Assembly (NCBI RefSeq): GCF_017921835.1
Contig: NZ_JAGEMN010000001.1
Location: 155,874-179,873 of the forward strand
Source of the DNA: Sporosarcina sp. 6E9
Lineage (GTDB): Bacteria > Bacillota > Bacilli > Bacillales_A > Planococcaceae
Direction of reading: 5' to 3'
Length of the DNA stretch: 24,000 nucleotides
In this document: in pieces, positions 1 to 24,000 of the stretch
How positions within the stretch are numbered: the first letter of the stretch is position 1
Layout of the letters: each line of letters begins with the position of its first letter
Notes under the pieces: generated by a model
Database searches by the model: none
The model's input: only the letters and a program-made list of their open reading frames with translations
Told to the model about the DNA's origin: nothing
Position numbers and translations under genes: made by a program

Positions 1-377
1 ATGAAGATGTTCTGAAGTACTTGGCAACAAAAGCAGAGGAAAATGGAATGACCAATATAAAAACGCTTGTATCAGATTTCAAAGATTTACAACTTGGTAA
101 CGAAGAAGTTGATAAGGCGATTGCATCAATTTCACTTCACGAAGTTCAACCAATTTCGCTTGCATTAAGCGAAATATATCGGGTCCTAAAAGATCAAGGC
201 GTGTTTCTTTGCATCGAATTAGAAAAGTCTGCGATATCTACTGGACCTAGAGTTTCATCGAAAGATATGAGAGAAGAAGTTTTAAATGCTGGGTTTGATC
301 ATGTCGAAACTTTTTATCCGCAAACAAAATTGGCTAACCAATCTGTTTATATAGTTGTTGCACAAAAAAACAAATAA
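1..377 (+). CDS. class I SAM-dependent methyltransferase, C-terminal part (5' end lies left of the window)
   Basis: Frame 3 is open from nt 3 (EDVLKYLATKAEENG...), so the Met at 21 in the ORF track is internal. DKAIASISLHEVQPISLALSEIYRVLKDQGVFLCIELEK resembles the core after motif I of Methyltransf_11/25-type enzymes. A strong terminator follows. Confidence 0.7.
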   Translation, partial: EDVLKYLATKAEENGMTNIKTLVSDFKDLQLGNEEVDKAIASISLHEVQPISLALSEIYRVLKDQGVFLCIELEKSAISTGPRVSSKDMREEVLNAGFDHVETFYPQTKLANQSVYIVVAQKNK

Positions 378-387
378 TAAGGTATTG

Positions 388-430
388 AACTAGTTGTTAA
401 GATCAAACTTAACAACTAGTTTTATCTTTT
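388..430 (+). terminator. rho-independent terminator
   Basis: Perfect 14-bp stem, aactagttgttaag (388-401) / cttaacaactagtt (408-421), with a 6-nt loop and then a T-rich tract (ttatctttt). Confidence 0.8.
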
Positions 431-501
431 ATTGTAAAAAAGGAGTATTAAAATGAGTACAAAAGAAAAGCTGAATTCTAGCGCTATATAATCTCGTTGA
501 T

Positions 502-1746
502 ATGTTCTACATTTCACTTGCAGAAGGGGTCGATGCCGTTGCAGGATTAACTGTTTCTTTCCCTGTGATGATGATTGTTATGACATTAGCAGCATCTGTA
601 GGCGTGGGGACGGCTTCGGTAATCGCTAGACGGTTAGGAGAAGAACGAATTGACGAATCCAACAAGATTTTCGGGACTTTTATATTTTTAATCCTACTCA
701 TTAGTGTAGTAAGTATACTCGTTGGTATTTTCTTATTGGATCATCTTTTGATATTATTTGGGGCAACAGAAAATATTATTGGTTATGCTTCTGCTTATAT
801 GTTACCAATCCTATTAGGTTTCGTTTTTGTTAGTTTCTCAATGGCCACAAATATTGTGATACGGGCAGAGGGAAATGCGAAATTTGCCATGTATGCAACG
901 ATTATCCCTGCAATCATTAACATTATTATTGATCCTATCCTTATATTCGATTTTGGTTTTGGGTTAGGCGTTATGGGTGCTGGTATAGCAACCGTAATCT
1001 CACAAGGGATAATGAGTATAATCATTTTGATCTATTATCATAAAGGTTATAGCGCTCTTACAATTCTTCTTCAAAATATAAGAATGAAGGTTTCTACTAT
1101 AAAAGAGATTGTCGCTATTGGGTTTCCAACATTTATGCACACTGCATCATTTAGCATAATCGCGATATTGATCAACACGATGTTGATAAAATACGGAGGA
1201 GATATGCATTTGGCAGCCTATGGTGTCGCACAACGCGTCATTGCCTTTGCTATCATACCTATTAATGGGGTCATGCAAGGGATGTTACCAATTGTAGGGT
1301 ACAACTACGGTGCACAACTATATGAAAGAATGAGAAAGACGATATGGTTATCATTTAGATATGTTGTGTTTACTTCTATAGTCGTCGTTCTTCTCGTTCA
1401 ATTATTCCCCGAGTATGCCATGAGTATTTTCACAAGTGATCCAGAATTTATAAAAATCGGGTCAAATGCAATGAAAATCATTTTTTCTCTTTATTTTGTT
1501 GTTGGCGTACAAATTATTGCTGGAGGTATTTATCAGGCTTTAGGGAAACCTAAACAAGCTTTGATTCTTTCTCTATCCAGACAAGTGTTTTTCTTGGTAC
1601 CGTTAGTGATAATTTTACCTATTTATTTCGGTGTGTACGGGGTGTTTATTGCATTCCCTATCGCTGATTTATTAACATTTATTCTAGCAAGTTATATGCT
1701 TTATCGGGATAGAGTTACAATCCTAGTTAAAGGCATAAACGAATAA
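502..1746 (+). CDS. MATE family efflux transporter (MepA/DinF-like), with the 5' end apparently disrupted
   Basis: The protein is polytopic and hydrophobic. YNLVDMFYIS...VAGLTVSFPVMMIVMTLAASVGVGTASVIARRLGE and later ...IIDPILIFDFGFGLGVMGAGIATVISQ match the MepA-type MATE pattern. The only good RBS (aaggag, 7 nt spacer) serves an ATG at 453 in a different frame that stops at 489-491. The ATG at 502 has no Shine-Dalgarno sequence (see finding). Confidence 0.8.
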   Translation: MFYISLAEGVDAVAGLTVSFPVMMIVMTLAASVGVGTASVIARRLGEERIDESNKIFGTFIFLILLISVVSILVGIFLLDHLLILFGATENIIGYASAYMLPILLGFVFVSFSMATNIVIRAEGNAKFAMYATIIPAIINIIIDPILIFDFGFGLGVMGAGIATVISQGIMSIIILIYYHKGYSALTILLQNIRMKVSTIKEIVAIGFPTFMHTASFSIIAILINTMLIKYGGDMHLAAYGVAQRVIAFAIIPINGVMQGMLPIVGYNYGAQLYERMRKTIWLSFRYVVFTSIVVVLLVQLFPEYAMSIFTSDPEFIKIGSNAMKIIFSLYFVVGVQIIAGGIYQALGKPKQALILSLSRQVFFLVPLVIILPIYFGVYGVFIAFPIADLLTFILASYMLYRDRVTILVKGINE

Positions 1747-1819
1747 AGCGGGTTTTCATTTGTGTATTATAGATATTATGGATAGACTTTAATATAATAT
1801 AATAAATGGGGTTGAAAGC

Positions 1820-2290
1820 ATGCAATTTGCGAAAAGCACTGATTATGCGCTACACGCCTTAGTATATTTGGCTAATTCAGAGAGCGAAGACAAAATAGGT
1901 ATTAAGGAATTAGCCAATAAGCTAGACGTATCGGAGAGTTATTTGTCGAAAATTATGACGCAGTTACGGAAAGATGGAATCATAAGGGCTGTCCCTGGTG
2001 TAAAAGGTGGATATGAATTATCACGTTCAGCTAGTCATATCACATTTTTGGATGTTATTTTGTCCACTGAAGGTAGACAAGACATGTTTAATTGTTCTAA
2101 TTCAGATTCTAGACAACATACGTCATTGACTGATGAAAGCAATGGCCAATTAATGAATCAAGAAGAAAATCAACGTGTTTGTAGAATTAAAGAGGTCATG
2201 GACAATGCGGAAGGTGTCTTACAACAATTTTTGGAGAATCAAACCATACAATCTATTTTAGAAAAGGCTAAAAAAGACCGTAATACGTAA
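1820..2290 (+). CDS. Rrf2 family transcriptional regulator
   Basis: The N-terminal winged helix-turn-helix STDYALHALVYLANSE...IGIKELANKLDVSESYLSKIMTQLRKDGIIRAVPGVKGGYEL is the Rrf2 signature. Size is 156 aa. Confidence 0.85.
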   Translation: MQFAKSTDYALHALVYLANSESEDKIGIKELANKLDVSESYLSKIMTQLRKDGIIRAVPGVKGGYELSRSASHITFLDVILSTEGRQDMFNCSNSDSRQHTSLTDESNGQLMNQEENQRVCRIKEVMDNAEGVLQQFLENQTIQSILEKAKKDRNT

Positions 2291-2364
2291 TACGTGAACG
2301 GTGTTATTTCTAGTTATGGTTAAATCCTATACAGCTAATCCTTTTCCTAGTTCAACAAACGGCC

Positions 2365-2807
2365 CGATAGTGGAACAACAAAAGCCTGATTTCCCTTTTA
2401 TATAAAAGAGAAACCAGGCTTTTTTTGTGAATGAAATCTAGCACATAACAATAATTTGGGAAGGTGTCGTCTGCGCTGGGATACTTCGCGTCGTCGCTCC
2501 GAAAACCACGATTAGATAACGATTAGCAGGATTCCGATTAAAGACCTGCCCGTTTTCCAATAAAATCTTAGTGTCTCGTGAAATATTTAATCTTAGATCA
2601 CCAGCACTATTTACCAACTGATAATTAAAAAAGTCCACATCCACATTTTGACCAGATGCATCTTTCGCCATCACAACGGCTTGATATTGTGGCGGATAAA
2701 TCATCGGAACGGGTACATCTATATCGTAAAATCCCGTCACCCGGTCACCCACCCGCACGACCCGATGATCCACAAAATACGTATCCGGTGCGATGACGAA
2801 ATTCACC
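2365..2807. repeat. direct repeat copy A (~443 bp), paired with 6319-6759
   Basis: Aligns base by base with 6319-6759. The alignment covers the shared terminator hairpin and the 3' 366 nt (122 codons) of the paralogous minus-strand genes. It stops abruptly after ...gaaattcacc (2807 / 6759). Confidence 0.85.
2381..2428 (-). terminator. rho-independent terminator of the 2438-2842 gene (duplicated with it)
   Basis: Stem aaagcctgatttc (2381-2393) / gaaaccaggcttt (2410-2422) with one mismatch. On the minus strand the hairpin is followed by tgttgtt. The + strand carries a T7 run. Confidence 0.6.
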
Positions 2808-2842
2808 AGTGACTGGCACTTTTTTTGTGGATTTTTATCCAA
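2438..2842 (-). CDS. hypothetical protein, a 5'-replaced or truncated paralogue of 6390-6875 that may be non-functional
   Basis: The last 122 aa differ at only 9 positions from the 6390-6875 product, counted from the supplied translations. The first 12 codons (MDKNPQKKCQSL, TTG start) are unrelated to copy B and have no Shine-Dalgarno sequence upstream. Confidence 0.5.
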   Translation of the reverse strand: MDKNPQKKCQSLVNFVIAPDTYFVDHRVVRVGDRVTGFYDIDVPVPMIYPPQYQAVVMAKDASGQNVDVDFFNYQLVNSAGDLRLNISRDTKILLENGQVFNRNPANRYLIVVFGATTRSIPAQTTPSQIIVMC

Positions 2843-2862
2843 AGTGGTGAATCATTTTAATA

Positions 2863-2891
2863 TAAACCTAGTCTTAACCTAATCTAAACCT
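2863..2891 (+). promoter_or_regulatory. three 7-mer direct repeats with 11-bp phasing (TAAACCT / TTAACCT / TAAACCT), a candidate response-regulator site
   Basis: Repeats lie at 2863-2869, 2874-2880 and 2885-2891, about 80 nt upstream of the lipoprotein gene start at 2971. A homologous pair of repeats occurs at 4631-4648. Confidence 0.45.
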
Positions 2892-2970
2892 TCAACTTGT
2901 ACTGTTAGTAAATAAGTAAGGATATTTAAAGGTTAGTATTTCAGTCAATTAAATAGAAGGGAGAGGTGAC

Positions 2971-4353
2971 ATGATGAACAAATTTCTTACAATACTATTG
3001 CTTTTATCGGCATTTATCATTACTGGGTGTACAAATTCGCCGGCGAAAACCTTAGTAAAGTTTGAAGATATTGTTGCGGAAAAGGATGTTGAGGAATTAT
3101 TCAAGTTAGTCAGCATAGAGGAAGGGGTTTATTGGTCAGAGAAAGAAGCGGAAGATGTAATTGATTATTTTTCTGAAAATACATCAGCCTATGAAGAACA
3201 GTTGAGTTTGCTTCATGGTCAAAAAGATGCGTTAAAAGAAAAGAAAAATCCTGTAAATGAAACAGGTCTATTTTATTTCAATGACGAAAAAAAGTTAGCT
3301 GTTAGAACATATGAGGTTTCATTGGATAAAGGAAGTTTTGTTAAATTTAAGGAATTACTTGTCTCTATTCGAGAGGATGAAGCGATTAGAAAAGAAGATG
3401 GTAGTGATGAAAATATAGTCGTCGGCTTGTTTGGTCCTGGTCAATATAATTTAAAGGGTCACGCGGACTATGGGTATGTGACATTAGATGATACTACTGA
3501 TGTTGCATTGTTTGACGATAAGGATTTCAACATGGAAATTGAATTGGATTTAAAGGGAGAGGCGGATACATTCTTCTCTAGTCAACCGAACACAAATTTA
3601 TATATTAATGACAGCAAAATAAATCAGGATATCGGCGAAAAAGATGGAGTCAGTATTCAACCGCTTGTGGATGGATTGATCCTTCGAGCCGAAAATGAGT
3701 TTTCGTGGGGGAAATTAGTAAGTGAGGAACTTGAATATACAAAAGATATGATCGGTCAGGAAAACTATAACAACAGCGACTTTTCGGTAGTTAATGGAGT
3801 TGATTTAACACCCTATATTTTTACCGATGAAGAGGGTAAAAAAGAGATTGCTCAAATTATTACGGGTTTTAATGAAAAATTATTAAAAGGCCTTGCCGAA
3901 AATGAGCCTAGTTATCTCGATGATGCTGTGGCGACGGACGAGGCAAAAGCGGGGTATGACTCAGATTTTGAAATTTTAACTCAAGTGGAAAAAGGTGAAT
4001 TAACTGTATCAAGTTTTCCATATGGGACGGGGGCATGGTTTGTTGGTCACTATAAGGGAGGGTTACTAGAATCGATAATTGACTTTTCACATGCTGAAAA
4101 TCCGATAGATGAAGAAACAAGTGAGGATCTATTAGTCCTAAAAGTTATGCTTAAGACAAATTTCTTCTATATACCAGAAGGCTCTGACGTATCAAGCCTT
4201 ACAAAAGACACCATAAATTATATAGAACCAATTATTCATTTGAAAAAAGAAGACGATCAGTGGATTATTGCCGCACAAACAATAAACTTAAAGGCTTGGA
4301 ATGATGAGTTAGAGCTAACAGGCGAACAGCTTGTTAAGACAAATGTTGAGTAG
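2971..4353 (+). CDS. lipoprotein of unknown function (N-terminal region resembles TcaA/YvbJ-type extracellular domains)
   Basis: RBS gaagggagagg. Signal peptide MMNKFLTILLLLSAFIITG|C with lipobox I-T-G-C. The KFEDIVAEKDVEELFKLVS...WSEKEAEDVIDYFSENTS pattern recalls the TcaA second domain; this part of the call has low confidence. Confidence 0.75.
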   Translation: MMNKFLTILLLLSAFIITGCTNSPAKTLVKFEDIVAEKDVEELFKLVSIEEGVYWSEKEAEDVIDYFSENTSAYEEQLSLLHGQKDALKEKKNPVNETGLFYFNDEKKLAVRTYEVSLDKGSFVKFKELLVSIREDEAIRKEDGSDENIVVGLFGPGQYNLKGHADYGYVTLDDTTDVALFDDKDFNMEIELDLKGEADTFFSSQPNTNLYINDSKINQDIGEKDGVSIQPLVDGLILRAENEFSWGKLVSEELEYTKDMIGQENYNNSDFSVVNGVDLTPYIFTDEEGKKEIAQIITGFNEKLLKGLAENEPSYLDDAVATDEAKAGYDSDFEILTQVEKGELTVSSFPYGTGAWFVGHYKGGLLESIIDFSHAENPIDEETSEDLLVLKVMLKTNFFYIPEGSDVSSLTKDTINYIEPIIHLKKEDDQWIIAAQTINLKAWNDELELTGEQLVKTNVE

Positions 4354-4363
4354 AAAAAGTAGT

Positions 4364-4531
4364 CTAACTACTTATGAAATTGATGTGTTGCCATAATTCA
4401 ACCTTGCACAGTGACATTAAATAAAGTGCAGCAGTAGAAATTGATTTAATATCAAAACCGATTAATTTTTGACCTAAAAAGCCAATGAAAAAAATGAAGA
4501 AAACAGGTAAAACAATCATAATTAAATTCAA
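4364..4531 (-). pseudogene. N-terminal stub of an AEC (auxin efflux carrier) family permease
   Basis: Not in the ORF track (55 aa). It has RBS ggaggtg (4539-4545), a 7-nt spacer and a TTG start at 4531. The product MNLIMIVLPVFFIFFIGFLGQKLIGFDIKSISTAALYLMS... matches the characteristic AEC N-terminus, then runs into unrelated sequence and stops at 4364-4366, 11 nt from the convergent lipoprotein gene. Confidence 0.45.
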
Positions 4532-4630
4532 ATCGATTCACCTCCATCTAGTGATCTTCTAAATAGCATAGCAGAAGTCAAACTATCGGTCATCGTGTAG
4601 CTGAAAGTAAAAGACTGACTCTTTAAATAT

Positions 4631-4648
4631 TTAACCTCATCTTAACCT
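4631..4648 (+). promoter_or_regulatory. two TTAACCT direct repeats with 11-bp phasing (same motif as 2863-2891)
   Basis: TTAACCT at 4631-4637 and 4642-4648. The flanks (aaatatTTAACCTcatcTTAACCT) align with 2858-2880 (taatatAAACCTagtcTTAACCT). The site is upstream of the secreted-protein pseudogene. Confidence 0.45.
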
Positions 4649-4757
4649 TTGATGAGTACACTTATTTGGAAAGGGAGATGTAGTGGCGTAACAACCCCAT
4701 ATCCCTGAATAGAAAATATTGAAGGGAGAATTAGCTCTGAATTCAAATCGTTAGAAA

Positions 4758-5258
4758 TTGCGTAAACCATTGCATAAGAATTTGCTTATTTTATTTTGCA
4801 TGGCATTAATGTTCAGTCCATACGGAGCAACGGGGCAGGTTTATGCAGAAGAAAACGAGTGAGCCTGCTTATGAGAAAAATAAAGTAGGTCCATATATTT
4901 TCAGTGGGGAATTTGTTTTAAAGGATGGCATTACGAATTCTCAAAATCACAAACTGAATTACTGGGTAAATGTCGTTGATTTCGATGACGAAGGTAGTGG
5001 CGATGAAAATGAAGGTGTAGAGAAAGACGAAGATGGAGAAATAATAGAAGAAGCTAAAGAAAAAGAAGTAAAAGTCGAAGCTGAAAATATAAAAGTAAGA
5101 GAAAGAGAAGACTCAAAGGATATTGCTGTTGTCACTAAATTTAACGATGACTCCAACAAACAGCGACATCTCTTCACGCAATCCTGTTGGTGGGATTAAT
5201 GCTTATACTATTAGGTGGAGCATCGTACTATATGGCAAGAAAGGAACATGCTATTTAA
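4758..5258 (+). pseudogene. secreted acidic protein with a C-terminal membrane or sortase-type anchor, disrupted by at least two frameshifts
   Basis: The frame with coordinate mod 3 = 0 encodes (L)RKPLHKNLLILFCMALMFSPYGATGQVYA|EENE and stops at 4860-4862. The body (ORF 4843-5199) is in frame mod 3 = 1. The frame-0 segment 5151-5258 encodes LQQTATSLHAILLVGLMLILLGGASYYMARKEHAI, which is a hydrophobic helix plus a basic tail. Confidence 0.55.
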
Positions 5259-5360
5259 GGTGGTAGCTAAGGTTGTGAATAAATACTAAGCGTTTCTTTT
5301 GGTATTTATTATTGTTGGTAGGGTCTTAGTCTTGAACATCAAAATAAGGAGAGATAGGAA

Positions 5361-6002
5361 ATGAAAAAGTTTTCAATGTTACTGCTAATCGCAATATTAG
5401 CGTTGTCAGCTTGTGGTGTTAAATTAAACGATGGCGATGAAAAAGAGGTGGAAGCACAAGAAATTACAAAAGAAAAATCTGAAGTTAAGGAAAACGAGGA
5501 GAGTGAATCCGATTCAACTGAAAAAGATGAGAAAGACAATGAAGATTCCTCCATTGTTGAAATCATTTTTCCAGCATCTTTTTACGAAGGTATGGATTCA
5601 GATGAGGTAATTGCTAACTTGAACGCGGAAGGTATGGATGATGTTACCGCGAATGATGACGGTTCATATACCATCAAGATGTCAAAAGAACGGCATGTGT
5701 CATATCTTCAAGAGTTAAGAGATGATATTGATTCGGATCTTCAAGGTATGGTAGAAATGATGGAAATCGAATCGATAACGGAGATTGCGATGAATGAAGA
5801 TGTAACGGAACTAACTGTAAGCATCAATCAAGACCTATATGATGAATATATGAATGGCTTAGTATTAATGGATTTTGCGTTATATGCAAGTATGTTTCAA
5901 ATGATGAATGGTGTAAGTGAAGCAGACTTTGATTTCCAAGTAGTTTTGGTCGATGATAAAACTGGTGAAGAATTCAAGAGAACTTCTGTCTATGATGAGT
6001 AG
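5361..6002 (+). CDS. acidic lipoprotein of unknown function
   Basis: RBS aaggaga. Signal peptide MKKFSMLLLIAILALSA|C with lipobox L-S-A-C. An acidic low-complexity linker follows. A strong terminator lies downstream. Confidence 0.8.
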   Translation: MKKFSMLLLIAILALSACGVKLNDGDEKEVEAQEITKEKSEVKENEESESDSTEKDEKDNEDSSIVEIIFPASFYEGMDSDEVIANLNAEGMDDVTANDDGSYTIKMSKERHVSYLQELRDDIDSDLQGMVEMMEIESITEIAMNEDVTELTVSINQDLYDEYMNGLVLMDFALYASMFQMMNGVSEADFDFQVVLVDDKTGEEFKRTSVYDE

Positions 6003-6012
6003 TTGATGTACA

Positions 6013-6058
6013 AAAAAAGGTTTCTACAACAGAAATATCTGTTGTAGAAACCTTTTTT
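6013..6058 (+). terminator. rho-independent terminator
   Basis: Perfect 20-bp stem, aaaaaaggtttctacaacag (6013-6032) / ctgttgtagaaacctttttt (6039-6058), with loop aaatat. The A and T runs would allow it to act in both directions. Confidence 0.85.
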
Positions 6059-6126
6059 ATGAAGAAATAATATTTAATCAGTAAATTAAAGTAAATATAA
6101 AGGAGTTTTTATGCGAACGTAAATTC

Positions 6127-6192
6127 GCGTACCTGTGCATGAAACTATCGTGAAAGTTTAAACAATCATGATTGTTTGTCACACAGGTACGC
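6127..6192. repeat. nested inverted-repeat element (11-bp outer arms enclosing an 18-bp perfect palindrome)
   Basis: Outer arms are gcgtacctgtg (6127-6137) / cacaggtacgc (6182-6192). Inside is the palindrome aaacaatcatgattgttt (6160-6177). The element is preceded by aaggag-N6-ATG CGA ACG TAA (6111-6122). Confidence 0.4.
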
Positions 6193-6318
6193 TAAATCTA
6201 ATCTCAAGAAGACTAATTTAATTAAAATGATAAAGGAAAATAGACGAGTTTGCTGACTTTGCTGTAGGTAGTGAACATTGGGATTCAGATGAATAAACAC
6301 TATCTCAATAAATGAGCG

Positions 6319-6759
6319 CGATTGTGGAACAACAAAAGCCTGATTTCCCTTTTATCAAAGAGAAACCAGGCTTTTTTTGTGAATGAAATCTAGCACAAAA
6401 CAATAATTTGAGAAGGCGTTGTCTGCGCTGGAATACTGCGCGTCGTCGCTCCGAAAACCACGATTAAAAAGCGATTGGCAGGGTTCCGGTTAAAAACTTG
6501 CCCGTTTTCCAATAAAATCTTAGTCTCCCGTGAAATATTTAATCTTAGATCACCATCACTATTAACCAACTGACGATTGAAAAAGTCCACAGTCACATTT
6601 TGACCAGGTGCATCTTTCGCCATCACGACTGCTGCATATTGTGGCGGGTAAATCATCGGAACGGGTACATCTATATCGTAAAATCCCGTCACCCGGTCAC
6701 CCACCCGCACGACCCGATGATCCACAAAATAAGTATCGGGTGCGACGACGAAATTCACC
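6319..6759. repeat. direct repeat copy B (~441 bp), paired with 2365-2807
   Basis: See copy A. This copy includes terminator 6335-6380 and the 3' 366 nt (122 codons) of the 6390-6875 gene. Confidence 0.85.
6335..6380 (-). terminator. rho-independent terminator of the 6390-6875 gene
   Basis: Stem aaagcctgatttc (6335-6347) / gaaaccaggcttt (6362-6374). It is the duplicate of the 2381-2428 hairpin. Confidence 0.6.
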
Positions 6760-6875
6760 ATATCCCCACGCTCATCTTCAACAGAAAATAATTGATAACA
6801 ACCCCCTACATCATTTGGAGTGGTTGGAAAATCAGTGATCATCGTTACCGTACCGCTGAAAGATTGAAAGTTCAT
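6390..6875 (-). CDS. hypothetical protein (the full-length member of the duplicated family)
   Basis: Good RBS (ataggaggcattaacaag-ATG). It is a 161-aa soluble protein with no motif I can assign. Its C-terminal 122 aa are shared with 2438-2842. Confidence 0.7.
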   Translation of the reverse strand: MNFQSFSGTVTMITDFPTTPNDVGGCYQLFSVEDERGDMVNFVVAPDTYFVDHRVVRVGDRVTGFYDIDVPVPMIYPPQYAAVVMAKDAPGQNVTVDFFNRQLVNSDGDLRLNISRETKILLENGQVFNRNPANRFLIVVFGATTRSIPAQTTPSQIIVLC

Positions 6876-7026
6876 CTTGTTAATGCCTCCTATGATAATG
6901 AATATTATACCTCATGTAGGTTATGCGAGATGAAGGGGGAGTGTTAGTATTCATAGGAAGTTGCCATCATTGATAAGTGTCGGAAAATACTCTATATTTA
7001 AAGAGAGTCATTAGAGGAGGGATACC

Positions 7027-7251
7027 ATGTCCGATTGGTTAACGAGTCTACAAACAGATACACCTCAACAAGGATTCGAACTCGCGATTCAACTTGCACG
7101 AAAAGGTGTCGCCTACACGCAACCTTCCGCAGAAATTAGAAATCAGCTAAGAGACGCGTACGCAAATAATGCCGATAGCCTAACGCAGTCATCACAAGTG
7201 ATCGCAACACATTATCAAACCGTTGCTGCTGCGAATGATTATTGGAAATAG
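7027..7251 (+). CDS. small hypothetical protein (74 aa)
   Basis: RBS agaggaggg, 6-nt spacer, ATG. Divergent from 6390-6875 and followed by a hairpin plus T-run. No recognisable motif. Confidence 0.55.
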   Translation: MSDWLTSLQTDTPQQGFELAIQLARKGVAYTQPSAEIRNQLRDAYANNADSLTQSSQVIATHYQTVAAANDYWK

Positions 7252-7262
7252 TGGTTGGATGA

Positions 7263-7295
7263 AGAATGGCTTAGATATAGGCTGTTCTTTTTTTA
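7263..7295 (+). terminator. probable rho-independent terminator
   Basis: Stem agaatggc (7263-7270) / gctgttct (7281-7288), with 2 G-U pairs, followed by T7 (7289-7295). Confidence 0.5.
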
Positions 7296-7586
7296 TACTT
7301 AATAATAAATTTATCTGCAGTAGAATCAAACTAGCATAAGTTAATATTATGTTTTTCAAAATTGTTATGGATACGAACAGTAATTGGAAATTCCCTCAAG
7401 CATCTTTTTAGTGTTGCTTATAAATAATTACGATCAATTTTTTTGAATTATCAATGTTGTGTTACAACAGGCTTAAGAAATGGACATAGTAATACCATAG
7501 GGGAAAGGTTTAATTAAATCAGGTACTAAGCACGATGAAGAGATGAAGCGAAAGGAAGGAGTAGAATGATTTAAACAAAAAGAGAT

Positions 7587-8316
7587 ATCCTGCGATATGA
7601 GCGAGAATTGAAAGGAATTCAAAGAAAAGTTGAACGTTTTACAGAAGACCACTTCAATGAAATTATGATCAATTATCAATTGATGTTTTAGCACTGTTGG
7701 AAAAGCATTTATCGGAAATGGGAGCTTACTGACGCGGTCCGAGCTTTGAAAAAAGCGTTGGTAACATTAAGTCACCAGATTGGAACCGAAATTGAACTCG
7801 CGAAAAGGAAAAGAGGTTTTTTAGGAGGACTATTCCAATTAAAAGCTGAGAAAAAGCAAGTGGAACTTGCGTTTAAAACATTAAATCAGGAAACATATCA
7901 TTCAACTTTACATAAAGCGAAAAAGAAGCTCATACATATACATCAATTTTCAGTGGGGCCTGAACAACTCAAGAAGCATTTTATCGAAAAAAACGCTGCC
8001 TATTATACTGAAATCGAAAAAAGTAATTGGTTTCGATGCTACTGCGATAGCTGAAGATTTTTCGAATGAAATTATCGAGGAAATCCAAGCGATACCTTTA
8101 GATACGACTGGGTTGAATTTAGATTTACGCCATTTTCAAAAATTCGAAGCGAAATATGCCTCGCATTATAAACGGACTTTACTTGGGGATGAAATGGGAC
8201 TTGGGAAAACGATTCAAGCATTGGCGCTGATCAATCATTTATTCCAAAATGATGAGAGGTATTCTATCGTTGTTTGTCCTTTAAGCGTGTTGGCGAACTG
8301 GAAACAGTTTTTCTGA
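7587..8316 (+). pseudogene. SNF2 family helicase, N-terminal part, with an in-frame stop and a frameshift
   Basis: [40 protein letters not shown]...[14 protein letters not shown] carries SNF2 motifs I and Ia. The upstream coiled-coil-like region is in another frame (7746-8054). The shift probably lies at an A-run around 8021-8026. An in-frame TAG sits at 7688-7690. Confidence 0.7.
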
Positions 8317-8520
8317 ATTCTGTCGGATGCAGTAGATGCAACTCCTTTGACAATAACTCCGTAATATCAGGTTGCAATACCGCGATTAACTGCTTCATTT
8401 CTTCCAAACGATTTTCAAGCGGTGTCCCGCTCATGAACAATGCATAATCCGCGTATGTAGTTGAATGAAGATCGCCATTCAATTTTACTATATCATTCAC
8501 ACTTAATCTGTTTTCTACTC
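8304..8520 (-). pseudogene. SNF2 helicase internal fragment (motif III region), inverted relative to the N-terminal part
   Basis: The minus strand reads ...VENRLSVNDIVKLNGDLHSTTYADYALFMSGTPLENRLEEMKQLIAVLQPDI...FRKTV. (L/M)(T/S)GTPxxN...E(L/M) is SNF2 motif III. This reading frame meets the + strand fragment tail-to-tail at about 8303-8306. Confidence 0.65.
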
Positions 8521-8807
8521 TTTAAACCTTGCTTCCCGTAGTCTTCTCATATGTTTTTCCTGTGACTTGGAACGTTCGCTTCCCTATACTGTCCTATCAT
8601 TGATGCGGTTACGTTCAAATGACGGTTAAAGAGACATCAGTGTGGTCGAACTCGTTGAGTTCGAGAAAGAAGAAGCTTGACCAATATAAATACTAGAGTG
8701 TGGCCGGAATGACCCCATACTATACATCAACAATTTATAAAATTTATACAAAATTATTCAATGGATAATTGTGCTAAACTCTATACACGACTATAAAACT
8801 ATCTACT

Positions 8808-8853
8808 TCTCAAACTAATGAGTTTATATAGCCTTGAAAAAGTTAGTTTGAGA
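8808..8853 (+). promoter_or_regulatory. 11-bp perfect inverted repeat just upstream of the ATPase-TOPRIM gene (possible operator or 5'-UTR hairpin)
   Basis: Arms are tctcaaactaa (8808-8818) / ttagtttgaga (8843-8853), separated by a 24-nt spacer. The repeat ends 8 nt before the RBS gaggag (8861-8866). Confidence 0.3.
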
Positions 8854-8878
8854 TAGAGTTGAGGAGATGATTTTTATT

Positions 8879-10366
8879 ATGATAAATTCATTAAAGATAA
8901 TTAATCGTGATCATATTCGAAATGTAGAATTGCTTAATCTTAGCAAAATAAATATCTTTTGTGGTAAAAATAACGCAGGTAAAACCACAATTTTAAATAC
9001 TTTATCGGGTGGATCTGAGAAATTTATGTTGGGGGAAGAATATTCTTTTGATGAAGTATGGTCTTTTTTTGTTAAAGTTAATACTAAAGCAAGAGAGGAG
9101 TTACAAGACGAAGATTATTGGAGTGATAATTTATTAGAAGAATATTACTCTTCTCTTTATTTAATACTAGAGGAATATAATAAACCTTTTTATTTTATTG
9201 ATGATTTGCTTATACTAACGCAACAAGTATTTATTGAAAATAAAGAAGAAGGACTATATGAAACTATATATAAAGTTATACAAGAAATTATTGGACAATA
9301 TGACATTTTCCCTTATTTAGAACCAGATAATATAATTTCTATTCCTGCAAATAGGTTTATAGAACCGAGAGTAAATTATAGTACTCAACAAAATGAGATT
9401 AAACCAACTGGTGAGGGAATTGTATCGAAAGTCTTTTTTATGAAAAATCAATTAGCAGGTACGCCAGAATTAATAGCATATCTTAGAATGAAAGACCAAT
9501 TTAAATTTATTTGTGATGGGTTTGATTTTGATATTATTCAAAATGGTGATGGAACTCTAAACCTAATGTTTACTAATCCATCTGGAGATTGGCTTAATGC
9601 CGAAAAATATGGTTTAGGATTACGTGATTTGTTAATAATTTTGTACTTTGCAAATAGCATTGACAATAGTAATGTCATTCTTATTGATGAAGTAGAAACG
9701 CATTTACATCCAGATTTACAAAGGAAGTTATTACATACCTTAAGGGAAAGTAGTAAACAGTTTTTTATTACTACACATTCCAATATATTTTTAGATAGTA
9801 CTTTCGTAAATAAAATATTTCATGTTACTTTTGATAATCAGATAAATATTGTTGATGCAACAAGTAGAAGTGGGTTGCTTAATGATTTAGGATTCTCTGT
9901 TTCAGATAATTTAACTTCTGATTTAATTATCCTCTGCGAGGGTCCAACAGATAAGCCGGTAATTGAAGAGTTTTTATATAAGTTTGATTTAATGCAAAAC
10001 TATAATATTAAAATATGGCCATTAGGAGGAGACATCATGGATCAACATGATCTTACGGTATTTAGTGAATCCTATAAAATTATTGGCTTAATTGATTTGG
10101 ATCCAGGAAGTGGGGTTATTAGGCAGCGTTTTGTTGACAATTGTACTGATAATAATATACCAGTACATAGATTAAAGAGATATGCTATTGAGAACTACTT
10201 TACGATTGAAGCATTAAGAAAGGTTTTTAAAGGACAAATAAGTCAAGATATTAGTACAATAGACACTACTATAAAATTGGAAGATCAAATAGGGATAAAT
10301 CCTAAGAAGAACAATAGAAAAATCGCAAATAACATGAACGTTGCAGATATCGAGGGTACTGATTAA
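8879..10366 (+). CDS. OLD-family-like nuclease: an ABC-type (AAA_15/AAA_21-like) ATPase fused to a TOPRIM (OLD/DUF4435-like) domain
   Basis: Walker A is GKNNAGKTT (8963-8989), the signature-like region is YGLGLRDLL, the Walker B is VILIDEVETHLHP (9674-9712), and ITTHS follows. The C-terminal TOPRIM motifs are LCEGPTDKPVIE (within 9920-9952), IGLIDLDPG and RYAIENYF. The ORF opens at 8867, but that ATG directly abuts the RBS, so the ATG at 8879 (12 nt after gaggag) is the likelier start. Confidence 0.8.
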   Translation: MINSLKIINRDHIRNVELLNLSKINIFCGKNNAGKTTILNTLSGGSEKFMLGEEYSFDEVWSFFVKVNTKAREELQDEDYWSDNLLEEYYSSLYLILEEYNKPFYFIDDLLILTQQVFIENKEEGLYETIYKVIQEIIGQYDIFPYLEPDNIISIPANRFIEPRVNYSTQQNEIKPTGEGIVSKVFFMKNQLAGTPELIAYLRMKDQFKFICDGFDFDIIQNGDGTLNLMFTNPSGDWLNAEKYGLGLRDLLIILYFANSIDNSNVILIDEVETHLHPDLQRKLLHTLRESSKQFFITTHSNIFLDSTFVNKIFHVTFDNQINIVDATSRSGLLNDLGFSVSDNLTSDLIILCEGPTDKPVIEEFLYKFDLMQNYNIKIWPLGGDIMDQHDLTVFSESYKIIGLIDLDPGSGVIRQRFVDNCTDNNIPVHRLKRYAIENYFTIEALRKVFKGQISQDISTIDTTIKLEDQIGINPKKNNRKIANNMNVADIEGTD

Positions 10367-10367
10367 G

Positions 10368-10815
10368 TTTCTCTTCGCCGCGGGCAACGGCTTTATTGAT
10401 ACGTATCTCGCCAGTTGCAAAGTTCATACCCCTCCACATAAGTGCCAGACCCTCACCCTCACTCTTTCGCATATCAGAATACGCAAGTAAATGAAAGAGA
10501 AAACATGGAGTCGTAAATTCTTTTCTTGTTTATGACAATCTAGGAACTCGATTAGCTGTTCCTTTGTATAGAAGTTTTCATAAATTAACTCATCAAATGT
10601 GATACTTTTTTATCGATTGGAATTTCAACCAGATCAATTGGATTTATATTGATATCAATATAACTTCAGCTCATAGCAAACGTAATAACCTTCGCAACAT
10701 ATGATTTAACCGTCATGAACCCCTTTAGTTTCATATAGTTATTTAAATTAGTTATATCATTTTCTCCTCTTATCAAATTTCGTATTACATTTACCCACTT
10801 ACACTTATTTCAAAA
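10368..10815 (-). pseudogene. tyrosine recombinase (phage-integrase family) remnant, 3'-truncated, with a nonsense codon and frameshifts
   Basis: The minus-strand frames give ...ITNLNNYMKLKGFMTVKSYVAKVITFAMS*SYIDININPIDLVEIP, then KSITFDELIYENFYTKEQLIEFLDCHKQEKN, then FLFHLLAYSDMRKSEGEGLALMWRGMNFATGEIRINKAVARGEEK. These match the integrase core-binding pattern and the first catalytic-domain pattern (..TG.R.sE...L.W.di......i.i.k). The later catalytic residues are absent because the frame runs into the 3' end of the 8879-10366 gene. Confidence 0.5.
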
Positions 10816-11496
10816 TAAGTTTAAAATGAATAATTTAAAATAAAAGTGAGTCACAACAATCAGTTGCTTCTGATAAGGAGTTCTGGGTTGTTACACTCAT
10901 TTCAGGAAATTCAATACTTTACACTTATAATAAATATACTTAGCCAGAATTTAACGCATTCAAATCTACATCTATGTTATAGCAATAAAACACTTATTTT
11001 AAAATGGGTGTTTTTCGCTTAGCCTCCTCGCTCCTCACCTCCAAAACCAAAAGAATAGCTATGCTCATAAATAAACCAAGTAAACACGGGCGCATTATAT
11101 AAAGATACAGACGGGTTAATATTTGGTTCAATAAAAAGGATAAAATACTACAATTCAATCCTTCGGCGTATAAGTTTTTACTTAAATTTAAGAAATGATT
11201 TTCAGGTTCATTTTATCCCCTGGAATTTTGTACATAGTGACAACCTCTGGAATTTTGTTTTGACGACGCCTTCGTTAAATAGCAGGAAAGGCAGCAAACT
11301 CCCATCAAATTAGAATATCAATAAATTATTCCAACGAAACCAGATGTTAACAAACGTGGCGGATCAAACCATCCGTGAAGAGTTTACGAAGTATAAGAAA
11401 ATTACGGTTGAGAAGTATGGCTACGCTGAAATAAATGGATTCCAAAACGGCTGACCCCATAACTTAAATTTAGTTAGTTGCCATTAATCCGACACC

Positions 11497-11531
11497 AAAA
11501 AGCAGCACCTAAAATATGGTGCTGCTTTTTT
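11497..11531. terminator. bidirectional rho-independent terminator
   Basis: Stem aaaaagcagcacc (11497-11509) / ggtgctgcttttt (11518-11530) with an 8-nt loop. U-runs are available on both strands. It lies 12 nt beyond the stop of the minus-strand hydrolase gene. Confidence 0.8.
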
Positions 11532-11542
11532 CGAACGCTATT

Positions 11543-12826
11543 TTATTCATTAATAATAGATTCATAAACTGTATTCGCAATCGTTCTCGATAAAAGTCCT
11601 GTGCTTGAGTAAGAACCACTTGCTAAAGGACCGTTATTTTGTTTATTGGCTAATACAATGATTTGTAGATTGTTGACAGGGTCAAAGATGACTTGTGTTC
11701 CGGTAAAACCTGTATGGCCAAATGCTTGTCCAGAATGAAGATTGCCCATATACCAGGTTTGGTTTAGTTCCCAACCGTATCCTTGGCCGAATTGTTGAGG
11801 GGAAGTAAATTGATCGACAATCGCTTCATTATATAAGGAAACTTTTCCGTAACTGCCTTTGTTCAGCATCGTTTGACCGAGTACGGCTAAATCGCGCGCA
11901 GTTGAAAACAGACCGGCATGTCCTGCAACTCCTTGATTGGCATAAAAGCTATTTCCATCGTTTACTTCACCGATTAACGTATACTCTCTCCAATGCTTAA
12001 AGTCATCCGCATCTTCCTCGACGTAATAACCGAAGTTCGGATCATCTACCATTTTATATTCATATGGATTGCCCCATGAAGTGGCCGCAATTTTTTTGTT
12101 CGTTTTTTCTAGCGGGTTAAACATTGTATCTTTCATATTTAAAGGCTCGTAAATATTGTTTTCTAGATAGACATCCAATCGTTGTCCAGTAACTGCCTCG
12201 ATTACAAAACCAAGAGCCATATAGCTAAAATCACTATATTTGCGATTGGTGCCTGTCTCATATTCGAGCGGTAGTTCATTGATATAATCGAGTACTTCTG
12301 CTGGATTGGTTGCATGTAAGAAGGTCGGTGCCCAAGGTGTTAACCCAGATGTATGTGTGAGTAAATGTGCAATTTTCACTGCATCTTTTCCATTTTCCGC
12401 GAATTCGGGAATATATGTCGCAACCGGTTCGTGAATATCAATTACCCCTTCAGAAGCCAGTTTCATAATCCCTTGTGTTGTCCCCATGACTTTCGTCACC
12501 GATGCCAAATCAAAAATGGTCTTTTTCGTCATTTTTACAGGTTGCTGTAGTTTGTTGCCCATATCATAGAGTTGGGCATGTCCATATGCGGTTTCTTTGA
12601 CGATTTTATTGTCCTTTGCAACAAGGACGACAGCTCCTGGTGTAACCCCATTACGAATCGCATCTTCTACAATTTGATCGATTTCATTCAGTTTGTTTTG
12701 ATCCATCCCGACTGCATTTGGTGAACCTTGACTAAGTTTTTCTCCTAATTGTTTCGCACTGACCGGTGATGAGATAACAGCGGTCATTAAGAATAGGATA
12801 ATCGTACCGAAAACTAGTTTTCTCAC
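11543..12826 (-). CDS. secreted serine hydrolase of the beta-lactamase / DD-peptidase (class C-like) fold
   Basis: Signal peptide MRKLVFGTIILFLMTAVISSPVSA|K. S-x-x-K nucleophile motif in FDLASVTKVMGT, a YSD (Y-x-N-like) motif in RKYSDFSY, and HTGFTGT (the K/H-T-G box). GTG start 5 nt after ggaggag. Confidence 0.85.
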   Translation of the reverse strand: MRKLVFGTIILFLMTAVISSPVSAKQLGEKLSQGSPNAVGMDQNKLNEIDQIVEDAIRNGVTPGAVVLVAKDNKIVKETAYGHAQLYDMGNKLQQPVKMTKKTIFDLASVTKVMGTTQGIMKLASEGVIDIHEPVATYIPEFAENGKDAVKIAHLLTHTSGLTPWAPTFLHATNPAEVLDYINELPLEYETGTNRKYSDFSYMALGFVIEAVTGQRLDVYLENNIYEPLNMKDTMFNPLEKTNKKIAATSWGNPYEYKMVDDPNFGYYVEEDADDFKHWREYTLIGEVNDGNSFYANQGVAGHAGLFSTARDLAVLGQTMLNKGSYGKVSLYNEAIVDQFTSPQQFGQGYGWELNQTWYMGNLHSGQAFGHTGFTGTQVIFDPVNNLQIIVLANKQNNGPLASGSYSSTGLLSRTIANTVYESIINE

Positions 12827-12848
12827 ACATTCTCCTCCTAAGTTATAG

Positions 12849-12877
12849 TTGAAAATTCTAAATGTAAGCGTTATAAT
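12849..12877 (+). promoter_or_regulatory. sigma-A-type promoter of the nine-gene operon (TTGAAA-17 nt-TATAAT) with an overlapping cre-like half-site
   Basis: The -35 ttgaaa is at 12849-12854 and the -10 tataat at 12872-12877, with an exact 17-nt spacer. tgtaagcgttataa (12863-12876) has a perfect left cre half (TGTAAGCG) but a poor right half. Confidence 0.55.
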
Positions 12878-12977
12878 TACAATATACCATATTCTGTAGA
12901 TTCATTACAAGTATAATCAGAATATTGTAAACATCCAAGCCATAGGATTAGGTTACATAGTAAGGGGGGATGTGAGC

Positions 12978-14009
12978 TTGTCGCGATTAGAAAAAAGACT
13001 TGAGTTAGCAAAGAAGGAACTTCGTCGATCGGTCATAGATATAAATGCTGAAATCAACGATAAAACAGAACTTCCTGAGGGCGTATTATTTTACGGCATT
13101 AAAGATACGGATCAGATTCCAGCCCTTTTCCTAAACAGGCTTAGTGCTCACAAACGATTTTGTTGGTTAACGACTGATAAAGCAGCCAATAAAGGAAGAG
13201 CGATTGATACGGATTTATTAAATCCTTTAACGTATCGCGTCATGACTGGTTCGACAAGTGGGGGTCCAGTCAATATTTTAAAAGGGATTACTGATTTTGC
13301 AATTGGCACGGATGGGGGTGGCTCAGTATTAGCTCCGGCGATTAGCTGTCAACTCCCATCGATTATGGCTGCGGGTTTAGGTTTACATGTCAAAGAAGAT
13401 AAAACCTCAACTGATGGCATTCAATTTATGGGCAGTATTGGGGTGATTGGAAAAAGTGTACCTTTGCTGAAACAAATCACTGAAATTATGTTGGCAAGAG
13501 AACTGGATACAGATGAGGACGAACCAATAACCATTGCCATTCCGCAAAAAGGAACTGTGATGCGTCCAGATGGCCAAGATATGCATGCGGTAATCATGAA
13601 TTATCTCAACCGAATTAAGTTAAAACACGTAACAATTAAAGAAGTGGATATGACGGGAATTGATGAACGAAAACGCGCCATTGTAACCTTGCAAACTTGT
13701 TTTGAAGAAGTAGACTTTGTCCTAACTTGTGAAGGACCTGTTGATGTCTACGGATATGGAGAGACAATTCCGCAACAGTTTGGTCAAGCGGGAAGAGAGT
13801 TGACCAACGATCACGGAAAATATTTAATACGCGCTGCAAATATGTGTAAAGCAACAGCGGTAACTATTCCAACGACTGATATAGCCAGTGCCTTGGTTAT
13901 TGTCGCAAAAAATGGTTTATCACATGGTGCAAAGGCCATTCACTTAGCTGAAAAGTTTGAACAAGTCATTGAACTCCCAGAAGTTTGGCGACGCTACTTT
14001 TTAGCGTAA
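12978..14009 (+). CDS. compact amidase-signature (AS) family protein
   Basis: TGSTSGGPVNILKGITDFAIGTDGGGSVLAPAISC parallels the AS consensus GGSSGG....(x).LGTDtGGSIRiPA. An upstream GIKD could supply the catalytic Lys. The ORF opens at GTG 12972, but TTG 12978 is better spaced from aagggggga. At about 343 aa it is much shorter than typical AS enzymes. Confidence 0.6.
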   Translation: MSRLEKRLELAKKELRRSVIDINAEINDKTELPEGVLFYGIKDTDQIPALFLNRLSAHKRFCWLTTDKAANKGRAIDTDLLNPLTYRVMTGSTSGGPVNILKGITDFAIGTDGGGSVLAPAISCQLPSIMAAGLGLHVKEDKTSTDGIQFMGSIGVIGKSVPLLKQITEIMLARELDTDEDEPITIAIPQKGTVMRPDGQDMHAVIMNYLNRIKLKHVTIKEVDMTGIDERKRAIVTLQTCFEEVDFVLTCEGPVDVYGYGETIPQQFGQAGRELTNDHGKYLIRAANMCKATAVTIPTTDIASALVIVAKNGLSHGAKAIHLAEKFEQVIELPEVWRRYFLA

Positions 14010-14046
14010 GAGATAGAAAACAGGGGTGTGAGAAAGGAGCTGCTAC

Positions 14047-14979
14047 ATGAGCAGAATATGGGAAGTTTTATTCTCGAAAAATGGTCTAGCAGCTAAGCAA
14101 ATTGCTGAAATGCTAATACCCATTCATGAAGGTGAACGGATCCCACGTGTAGAGGATTTTGAGAACCAACTTTCAATTGGAAGGGGCACAGTTCAAGGGG
14201 CTTTGAAAGTGCTAGAAAGTTTACATGCCGTTCAATTAGAGTCACGTGGTCACTTGGGGACGTTTGTCGTTAAAAGAAATCTACATTTGTTAAAAGAGAT
14301 TGCTGGTGTTGGAGATCTTATGGGCGCCATGCCTTTACCATATTCGACTTTATATGAAGGTTTGGCTACGGGATTAATCGAGGTCTCAGACCAATTAATG
14401 AACGGTATCAATCTCGTATACATGCGTGGATCAAAGCAACGAGTAGAGGGGTTAAAATCCCGTAGATATGATTTCATAGTGCTATCTCAATTAGCCGCCG
14501 AAGAAGAAATGAAGCATGATGATCAGTTGACGATCGCCTTGGATTTTGGCCCAAACACGTATGTATCCTCACATAAGGTGTTTCTAGCCGATCCAAAGAA
14601 AAATGCAATCGAGCGTGGCATGCGCGTAGGCATTGACTACTCCTCTTTTGACCAGTTAAAAATTACGTTACTTGAATGTGAAGATATCGACGTCGAACTT
14701 GTCTCGATTAACTATATGCAACTATTTGAAAATCTACAAAATGGCACATTGGATGCGGCCGTTTGGAATTCCGATGAAAGCCGATCTGTAAAAGCATTTA
14801 AACAAGTTAACTTTCAATCTCAACAAGCAAGAGAGATTGCCAAGAAAGCGACTACATCGGTTATCTTAATTGAAAAGCAAAGGGAAGAGGTTTTCAATTA
14901 CTTTTCGCAACTAGATAAAGAGGAAGTAAAGCAGATTCAACAGTTGGTTGTTGACCATGAAAAAATACCGCATTATTAA
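14047..14979 (+). CDS. yhfZ: YhfZ-like transcriptional regulator (GntR-type winged helix-turn-helix plus a ligand-binding-like C-terminal domain)
   Basis: Winged-HTH segment IPRVEDFENQLSIGRGTVQGALKVLESLHAVQLESRGHLGTFVV. Its 310 aa compares with ~300 aa for E. coli YhfZ. It sits at the head of the yhf-type gene set. RBS aaaggag. Confidence 0.65.
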   Translation: MSRIWEVLFSKNGLAAKQIAEMLIPIHEGERIPRVEDFENQLSIGRGTVQGALKVLESLHAVQLESRGHLGTFVVKRNLHLLKEIAGVGDLMGAMPLPYSTLYEGLATGLIEVSDQLMNGINLVYMRGSKQRVEGLKSRRYDFIVLSQLAAEEEMKHDDQLTIALDFGPNTYVSSHKVFLADPKKNAIERGMRVGIDYSSFDQLKITLLECEDIDVELVSINYMQLFENLQNGTLDAAVWNSDESRSVKAFKQVNFQSQQAREIAKKATTSVILIEKQREEVFNYFSQLDKEEVKQIQQLVVDHEKIPHY

Positions 14980-15002
14980 GACATAATTTTTGGGAGGCAG
15001 CT

Positions 15003-15422
15003 ATGACTAAAGATGAGTTACGAACAAGACTGACAATATTACGCGATCAACATGTCATTAACGAACGGGCTTACGAAGTAACAAACATGGCTTTTGATAA
15101 GCTAATCGAATGCCTACAAGTAGACGATGTGACACAAGCAGAAATGTTGTTTACGCATTTACCAACAGCACTCACAAGAATTTCACAAGGTGAAGATGTT
15201 GAAGGGCCGTCAGCGGAAATGCTGGTAGAAATTAAACAATCCGAATACTATCCAATCGCTAGACAACAAGTTGACTATATTGAGAGCGTTTGGAAGGAAG
15301 CGATACCAAAAGCAGAAATTGATTTTTTATTATTACATTATACAAATGTCATTACGATAAACCAGGGAGGCAATCAGAATGAAAATTGTTGTTGGAGGAC
15401 AAATGGAAAAGAAAGAAATTGA
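15003..15422 (+). CDS. yhfY: YhfY-like small PRD-domain protein
   Basis: Assigned mainly from size (139 aa versus ~120) and from its position between the yhfZ-like and yhfU-like genes. RBS gggagg. Its 3' end overlaps the next gene by 44 nt. Confidence 0.5.
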   Translation: MTKDELRTRLTILRDQHVINERAYEVTNMAFDKLIECLQVDDVTQAEMLFTHLPTALTRISQGEDVEGPSAEMLVEIKQSEYYPIARQQVDYIESVWKEAIPKAEIDFLLLHYTNVITINQGGNQNENCCWRTNGKERN

Positions 15423-15738
15423 ACGAATGATTAAGGAGTTTGATCCATCGATTGAAACGACGATCAAATCTGATGTCGAAGCTGCAATGGCACTTAAAAC
15501 GGGACAAGTTGATTATTATTTAGGGGCTTGTCATACAGGTGGTGGCGGTGCATTAGCGATGGCCATTGCCATCATTGGCCGAAATCAATGTGAAACCGTA
15601 TCGATGCCAGGAAAACAGCCAGTAGAAGAAAAAGTGATCGAGGCAGTTAATGAGGGTAAAAAAGCATTTGGATTCACAGGGGATCATGCAAATCAAGCTG
15701 TTCCAATGATTTTACGAGCCATTAAGAACAAAAACTAA
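15379..15738 (+). CDS. yhfU: YhfU-like protein (DUF2620)
   Basis: A 119-aa protein with MKIVVGG...DVEAAMALKTGQVDYYLGACHTGGGGALAMAIAIIG, the Gly-rich GAC.TG.G.AL core I associate with YhfU/DUF2620. RBS gggagg, 7 nt before the ATG. Confidence 0.65.
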   Translation: MKIVVGGQMEKKEIERMIKEFDPSIETTIKSDVEAAMALKTGQVDYYLGACHTGGGGALAMAIAIIGRNQCETVSMPGKQPVEEKVIEAVNEGKKAFGFTGDHANQAVPMILRAIKNKN

Positions 15739-15766
15739 CTAAATTCAACCAGGGGGAGTGGGAAAA

Positions 15767-17059
15767 ATGGAAACATTGTTTATCGTTTTAATAGGTGCAG
15801 TAGCAGCCGTATTGGCTAACCAAAACATTGCTGTCTTTAATGATGGGTTACGTCCAATCGTTTCTGAACATGTTCAAGGAAATTTAAAGCGGAGAGATTT
15901 AGGTCTAACTGCATTTGCTATGAGTTTTGGATTGGTAATTGGATTTGGGATTCCTTTTACCATCACGGCGAGTATTATTTTAGTGCATAGTATTTTACTA
16001 GGTACTGATATCATTGGTTTAGTTGCCCCAAAAAATAAGTGGGGGAGTACAGTTGCGGCCATTGTCGGCGGTCTGTACGGGTGGGGTTTGTTAGCTGGGT
16101 TGGAAGGCTTTGTGAAATTATTTGAACACTTACCTGTTAACTTCTTAGATGCCATGGGCGAAGTTGGAACCCCAGTTGTGGTTACATTTATGGCTTTTCC
16201 AGCAATTGCTGTTGCGATGCAGTTTAGTATTCGTAAAGGTGTTTTAACCTTTGTAGTCGCGGCACTTGTTCGTCAGTTAGCTGTGTTTGTGAATACAGGT
16301 GGTTTTTTATCAATTGGTGGCAATGCGATTACGTTAAACCAAGAAGGTATGGCGTTAATTGTTGGAATGATTTTCCTATTTACTTATGCCATTAAAGAAA
16401 AAACGACTGATGGTTCAACAATTGATTTAGCAGCTGTTTTTGGTGATAAAGTGAAAGCGATCCGTAAAAATGTTGTTTTCTTCATGATCATTGGTGCGTT
16501 AATCGCGGGTGCGACGAACCTCTTATTAATGGCAGGAGATCCGATATCTTTAAGCTTACTTGCAGATGGGCAAAAGAATGATGCTGGGATTGCAGCAGCG
16601 GCTAGGGCCATTGGCTTTATCCCGTTAATCGCAAGTACAGCCATTGTAACGGGTGTTTATAGTCCAGTTGGATTTACACTCATTTTTGTTGTGGGTCTTT
16701 TCTCTCCAAATGTATGGATTGCGGTTATTGTCGGTGCCATCGTTATCTTTGGAGAAGTAATCCTGTTAGGATCAATTGCACGTTTCCTAGACAAATATCC
16801 TGGCGTTCGTAATTCTGGTGATAACATTCGTAATGCGATGACAAAAATTCTTGAAGTTGCTTTATTAATCGGTGGTGCGAATGCAGCTAACCTCATTGCA
16901 CCTGGATTTGGTTTCTTCTTTATCGCAGGATTCTATCTATTGAACGAAGTAGCAGGACGTCCAATCGTGCGTATGGCAATTGGACCAATTGGCGCGATTG
17001 CGGTTGGAATTATCGCGAATATCTTAGTGTTGCTAGGCATTATGGCAATTCCATCATAA
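15767..17059 (+). CDS. yhfT: YhfT-like polytopic membrane protein (putative transporter)
   Basis: About 430 aa and highly hydrophobic, with many predicted TM helices. The N-terminal ...ANQNIAVFNDGLRPIV resembles YhfT. The ORF opens at GTG 15758, but ATG 15767 is 9 nt after aggggga. Confidence 0.65.
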   Translation: METLFIVLIGAVAAVLANQNIAVFNDGLRPIVSEHVQGNLKRRDLGLTAFAMSFGLVIGFGIPFTITASIILVHSILLGTDIIGLVAPKNKWGSTVAAIVGGLYGWGLLAGLEGFVKLFEHLPVNFLDAMGEVGTPVVVTFMAFPAIAVAMQFSIRKGVLTFVVAALVRQLAVFVNTGGFLSIGGNAITLNQEGMALIVGMIFLFTYAIKEKTTDGSTIDLAAVFGDKVKAIRKNVVFFMIIGALIAGATNLLLMAGDPISLSLLADGQKNDAGIAAAARAIGFIPLIASTAIVTGVYSPVGFTLIFVVGLFSPNVWIAVIVGAIVIFGEVILLGSIARFLDKYPGVRNSGDNIRNAMTKILEVALLIGGANAANLIAPGFGFFFIAGFYLLNEVAGRPIVRMAIGPIGAIAVGIIANILVLLGIMAIPS

Positions 17060-17100
17060 AACCAGTCTATGTCTTAATCGCATCTTAGGAGTGAATGATA

Positions 17101-18015
17101 ATGATTCAAACTGTACAAGGGAAAATTAAAAAAGAGGATTTAGGAATATGTGCGGCTCATGAGCATCTTTCTATTGATTTATCAAGAATCAAAAATGATC
17201 CAGATACAATTTTAGATGATGAAGCGGGCATGGCGTCTGAATTAGCGCATTTTCACCGTGCTGGTGGGCGCTCTATGATTGAGTTAACCAATGAAGGTAT
17301 GGGTCGTGACACTGAACGGCTCAAACGTCTTAGTGAACAATCAAACATTCATATCATCACATGTACCGGTTTTTATAAAGATCCATTTATCCCAGAATTT
17401 GCACAAGGTTGGGACCGTGATCAATTTGCCGCGCATTTCATCCGTGAGATTGAACATGGGATTGGGGACACGGGAATTTTTCCGGGAATCATTGGTGAAG
17501 TAGGTACAAGTCACAATGAAATTAAACCGGTAGAAAATGAATTAATCATCGGTGCTGGCATGGCCGCTTTAAAAACAGGTGTAACTGTGACCACCCATAC
17601 GACCCTGGGAACGATGGGAATTGAGCAAATCGATATGTTGTTTAAACTAGGTGTCCCAAAAGAACAAATTATTATTGGGCACCAAGATTTAAACGCCAAT
17701 AAAGATGAAGTGCTTGAGGTGCTGCAATCCGGCGCTTATATCGGATTTGACACGATTGGAAAGAATAATTATAGACCTGATGAAGAACGCATTGCATTTT
17801 TACTAGACTTTATCGAACGAGGATATCATCAGCAAATTCTCTTATCGGCAGATTTAACGAGAAAATCTCATTGGCGAAAGCATGATGGACCTGGTTATGA
17901 CCTTGTTTTAAGGGATTTTATACCTGCATTAAAACAAAATGGCGTAACAGATGAAATGATTGATGATTTTCTCATCCATAATCCAGCAAATGCATTAGCA
18001 ATAAAGGAGCGGTAA
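17101..18015 (+). CDS. php: phosphotriesterase homology protein (Php/YhfV; amidohydrolase superfamily, binuclear metal site)
   Basis: The ligand pattern reads CAAHEHL (HxH), IIGEVGTS (a Glu rather than the carbamylated Lys, as in Php), VTTHT, IIGHQD and LLSADL (Asp). About 305 aa. ATG 17101 is better spaced from aggag than ATG 17095. Confidence 0.8.
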   Translation: MIQTVQGKIKKEDLGICAAHEHLSIDLSRIKNDPDTILDDEAGMASELAHFHRAGGRSMIELTNEGMGRDTERLKRLSEQSNIHIITCTGFYKDPFIPEFAQGWDRDQFAAHFIREIEHGIGDTGIFPGIIGEVGTSHNEIKPVENELIIGAGMAALKTGVTVTTHTTLGTMGIEQIDMLFKLGVPKEQIIIGHQDLNANKDEVLEVLQSGAYIGFDTIGKNNYRPDEERIAFLLDFIERGYHQQILLSADLTRKSHWRKHDGPGYDLVLRDFIPALKQNGVTDEMIDDFLIHNPANALAIKER

Positions 18016-18016
18016 T

Positions 18017-19153
18017 ATGGCTTATGATTTCTCTAAGTTAAAATATGCAGAATCAGTTATTCCGTCCAGGAGTATTCAAGAGGCACAGGATTTACAATTT
18101 AAGTTAGTCGATTGTATGCGTAAGCATTTTACCGGCGATCAATTTTTGTCGCTTGGTGATTTGGGCGTCGTTCCTGGATTACAACGACCAGCGCAAACAA
18201 AACGAGTTGAGGAAACTTTAGCAGACTTTTTTGGTACAGAAAGCGCGGCTTTAGTGAGAGGTGCAGGTACTGGTGCCATCCGTACAATCTTAAGTACATT
18301 GGTTGAACCAGGTGATAAGATGTTTATTCATCAGGCACCTGTTTATTCAACAACGGTAGAAACCTTTCGTTCACTTGGTATTGAAACGAAGCCTGTTGAT
18401 TACAATGATTTGGCTGCGGTTGAAGAAACCTTGAAAAAGGATACGACATGTAAAGTGTTTTACATTCAACATGCGAGACAACAACCGACAGATACGTATG
18501 ATCTTAAAGTGGTTATTCATTTAGTCAAAATGGTGCGTCCGGATGTCACCATCGTCAGTGATGACAATTACTGCGCCTTGAAAGCATATGGAATTGCTGC
18601 CGAATACGGTGCGGATTACTCTACATTCTCTGGGTTCAAGGTGCTTGGACCCGAGGGAATTGGTGTCATTGCAGGAAAAAAAGAAGCAATCTCATTATTA
18701 CAACATCGAAATTACTCTGGTGGTGGACAAGTTCAAGGTTACGAAGCGATGGAATTATTGCGGATGATGACATTCGCACCCGTTATGCTTGCGATACAAA
18801 ACGAACAAGTCCAAGAGGTTTGCCAACGATTAAATGAAGGCGAGATTGCTGGTGTCGAATCAGCCTATATGGTCAATGCGCAGTCAAAAGTAGTCATTCT
18901 TGAGTTGGATGAGCCAATTGCGCAACAGGTGATTCAAGCAAGCAATGAATTAGGTGCAGCGACACATCCCGTTGGCGCGGAATCGAAATATGAAATCCTA
19001 CCAATGATTTATCGGGTGTCAGGTACATTTCTTGCGGCCCAACCAAGGTTGAAAGAATATGGAATTAGGATTAATCCGATGAAATCAGGTGCTTCGACCG
19101 TATTAAACATCCTAGATAAAGCCATTAAACAAGTAAAAGAAGCGCGCGCATAA
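18017..19153 (+). CDS. yhfS: YhfS-like PLP-dependent enzyme (fold type I)
   Basis: Its 378 aa compares with ~360 for YhfS. A candidate PLP-lysine lies in a YSTFSGFKVLGPEGIG (S-x-x-K) context, and VSDDNY is an Asp-containing cofactor motif. The gene is translationally coupled: the php stop is at 18013-18015 and this ATG is at 18017. Confidence 0.65.
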   Translation: MAYDFSKLKYAESVIPSRSIQEAQDLQFKLVDCMRKHFTGDQFLSLGDLGVVPGLQRPAQTKRVEETLADFFGTESAALVRGAGTGAIRTILSTLVEPGDKMFIHQAPVYSTTVETFRSLGIETKPVDYNDLAAVEETLKKDTTCKVFYIQHARQQPTDTYDLKVVIHLVKMVRPDVTIVSDDNYCALKAYGIAAEYGADYSTFSGFKVLGPEGIGVIAGKKEAISLLQHRNYSGGGQVQGYEAMELLRMMTFAPVMLAIQNEQVQEVCQRLNEGEIAGVESAYMVNAQSKVVILELDEPIAQQVIQASNELGAATHPVGAESKYEILPMIYRVSGTFLAAQPRLKEYGIRINPMKSGASTVLNILDKAIKQVKEARA

Positions 19154-19177
19154 TATAGAGTACGGGAGGCTACTTCC

Positions 19178-20338
19178 ATGTTTTTGGACGTTACAAAACG
19201 AAGAAATTCCGAATTAATTAAAACGGGCGTTACGCTACATCAGGCGGGGGAAATCCCGCCTAACACCTATATCATTGATGTAGATATTTTGCGAGAAAAT
19301 GTAAGGAAATTAGTTCAAACTGCAGATCAAGCTATGATGGAATTATATTTAATGTCAAAACAATTAGGCCGTTTTCCTGAGATAGCAAAAATCATTGTGG
19401 AAGAAGGCATTACAAAAGCTGTGGCTGTAGATTTTGATGAAGGAAAAATATTGGCTGATCACGGAATAGCAATTGGGAATATTGGCCATTTAGTTCAACC
19501 TGGAAAACATCAGTGGGCAGAGGTATTAAGCTGGAAACCTGAAGTGGTCACGATTTTTTCGTATGAACGAGCGAAACAACTTTCTAATGCAACTGAACGA
19601 TTAGGCGTTAGCCAAGACATCATCCTGAAAGTATATGATGAACAAGATATGCTATATCCCGGTCAAGAAGGCGGTATCTTATTACAAAATTTAGCTGAAG
19701 AAATCGATAGCATTCAGCAACTTCCAGGTGTGGATATTGTGGGGCTTACAACATTTCCTAATCTACAACTAAATGCTACCAAGACGGAAATGGTACCAAC
19801 CCATAACTTAACAACGTTACTTGAAGCTAAAAAAGTCTTGATTCAAAAAGGAATTGCAATTAAGCAAATCAACGGGCCAAGCGGAACAAGTTGTGAAACG
19901 ATTCCATTTTTAGCTGCGCAAGGTATTACGCATAGTGAACCGGGTCACGGGCTGACAGGGACAACCCCACTTCATGCCTTTAAAGATCTACCGGAAAAAC
20001 CAGCGATTATTTATGTAACGGAAGTGTCGCATCAGGTTCGTGATAGCTATCAAGTCATTGCGGGTGGCTATTATGGTCGCTCCAATATGGAGGGCTGTTT
20101 AGTCGGAAGTGATCCAAATTCTATCTTCAATCAATATGCAAAGGCCGAACAGTTGAATCCCGACTCCATCGACTATTATGGACTCATTAATCATCAGGAT
20201 GACTTTTCGATCGAGATTGGAGACACCGCGATATTTGCCTTTCGCACACAAATCTTTGTCACCCGGGCTCATGTTGCTTTAGTCGAGGGAATCCAAAAAG
20301 GTCAACCTAAATTGATACATTTTGAAAGGAAGTGGTGA
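19178..20338 (+). CDS. yhfX: YhfX-like protein (alanine-racemase N-terminal-domain / fold type III PLP family)
   Basis: Its 386 aa compares with ~387 for YhfX. The N-terminus MFLDVTKRRNSELIKTGVTLHQAGEIPPNTYIIDVDIL fits my recollection of YhfX. Operon position also fits. RBS gggagg. Confidence 0.6.
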   Translation: MFLDVTKRRNSELIKTGVTLHQAGEIPPNTYIIDVDILRENVRKLVQTADQAMMELYLMSKQLGRFPEIAKIIVEEGITKAVAVDFDEGKILADHGIAIGNIGHLVQPGKHQWAEVLSWKPEVVTIFSYERAKQLSNATERLGVSQDIILKVYDEQDMLYPGQEGGILLQNLAEEIDSIQQLPGVDIVGLTTFPNLQLNATKTEMVPTHNLTTLLEAKKVLIQKGIAIKQINGPSGTSCETIPFLAAQGITHSEPGHGLTGTTPLHAFKDLPEKPAIIYVTEVSHQVRDSYQVIAGGYYGRSNMEGCLVGSDPNSIFNQYAKAEQLNPDSIDYYGLINHQDDFSIEIGDTAIFAFRTQIFVTRAHVALVEGIQKGQPKLIHFERKW

Positions 20339-20342
20339 CATC

Positions 20343-21575
20343 ATGGCTAAAATGATGTTACTCGTGATCGACAGTTTTGGGATTGGTGCAATGGATGATT
20401 GTAAAGATTATGTAGCGACAGACTGTCAGGCGATGACTTATCAACATATTCGAGAGATTAAAAAAGAAAAACTCCATATCCCAACGATGTATTCTCTCGG
20501 ACTTGGTGCACTTGTCGATGGCAAATCTGAGCCAGGGAATGCTTTTGGGTATTCAAAATTAGCCCATCACGGCGCTGATACGTATTTAGGACATCAGGAG
20601 ATTGCCGGGAGCTGTCCGAAAAACTCAACTAAACGATTGATGAAGGATATCCATCAAGACATGAAACAAGCATTAGAAGAAAGCGGTTATGAAGTACGCT
20701 ATCCAATTGAAGGGAGTCCAATCCTTTTAGTGAATGAAGCCGCTGTTGTCGCAGATAATTTAGAATCAGCTGTTGGAAATATAATTAATATAACAGCTGA
20801 TTTTAAAAAGATGCCTTTCAGAGAACTGAAAAAACTAGGAAATGTCGTCCGTAAAAACGTAGATACGTCTAGAGTAATCGCTTTTGGTGGCCCTCACACG
20901 TCGATTGAAAAAATACTTTCTTGTGTTGAGGAGACCGATCAAAACCAATGGGGCGTAGACACCCCAAAAGCAGGTGTCTATGGAAAAGGCTACGAGGTCT
21001 ACCATATGGGTTATGGAGTAGAAGTAGAAAAACAATTCCCAATGATAGCGGCAAAACATGGACTACCTGTCTATCGTCTCGGCAAAACAGCTGATGTTCT
21101 GCACGGTAAGGGCGTTGCAGAGCCGATTGTCGATACGACCCAGTTATTAAAGCGAGTAGCCGAAGCATACCATCAAGAAAAAAATGATGCTGCATTTTTA
21201 ATTAATGTTCAAGAAACGGACTTAGCAGGTCATTCCGAAGATGTTGATTGGTATGCCGCTTTACTGAACGAAGTCGATAGTTGGTTGACGGATTTTATCC
21301 CAACGATGGTAGCAGATGATCTACTCATTATCATGGCTGACCACGGTAATGATCCTACCATAGGACACTCCAACCATACGAGAGAATACGTCCCAATTCT
21401 GATTGTCGGTGAAAAGGTGAAAAAAGCGAATATTGGTTTACGCAACACAATGTCAGACATCGGCGCGACATTGTGTGACTTTTATGGATTGCCCATGACT
21501 GCAGAAGGAACTAGTTTTTTAGATGAAATTATCGATCGGAAGGAATTTATGATTTCGTGTAAAGTGAGTGAATGA
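20343..21575 (+). CDS. yhfW: YhfW-like phosphopentomutase-family metalloenzyme (alkaline-phosphatase superfamily)
   Basis: LLVIDSFGIGAMDD, ETDLAGH, IIMADHGNDPT and HTREYVPILIVG are DeoB-type phosphomutase metal and active-site motifs. The likely start is ATG 20343, 4 nt after the upstream stop. The ORF-track TTG at 20322 lies inside yhfX. Confidence 0.75.
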   Translation: MAKMMLLVIDSFGIGAMDDCKDYVATDCQAMTYQHIREIKKEKLHIPTMYSLGLGALVDGKSEPGNAFGYSKLAHHGADTYLGHQEIAGSCPKNSTKRLMKDIHQDMKQALEESGYEVRYPIEGSPILLVNEAAVVADNLESAVGNIINITADFKKMPFRELKKLGNVVRKNVDTSRVIAFGGPHTSIEKILSCVEETDQNQWGVDTPKAGVYGKGYEVYHMGYGVEVEKQFPMIAAKHGLPVYRLGKTADVLHGKGVAEPIVDTTQLLKRVAEAYHQEKNDAAFLINVQETDLAGHSEDVDWYAALLNEVDSWLTDFIPTMVADDLLIIMADHGNDPTIGHSNHTREYVPILIVGEKVKKANIGLRNTMSDIGATLCDFYGLPMTAEGTSFLDEIIDRKEFMISCKVSE

Positions 21576-21604
21576 CAGTGGGTTACAATAATATACTTCT
21601 ATTC

Positions 21605-21641
21605 AAAAGACGATTTCTATCATTTAAAGAAATCGTCTTTT
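21605..21641. terminator. rho-independent terminator closing the operon
   Basis: Perfect 13-bp stem, aaaagacgatttc (21605-21617) / gaaatcgtctttt (21629-21641), with an 11-nt loop. Confidence 0.75.
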
Positions 21642-21733
21642 GGTGCGCTTTGAATTCAATGTTTACAACAGCTTAACCCGTCACTTAATGGATATATTTT
21701 TTATCATTGGTACTTCATCTAAATTTTTTATGT

Positions 21734-23320
21734 TTATTTGCTTTTAATAATTCTTTTAATAATATCATGATTCTCTTCTTTGGAATTTAAGGTAAGCTCA
21801 AAGCACTTTTTTGATTCGCTATAATATGCAGTGACACTCATATCATCTAGTAATATATTACTTCTAATATCAGTAAGAGCATCTACTAAAGAAATATGTT
21901 CCTGTTTTTTATGGCTATAGTCATTTAACCCGGTTTTATATTCTGCTTCTAAAGTGATATATCTGCGATCAAAATAATCATCAGCTTTGATGGGGTTAAA
22001 TTTTCTGCGATACAAACTACCGTTTAAATATCGCAAATCAGGATAGAAATCCTCTTCTATATATTCGGCATCCGAAATACCATTACTAATATAATAAACC
22101 TGACAATTAATCTGATTGTTAATTTTCCATCTGACTGTTAATCGAATTATTTCAGAGTTGTAATAATAGGATTGATAGCTTTTACCTGAATTCGATAGAT
22201 CGAAAAAAAGTTGTAATTCATTTTCCGTTATAGGCTCATCTATTTTCAAAATCTCATCTTTTAGTGGGAAAGAGTCATATTTTCTGAATGGATAAATTAA
22301 TCCGTGCTTATTAAATGACTTTTTTGTAAAATATAATGATTCGTATTCTGCTTCTAAACTATTCATCTTCTCTTTAATGCGTTCGATTTCTTTGATTTCA
22401 GTTATACAAAAGTTTAAATAATCAAACTCATAGTTTTTATTTTTAAAATAAGTAGCTAGATACTTTTTTGCTGGAATGTCATTTTCAAAAATAACCTTTT
22501 TCATTCTACCAAGAAGCAGTTTATTTTCACCGACACTAGTCTTAGAAAGTGATGATATAATTGCTTCTTCCAGGTTACTTATTTGGTTAGAGTATTCGGT
22601 GTATAAGTCATTTATTCTTTTATAGTCTTGATCATATCTCTCTGAGGGAAATTCTAATTCAATTTTTAATGATTCATATTCACTTAAGATGTTAGGACTA
22701 ATCTCTTCTGATTCAGAAATTAAAAATGACTTTAAAAAGTTGAATCGGGAGTATCCGAAGTCGGTAAGATTTTTCAAATTGTTGAACTCCCAAATTTTTA
22801 ATTTTACCGAATCCCCATTTGTTTTGTTATAACCATCCTTAGTATCAGTGAGAGATAGTAATTGATTAAAGCCGAAAAAACTACTCAAAAACTCTTGAAT
22901 AAGCTGTCTTTCAAGACTAATGGACTCATCTTGATCTGTATTTTTAATTATTACCATTTTTAAGTCAGATAATTGACAGTTATTATCTACCATGTATTTG
23001 AATATTTTACATGATTTATAGGAACCTTCATAAAAAGGAATCGTGTTCCTGAAAAAATATCTGTAGTACTCATTATAGGAGAGGCGATTAAGTGCCAATA
23101 TTTCTTTTTTATGTTCTTTCCATCTTTTTTGAAAGTTATTAGTTCTACCAATATAGATAGGCAGCACGGAAGATGAAGTGAAATTATCTACATAAAGAAG
23201 ATATACTCCTGATTTTTTATTTTTTGTAAAGTTATTAACGTGATTATTTCTTCTTAGATTAATCAATTCCAGTACTTTTCTTTTAATAACGTTAAACGTT
23301 TCAGGTACTTCATCATTCAT
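21734..23320 (-). CDS. GIY-YIG nuclease-domain protein with a large uncharacterised C-terminal region
   Basis: GVYLLY-x10-PIYIGRTNNFQKRWKEH ... SLERQLIQEFLSSFFGFNQ supplies GIY, YIG, Arg, His, Glu and Asn in canonical GIY-YIG order (nt 22862-23218). The remaining ~375 aa are rich in coiled-coil-like segments and have no motif I can place. The ORF opens at 23503, but an RBS (aagggg, 23330-23335) 9 nt before ATG 23320 (MNDEVPE...) marks the likelier start. Confidence 0.75.
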   Translation of the reverse strand: MNDEVPETFNVIKRKVLELINLRRNNHVNNFTKNKKSGVYLLYVDNFTSSSVLPIYIGRTNNFQKRWKEHKKEILALNRLSYNEYYRYFFRNTIPFYEGSYKSCKIFKYMVDNNCQLSDLKMVIIKNTDQDESISLERQLIQEFLSSFFGFNQLLSLTDTKDGYNKTNGDSVKLKIWEFNNLKNLTDFGYSRFNFLKSFLISESEEISPNILSEYESLKIELEFPSERYDQDYKRINDLYTEYSNQISNLEEAIISSLSKTSVGENKLLLGRMKKVIFENDIPAKKYLATYFKNKNYEFDYLNFCITEIKEIERIKEKMNSLEAEYESLYFTKKSFNKHGLIYPFRKYDSFPLKDEILKIDEPITENELQLFFDLSNSGKSYQSYYYNSEIIRLTVRWKINNQINCQVYYISNGISDAEYIEEDFYPDLRYLNGSLYRRKFNPIKADDYFDRRYITLEAEYKTGLNDYSHKKQEHISLVDALTDIRSNILLDDMSVTAYYSESKKCFELTLNSKEENHDIIKRIIKSK

Positions 23321-23940
23321 ATTTATAATCCCCTTTAGAAGATTTATTTTTAATATCATTAAATTCCATTTTTGCGTATCCTTACAACACCCAGCGTGAT
23401 TATAATTGAAGCGCCATTGAACAAGTTTTAAAACCACGGTTAGTTCTTGAAGTGCATATTCGTTAGAAGTATCAGTCTCATACTCGTCTATTCGCTCGTG
23501 CATTTTTTATTGGCCTGTGATTAAGTATTAATTGATTTTGGGATAGGCATAGTCTTCTTTCACTTTTGGAACCTTCTTACTGATTGTAGCATGATTTATG
23601 TCGATTCGTTAGACTATTAAGTATATATTCAGTAGGAAAGACTATGTGCTTAAAGAATTAGAAAGTAAATCGTTTCCAAATAAAATGAATGGAGTTATGG
23701 TTCATTGGCATGATTGTATAATAAAGAGACAGAATAAAATATATTCAAACATTGTTTTTTACTTAATGCTGGTTTTGGTATTAGTGCGCTCTTATACAGT
23801 GAGAACAGTAACCGTTCAAAATGTAGATTTAACACCATATTGTGAAGTAGGGCGAGCAGGTAACGAATTTATTATTTAATTAGCACTTCGTTCATCTGAC
23901 TTATAAATGAGAAATACTTTTTTTCTTAGGGGGATATACA

Positions 23941-24000
23941 TTGCGAGAGAAGGCCGGTTGGGAATTAAAAGAAGGTTCAACAACTTACGGGAATGTTTCA
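23941..24000 (+). CDS. start of an unidentified gene (partial; runs off the window)
   Basis: RBS taggggga, 6-nt spacer, TTG at 23941, then an open frame (M)REKAGWELKEGSTTYGNVS to the window edge. Only 20 codons are visible. Confidence 0.3.
   Translation, partial: MREKAGWELKEGSTTYGNVS

Follow-up and report, generated by a model that had tools for sequence, protein, structure and literature searches.

What kind of gene occupies the AT-rich islet of Sporosarcina sp. 6E9, and is this copy of it still whole? The locus lies within a stretch of 24,000 nt (the window, by which we mean all of the DNA that was analysed). A preliminary description saw one intact reading frame between two gene wrecks and proposed it as a candidate OLD/PARIS-like defence cassette, still selected and possibly compact. 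We propose, with a probability of about three in four, that its product is a solitary OLD nuclease of the Class 1 type, in which an ABC ATPase bearing a four-helix insertion precedes a two-metal TOPRIM domain at the C-terminus, and that it comes from a scattered branch of the family with no conserved partner gene. What is new in this analysis is that the gene is evidently not intact: judging from its alignment with relatives, its 3' end is clipped at the junction with an integrase remnant.

The reading frame is open from 8867 to 10366 on the forward strand (499 aa counted from 8867). The true start is most likely ATG 8879, which gives 495 aa. We prefer this codon because it is residue 5 of the longer frame and residue 5 is the start point in 34 of 41 aligned homologues, because the same layout of AGGAG, 12 nt, and ATG is found at the closest homologue locus (L058), and because the Shine-Dalgarno-like AGGAG (8862-8866, forward strand) directly touches the upstream ATG 8867. 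Nucleotide homology with L058 begins at this AGGAG. The ORF listing, the homologue alignment, and the homology to L058 together define a 3'-truncated, solitary ATPase-TOPRIM gene of the OLD family at 8879-10366 (forward strand). All of the motifs that were described before are present: GKNNAGKTT (8963-8989), YGLGLRDLL, VILIDEVETHLHP (9674-9712), and ITTHS, and in the C-terminal part LCEGPTD (9932-9952), LIDLDPG (10088-10108), and RYAIENYF (10178-10201). So the description of an open frame of ~495 aa with these motifs stands, but the description of the gene as intact does not, as its 3' end is lost.

The first part of the protein is an ABC-type ATPase domain (8879-9841, forward strand), with a Walker A motif (GKNNAGKT, including K39), a signature-like YGLGLRD, a Walker B motif (ILIDEVE, then THLHP), and an H-loop (TTHS). 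Pfam matches AAA_15 (2.1e-18) and AAA_21 (3.3e-16) in the window protein, and the columns for G33, N35, N36, G38, K39, E275, E277, H279, H281, H304, and S305 are invariant in the alignment. In the AlphaFold model, four helices (61-79, 87-102, 111-125, and 128-144) are inserted between the ATPase strands. This insertion (aa 61-144; 9047-9298, forward strand) is the predicted counterpart of the OLD dimerisation domain, which forms part of the architecture of Ts OLD (PMC7049728). It falls within the N-terminal region, where constraint is weaker, and is itself little conserved (alignment columns 100-200). The protein therefore has the ABC ATPase expected of the OLD family, complete with Walker A, Walker B, and H-loop, and, in the predicted model, the helical domain inserted in the ATPase fold. 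The best PADLOC match, to NsnB (4.3e-24), is not counted for that system because it covers only the ATPase (aa 5-315); the AbiLi and PDC-M38A models also score on the ATPase core.

Three lines of evidence identify the C-terminal part as an OLD-type TOPRIM: a Pfam scan across the family, a search for similar folds, and alignments of profiles with P2 Old and with YbjD of E. coli. The predicted nuclease domain (9899-10246, forward strand) contains EGPTD, which carries E358 and D362; DLD, which carries D410 and D412; and IENY, which carries E442. E358, D410, and D412 are invariant, and so are LGGD (G387, G388, and D389), S415, and R419. Pfam's OLD-like_TOPRIM was matched in 39 of 42 family members (best 1.9e-5) and Toprim in 23 of 42. 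The window copy itself scores 20.2 bits against OLD-like_TOPRIM, which is under the curated cut-off of 23.2, a database criterion that is not part of the published family definition; the definition calls for a C-terminal TOPRIM with the metal-A Glu and DxD, and the protein has both. In the fold search, the full-length model (pLDDT 88.9) best matched the retron Eco8 OLD, GajA, and Ts OLD, at ~12-14% identity, and a model of the isolated domain (pLDDT 82.7) best matched the C-terminal regions of Xcc and Bp OLD (6NJV and 6NK8; a moderate match, TM 0.54-0.56, E ~3e-3), with GajA again among the best matches. Using hhalign, P2 Old (E 2.9e-6) places E358 on E398 and D362 on E402, and with YbjD (E 6.8e-5) the EGxxD, DxD, and xxE motifs are all collinear, with E442 on the glutamate of D-M-E. 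From these two alignments, and taking the catalytic roles of the residues from work on OLD TOPRIM domains (PMC7049728), we predict that E358, D410, and D412 form the metal A site and that D362 and E442 form the metal B site; R419, R451, and K480 are candidates for the catalytic Lys/Arg. The position two before E442, which is a [S/T/D] metal-B ligand in OLD, is Ala or Ser in this family. A profile of the C-terminal domain alone had no meaningful match to a solved structure in the PDB, and hhalign of the isolated domain with the P2 Old C-terminus aligned the EGxxE motif only (probability 7.7%). The preliminary description had left room for a C-terminal part that resembles neither TOPRIM nor OLD; the Pfam and fold matches speak against that, and its placement of an ABC ATPase and a TOPRIM in one OLD-family polypeptide is upheld by Pfam, PDB, fold, and hhalign evidence that agree with each other.

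Homologues are plentiful. A first search found 473, and the 120 listed are ~450-540 aa long; a search of cluster representatives gave ~574 at E ≤ 1e-30 that matched end to end, all of 495-550 aa. The gene is an ordinary member of the OLD family, in a well-defined and widespread branch of 495-550 aa proteins, which NCBI labels 'ATP-dependent nuclease' in its relatives. The earlier view that the protein is clearly shorter than its kin and represents a compact subtype has to be dropped, as ~500 aa is the norm for the family and is close to Ts OLD (528 aa); the window copy has only 495 aa because it is truncated. Members occur in Bacillota, Acidobacteriota, Verrucomicrobiota, Planctomycetota, Myxococcota, and archaea, with identities of 35-50%, and this patchy spread indicates horizontal transfer. 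No close relative was found in 50,697 phage records or in 72,556 plasmid records.

Because the DNA downstream of the gene has been deleted, the window alone says nothing about a partner gene. We therefore rely on the homologues: an all-against-all blastp of the ORFs within 5 kb of the gene at 30 bacterial and archaeal loci found no conserved neighbour, and the ten upstream neighbours that were checked by Pfam are heterogeneous, with unrelated content. These 30 loci, rather than the window, bear out the earlier claim that there is no UvrD-like partner, and because of them the family is solitary and Class 1-type by the published definition. The full-length members also fit the Class 1 length cut-offs of ~500-600 aa (PMC12392090). 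What does lie nearby is mixed. Several homologues adjoin housekeeping genes (ThiC, UvrA, or peptidases). The closest relative sits in a mobile or defence context, in line with the earlier reading, with a resolvase on one side and a Lamassu set on the other (LmuB, 1.6e-91). PADLOC found defence matches in only two of nine large flanking genes that were checked at homologue loci.

In the window, the gene lies among wrecks. To its left is a remnant of a SNF2-family helicase in two pieces (7885-8521): a forward-strand piece with motifs I/Ia (7885-8313) and an inverted, reverse-strand piece from the motif III region (8267-8521), matched by Pfam's SNF2-rel_dom at 1.2e-13 (profile 18-68) and 2.1e-3 (profile 154-184). 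To its right is a frameshifted remnant of a tyrosine integrase (10366-10609, reverse strand), seen in stop-to-stop translations, in which little of the catalytic domain survives past the first arginine box. Pfam had no match to these short integrase pieces, but tblastn with the joined fragments found 61 phage records at 40-47% identity, and the eight listed are all annotated as integrase. Both wrecks are therefore what they were first taken to be. Farther right, a remnant of an HNH endonuclease (11071-11310, forward strand; HNH_4, 2.4e-5) marks the edge of the strain-specific region; synteny with the sole related contig (L060) is confined to the sequence that starts at 11511. The island shows no tRNA gene and no convincing flanking direct repeats that would mark an attachment site. 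The islet is indeed AT-rich, as described: the gene has 28.6% G+C, whereas the whole window has 36.8% and the syntenic core (11511-21500) has 40.6%. Given this composition and the end of synteny at 11511, the gene appears to be foreign in origin and to lie in a strain-variable region.

Three observations locate the damage to the gene. The blastn homology to L058 spans 8862-10364 and stops there, while the L058 gene runs 47 nt further. All 41 aligned homologues extend 13-29 aa past the end of the window copy, and the extension includes a near-invariant Phe. And composition changes at the same place, from 28.6% G+C in the gene to 33.9% in the flank (10365-11510). The integrase fragment on the reverse strand begins directly after this point. 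We place a rearrangement breakpoint at 10364-10365, where the OLD gene, cut off at its 3' end, runs into the clipped 3' part of the convergent integrase gene. The TAA stop (10364-10366) is a product of this junction, and the C-terminal helical tail (aa 461-499; 10247-10363, forward strand) is cut short, without its final conserved helix (consensus LYxFLxKVxxxC in the alignment and tail comparison). On this comparative evidence, a single deletion evidently took the last ~15 codons of this copy and wrecked the integrase next to it. The idea that this is the only intact ORF in the islet, and a still-selected cassette, must be revised, as the gene itself was clipped by the rearrangement that truncated the integrase.

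Is the clipped copy then a dead relic, inactivated when it lost the conserved helix and its terminator, with a frame that is open only because the deletion is recent? We regard this as quite possible, if somewhat doubtful. Besides the missing residues and the breakpoint, no terminator was found after the gene and no strong promoter match was found close upstream, and all of its neighbours in the islet are wrecks. On the other hand, 495 codons have stayed open despite 28.6% G+C, and the retained part shows no decay: each of the 81 positions conserved at 95% or more is kept, and dN/dS is 0.21 (0.30 for the N-terminal part and 0.09 for the C-terminal part). The loss is also limited to a terminal helix outside the catalytic motifs, and E. 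coli YbjD keeps its anti-phage phenotype even when its entire TOPRIM is deleted (PMC13261556). Since the rest of the gene is undamaged, this copy may still function, function less well, or be inactive.

As to which system the family belongs to, the preliminary description saw an OLD/PARIS-like protein. In a fused PARIS (OLD Class 4), AriA and AriB are one polypeptide, which would detect the anti-restriction proteins of phages and cleave tRNA via a DUF4435-type TOPRIM. A system of this kind seems very improbable, although PADLOC's AriA models do match (5.6e-19 and 1e-18), as does the fused AriAB model (9.5e-18 over aa 255-445), and, of 21 C-terminal domains, the AriB model picks up 9 (best 1.7e-5). 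The AriA matches are confined to the generic ATPase core, the AriAB match covers only positions 318-521 of 694, and the AriB matches are weak. AriA is the top PDB match for the single sequence, but the family profile moves the best match to Ts OLD (7.4e-15), followed by AriA and PtuA. In the fold search, the isolated domain matched OLD C-terminal regions and GajA, and AriB was outside the top 50. DUF4435 is absent from the window protein's 12 Pfam matches and, in the scan of 42 members, from the 25 families (out of 54) that were matched most often. The ENY motif, which had been read as the mark of a DUF4435-type TOPRIM, aligns instead with the metal-B glutamate motif of YbjD. The remaining classes can be set aside on their neighbourhoods and, for Class 5, also on distribution. 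Class 2 (Gabija GajA) would have a conserved downstream gene, which the 30 loci do not show, and in the window what lies downstream is the integrase remnant; Class 3 (retron effectors) would have a reverse transcriptase and an ncRNA beside it, and neither a recurring neighbour, at the 30 loci, nor a reverse transcriptase, among the scanned neighbours, was seen; and Class 5 (Cran1) is inherited vertically within one order, in a conserved operon with a membrane protein, whereas this family spans phyla and archaea and has no conserved neighbour.

An OLD protein need not be a defence protein, however: Cran1, an archaeal class, serves no defence function (PMC12796447), and the present family could have a similar cellular role in DNA or chromatin maintenance, with its place in the islet being incidental. 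The UvrA, ThiC, or peptidase genes beside some homologues fit such a role, as do the absence of the family from the phage and plasmid collections that we searched and the strong conservation of the C-terminal domain (66% mean column identity across phyla). We think it unlikely because of the horizontal transfer indicated by the distribution, the absence of a conserved operon at the 30 loci, the low G+C of the gene and its position beside an integrase in a strain-variable region, and the location of the closest relative between a resolvase and a Lamassu system. A role in defence is proposed here purely by analogy, from membership in the OLD family.

If the gene does encode a solitary Class 1-type OLD nuclease, the protein would probably dimerise through its helical insertion, by analogy with P2 Old, Ts OLD, Vc OLD, YbjD, and GajA. 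In the mechanism that these relatives suggest, the ABC heads, on binding or hydrolysing ATP, would control the TOPRIM site (E358, D410, and D412, with D362 and E442); a phage-derived trigger would lead the TOPRIM to nick or cut nucleic acid, either DNA or tRNA; and this cleavage would stop phage replication. In Sporosarcina sp. 6E9, the gene may have entered a strain-variable region as low-G+C cargo beside the integrase. Subsequently, both convergent genes would have lost their 3' ends to a deletion, which left the OLD gene 13-29 residues short, with a junction-made stop and no terminator.

The OLD family is a major one in defence, and the solitary nucleases are the class of it about which least is understood. 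To our knowledge, the only ones with phenotypes are P2 Old, Vc OLD, and YbjD, and these are at odds on the target (tRNA or a DNA nick) and on the requirement for the TOPRIM. With 574 cluster representatives that are uniform, spread across phyla, and equipped with a very conserved nuclease domain, the present branch is a reasonable new test case. For the window itself, the message is mostly cautionary: a recognisable OLD member, not PARIS-like, lies truncated in a graveyard of mobile-element genes. More tentatively, the 495-550 aa branch may represent a separate OLD-family system against phages, as yet unnamed and made up of one gene, with a compact, strongly constrained TOPRIM, a variable helical insertion that is possibly a sensor, and a target (a DNA nick or tRNA) and trigger that are perhaps unlike those of P2 Old or Vc OLD. 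In that case, the clipped allele of Sporosarcina would amount to a naturally occurring C-terminal deletion mutant. The branch might be one of the well-supported uncharacterised clades (U1-U11) that Yang et al. described in 2025 (PMC12796447), several of which mix bacteria and archaea as this branch does; five homologue accessions do not appear in the accessible portions of that paper's supplementary text.

Among the known systems, PARIS and the split pairs (AbiLi/AbiLii, PDC-M38, PDC-M55, and HEC-01) share with the family an ATPase core that scores with the AriA, AbiLi, and PDC-M38A models and C-terminal domains that weakly match PDC-M55B (17 of 21) and AriB. PARIS differs in that the fused AriAB model has 694 positions, as compared to a single chain of ~500 aa here, in that no DUF4435 match is listed, and in that the isolated domain is nearer in fold to OLD C-terminal regions than to AriB. 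Gabija GajA has the same two-domain plan, is among the fold matches, and has PADLOC models that match down to 1.3e-16, but the UvrD-like GajB is found neither beside any of the 30 homologues nor in the window, and the protein is ~50-100 aa shorter than GajA. Class 1, with P2 Old, Thermus scotoductus OLD (PDB 6P74), Vibrio cholerae Vc OLD, and E. coli YbjD/OldB, is the class proposed here. There are differences here too: the ~12-14% identity in fold alignments, the score of the window copy under the OLD-like_TOPRIM cut-off, the Ala or Ser at the metal-B ligand, the absence of the branch from the phage records that were searched, and, for P2 Old, a TOPRIM that cannot be aligned by profile past the first motif. 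Like Class 1, however, the family consists of single genes with no conserved neighbour, of about the length of Ts OLD and YbjD (552 aa), which join an N-terminal ABC ATPase with a helical insertion to a C-terminal TOPRIM; the full-length fold matches 6P74, and in the alignments there is agreement at the catalytic Glu, at the acidic residue in position +4, at the DxD, and at the Glu that comes later.

The OLD-like gene is a 3'-clipped member of the OLD family that lies within a decayed mobile-element remnant. The preliminary description had read it as a stand-alone gene for an OLD-like ATPase-TOPRIM protein, and this core stands, but its suggestions of a PARIS or DUF4435 flavour, of unusual compactness, and of a sole intact gene do not. 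The gene is a single long ORF on the + strand (8867..10366, 499 aa), and all of the motifs quoted earlier are present at the positions assigned to them: Walker A GKNNAGKTT (8963-8989), the Walker B stretch VILIDEVETHLHP (9674-9712), and YGLGLRDLL, ITTHS, LCEGPTD, LIDLDPG, and RYAIENYF. The G+C content is 28.6% for the gene, as compared to 36.8% for the window and 40.6% for the stretch that is common with a related genome (11511-21500). The true start is probably ATG 8879 instead of ATG 8867, because 34 of 41 aligned homologues start at the residue equivalent to M5, because AGGAG (8862-8866) immediately adjoins ATG 8867, and because the closest homologue (P0001, at locus L058) has an identical arrangement of AGGAG, 12 nt, and ATG, without an earlier ATG.

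Pfam, fold searches, residue alignments, and a survey of loci all support the assignment as a stand-alone ATPase-TOPRIM gene. Residues 28-310 match AAA_15 (2.1e-18) and AAA_21 (3.3e-16). In its C-terminal part, the window copy is sub-threshold for OLD-like_TOPRIM (20.2 bits, with a cut-off of 23.2 bits); when 42 family members were scanned singly, 39 matched this model (best 1.9e-5) and 23 matched the general Toprim model. An AlphaFold model of the full-length protein (input alignment of 42 sequences, mean pLDDT 88.9, pTM 0.84) has a predicted ABC ATPase into which four helices are inserted (aa 61-144), and after it an alpha/beta domain. The top Foldseek matches to this model in the PDB were the retron Eco8 OLD nuclease, Gabija GajA, and Thermus scotoductus (Ts) OLD (6P74), which are full-length ATPase-TOPRIM proteins. 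The C-terminal 170 residues, modelled in isolation (pLDDT 82.7), were closest to the C-terminal regions of Xanthomonas and Burkholderia OLD proteins (6NJV and 6NK8; TM 0.54-0.56, probability 1.0, E about 3e-3), and then to GajA.

The catalytic residues can be placed by alignment. A profile alignment with P2 Old (E = 2.9e-6) spans Walker B into the TOPRIM and pairs E358 with P2 E398 and D362 with P2 E402. In the alignment with E. coli YbjD/OldB (E = 6.8e-5, 192 columns), three motifs are collinear (EGPTD/EGETE, DLD/DGD, and IENY/DMEH). Mutagenesis of Ts OLD and P2 Old assigned the metal-A ligands to a Glu and a DxD and the metal-B ligands to an acidic residue at +4 and to [S/D]-x-E (PMC7049728). 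Given these alignments and the published ligand roles, the "ENY" motif appears to be the OLD metal-B glutamate motif and not a DUF4435 signature. E358, D362, D410, D412, and E442 do not vary across the family; the position two before E442 is Ala or Ser, versus the Ser, Thr, or Asp that is expected of a metal-B ligand.

We considered whether the protein might belong to PARIS, to Gabija, or to a retron. The PADLOC models for AriA, PtuA, GajA, Old, AbiLi, and NsnB all match it, but across the common ATPase core. We reject Gabija and a retron effector. For PARIS, the model for fused AriAB matches over positions 318-521 of 694 only, and the AriB model gives weak matches to 9 of 21 isolated C-terminal domains (best 1.7e-5); the PDC-M55B model matches 17 of the 21. 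AriB is absent from the first 50 PDB fold matches of the isolated C-terminal domain. Also, the 12 Pfam matches of the window protein do not include DUF4435, nor do the 25 most-matched of the 54 families in the 42-member scan. The best solved relative by sequence, using the family profile, is Ts OLD (7.4e-15). We reject PARIS as well.

The gene was described as the only intact one in its island, but it is clipped. All 41 aligned homologues extend 13-29 residues (median 16) beyond the final residue of the window protein, and this extension is a conserved final helix carrying a near-invariant Phe. Nucleotide homology to the closest relative runs from 8862 to 10364, at 75% identity, and ends there; the L058 gene extends another 47 nt. 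As 10364-10366 reads T|AA, the stop codon was created at the junction. A frameshifted integrase fragment on the opposite strand (10366-10609) follows directly on the right; 61 phage records match it at 40-47% identity (all 8 of those listed are in integrase-annotated genes). The two convergent genes are therefore both missing their 3' ends from a common breakpoint, for which a single deletion would be the simplest account. We found no terminator after the OLD-like gene. (A likely terminator elsewhere in the window is a perfect 21-bp hairpin directly after a 213-aa ORF, with a 36-nt imperfect palindrome close by; 6013-6058 and 6124-6195.)

What is retained is undamaged. Of the 81 positions with at least 95% conservation among the other members, the window copy keeps all 81, which is among the best in the alignment. 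Its dN/dS relative to the closest relative is 0.21 overall; the ATPase part has 0.30 and the C-terminal part 0.09. The truncation is therefore either young compared with the divergence or tolerated. Over the stretches compared (window 8879-10363 and L058 2716-4251), the TOPRIM part is far more constrained than the ATPase part, and mean column identity is 66% for the C-terminal part versus 47% for the ATPase part. This contrast would be expected if a conserved effector were joined to a sensor or regulator that evolves faster.

In a related contig (88% nucleotide identity), synteny with the window begins at 11511 and continues to 21617, where the contig ends, with none to the left of 11511; the islet that holds the gene therefore lies in a strain-variable region. 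An HNH_4 endonuclease fragment (11071-11310, Pfam 2.4e-5), right of the integrase remnant, lies just within the strain-specific region, 200 bp from the onset of synteny. To the left of the OLD-like gene is a frameshifted SNF2 helicase remnant, of which the part with motifs I/Ia is in + orientation (7885-8313, profile positions 18-68) and the motif III part, directly next to it, is inverted on the - strand (8267-8521, profile positions 154-184); this internal inversion suggests that the islet was rearranged more than once. We found no tRNA gene and no convincing flanking repeat to mark the island's ends. A small gene for a hexameric tyrosine-coordinated haem protein (HTHP; 7027-7251, 3.8e-35) marks the wreck zone's left edge. 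On the right, a serine hydrolase gene (11546-12826), which has 100% identity to a protein from Sporosarcina sp. 6E9, is followed by a yhfS-yhfZ-like operon (12972-21575, 88% nucleotide identity in the related contig), with genes for a YhfZ regulator and for YhfT, phosphotriesterase-like, YhfS-like, and YhfX-like proteins. A second block of low G+C (21500-24000, 27-32%) contains a 589-aa ORF on the minus strand (21734..23503) in which Pfam recognizes only a GIY-YIG nuclease domain (6e-6) and which has no match in a PADLOC scan; this may be a further gene of foreign origin or of a defence type.

This branch of the OLD family is already visible in the databases. There are 473 homologues in a 90%-clustered collection (the 120 listed span about 450-540 aa), and NCBI gives several of them, from Peribacillus, Metabacillus, and Priestia, the name "ATP-dependent nuclease". 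Among 1.84 billion cluster representatives, searched exhaustively with a profile, 574 matched at E <= 1e-30; among those listed, evident fragments aside, the profile is covered end to end by proteins of 495-550 aa, so the window protein is not unusually compact. The 57 genomic loci that we recovered (35-50% identity) are from Bacillota, Acidobacteriota, Verrucomicrobiota, Planctomycetota, Sorangium, Bacteroidota, Omnitrophota, Methanothrix, and a Thermoplasmatota archaeon, and this patchy pattern indicates spread by horizontal transfer. Close members were absent from 72,556 plasmids and 50,697 phage genomes. In 30 loci with a full-length match, an all-against-all blastp comparison of the ORFs lying up to 5 kb away gave no neighbour family in more than 3 loci and no consistently adjacent neighbour. 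Ten upstream neighbours have unrelated domains (DUF4379, M12 protease, Ser/Thr kinase, ThiC, UvrA, M49 peptidase, RES, AAA+, TIR, and one without a Pfam match), and 2 of 9 large flanking genes have PADLOC matches (LmuB and QatA-like). The closest relative (69% identity) lies in a clear defence-island or mobile context (L058, 1968-10150), with a serine recombinase upstream and a Lamassu-like trio downstream (a 476-aa protein, a 200-aa MComp1 protein, and a 948-aa LmuB, 1.6e-91).

By analogy with characterized OLD proteins, the protein would dimerise via its helical insertion, would be activated under the control of ATP, and would use its TOPRIM for two-metal cleavage in an anti-phage role. Substrates differ among its relatives: Ts OLD and Vibrio cholerae OLD cut or nick DNA, and P2 Old and AriB cut tRNA. 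Class 1 OLD is defined as a single gene without a conserved partner (PMC10568477, PMC12392090, PMC13261556), and by this definition the family, which is partnerless across the 30 loci, is Class 1-type. In addition to Classes 1-5, a recent phylogeny recognized 11 OLD clades that are uncharacterised (PMC12796447), and the branch described here probably belongs to one of them.

Follow-up and report, generated by a model that had tools for sequence, protein, structure and literature searches.

Gene Content and Organization

We analyzed a window of 24,000 nucleotides from Sporosarcina sp. 6E9 (the whole stretch of DNA under study) and found the ten open reading frames of interest to be present and intact (10/10). 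Nine of them make up the operon amiS-yhfZ-yhfY-yhfU-yhfT-php-yhfS-yhfX-yhfW, while the tenth, divergent from it, encodes an exported serine hydrolase that we call B. The genes of the operon overlap or are separated by at most 37 nt. A first-pass annotation had proposed a complete gene set of the yhf/php type, and profile searches agreed, placing all eight core genes (14047-21575, plus strand) in the expected families: YhfZ, PRD/YhfY, DUF2620/YhfU, YhfT, Php, YhfS, YhfX, and YhfW. The same eight families form the Escherichia coli K-12 cluster yhfZ-yhfY-yhfX-yhfW-php-yhfU-yhfT-yhfS (b3376-b3383), with full-length identities of 30-46%; that cluster is likewise co-directional and tightly packed, and the metal ligands of Php are shared. 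As the annotation had noted, the gene orders differ, being Z-Y-U-T-php-S-X-W in the window and Z-Y-X-W-php-U-T-S in E. coli, and E. coli lacks both the amidase gene that opens the operon and the divergent hydrolase gene. The annotation had also called the role of these genes undefined, in keeping with the RefSeq product names for E. coli K-12 ("putative" or "uncharacterized") and the titles of PDB entries 4KBX and 4J8L ("Uncharacterized protein"); we found no functional paper on the yhf/php operon in the literature.

The regulator YhfZ (14047-14979), with HTH_41 and YhfZ_C domains, matched NF041241 (YhfZ_full) at 360 bits (cut-off 260) and is 32% identical to its E. coli counterpart. YhfY (15003-15422) is a stand-alone PRD protein (PF00874, 38.7 bits), in which H52 is kept in 81/81 homologues and H112 in 78/81, and its gene overlaps yhfU by 44 nt. 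The membrane protein YhfT (15758-17059; PF10797, 560 bits), a presumed permease, shares 35% identity with E. coli YhfT. Php (17095-18015) is a binuclear-metal amidohydrolase of the PTE family (PF02126, 263 bits) that keeps all six ligand positions (H22, H24, E135, H168, H196, and D253). Its best solved relatives are the E. coli Php structures 1BF6/4LEF (240 bits) and the nearest beyond its own family is 3PNZ; among NCBIfam models, the phospho-furanose lactonase ranks second. The remaining core genes encode the fold-type I PLP enzyme YhfS (18017-19153; YhfS-like_C, 153 bits; 46% identity with E. coli YhfS and 332 bits to 4J8L), the alanine-racemase-fold PLP protein YhfX (19178-20338; Ala_racemase_N and YhfX-like_C; 304 bits to 4KBX), and the phosphopentomutase-type metalloenzyme YhfW (20322-21575; NF009049, PRK12383 type, 484 bits against a cut-off of 254; 39% identity with E. 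coli YhfW). As with Php, the closest solved structures for YhfS and YhfX are those of the E. coli proteins (4J8L and 4KBX).

YhfU (15379-15738; DUF2620, PF10941, 159 bits) contains the motif GACHTGGGGAL and is predicted to adopt an RpiB-like fold. Its AlphaFold2 model (pLDDT 95) returned RpiB proteins as all of the top 13 Foldseek matches, the best with a TM of 0.72 and an rmsd of 2.8 Å. Two cysteines, C51 and C71, are invariant, and C51 lies within a Gly-rich loop, where a Cys followed by T-G-x-G at a helix start coincides in position with the C-G-T-G-I-G motif that is invariant in RpiB, although hhalign aligned C51 with Cys63, itself invariant in the RpiB alignment, at only 15% probability. 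In contrast to this structural likeness to the RpiB/LacAB family (PF02502), YhfU has no Pfam match to it and is 30 residues shorter, and the invariant N-terminal D-H-G-G and C-terminal R-H of RpiB have no counterpart among its conserved columns. YhfU may be a phospho-carrier instead of an isomerase; the EIIA, EIIB, and EIIC families gave no match to either YhfU or YhfT.

Two Accessory Hydrolases

The first gene of the operon, amiS (12972-14009, plus strand), encodes a mini-amidase of 345 aa, AmiS (or A), predicted to have the amidase-signature (AS) fold. It matches PF01425 weakly, at 25.8 bits and under the cut-off of 27, and the top Foldseek matches of its AlphaFold2 model (pLDDT 92) are AS amidases, at a TMq of about 0.65 and 12-16% identity. 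Like the AS enzymes GatA, malonamidase E2, FAAH, and allophanate hydrolase, AmiS has a Gly/Ser-rich signature and a conserved Ser, Ser, and Lys, the corresponding K44, S94/S96, and S118 being invariant or almost so among homologues. The AS enzymes exceed 400 residues, however, and AmiS belongs to a family of its own, comprising about 103 clusters at 50% identity, well apart from ordinary amidases and tied to yhf clusters. The annotation as an AS-family amidase is thereby refined: by its sequence relationships AmiS is a member of a separate small family of mini-amidases and not an ordinary AS enzyme.

The divergent gene (11543-12826, minus strand) encodes the 427-aa hydrolase B of the AmiE/PBP4B type (PF00144, 238 bits), whose best NCBIfam model is PBP4B (NF002968) at 324 bits, under the 385-bit cut-off. 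It carries the motifs SVTK109, YSD197, and HTG371 and a predicted signal peptide ending VSA|KQ; with these, all the motifs that had been named at the outset (SxxK and signal peptide, the Php ligands, and the YhfU motif) were recovered. Export signals are found on the B homologues whose N-termini were listed, and a crude hydrophobicity test flagged export in 86/116 full-length homologues, the listed exceptions being false negatives or an annotation cut short at the N-terminus. The description of B as an exported SxxK serine hydrolase holds, whereas its reading as a generic DD-peptidase or esterase gives way to a closer kinship: B is 40% identical to a paralogue, the amiE-like gene that this genome carries within an amiE-nagZ-namZ operon. 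Relative to that paralogue, B has an insertion of ~24 residues and is shorter by about 80 residues at the N-terminus and about 130 at the C-terminus. Bacillus subtilis AmiE is an exported MurNAc-L-Ala amidase with a beta-lactamase fold (PMC5061867, PMC8054146), and in the muropeptide rescue system murQ-murR-murP-amiE-nagZ-namZ of that species the gene for an exported beta-lactamase-fold amidase likewise adjoins an uptake and catabolic operon. The partners of B are yhf genes and not murQ, murP, nagZ, or namZ; murQ and amiE-nagZ-namZ are present elsewhere in the genome, apart from the yhf cluster.

Shared Promoter Region and Terminator

Upstream of amiS, we found a sigma-A-type promoter (TTGAAA-17-TATAAT; 12849-12877, plus strand) with 11/12 consensus matches, the best score of this type within 11300-21900. 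Between its -35 and -10 elements lies a cre-like box (12862-12876, plus strand) with one mismatch to WTGNAANCGNWNNCW; a similar box occurs at the same offset in 19/67 operator-bearing promoters, compared with a background of 1% per 45-nt window. The -10 box is directly followed by a palindromic operator, AATATAC-N8-GTATATT with one mismatch (12881-12902), the presumed YhfZ site, and many related loci have the same layout. The operator overlaps the start region on the plus strand as well as the -10 element of a promoter-like site for B on the minus strand (12910-12881). It is the sole match in the window at up to two mismatches (0.19 expected), and its half-site 7-mer occurs in 65/86 cluster upstream regions, whereas no 7-mer reached more than 24 regions once the sequences had been shuffled. 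The half-sites differ in E. coli, where ATATTC-N8-GAATAT is located between yhfY and yhfX. A terminator hairpin (21603-21643, plus strand) with a 16-bp stem, -19.4 kcal/mol, and a z-score of -5.6 against shuffles begins 28 nt past the yhfW stop, its 3' arm ending in U-U-U-U. The tight spacing, the single strong promoter, and the single terminator support the view of the region as one regulated unit.

Recurrence across yhf Loci

The annotation had called for a comparative survey of co-occurrence. In the 89 yhf loci surveyed, strong recurrence was limited to two additional families, the mini-amidase with 27 loci and the B-type hydrolase with 22 (counted by single-linkage grouping), and a NagB-like gene ranked next (10 loci); the loci are mostly from related Bacillaceae, and the counts are not independent. 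B-type hydrolases were found in 17/80 YhfT-anchored loci at 62-73% identity, and the yhf-cluster homologues of B overall are 59-76% identical to it. In Bacillaceae, Clostridium, Lactobacillales, and Thermotogota, its close homologues are located within yhf clusters or next to them, and all homologues looked up, 7/7 for AmiS and 3/3 for B, sit in yhf clusters. The positions vary: the amiS gene can precede Z, lie between T and php, or follow X or W, and the B gene can be divergent, stand upstream or downstream, separate U from T, or take the place of W. Both genes occur together in the window and in loci L027, L096 (Clostridium), L097 (Thermotogota), L098 (Lactobacillales), L122, and L129, and perfect or one-mismatch copies of the operator precede B, AmiS, or both in L012, L027, L097, L098, L122, and L129.

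The recurrence at shifting positions in distant lineages and the same conserved operator upstream support AmiS and B belonging to one functional unit with the yhf genes, as had been proposed. The two extra genes are real but not special to this DNA: as judged from the gene neighborhoods, yhf clusters repeatedly carry them as accessory genes, and they are not peculiar to Sporosarcina sp. 6E9. Neither is present in about 25-36 of the 80-89 surveyed clusters or in E. coli, which indicates that the core pathway does not need them. As partners that are regular, apparently co-regulated, and predicted to cut amides, one exported and one intracellular, they narrow the search for the yhf/php substrate. 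The cluster itself is rare in the genus: YhfT was found in 0/60 other species searched, and we therefore regard the cluster as a horizontally acquired island.

Proposed Pathway and Alternatives

On balance, we favor the view that the ten-gene region is one regulated unit for the uptake and breakdown of some compound. The part of this explanation that concerns the unit and its regulation is well supported at the sequence level. In the absence of an inducer, YhfZ would act at the operator to repress the two divergent promoters, and CcpA would add catabolite repression via the cre box. Hydrolase B would cleave an amide bond in an extracellular conjugate. By analogy with AmiE, an enzyme that detaches MurNAc from peptide, the likeliest conjugate is an amino sugar-peptide from the cell wall or a comparable compound of a sugar acid and an amino acid. 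YhfT would import the released unit, with entry probably coupled to a phosphotransferase relay; the PRD protein YhfY would act as a sensor and the Cys protein YhfU as a phospho-carrier or isomerase. The intracellular mini-amidase would take off the remaining amide-linked group, after which Php, both PLP enzymes, and the phosphomutase would channel the phosphorylated amino compound into central metabolism.

The identity of the substrate is more tentative. Deduced from family resemblance and neighboring genes, an amide-linked, amino-sugar-like, probably cell-wall-derived compound with PTS-linked uptake is a possibility that we take seriously but would not call probable. The PTS link is suggested by the invariant or nearly invariant PRD histidines of YhfY and by an HPr gene that follows yhfW and overlaps its end in one locus (L128), and a sugar phosphate is hinted at by the phosphopentomutase type of YhfW, the RpiB-like fold of YhfU, the kinship of Php with 3PNZ and the lactonase, and the recurring NagB-like neighbors. 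The substrate is probably not plain MurNAc-peptide, since the genome already has murQ and amiE-nagZ-namZ.

The pathway might instead be directed at the peptide moiety of the conjugate. B would then free a peptide that contains D-amino acids, for example a stem peptide of peptidoglycan; YhfT would import it, the mini-amidase and Php would serve as peptidases, and the PLP enzymes would dispose of D-amino acids. Two PLP enzymes in the core, one with an alanine-racemase fold, weak NCBIfam matches to amino-acid racemases and gamma-lyases, and the resemblance of B to D-amino-acid amidases and D-peptidases that share its fold are consistent with this, as is a Synergistaceae mini-cluster of DUF2620, AmiS, YhfS, and a P5C-reductase-like gene. 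We nevertheless consider it unlikely, as it leaves unexplained the phosphopentomutase-type YhfW, the PHP-domain phosphoesterases that occupy its place in some clusters, the RpiB-like YhfU, and the PRD, HPr, and NagB-like links, and no kinase or ATP-grasp enzyme would account for a phosphorylated peptide. A pentose-based (ribosyl) amino compound, for example an amino acid or amine that carries ribose, or a natural product resembling a peptidyl or aminoacyl nucleoside, would have its acyl or peptidyl part stripped by the amidases and its amino-pentose phosphate processed by the core. Such a substrate would suit the phosphopentomutase branch of YhfW, the ribose-5-phosphate isomerases B that best match YhfU in structure, and the relatives of Php named above; genes for inosine-uridine nucleoside hydrolases border the cluster in four loci, and an ADP-ribosylglycohydrolase adjoins one distant YhfT-like gene. 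These nucleoside-hydrolase loci are few and closely related, however, YhfU has no detectable RpiB sequence signature, and both the NagB-like neighbors and the relationship of B to AmiE favor hexosamines, so that we hold a ribosyl substrate to be improbable.

The classical SxxK, YxN-type, and HTG motifs of B could also be those of a stand-alone penicillin-binding protein or beta-lactamase, or both hydrolase genes could be mere neighbors in a variable region, as their lack in many surveyed clusters might suggest. This seems to us very unlikely: AmiS and B stay with yhf clusters across four phyla or orders at varying positions, including inside the operon between yhfU and yhfT, every homologue looked up lies in such a cluster, and the cluster's own operator precedes both genes.

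Gene Content and Operon Structure

Among the orphan operons of Escherichia coli, the yhf/php cluster is comparatively well known. RefSeq and the Protein Data Bank label its proteins "putative" or "uncharacterised" and give no functional name to Php, YhfX and YhfS, whose structures have been solved, and a full-text literature search found no functional studies of yhfS/T/U/W/X/Z, DUF2620 or Php. We searched the island at 11543–21575 against Pfam and NCBIfam and aligned its products to those of E. coli. All ten open reading frames were intact, and the complete eight-family set claimed by the first-pass annotation (YhfZ, YhfY/PRD, YhfU/DUF2620, YhfT, Php, YhfS, YhfX and YhfW) was recovered, six of the eight core proteins scoring over family-specific models. 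YhfZ matched NF041241 with 360 bits, YhfT its family with 560 bits and YhfW the PRK12383-type phosphopentomutases with 484 bits; YhfU was assigned to DUF2620, Php to the PTE family, YhfS to the YhfS-like PLP enzymes and YhfX to Ala_racemase_N plus YhfX-like_C. YhfY matched the PRD model only, and Php reached 271 bits on NF007373 against a cut-off of 486. Over their full length, the eight core proteins were 30–46% identical to their E. coli K-12 counterparts, and the best solved relatives were E. coli Php itself (1BF6/4LEF), 4KBX for YhfX and 4J8L for YhfS. The Cys/Gly loop of YhfU and all six metal ligands of Php, both recognized at the first reading, were present.

The gene order of the window, Z-Y-U-T-php-S-X-W, differs from the Z-Y-X-W-php-U-T-S of E. 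coli and was the commonest order among the surveyed Bacillota loci. The nine plus-strand genes are separated by gaps of at most 37 nt and include two overlapping pairs. One of the overlaps, between yhfY and yhfU (15379–15422), spans 44 nt; as the YhfY reading frame encodes 139 aa and the median in relatives is about 125 aa, its last ~14 codons may be a local extension. The spacing, one strong promoter and one terminator support the predicted co-directional, tightly spaced operon. The promoter, a sigma-A-type TTGAAA-17-TATAAT on the plus strand (12849–12877), agrees with the consensus at 11 of 12 positions, and no other promoter match in the region was as good. The terminator hairpin lies 28 nt past yhfW and has a 16-bp stem with the 3' arm ending in a U run (–19.4 kcal/mol, z = –5.6); no convincing internal terminator was found in the operon.

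The yhf cluster is an acquired island. YhfT was found in none of the 60 other species of the genus (61 genomes searched, 57 of high quality), and in the phylum sample, matches over the family cut-off occurred in 12 of 401 genomes, the window's own genome counted. The G+C content of the cluster is 39–42%, against 28–38% in the flanks.

Recurrence of the Two Extra Genes

Two genes of the window are absent from the E. coli cluster: a 345-aa mini-amidase, AmiS (12972–14009, plus strand), and a 427-aa exported hydrolase (11543–12826, minus strand). We gathered yhf loci by a phylum sample, by a YhfT profile (80 species, the best 80 of roughly 550 genome loci) and by looking up homologues of each extra protein, and clustered all reading frames of 89 loci into recurrent families. 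Beyond the eight core genes, only five families recurred strongly among the 89 loci: the mini-amidase (27 loci), the hydrolase (22 loci by single-linkage grouping), a NagB-like PF01182 gene (10 loci), a PHP-domain phosphoesterase (8 loci) and an inosine-uridine nucleoside hydrolase (4 loci). Among the 80 YhfT-anchored loci, 17 carried the hydrolase at 62–73% identity. In the reverse direction, starting from the extra proteins, each of the seven amidase homologues that were looked up (one each from Mesobacillus, a Synergistaceae MAG and Clostridium, the others from four metagenome contigs) and each of the three hydrolase homologues (of the Clostridium paraputrificum type, from Oceanotoga of the Thermotogota and from Jeotgalibaca) was placed in a yhf cluster. 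The first-pass annotation was thus right about the presence of the two genes and wrong in treating them as local additions, since both are regular partners of yhf clusters.

The positions of the two genes vary. For the amidase, four or more were seen: ahead of yhfZ, between yhfT and php, behind yhfX and behind yhfW. The hydrolase gene has five or more, being divergent in some loci, upstream or downstream of the cluster in others, inserted between yhfU and yhfT, or substituted for yhfW. Among relatives of the window's amidase, the closest (83% identity) comes from a metagenome contig with an identical layout, the hydrolase gene divergent from an A-Z-Y-U-T-P-S-X-W series. The Bacillaceae sample, in which a single locus of 80 had both genes, suggested that they were mutually exclusive alternatives; this was ruled out by their joint occurrence in Clostridium (L096), Thermotogota (L097), Lactobacillales (L098) and metagenome loci, the full list comprising these three, the window, L027, L122 and L129.

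The NagB/6-phosphogluconolactonase-family gene (PF01182) lies immediately beside the cluster in the Thermotogota locus (L097:352–1077) and in 10 Bacillota loci (e.g., L003:2935–3690), and is found beside clusters of Thermotogota, Clostridia and Bacilli.

A Shared Operator

Of 86 regions upstream of clusters, 65 contained the 7-mer AATATAC; in shuffled sequence, the most frequent 7-mer reached no more than 24. Aligning its occurrences gave the palindrome AATATAC-N8-GTATATT, mostly located directly behind a –10 box. Allowing two mismatches, the window contains exactly one match (0.19 expected), at 12881–12902 between the two extra genes: it lies just past the plus-strand –10 box and shares bases with the –10 of a promoter-like site on the minus strand (12910–12881) that would serve the hydrolase gene. 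In other genomes, the hydrolase gene is immediately preceded by a perfect or one-mismatch copy (in Oceanotoga, Jeotgalibaca, Paraliobacillus, L122 and L129), and the amidase gene also has copies upstream (in Mesobacillus and Paraliobacillus). Independent regulation of the amidase and hydrolase genes would have counted against the first reading; the shared operator, a presumed YhfZ site, argues against such independence at the level of sequence. The window has a cre-like box between –35 and –10; of 67 promoters with the operator, 19 have such a box, the background being 1%.

In E. coli K-12, the yhfY–yhfX gap contains a variant palindrome, ATATTC-N8-GAATAT (L015:17009–17028), whose half-sites are as far apart as those of the Gram-positive operator; YhfZ of E. 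coli may bind here.

The Mini-Amidase

AmiS scored 25.8 bits on PF01425, under the Pfam gathering threshold of 27. Its AlphaFold2 model (pLDDT 92) matched amidase-signature (AS) enzymes only: the top 50 Foldseek matches were all of this type at probability 1.00 (TMq 0.55–0.68), and the similarity to GatA, malonamidase E2, FAAH and others was TMq ~0.65 at 12–16% identity. In the sequence alignment, the Pfam match spans the Gly/Ser-rich signature, and K44, S94/S96 and S118, candidates for the Ser-cisSer-Lys triad, show little or no variation among 36 homologues, so that AmiS is probably catalytically active. When its profile was searched against 1.84 billion representatives, only 103 clusters were found at E ≤ 1e-30, with lengths of 305–390 aa where complete, and ordinary amidases appeared only near E 1e-10, which identifies AmiS as a compact, separate branch of the AS superfamily. 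The family is almost diagnostic of the yhf pathway.

The Exported Hydrolase

The hydrolase has a beta-lactamase fold, and its best NCBIfam model by far is PBP4B/YfeW (NF002968), at 324 bits and thus under the equivalog cut-off of 385. The motifs SxxK, Yx[ND] and [KH][ST]G are present as SVTK109, YSD197 and HTG371, as is a Sec signal peptide; the first reading had named the SxxK motif and the signal peptide. Export was likewise predicted for the homologues whose N termini were inspected; a crude hydrophobicity test flagged 86 of 116 full-length homologues but evidently overlooked some unmistakable signal peptides. For one orthologue a source gives the name YbbE, and the additional N- and C-terminal regions of longer homologues matched no Pfam domain.

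Over the whole catalytic domain, the hydrolase is 40% identical to a second gene of its own genome, located on contig C21 (60072–65293; L121:7072–12293) in a canonical trio of an amiE-like gene (609 aa, carrying an InhA-like MAM domain), nagZ (GH3) and namZ. In Bacillus subtilis, the AmiE of this operon type is an exported MurNAc-L-alanine amidase (PMC5061867). A murQ gene scoring over the cut-off was also present (C9:2112851–2113720), and with the trio it gives the genome a standard muropeptide/MurNAc rescue set besides the yhf island. The window's hydrolase is not in a MurNAc/muropeptide recycling operon (murQ/murP/nagZ/namZ); it is placed with the yhf genes, the amiE-nagZ-namZ trio and murQ lying elsewhere. 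It is thus a further paralogue, dedicated to yhf, and not the housekeeping enzyme.

Possible Substrates of the Pathway

The core proteins provide several hints to the chemistry. YhfU, which had no match to PF02502 even at E up to 10, gave an AlphaFold2 model (pLDDT 95) whose top 13 structural matches were ribose-5-phosphate isomerases B (best TM 0.72, rmsd 2.8 Å); the PF02502 search of the genome retrieved only the true rpiB. Its invariant Cys51 fell on the invariant Cys63 of the RpiB alignment (the Cys of the C-G-T-G motif and the catalytic cysteine of RpiB), but the probability that hhalign gave to this placement was only 15%. The nearest solved relative of Php outside its own family is 3PNZ, the phospho-furanose lactonase Lmo2620 of Listeria, and its second-best NCBIfam model is the phospho-furanose lactonase family. 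In six clusters without yhfW (L043, L053, L057, L074, L078 and L089), its slot is filled by the B-type hydrolase, the PHP-domain (PF02811) phosphoesterase or both, which suggests that a phosphatase can take over the phosphate-handling step. As for the phosphotransferase system (PTS), the PRD histidines of YhfY are kept (H52 in 81 of 81 and H112 in 78 of 81 homologues), and in one metagenome operon of the order Y-A-U-T-Z-P-S-X-W, the only locus with this linkage, the end of yhfW is overlapped by a gene for PTS-HPr (L128:18188–18448). Pfam searches recognized no EIIA, EIIB or EIIC domain in YhfY, YhfU and YhfT and returned no weak match for the three at E up to 10, and the best EIIB structure ranked 44th for YhfU (TM 0.42). 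Taken together, the core hints suggest that the compound is a phosphorylated, sugar-like amine and that the PTS is involved.

The identity of the sugar is where the evidence divides. A hexosamine is favored by the kinship of the hydrolase to AmiE and by the NagB-like neighbors, and a pentose derivative by the mutase type of YhfW, the RpiB fold of YhfU and the nucleoside hydrolases. A replacement for a missing MurQ route was also considered for the island; this is weakened by the genome's own murQ and amiE-nagZ-namZ trio. The most far-reaching reading of the data, one that we consider unlikely, would make YhfY/YhfU/YhfT an undescribed PTS-coupled importer and the yhf/php cluster, that of E. coli included, a second, MurQ-independent route for peptidoglycan amino sugars. 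In place of a classical EIIB, the importer would have a cysteine carrier with the RpiB fold, and the AmiE paralogue outside and the mini-amidase inside the cell would both free the amino sugar from peptide.

New here are the relatedness of the hydrolase to the amiE of the same genome, its repeated association, at shifting positions, with yhf clusters across Bacillota and Thermotogota, the operator copies before both extra genes, the filling of the yhfW slot by a phosphoesterase and/or the hydrolase, and the status of the cluster as an island in the genus. We consider the extended cluster moderately interesting because it makes a long-standing question more testable: an exported enzyme related to a characterized muropeptide amidase leads to a short list of candidate precursors, and the operator and promoter (12849–12902) can be put to use for sensing inducers. 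Once the substrate is identified, hundreds of species would gain an annotation for eight to ten genes, as would ~100 amidase clusters now without a family model.

Variant Loci

Some loci departed from the common arrangement. In the metagenome operon with the HPr gene, a further gene follows HPr and is cut by the contig end. The Synergistaceae MAG (L013:4558–11876) has a reduced set of a PRD-like gene, DUF2620, AmiS and YhfS, with no YhfT or Php visible; linked to these are a P5C-reductase-like gene and the gene of an unassigned protein of 852 aa. The contexts of distant YhfT-only homologues (L010 and L011) gave loose hints only, to GH1 and ADP-ribosylglycohydrolase: in L011:6320–10572, a YhfT-like membrane protein of 29% identity, with the other yhf genes absent beside it, adjoins an ADP-ribosylglycohydrolase-family gene and a GH1 glycosidase. 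In a Bacillus sp. (L049:9630–14445), a second, diverged Y-U-T trio lies upstream of the full cluster, its YhfU being 44% identical to that of the window.

Follow-up and report, generated by a model that had tools for sequence, protein, structure and literature searches.

What is an AT-rich gene for a large GIY-YIG nuclease doing beside a metabolic operon of Sporosarcina sp. 6E9, and what does the long tail behind its nuclease domain contribute? Here we analyse a window of 24,000 nucleotides (the whole stretch of DNA under study) from this genome. On balance we lean towards the view that the gene encodes a stand-alone, horizontally mobile nuclease directed against invading DNA, whether phage or other mobile elements, in a single-gene 'effector plus sensor' arrangement; the case for a defence role comes from gene context.

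The ORF listing of the window gives an open frame of 589 codons at 21734..23503 on the minus strand, as the first-pass annotation had reported, but the start at 23503 had to be corrected. In the family alignment, homologue N-termini fall on M62 of the 589-aa reading and none has an equivalent N-terminal extension. Because homologues begin at this residue, an AAAGGGG ribosome-binding site precedes it, and the NCBI product 'GIY-YIG nuclease family protein [Sporosarcina sp. 6E9]' (P0001) has 528 aa and is 100% identical to the 528-aa reading, we place the translation start at ATG 23320.

21734..23320, minus strand: coding sequence of the 528-aa GIY-YIG family protein, TAA stop at 21734-21736 included (ORF listing, P0001 identity, family alignment, ribosome-binding site)
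23330..23336, minus strand: ribosome-binding site AAAGGGG, 9 nt upstream of ATG 23320 (direct sequence reading)
23321..23503, minus strand: 61 in-frame codons between the start of the open frame and ATG 23320 (unmatched in any homologue; the NCBI product begins at M62)

The 61-codon extension is probably untranslated, and the promoter and 5' UTR of the nuclease gene likely lie within it; a promoter scan upstream of ATG 23320 turned up no convincing sigma-70-type site, its total of sites being lower than in shuffled sequences. An open frame of 528 codons at such base composition has a chance probability of ~1e-21, and the gene is genuine and intact.

The protein opens with a short helical element, followed by the nuclease core.

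23216..23320, minus strand: N-terminal helix (residues 1-35) before the nuclease core, conserved in the family (AF2 helix 7-22, pLDDT >90; conserved I20 and T32)
22841..23215, minus strand: GIY-YIG nuclease domain, residues ~36-160 (Pfam PF01541; conservation; Foldseek)

In the 589-aa reading, residues 99-207 match Pfam PF01541 with E=6e-6 and 26.9 bits, above the cut-off of 22.6. The domain contains G38-x-Y40, Y43, P54-x-Y56-I-G58, R66, H70, N78, K105, E137 and G150-F-N152-Q, and ten of these residues (G38, Y40, Y56, G58, R66, H70, N78, K105, E137 and N152) are 96-100% conserved among 81 full-length relatives. The hallmarks picked out at first pass, GVYLLY, PIYIGRT, QKRW, KEH, SLERQ and GFNQ, are indeed present in order and correspond to G38/Y40, Y56/G58, R66, H70, E137 and N152, all invariant or nearly so in the 81 relatives. 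The GIY and YIG strands are followed by Arg, His/Tyr, the metal-binding Glu and Asn, the succession that defines the GIY-YIG superfamily. Judged by its residues, this is a strongly conserved GIY-YIG domain with the complete catalytic set of the one-metal phosphodiesterase fold.

The closest PDB structure to the nuclease part is that of the restriction enzyme R.Eco29kI (3mx4; Foldseek E=0.025, prob 0.97, TM 0.31-0.34). At the sequence level the nearest relatives of the catalytic core are intron and homing enzymes, namely I-TevI as the best PDB match in a profile search (1mk0, E=0.019) and PHROG 5123, 'homing endonuclease with GIY-YIG motif' (E=0.0026-0.06). This kinship favours a different reading, that of a selfish free-standing homing-type endonuclease which cuts a site in genomes or prophages lacking the gene, is copied in by repair and so spreads without benefit to the host. 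We think this unlikely, for reasons that emerge from the tail and from the neighbourhoods of the homologues.

A full-length AF2 model (pLDDT 82, pTM 0.78) divides the tail into two parts.

22322..22840, minus strand: helical region, residues ~161-333 (AF2 helices; indel-rich alignment)
21737..22321, minus strand: C-terminal alpha/beta domain, residues 334-528, family-specific (AF2 model; Foldseek; conservation)

The first-pass annotation had called the tail unassignable. By sequence this stands: the ~376-aa remainder after the GIY-YIG domain could be placed in no family of Pfam, NCBIfam or PHROG and matched no PDB sequence, and relaxing Pfam to E=10 for 19 tail domains, or searching the PDB with a tail profile, returned nothing. 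By predicted structure it does not, the tail being modelled as a helical bundle plus an alpha/beta domain that resembles the DnaQ/RNase H-like fold weakly. Pfam searches, run to E=1 on the full protein and to E=10 on the 19 tail domains, showed none of NUMOD1/3, the IENR1 helix-turn-helix (HTH) or the zinc finger linker, and the tail of the Sporosarcina protein has no Cys/His cluster and no zinc-finger family in Pfam. The earlier statement that the protein is not UvrC, not Slx1 and lacks NUMOD and IENR1 modules thus agrees with the Pfam search. A homing enzyme would be expected to carry NUMOD, IENR1 or another HTH DNA-binding module, and at this length the protein is also 2-3 times as long as known GIY-YIG homing enzymes.

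The helical region has a helix at 168-185, a conserved YG(F/Y)xxFN element (G189, F193, N194) and then five long helices (209-223, 226-257, 263-279, 282-294 and 301-332 in the AF2 model; pLDDT 62-89 for the region). In the family alignment it is the most variable part, rich in indels. We propose, as a guess, that it serves as an oligomerisation or spacer scaffold.

The C-terminal domain, modelled alone (pLDDT 79, pTM 0.79), has the invariant residues P344, L353, Y420 and E460-x3-G464-x-N466 among 81 members. Its best 14 Foldseek matches in the PDB are all DnaQ/DEDDh exonucleases (prob up to 0.99, TM only 0.33-0.38), and a second, independent library, BFVD, returned the same DnaQ/DEDDh/RNase H-like fold class. 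The predicted fold therefore resembles DnaQ/DEDDh (RNase H-like) proteins weakly but consistently. A comparison of the tail profile with E. coli DnaQ was not significant (probability 0.3%); given this value, the likeness of AEYKHGINDY... to HGI(T/A)D in DnaQ is only an impression. The catalytic acids of the exonucleases are missing. The Exo I motif of DnaQ is D-x-E-T-T-G; the Sporosarcina protein has FDLSNSG at this position, and in the family D-x-E is replaced by (Y/F/D)-x-S, within x-x-S-N. The Exo II and Exo III acids are unconserved, a search of the domain for the tetrad found no four conserved acids and only E460, G464 and N466 invariant (81 members), and PF00929 does not match. The domain ends ~30 residues past beta4, apparently without the Exo III helix, and so looks truncated. 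It is probably not an exonuclease, and because the DEDD catalytic tetrad is absent a recognition module is more likely than a second nuclease.

To describe the protein as an orphan, as had been done, is incorrect. We found ~35 full-length relatives at 28-31% identity, and an exhaustive search with the C-terminal-domain profile gave 107 clusters (at 50% identity) in 1.84 billion representative proteins. The architecture is fixed, with a GIY-YIG nuclease, a helical bundle and a C-terminal alpha/beta domain in proteins of 528-690 aa. All long matches of the C-terminal domain (at least 400 aa) have the same N-terminal nuclease, except two N-terminally truncated fragments; in the exhaustive search the tail domain was joined to no other effector, every match being either a fragment or of this same architecture, and a broader tail profile in a word-indexed database added three fragments. 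The claim that the tail is novel is borne out in this sense, the C-terminal domain being seen only in the three-part architecture. Between the closest relatives the N-terminal part is 36-49% identical and the C-terminal part 23-31%, which suggests a conserved effector joined to a fast-evolving tail. Half of the family, in some of the longer homologues only, has a terminal treble-clef zinc finger (DUF4379, sub-threshold), absent from the Sporosarcina protein. This finger brings the homing reading nearer again, as the linker of I-TevI also holds a zinc finger.

The family is spread sporadically across Bacillota, in Bacillus, Oceanobacillus, Sporosarcina and some Clostridia and Streptococcus genomes, and several copies are frameshifted or pseudogenised. 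AT-rich and often frameshifted genes are what decaying selfish elements would leave, in line with homing; frequent inactivation equally suggests a cost to the host, and this fits a toxin-like or abortive-infection nuclease that degrades DNA indiscriminately once activated, or serves competition between mobile elements (prophage or island exclusion). We hold the toxin-like reading to be improbable; it is a sub-variant of the explanation we prefer, with a different outcome for the cell.

We then turned to the locus itself. The nuclease gene is convergent with a yhf-like operon, and a hairpin separates the two.

21604..21642, no strand assigned: hairpin of two perfectly matched 15-bp arms around a 9-nt loop, between the convergent genes (inverted-repeat search and sequence)

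The hairpin is a probable bidirectional terminator, in keeping with the earlier description of the gene as convergent with the operon terminator. The sole ORF of at least 40 aa on the minus strand at 23504-24000 is one of 47 aa, which accords with a monocistronic gene, as had been stated. One flank is thus an ordinary metabolic operon; the other is visible to 24000 only, and there a gene begins near 23941 on the plus strand; a partner of this copy may lie on that side. A second low-G+C gene of defence type, encoding an AriA/PtuA/OLD-like ATPase, is found at 8867-10366.

The G+C content of the nuclease gene is 28.5%, 12 points under the 40.8% of the neighbouring operon (12972-21575). The value of ~22% given at first pass for the line at 22381 is close to the 21.7% measured at 22381-22440, and of the ~38-55% given for the operon the upper end holds, its 60-nt lines spanning 27-55%. 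In a related genome, contig L048 (YhfW 91% identical), identity is 86% over 12880 to 21647 and the alignment ends just past the terminator; this comparison revealed no orthologue in core synteny. Direct or inverted repeats flanking the gene, such as insertion scars, were limited to short ones at chance level, the terminator hairpin aside. Because of the low G+C, the synteny break past the terminator and the sporadic spread with pseudogenised copies, horizontal acquisition, proposed from the outset, is supported. An Rfam search of the window detected no intron, ribozyme or other RNA family, and the absence of any intron or intein association, like that of a homing-type DNA-binding module in Pfam, argues against homing.

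To learn about the company that the family keeps, we surveyed the neighbourhoods of homologues. All-against-all BLAST of the neighbours at 24 loci found no shared neighbour family, which agrees with the first description of the gene as stand-alone. Across the same 24 loci there was no recurrent DNA methyltransferase (the right flank in Sporosarcina being visible to 24000 only) and no conserved antitoxin-like small partner gene. The absence of a cognate methyltransferase to protect self DNA would suit an abortive nuclease; that of a small antitoxin-like partner speaks against one.

Defence genes surround many homologues. Single loci held type I R-M and Abc3C-like genes with an integrase; T5orf172, ScoMcrA-HNH, RES, HNH and SLATT; SIR2, DUF3800 and NERD; an integrase with EVE-HNH and HSDR_N; Abi_2 with PLD/NgoFVII; TIR, HNH, EVE-HNH and a resolvase; and NucS-like, SLATT+RT, HNH and Mrr genes. 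Strong PADLOC matches to LeoA/LeoBC, SIR2-HerA, JetC, AriA, MADS, PDC-S39 and PDC-M62 were obtained at 20 further loci, together with four resolvases. In sum the defence-island companions are type I R-M, SIR2-HerA, Eleos, Wadjet, PARIS-like, Abi_2, EVE-HNH and TIR, an 'enrichment' that is qualitative, the survey having no matched control set. The Abi_2, RES, SLATT and TIR type modules among these neighbours are abortive ones and lend the abortive outcome some support. The insertion sites are mutually unrelated and the neighbours are defence genes with no recurring target gene, contrary to what homing would predict.

Prophages are the second setting. In Bacillus cereus-group prophages a homologue occupies an accessory slot: at one locus (L039) a 1.76-kb cassette of 28% G+C lies on the opposite strand, in the place that a 345-bp membrane-protein gene has beside arpU in Cecivirus-type phages. 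The cassette is sharply bounded, present in some Cecivirus-type prophages and absent at the same site in close relatives, a pattern that homing would also produce; its orientation opposite to the phage operon, however, is that of an accessory gene expressed in the lysogen. Seven IMG/VR loci carry the family, and no full-length homologue was found in 50,697 sequenced phage genomes or on the 72,556 plasmids of PLSDB, again at odds with homing. Together, family members are accessory genes without a conserved partner, located in defence islands and in a temperate-phage accessory slot, and the check suggested at first pass, for homologues in defence islands or prophages, came out in favour of its reading.

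The same survey bears on a further alternative, a DNA-repair or processing nuclease related to UvrC/Cho, which we judge very improbable. Five members (P0005, P0008, P0021, P0022 and P0023) are named 'excinuclease ABC subunit C' in the databases, one homologue has Y-family polymerase and LexA-like genes nearby, and the order of GIY-YIG, helical and RNase H-like folds superficially parallels that of UvrC; DnaQ-like and GIY-YIG fusions occur in Cho-like proteins. Yet the names are automatic transfers from the common GIY-YIG domain. Of the domains that mark an excinuclease, the UvrB-binding UVR domain, the RNase H-like 5'-incision domain with its DDH triad and the (HhH)2 domain, Pfam matched none, even with the tail searched to E=10; the 50 PDB fold matches listed for each Foldseek search contain no UvrC chain, and the best GIY-YIG match is a restriction enzyme. 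Sporadic, accessory, low-G+C genes with pseudogenes and prophage carriage, outside core synteny, also argue against a repair role.

The 2023 PADLOC profiles match the family only over ~40-70 residues of the GIY-YIG motif region, and we found no description of the family in the literature (Uzume, PDC-S14, and GIY-YIG with Bacillus, prophage or DnaQ). At the sequence level, the likeness to catalogued defence systems stops at the GIY-YIG motif. An uncatalogued single-gene defence protein that joins a nuclease to a sensor is a plausible and, in our view, the best reading.

How such a protein might work can be outlined. With its single active site, a GIY-YIG domain can break both DNA strands only by nicking them in sequence or together with a second copy; because of this, the helical bundle of ~170 residues may be the scaffold that provides oligomerisation or spacing. 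The C-terminal domain, seen as a DnaQ/RNase H-like fold cut short and deprived of its DEDD carboxylates, would act as a recognition module. Its ligand might be a phage protein or some feature of foreign nucleic acid, such as a 3' end, a modified base or a replication intermediate, and binding would position or license the GIY-YIG nuclease; a sensor or regulatory role of the tail is a guess. The outcome would be degradation of invader DNA, as in type IV restriction and CMoRE, or abortive infection. Sequence does not decide between the two. CMoRE attacks phage DNA directly instead of aborting the infection (PMC12923530), which speaks against the abortive outcome. The most specific version, a new antiphage system in which a catalytically dead, truncated DnaQ-like 'pseudo-exonuclease' senses 3' ends, replication or packaging intermediates or unusual nucleotides and a helical oligomerisation scaffold licenses DNA destruction by the GIY-YIG domain, is speculative and rather unlikely as a whole.

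Single-protein systems that join a nuclease to a sensor are compact, portable immune modules and potential tools; CMoRE has been proposed for 5hmC mapping. The present family would add a third type of domain behind a GIY-YIG effector, a predicted exonuclease-like fold without catalytic residues, and this C-terminal domain has no sequence relatives elsewhere in 1.84 billion representative proteins. If the tail is a specificity module, it would show a proofreading-type fold recruited for immune recognition and would define the feature of foreign DNA that is read. If the pseudo-exonuclease sensor is real, self and non-self would be told apart in a way distinct from restriction based on sequence or base modification. 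The family is absent from the 2023 PADLOC profile set, so that carrier genomes are under-annotated for defence. As a small family with a claim drawn from gene context, it is a good candidate for bench tests more than a surprise.

Among known proteins, UvrC/Cho share the N-terminal GIY-YIG domain, and many members are auto-named 'excinuclease ABC subunit C'; unlike UvrC/Cho, the family is accessory rather than core. A nuclease of Slx1/URI type was rejected, the Sporosarcina protein having no RING/PHD-type or other zinc finger (Pfam, sequence). GIY-YIG homing endonucleases (I-TevI, I-BmoI, Seg proteins) resemble the family in the catalytic core, AT-richness, mobility and patchy spread, and differ in length (about 200-270 aa against 528-690 aa) and in their NUMOD, IENR1 or HTH tails; no intron was detected in the window, and full-length homologues are absent from the sequenced phage genomes searched. 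With restriction endonucleases of the R.Eco29kI/Cfr42I type the family shares a GIY-YIG domain enlarged by extra helices; unlike Eco29kI (211 aa), it adds a long helical and C-terminal region, and no recurrent DNA methyltransferase lies beside it at the 24 homologue loci surveyed. The predicted C-terminal domain is of the fold class of DnaQ/DEDDh 3'-5' exonucleases (PolC exonuclease 2p1j, Cas2-DnaQ 8h2f, 3'hExo, ERI2), with a compatible order of beta1-beta2-beta3, helices and beta4, but with low TM scores and no sequence-level signal.

Other single-protein GIY-YIG defence systems are PD-T4-3, PD-Lambda-1 and Uzume (10.1101/2024.10.26.620412). Like Uzume (UzuA), PD-Lambda-1 and the PADLOC candidate PDC-S14, which are catalogued or candidate single-gene defence proteins, the family has a GIY-YIG-like domain. 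The PD-Lambda-1 model of PADLOC gave no match at all. The Uzume and PDC-S14 HMMs matched weakly (~40-70 residues, E=1e-4 to 1e-8, of profiles with 277-320 positions), that of UzuA in 7 of 31 members only. Membership of Uzume or PDC-S14 was rejected, as there is no full-length profile match and the rest of the protein is unrelated.

[quoted passage not shown] The family differs in several respects. It lacks sequence similarity to CMoRE outside the GIY-YIG motif, the Sporosarcina protein is about twice as long, a ~170-aa helical bundle separates the two domains, and the hosts are Bacillota rather than Enterobacteria. The predicted C-terminal fold is DnaQ/RNase H-like, whereas that of CMoRE binds a flipped-out 5hmC base in an SRA-domain-like mode. 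Both have an extra conserved tyrosine near the GIY tyrosine, at +3 in the family (G38-I-Y40-x-x-Y43, GIYxxY) and at +2 in CMoRE (GIYxY). Membership of CMoRE (PD-T4-3) itself was rejected on the GIYxxY motif, the lack of a match to the PADLOC PD-T4-3 model and of a CMoRE chain in PDB profile searches, and the different C-terminal fold class. [quoted passage not shown]

An open reading frame of 589 codons spans window 21734-23503 on the minus strand, and the probability of a 528-codon frame staying open by chance at such base composition is ~1e-21, which confirms the gene proposed in the first-pass annotation. That annotation placed the start at 23503. The predicted start codon is instead ATG 23320, because the first residue of every homologue aligns with M62 of the longer reading in the family alignment, AAAGGGG lies 9 nt 5' of this ATG and the NCBI product 'GIY-YIG nuclease family protein' (Sporosarcina sp. 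6E9, 528 aa) is 100% identical to the reading frame from M62 on. G+C content is 28.5% in the gene and 40.8% in the convergent operon (12972-21575); the dip described near line 22381 measured 21.7% (22381-22440). The gene and the operon converge, as described, across a probable terminator.

Features at the GIY-YIG locus
21734-23320, minus strand: GIY-YIG family gene (open reading frame, NCBI product, family alignment)
21604-21642: perfect 15-bp hairpin between the two convergent genes (inverted repeat in sequence)

The Pfam GIY-YIG match of the 528-aa protein exceeds the curated threshold. Alignment of 81 full-length relatives showed 96-100% conservation of G38, Y40, Y43, P54, Y56, G58, Q64, R66, H70, N78, K105, E137 and G150-F-N152-Q, bearing out the hallmarks recognized earlier and arguing that the predicted catalytic machinery is intact and under selection. 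The nuclease belongs to a divergent GIY-YIG clade, whose nearest solved relatives are both marginal: I-TevI by sequence (E=0.019) and R.Eco29kI by fold (E=0.025, TM 0.31-0.34). Slx1 was rejected, as there is no RING. The UVR, RNase H-endonuclease and HhH domains are all missing; UvrC/Cho was rejected on this ground, and we consider a repair enzyme very improbable.

The 376-residue tail has no sequence match in Pfam, NCBIfam, PHROGs or PDB, and to that extent its description as unassignable stands; it fails at the level of fold, where a distant DnaQ/RNase H-like match emerged. The full-length AlphaFold2 model, with the family alignment as input, is confident (pLDDT 82, pTM 0.78).

Domains in the AlphaFold2 model
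Residues ~36-160: nuclease
Residues ~168-332: bundle of long helices, where the alignment has most indels
Residues ~340-528: alpha/beta domain

Modelled separately, the C-terminal alpha/beta domain reached pLDDT 79. Its top 14 Foldseek matches in the PDB are all DnaQ/DEDDh exonucleases (probability <=0.99, TM only 0.33-0.38), among them the Cas2-fused DnaQ domain 8h2f, the PolC exonuclease 2p1j, 3'hExo and ERI2, and a viral structure library agreed, with DnaQ, DEDDh, YprB RNase H-like and Pol I exonuclease matches. Since both libraries give one class, and TM in the PDB is low, the modelled RNase H-like/DnaQ fold is a consistent but distant assignment. Profile comparison with E. coli DnaQ was not significant. 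The DEDD tetrad is absent from the domain in the family alignment, and a DEDD exonuclease was rejected for lack of it; only P344, L353, Y420, E460, G464 and N466 are (near-)invariant, the Exo I strand-1 position reads x-x-S-N, and the domain stops about 30 residues past the fourth strand. We read the model as a degenerate, truncated exonuclease-like fold that would serve binding, not catalysis.

By word-indexed search, about 35 relatives (28-31% identity across about 85% of length) came to light in Cytobacillus, Evansella, Psychrobacillus, the B. cereus group, Heyndrickxia, Neobacillus, Priestia and Planococcus, and a genome scan at species level yielded 27 loci, among them Oceanobacillus, Ornithinibacillus, Mesobacillus, some Clostridia, Streptococcus suis and Enterococcus. 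An exhaustive search of 1.84 billion representatives with the C-terminal domain alone as HMM matched no more than 107 clusters. All matches of at least 400 aa carry the N-terminal nuclease domain, except the N-terminally truncated fragments P0041 and P0049; the others are fragments from short contigs. Judged from this search, the family is rare, confined to Bacillota and of a single fixed architecture, and the gene is no 'orphan', as it had been called. About half of the members, the window protein not included, extend further through a linker rich in lysine into a terminal zinc ribbon (DUF4379 treble clef, sub-threshold). In the homologue P0009, the ribbon (residues 593-653) shares 47% identity with a stretch of a hypothetical protein of the ~140-kb Staphylococcus phages OPT-SC01, PALS_1 and vB_SpsM-DH2, which suggests a small shuffled zinc-finger module.

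The closest relatives share 36-49% identity with the window protein in the nuclease part, but only 23-31% in the tail. Genomic copies at three loci (L017, L024, L031) are frameshifted and two (L028, L045) are split. In these last, from Streptococcus suis and an IMG/VR streptococcal element (L045, 9631-11554), adjacent ORFs of about 332 + 310 aa lie in different frames, the break separating the tail from the nuclease/helical part. Either a frameshift has recurred here or the family has a true two-gene version. A conserved effector, a fast-evolving second domain, patchy distribution and frequent decay are usually found together in immune or selfish genes. A selfish endonuclease, raised in the first-pass annotation, would share this pattern. 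No homing-type DNA-binding modules were found in the protein, the C-terminal part included, and no intron in the window; assignment to the homing class was rejected, and we regard a selfish homing-type endonuclease as unlikely.

The convergent operon is an ordinary yhfZ / PRD / DUF2620 / yhfT / phosphotriesterase / yhfS / yhfX / yhfW-type cluster. A metagenome contig in ENA (L048), from a relative whose YhfW is 91% identical, matches window 12880-21647 at 86% identity (L048 1-8780). Homology ends at 21647, five bases beyond the terminator hairpin, and L048 is then unrelated to the GIY-YIG segment. Because of this boundary and a 12-point G+C deficit, the GIY-YIG gene stands outside conserved synteny; no orthologue in core synteny was found. 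Several operon genes are fragmented in the L048 gene calls, probably from assembly frameshifts. Among named organisms the operon is closest to those of Virgibacillus, Oceanobacillus and Cytobacillus (65-80% protein identity) rather than to those of other Sporosarcina, and it may itself be patchily distributed. On the other side, an ORF opening at TTG 23941 (+), with AGGGGGA then 6 nt before the TTG, reads MREKAGWELKEGSTTYGNVS... and continues past the window end at 24000; it is a probable gene start, divergent from the GIY-YIG gene, and could conceivably be a partner of this one copy. Eleven kilobases off (8867-10366, +) lies a second low-G+C gene (28.4%), encoding a 499-aa ABC-type ATPase in which AAA_15/AAA_21 domains and, weakly, an OLD-like TOPRIM were matched. 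Among solved structures it comes closest to AriA (PARIS), PtuA (Septu/retron effectors) and an OLD-family nuclease. The stretch 10367-11542 contains no obvious partner ORF of at least 100 aa, and the protein may be a solitary class-1 OLD or AriA-like defence ATPase. Between the ATPase gene and that of a TcaA-like membrane protein (2971-4353) lie four ORFs (118, 213, 161 and 102 aa; 4843-8054) that matched nothing in Pfam at E<=0.001.

No neighbour family is common to 24 homologue loci, except in pairs of closely related genomes; the unit is a single gene, stand-alone as first described. Where Pfam annotation was precomputed, the neighbourhoods have a strikingly defence-like content, a qualitative result because the survey had no matched control set.

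Homologue neighbourhoods (precomputed Pfam)
Type I R-M, integrase, Abc3C-type CTD10/MC6/DUF2326
T5orf172, ScoMcrA-HNH, RES, HNH, resolvase, SLATT_5
1151-aa SIR2, DUF3800, NERD
Integrase, EVE-HNH, HSDR_N
Abi_2, PLD/NgoFVII
TIR, HNH, EVE-HNH, resolvase
NucS-like, resolvase, SLATT_5 and reverse transcriptase, HNH, Mrr

A PADLOC scan of 103 ORFs at most three genes from a homologue, at 20 more loci, gave strong matches to LeoA/LeoBC (Eleos), SIR2-HerA, JetC, AriA, MADS components, PDC-S39 and PDC-M62; the same loci carry four resolvases and one Mob relaxase. The islands are bordered by housekeeping genes. Serine resolvase and SLATT_5 recur in the otherwise different islands L002 and L038, an EVE-HNH gene lies directly 3' of the homologue in both L005 and L037, and ~410-aa proteins are homologous between L002 (10692-11939) and L005 (13751-14974), hinting at a shared mobile defence island type in Bacillaceae. 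In Evansella cellulosilytica (L001, CP002394) the island with the homologue begins directly after the yycH-yycI-walJ-htrA-rlmH cluster, the rlmH-adjacent position used by SCC elements of staphylococci. Its other genes include those of a type I R-M system, an integrase and a CTD10/MC6/DUF2326 set of Abc3C-like type.

The first-pass annotation asked whether homologues are enriched in defence islands or prophages; qualitatively, they occur in phages as well. IMG/VR contains seven loci with the family, three of which (L039, L040, L041) are B. cereus-group temperate phages akin to IEBH, phage 250 and vB_BceS_LY4. In L039, nt 9865-11626 contain the family gene (28% G+C), which runs counter to the phage genes. 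This segment stands in place of a 345-bp gene for a membrane protein (phage 250 gp54, IEBH gp41) adjoining the ArpU late regulator, with flanks 78-83% identical. Such an arrangement is that of an accessory ('moron') gene expressed in the lysogen. No full-length homologue occurs in 50,697 sequenced phage genomes or 72,556 plasmids; only the P0009 zinc-ribbon tail matches sequenced phages (a hypothetical protein, large Staphylococcus phages). Two Clostridia-like viral contigs of 26% G+C have, directly 5' of the family gene, a 157-aa ORF (L044 9501-9974, L042 706-1179) with a GIY-like 'KGIYILL' motif, perhaps encoding another small GIY-YIG protein in tandem.

Together, we somewhat favor an uncatalogued candidate single-gene defence (or inter-element conflict) nuclease, in which the GIY-YIG domain would be the effector, the helical bundle a scaffold and the degenerate exonuclease-like domain a sensor. 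An indiscriminate or abortive variant of such a nuclease seems rather improbable. The earlier interpretation, a horizontally acquired defence or selfish nuclease, holds up under the refutation tests it set, to the extent that computation can run them; the observation is real, with the start codon, the word 'orphan' and the fold-level assignability of the tail corrected.

Single-gene defence systems with a GIY-YIG domain include PD-T4-3, PD-Lambda-1 and Uzume (10.1101/2024.10.26.620412). PADLOC (2023) models named PD-T4-3 or PD-Lambda-1 do not match the family; the candidate PDC-S14 does so only across ~40-70 residues at the GIY-YIG motif region, as does UzuA, in 7 of 31 members. CMoRE, a tetrameric type IV restriction enzyme, joins a GIY-YIG nuclease to a C-terminal modified-cytosine sensor (PMC12923530). 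Membership in CMoRE was rejected, since in the window family the extra tyrosine is spaced otherwise, a long helical insert is present, the tail has another fold and the sequences do not match. Both nevertheless follow the same architectural logic, a GIY-YIG nuclease followed by a second, C-terminal domain.
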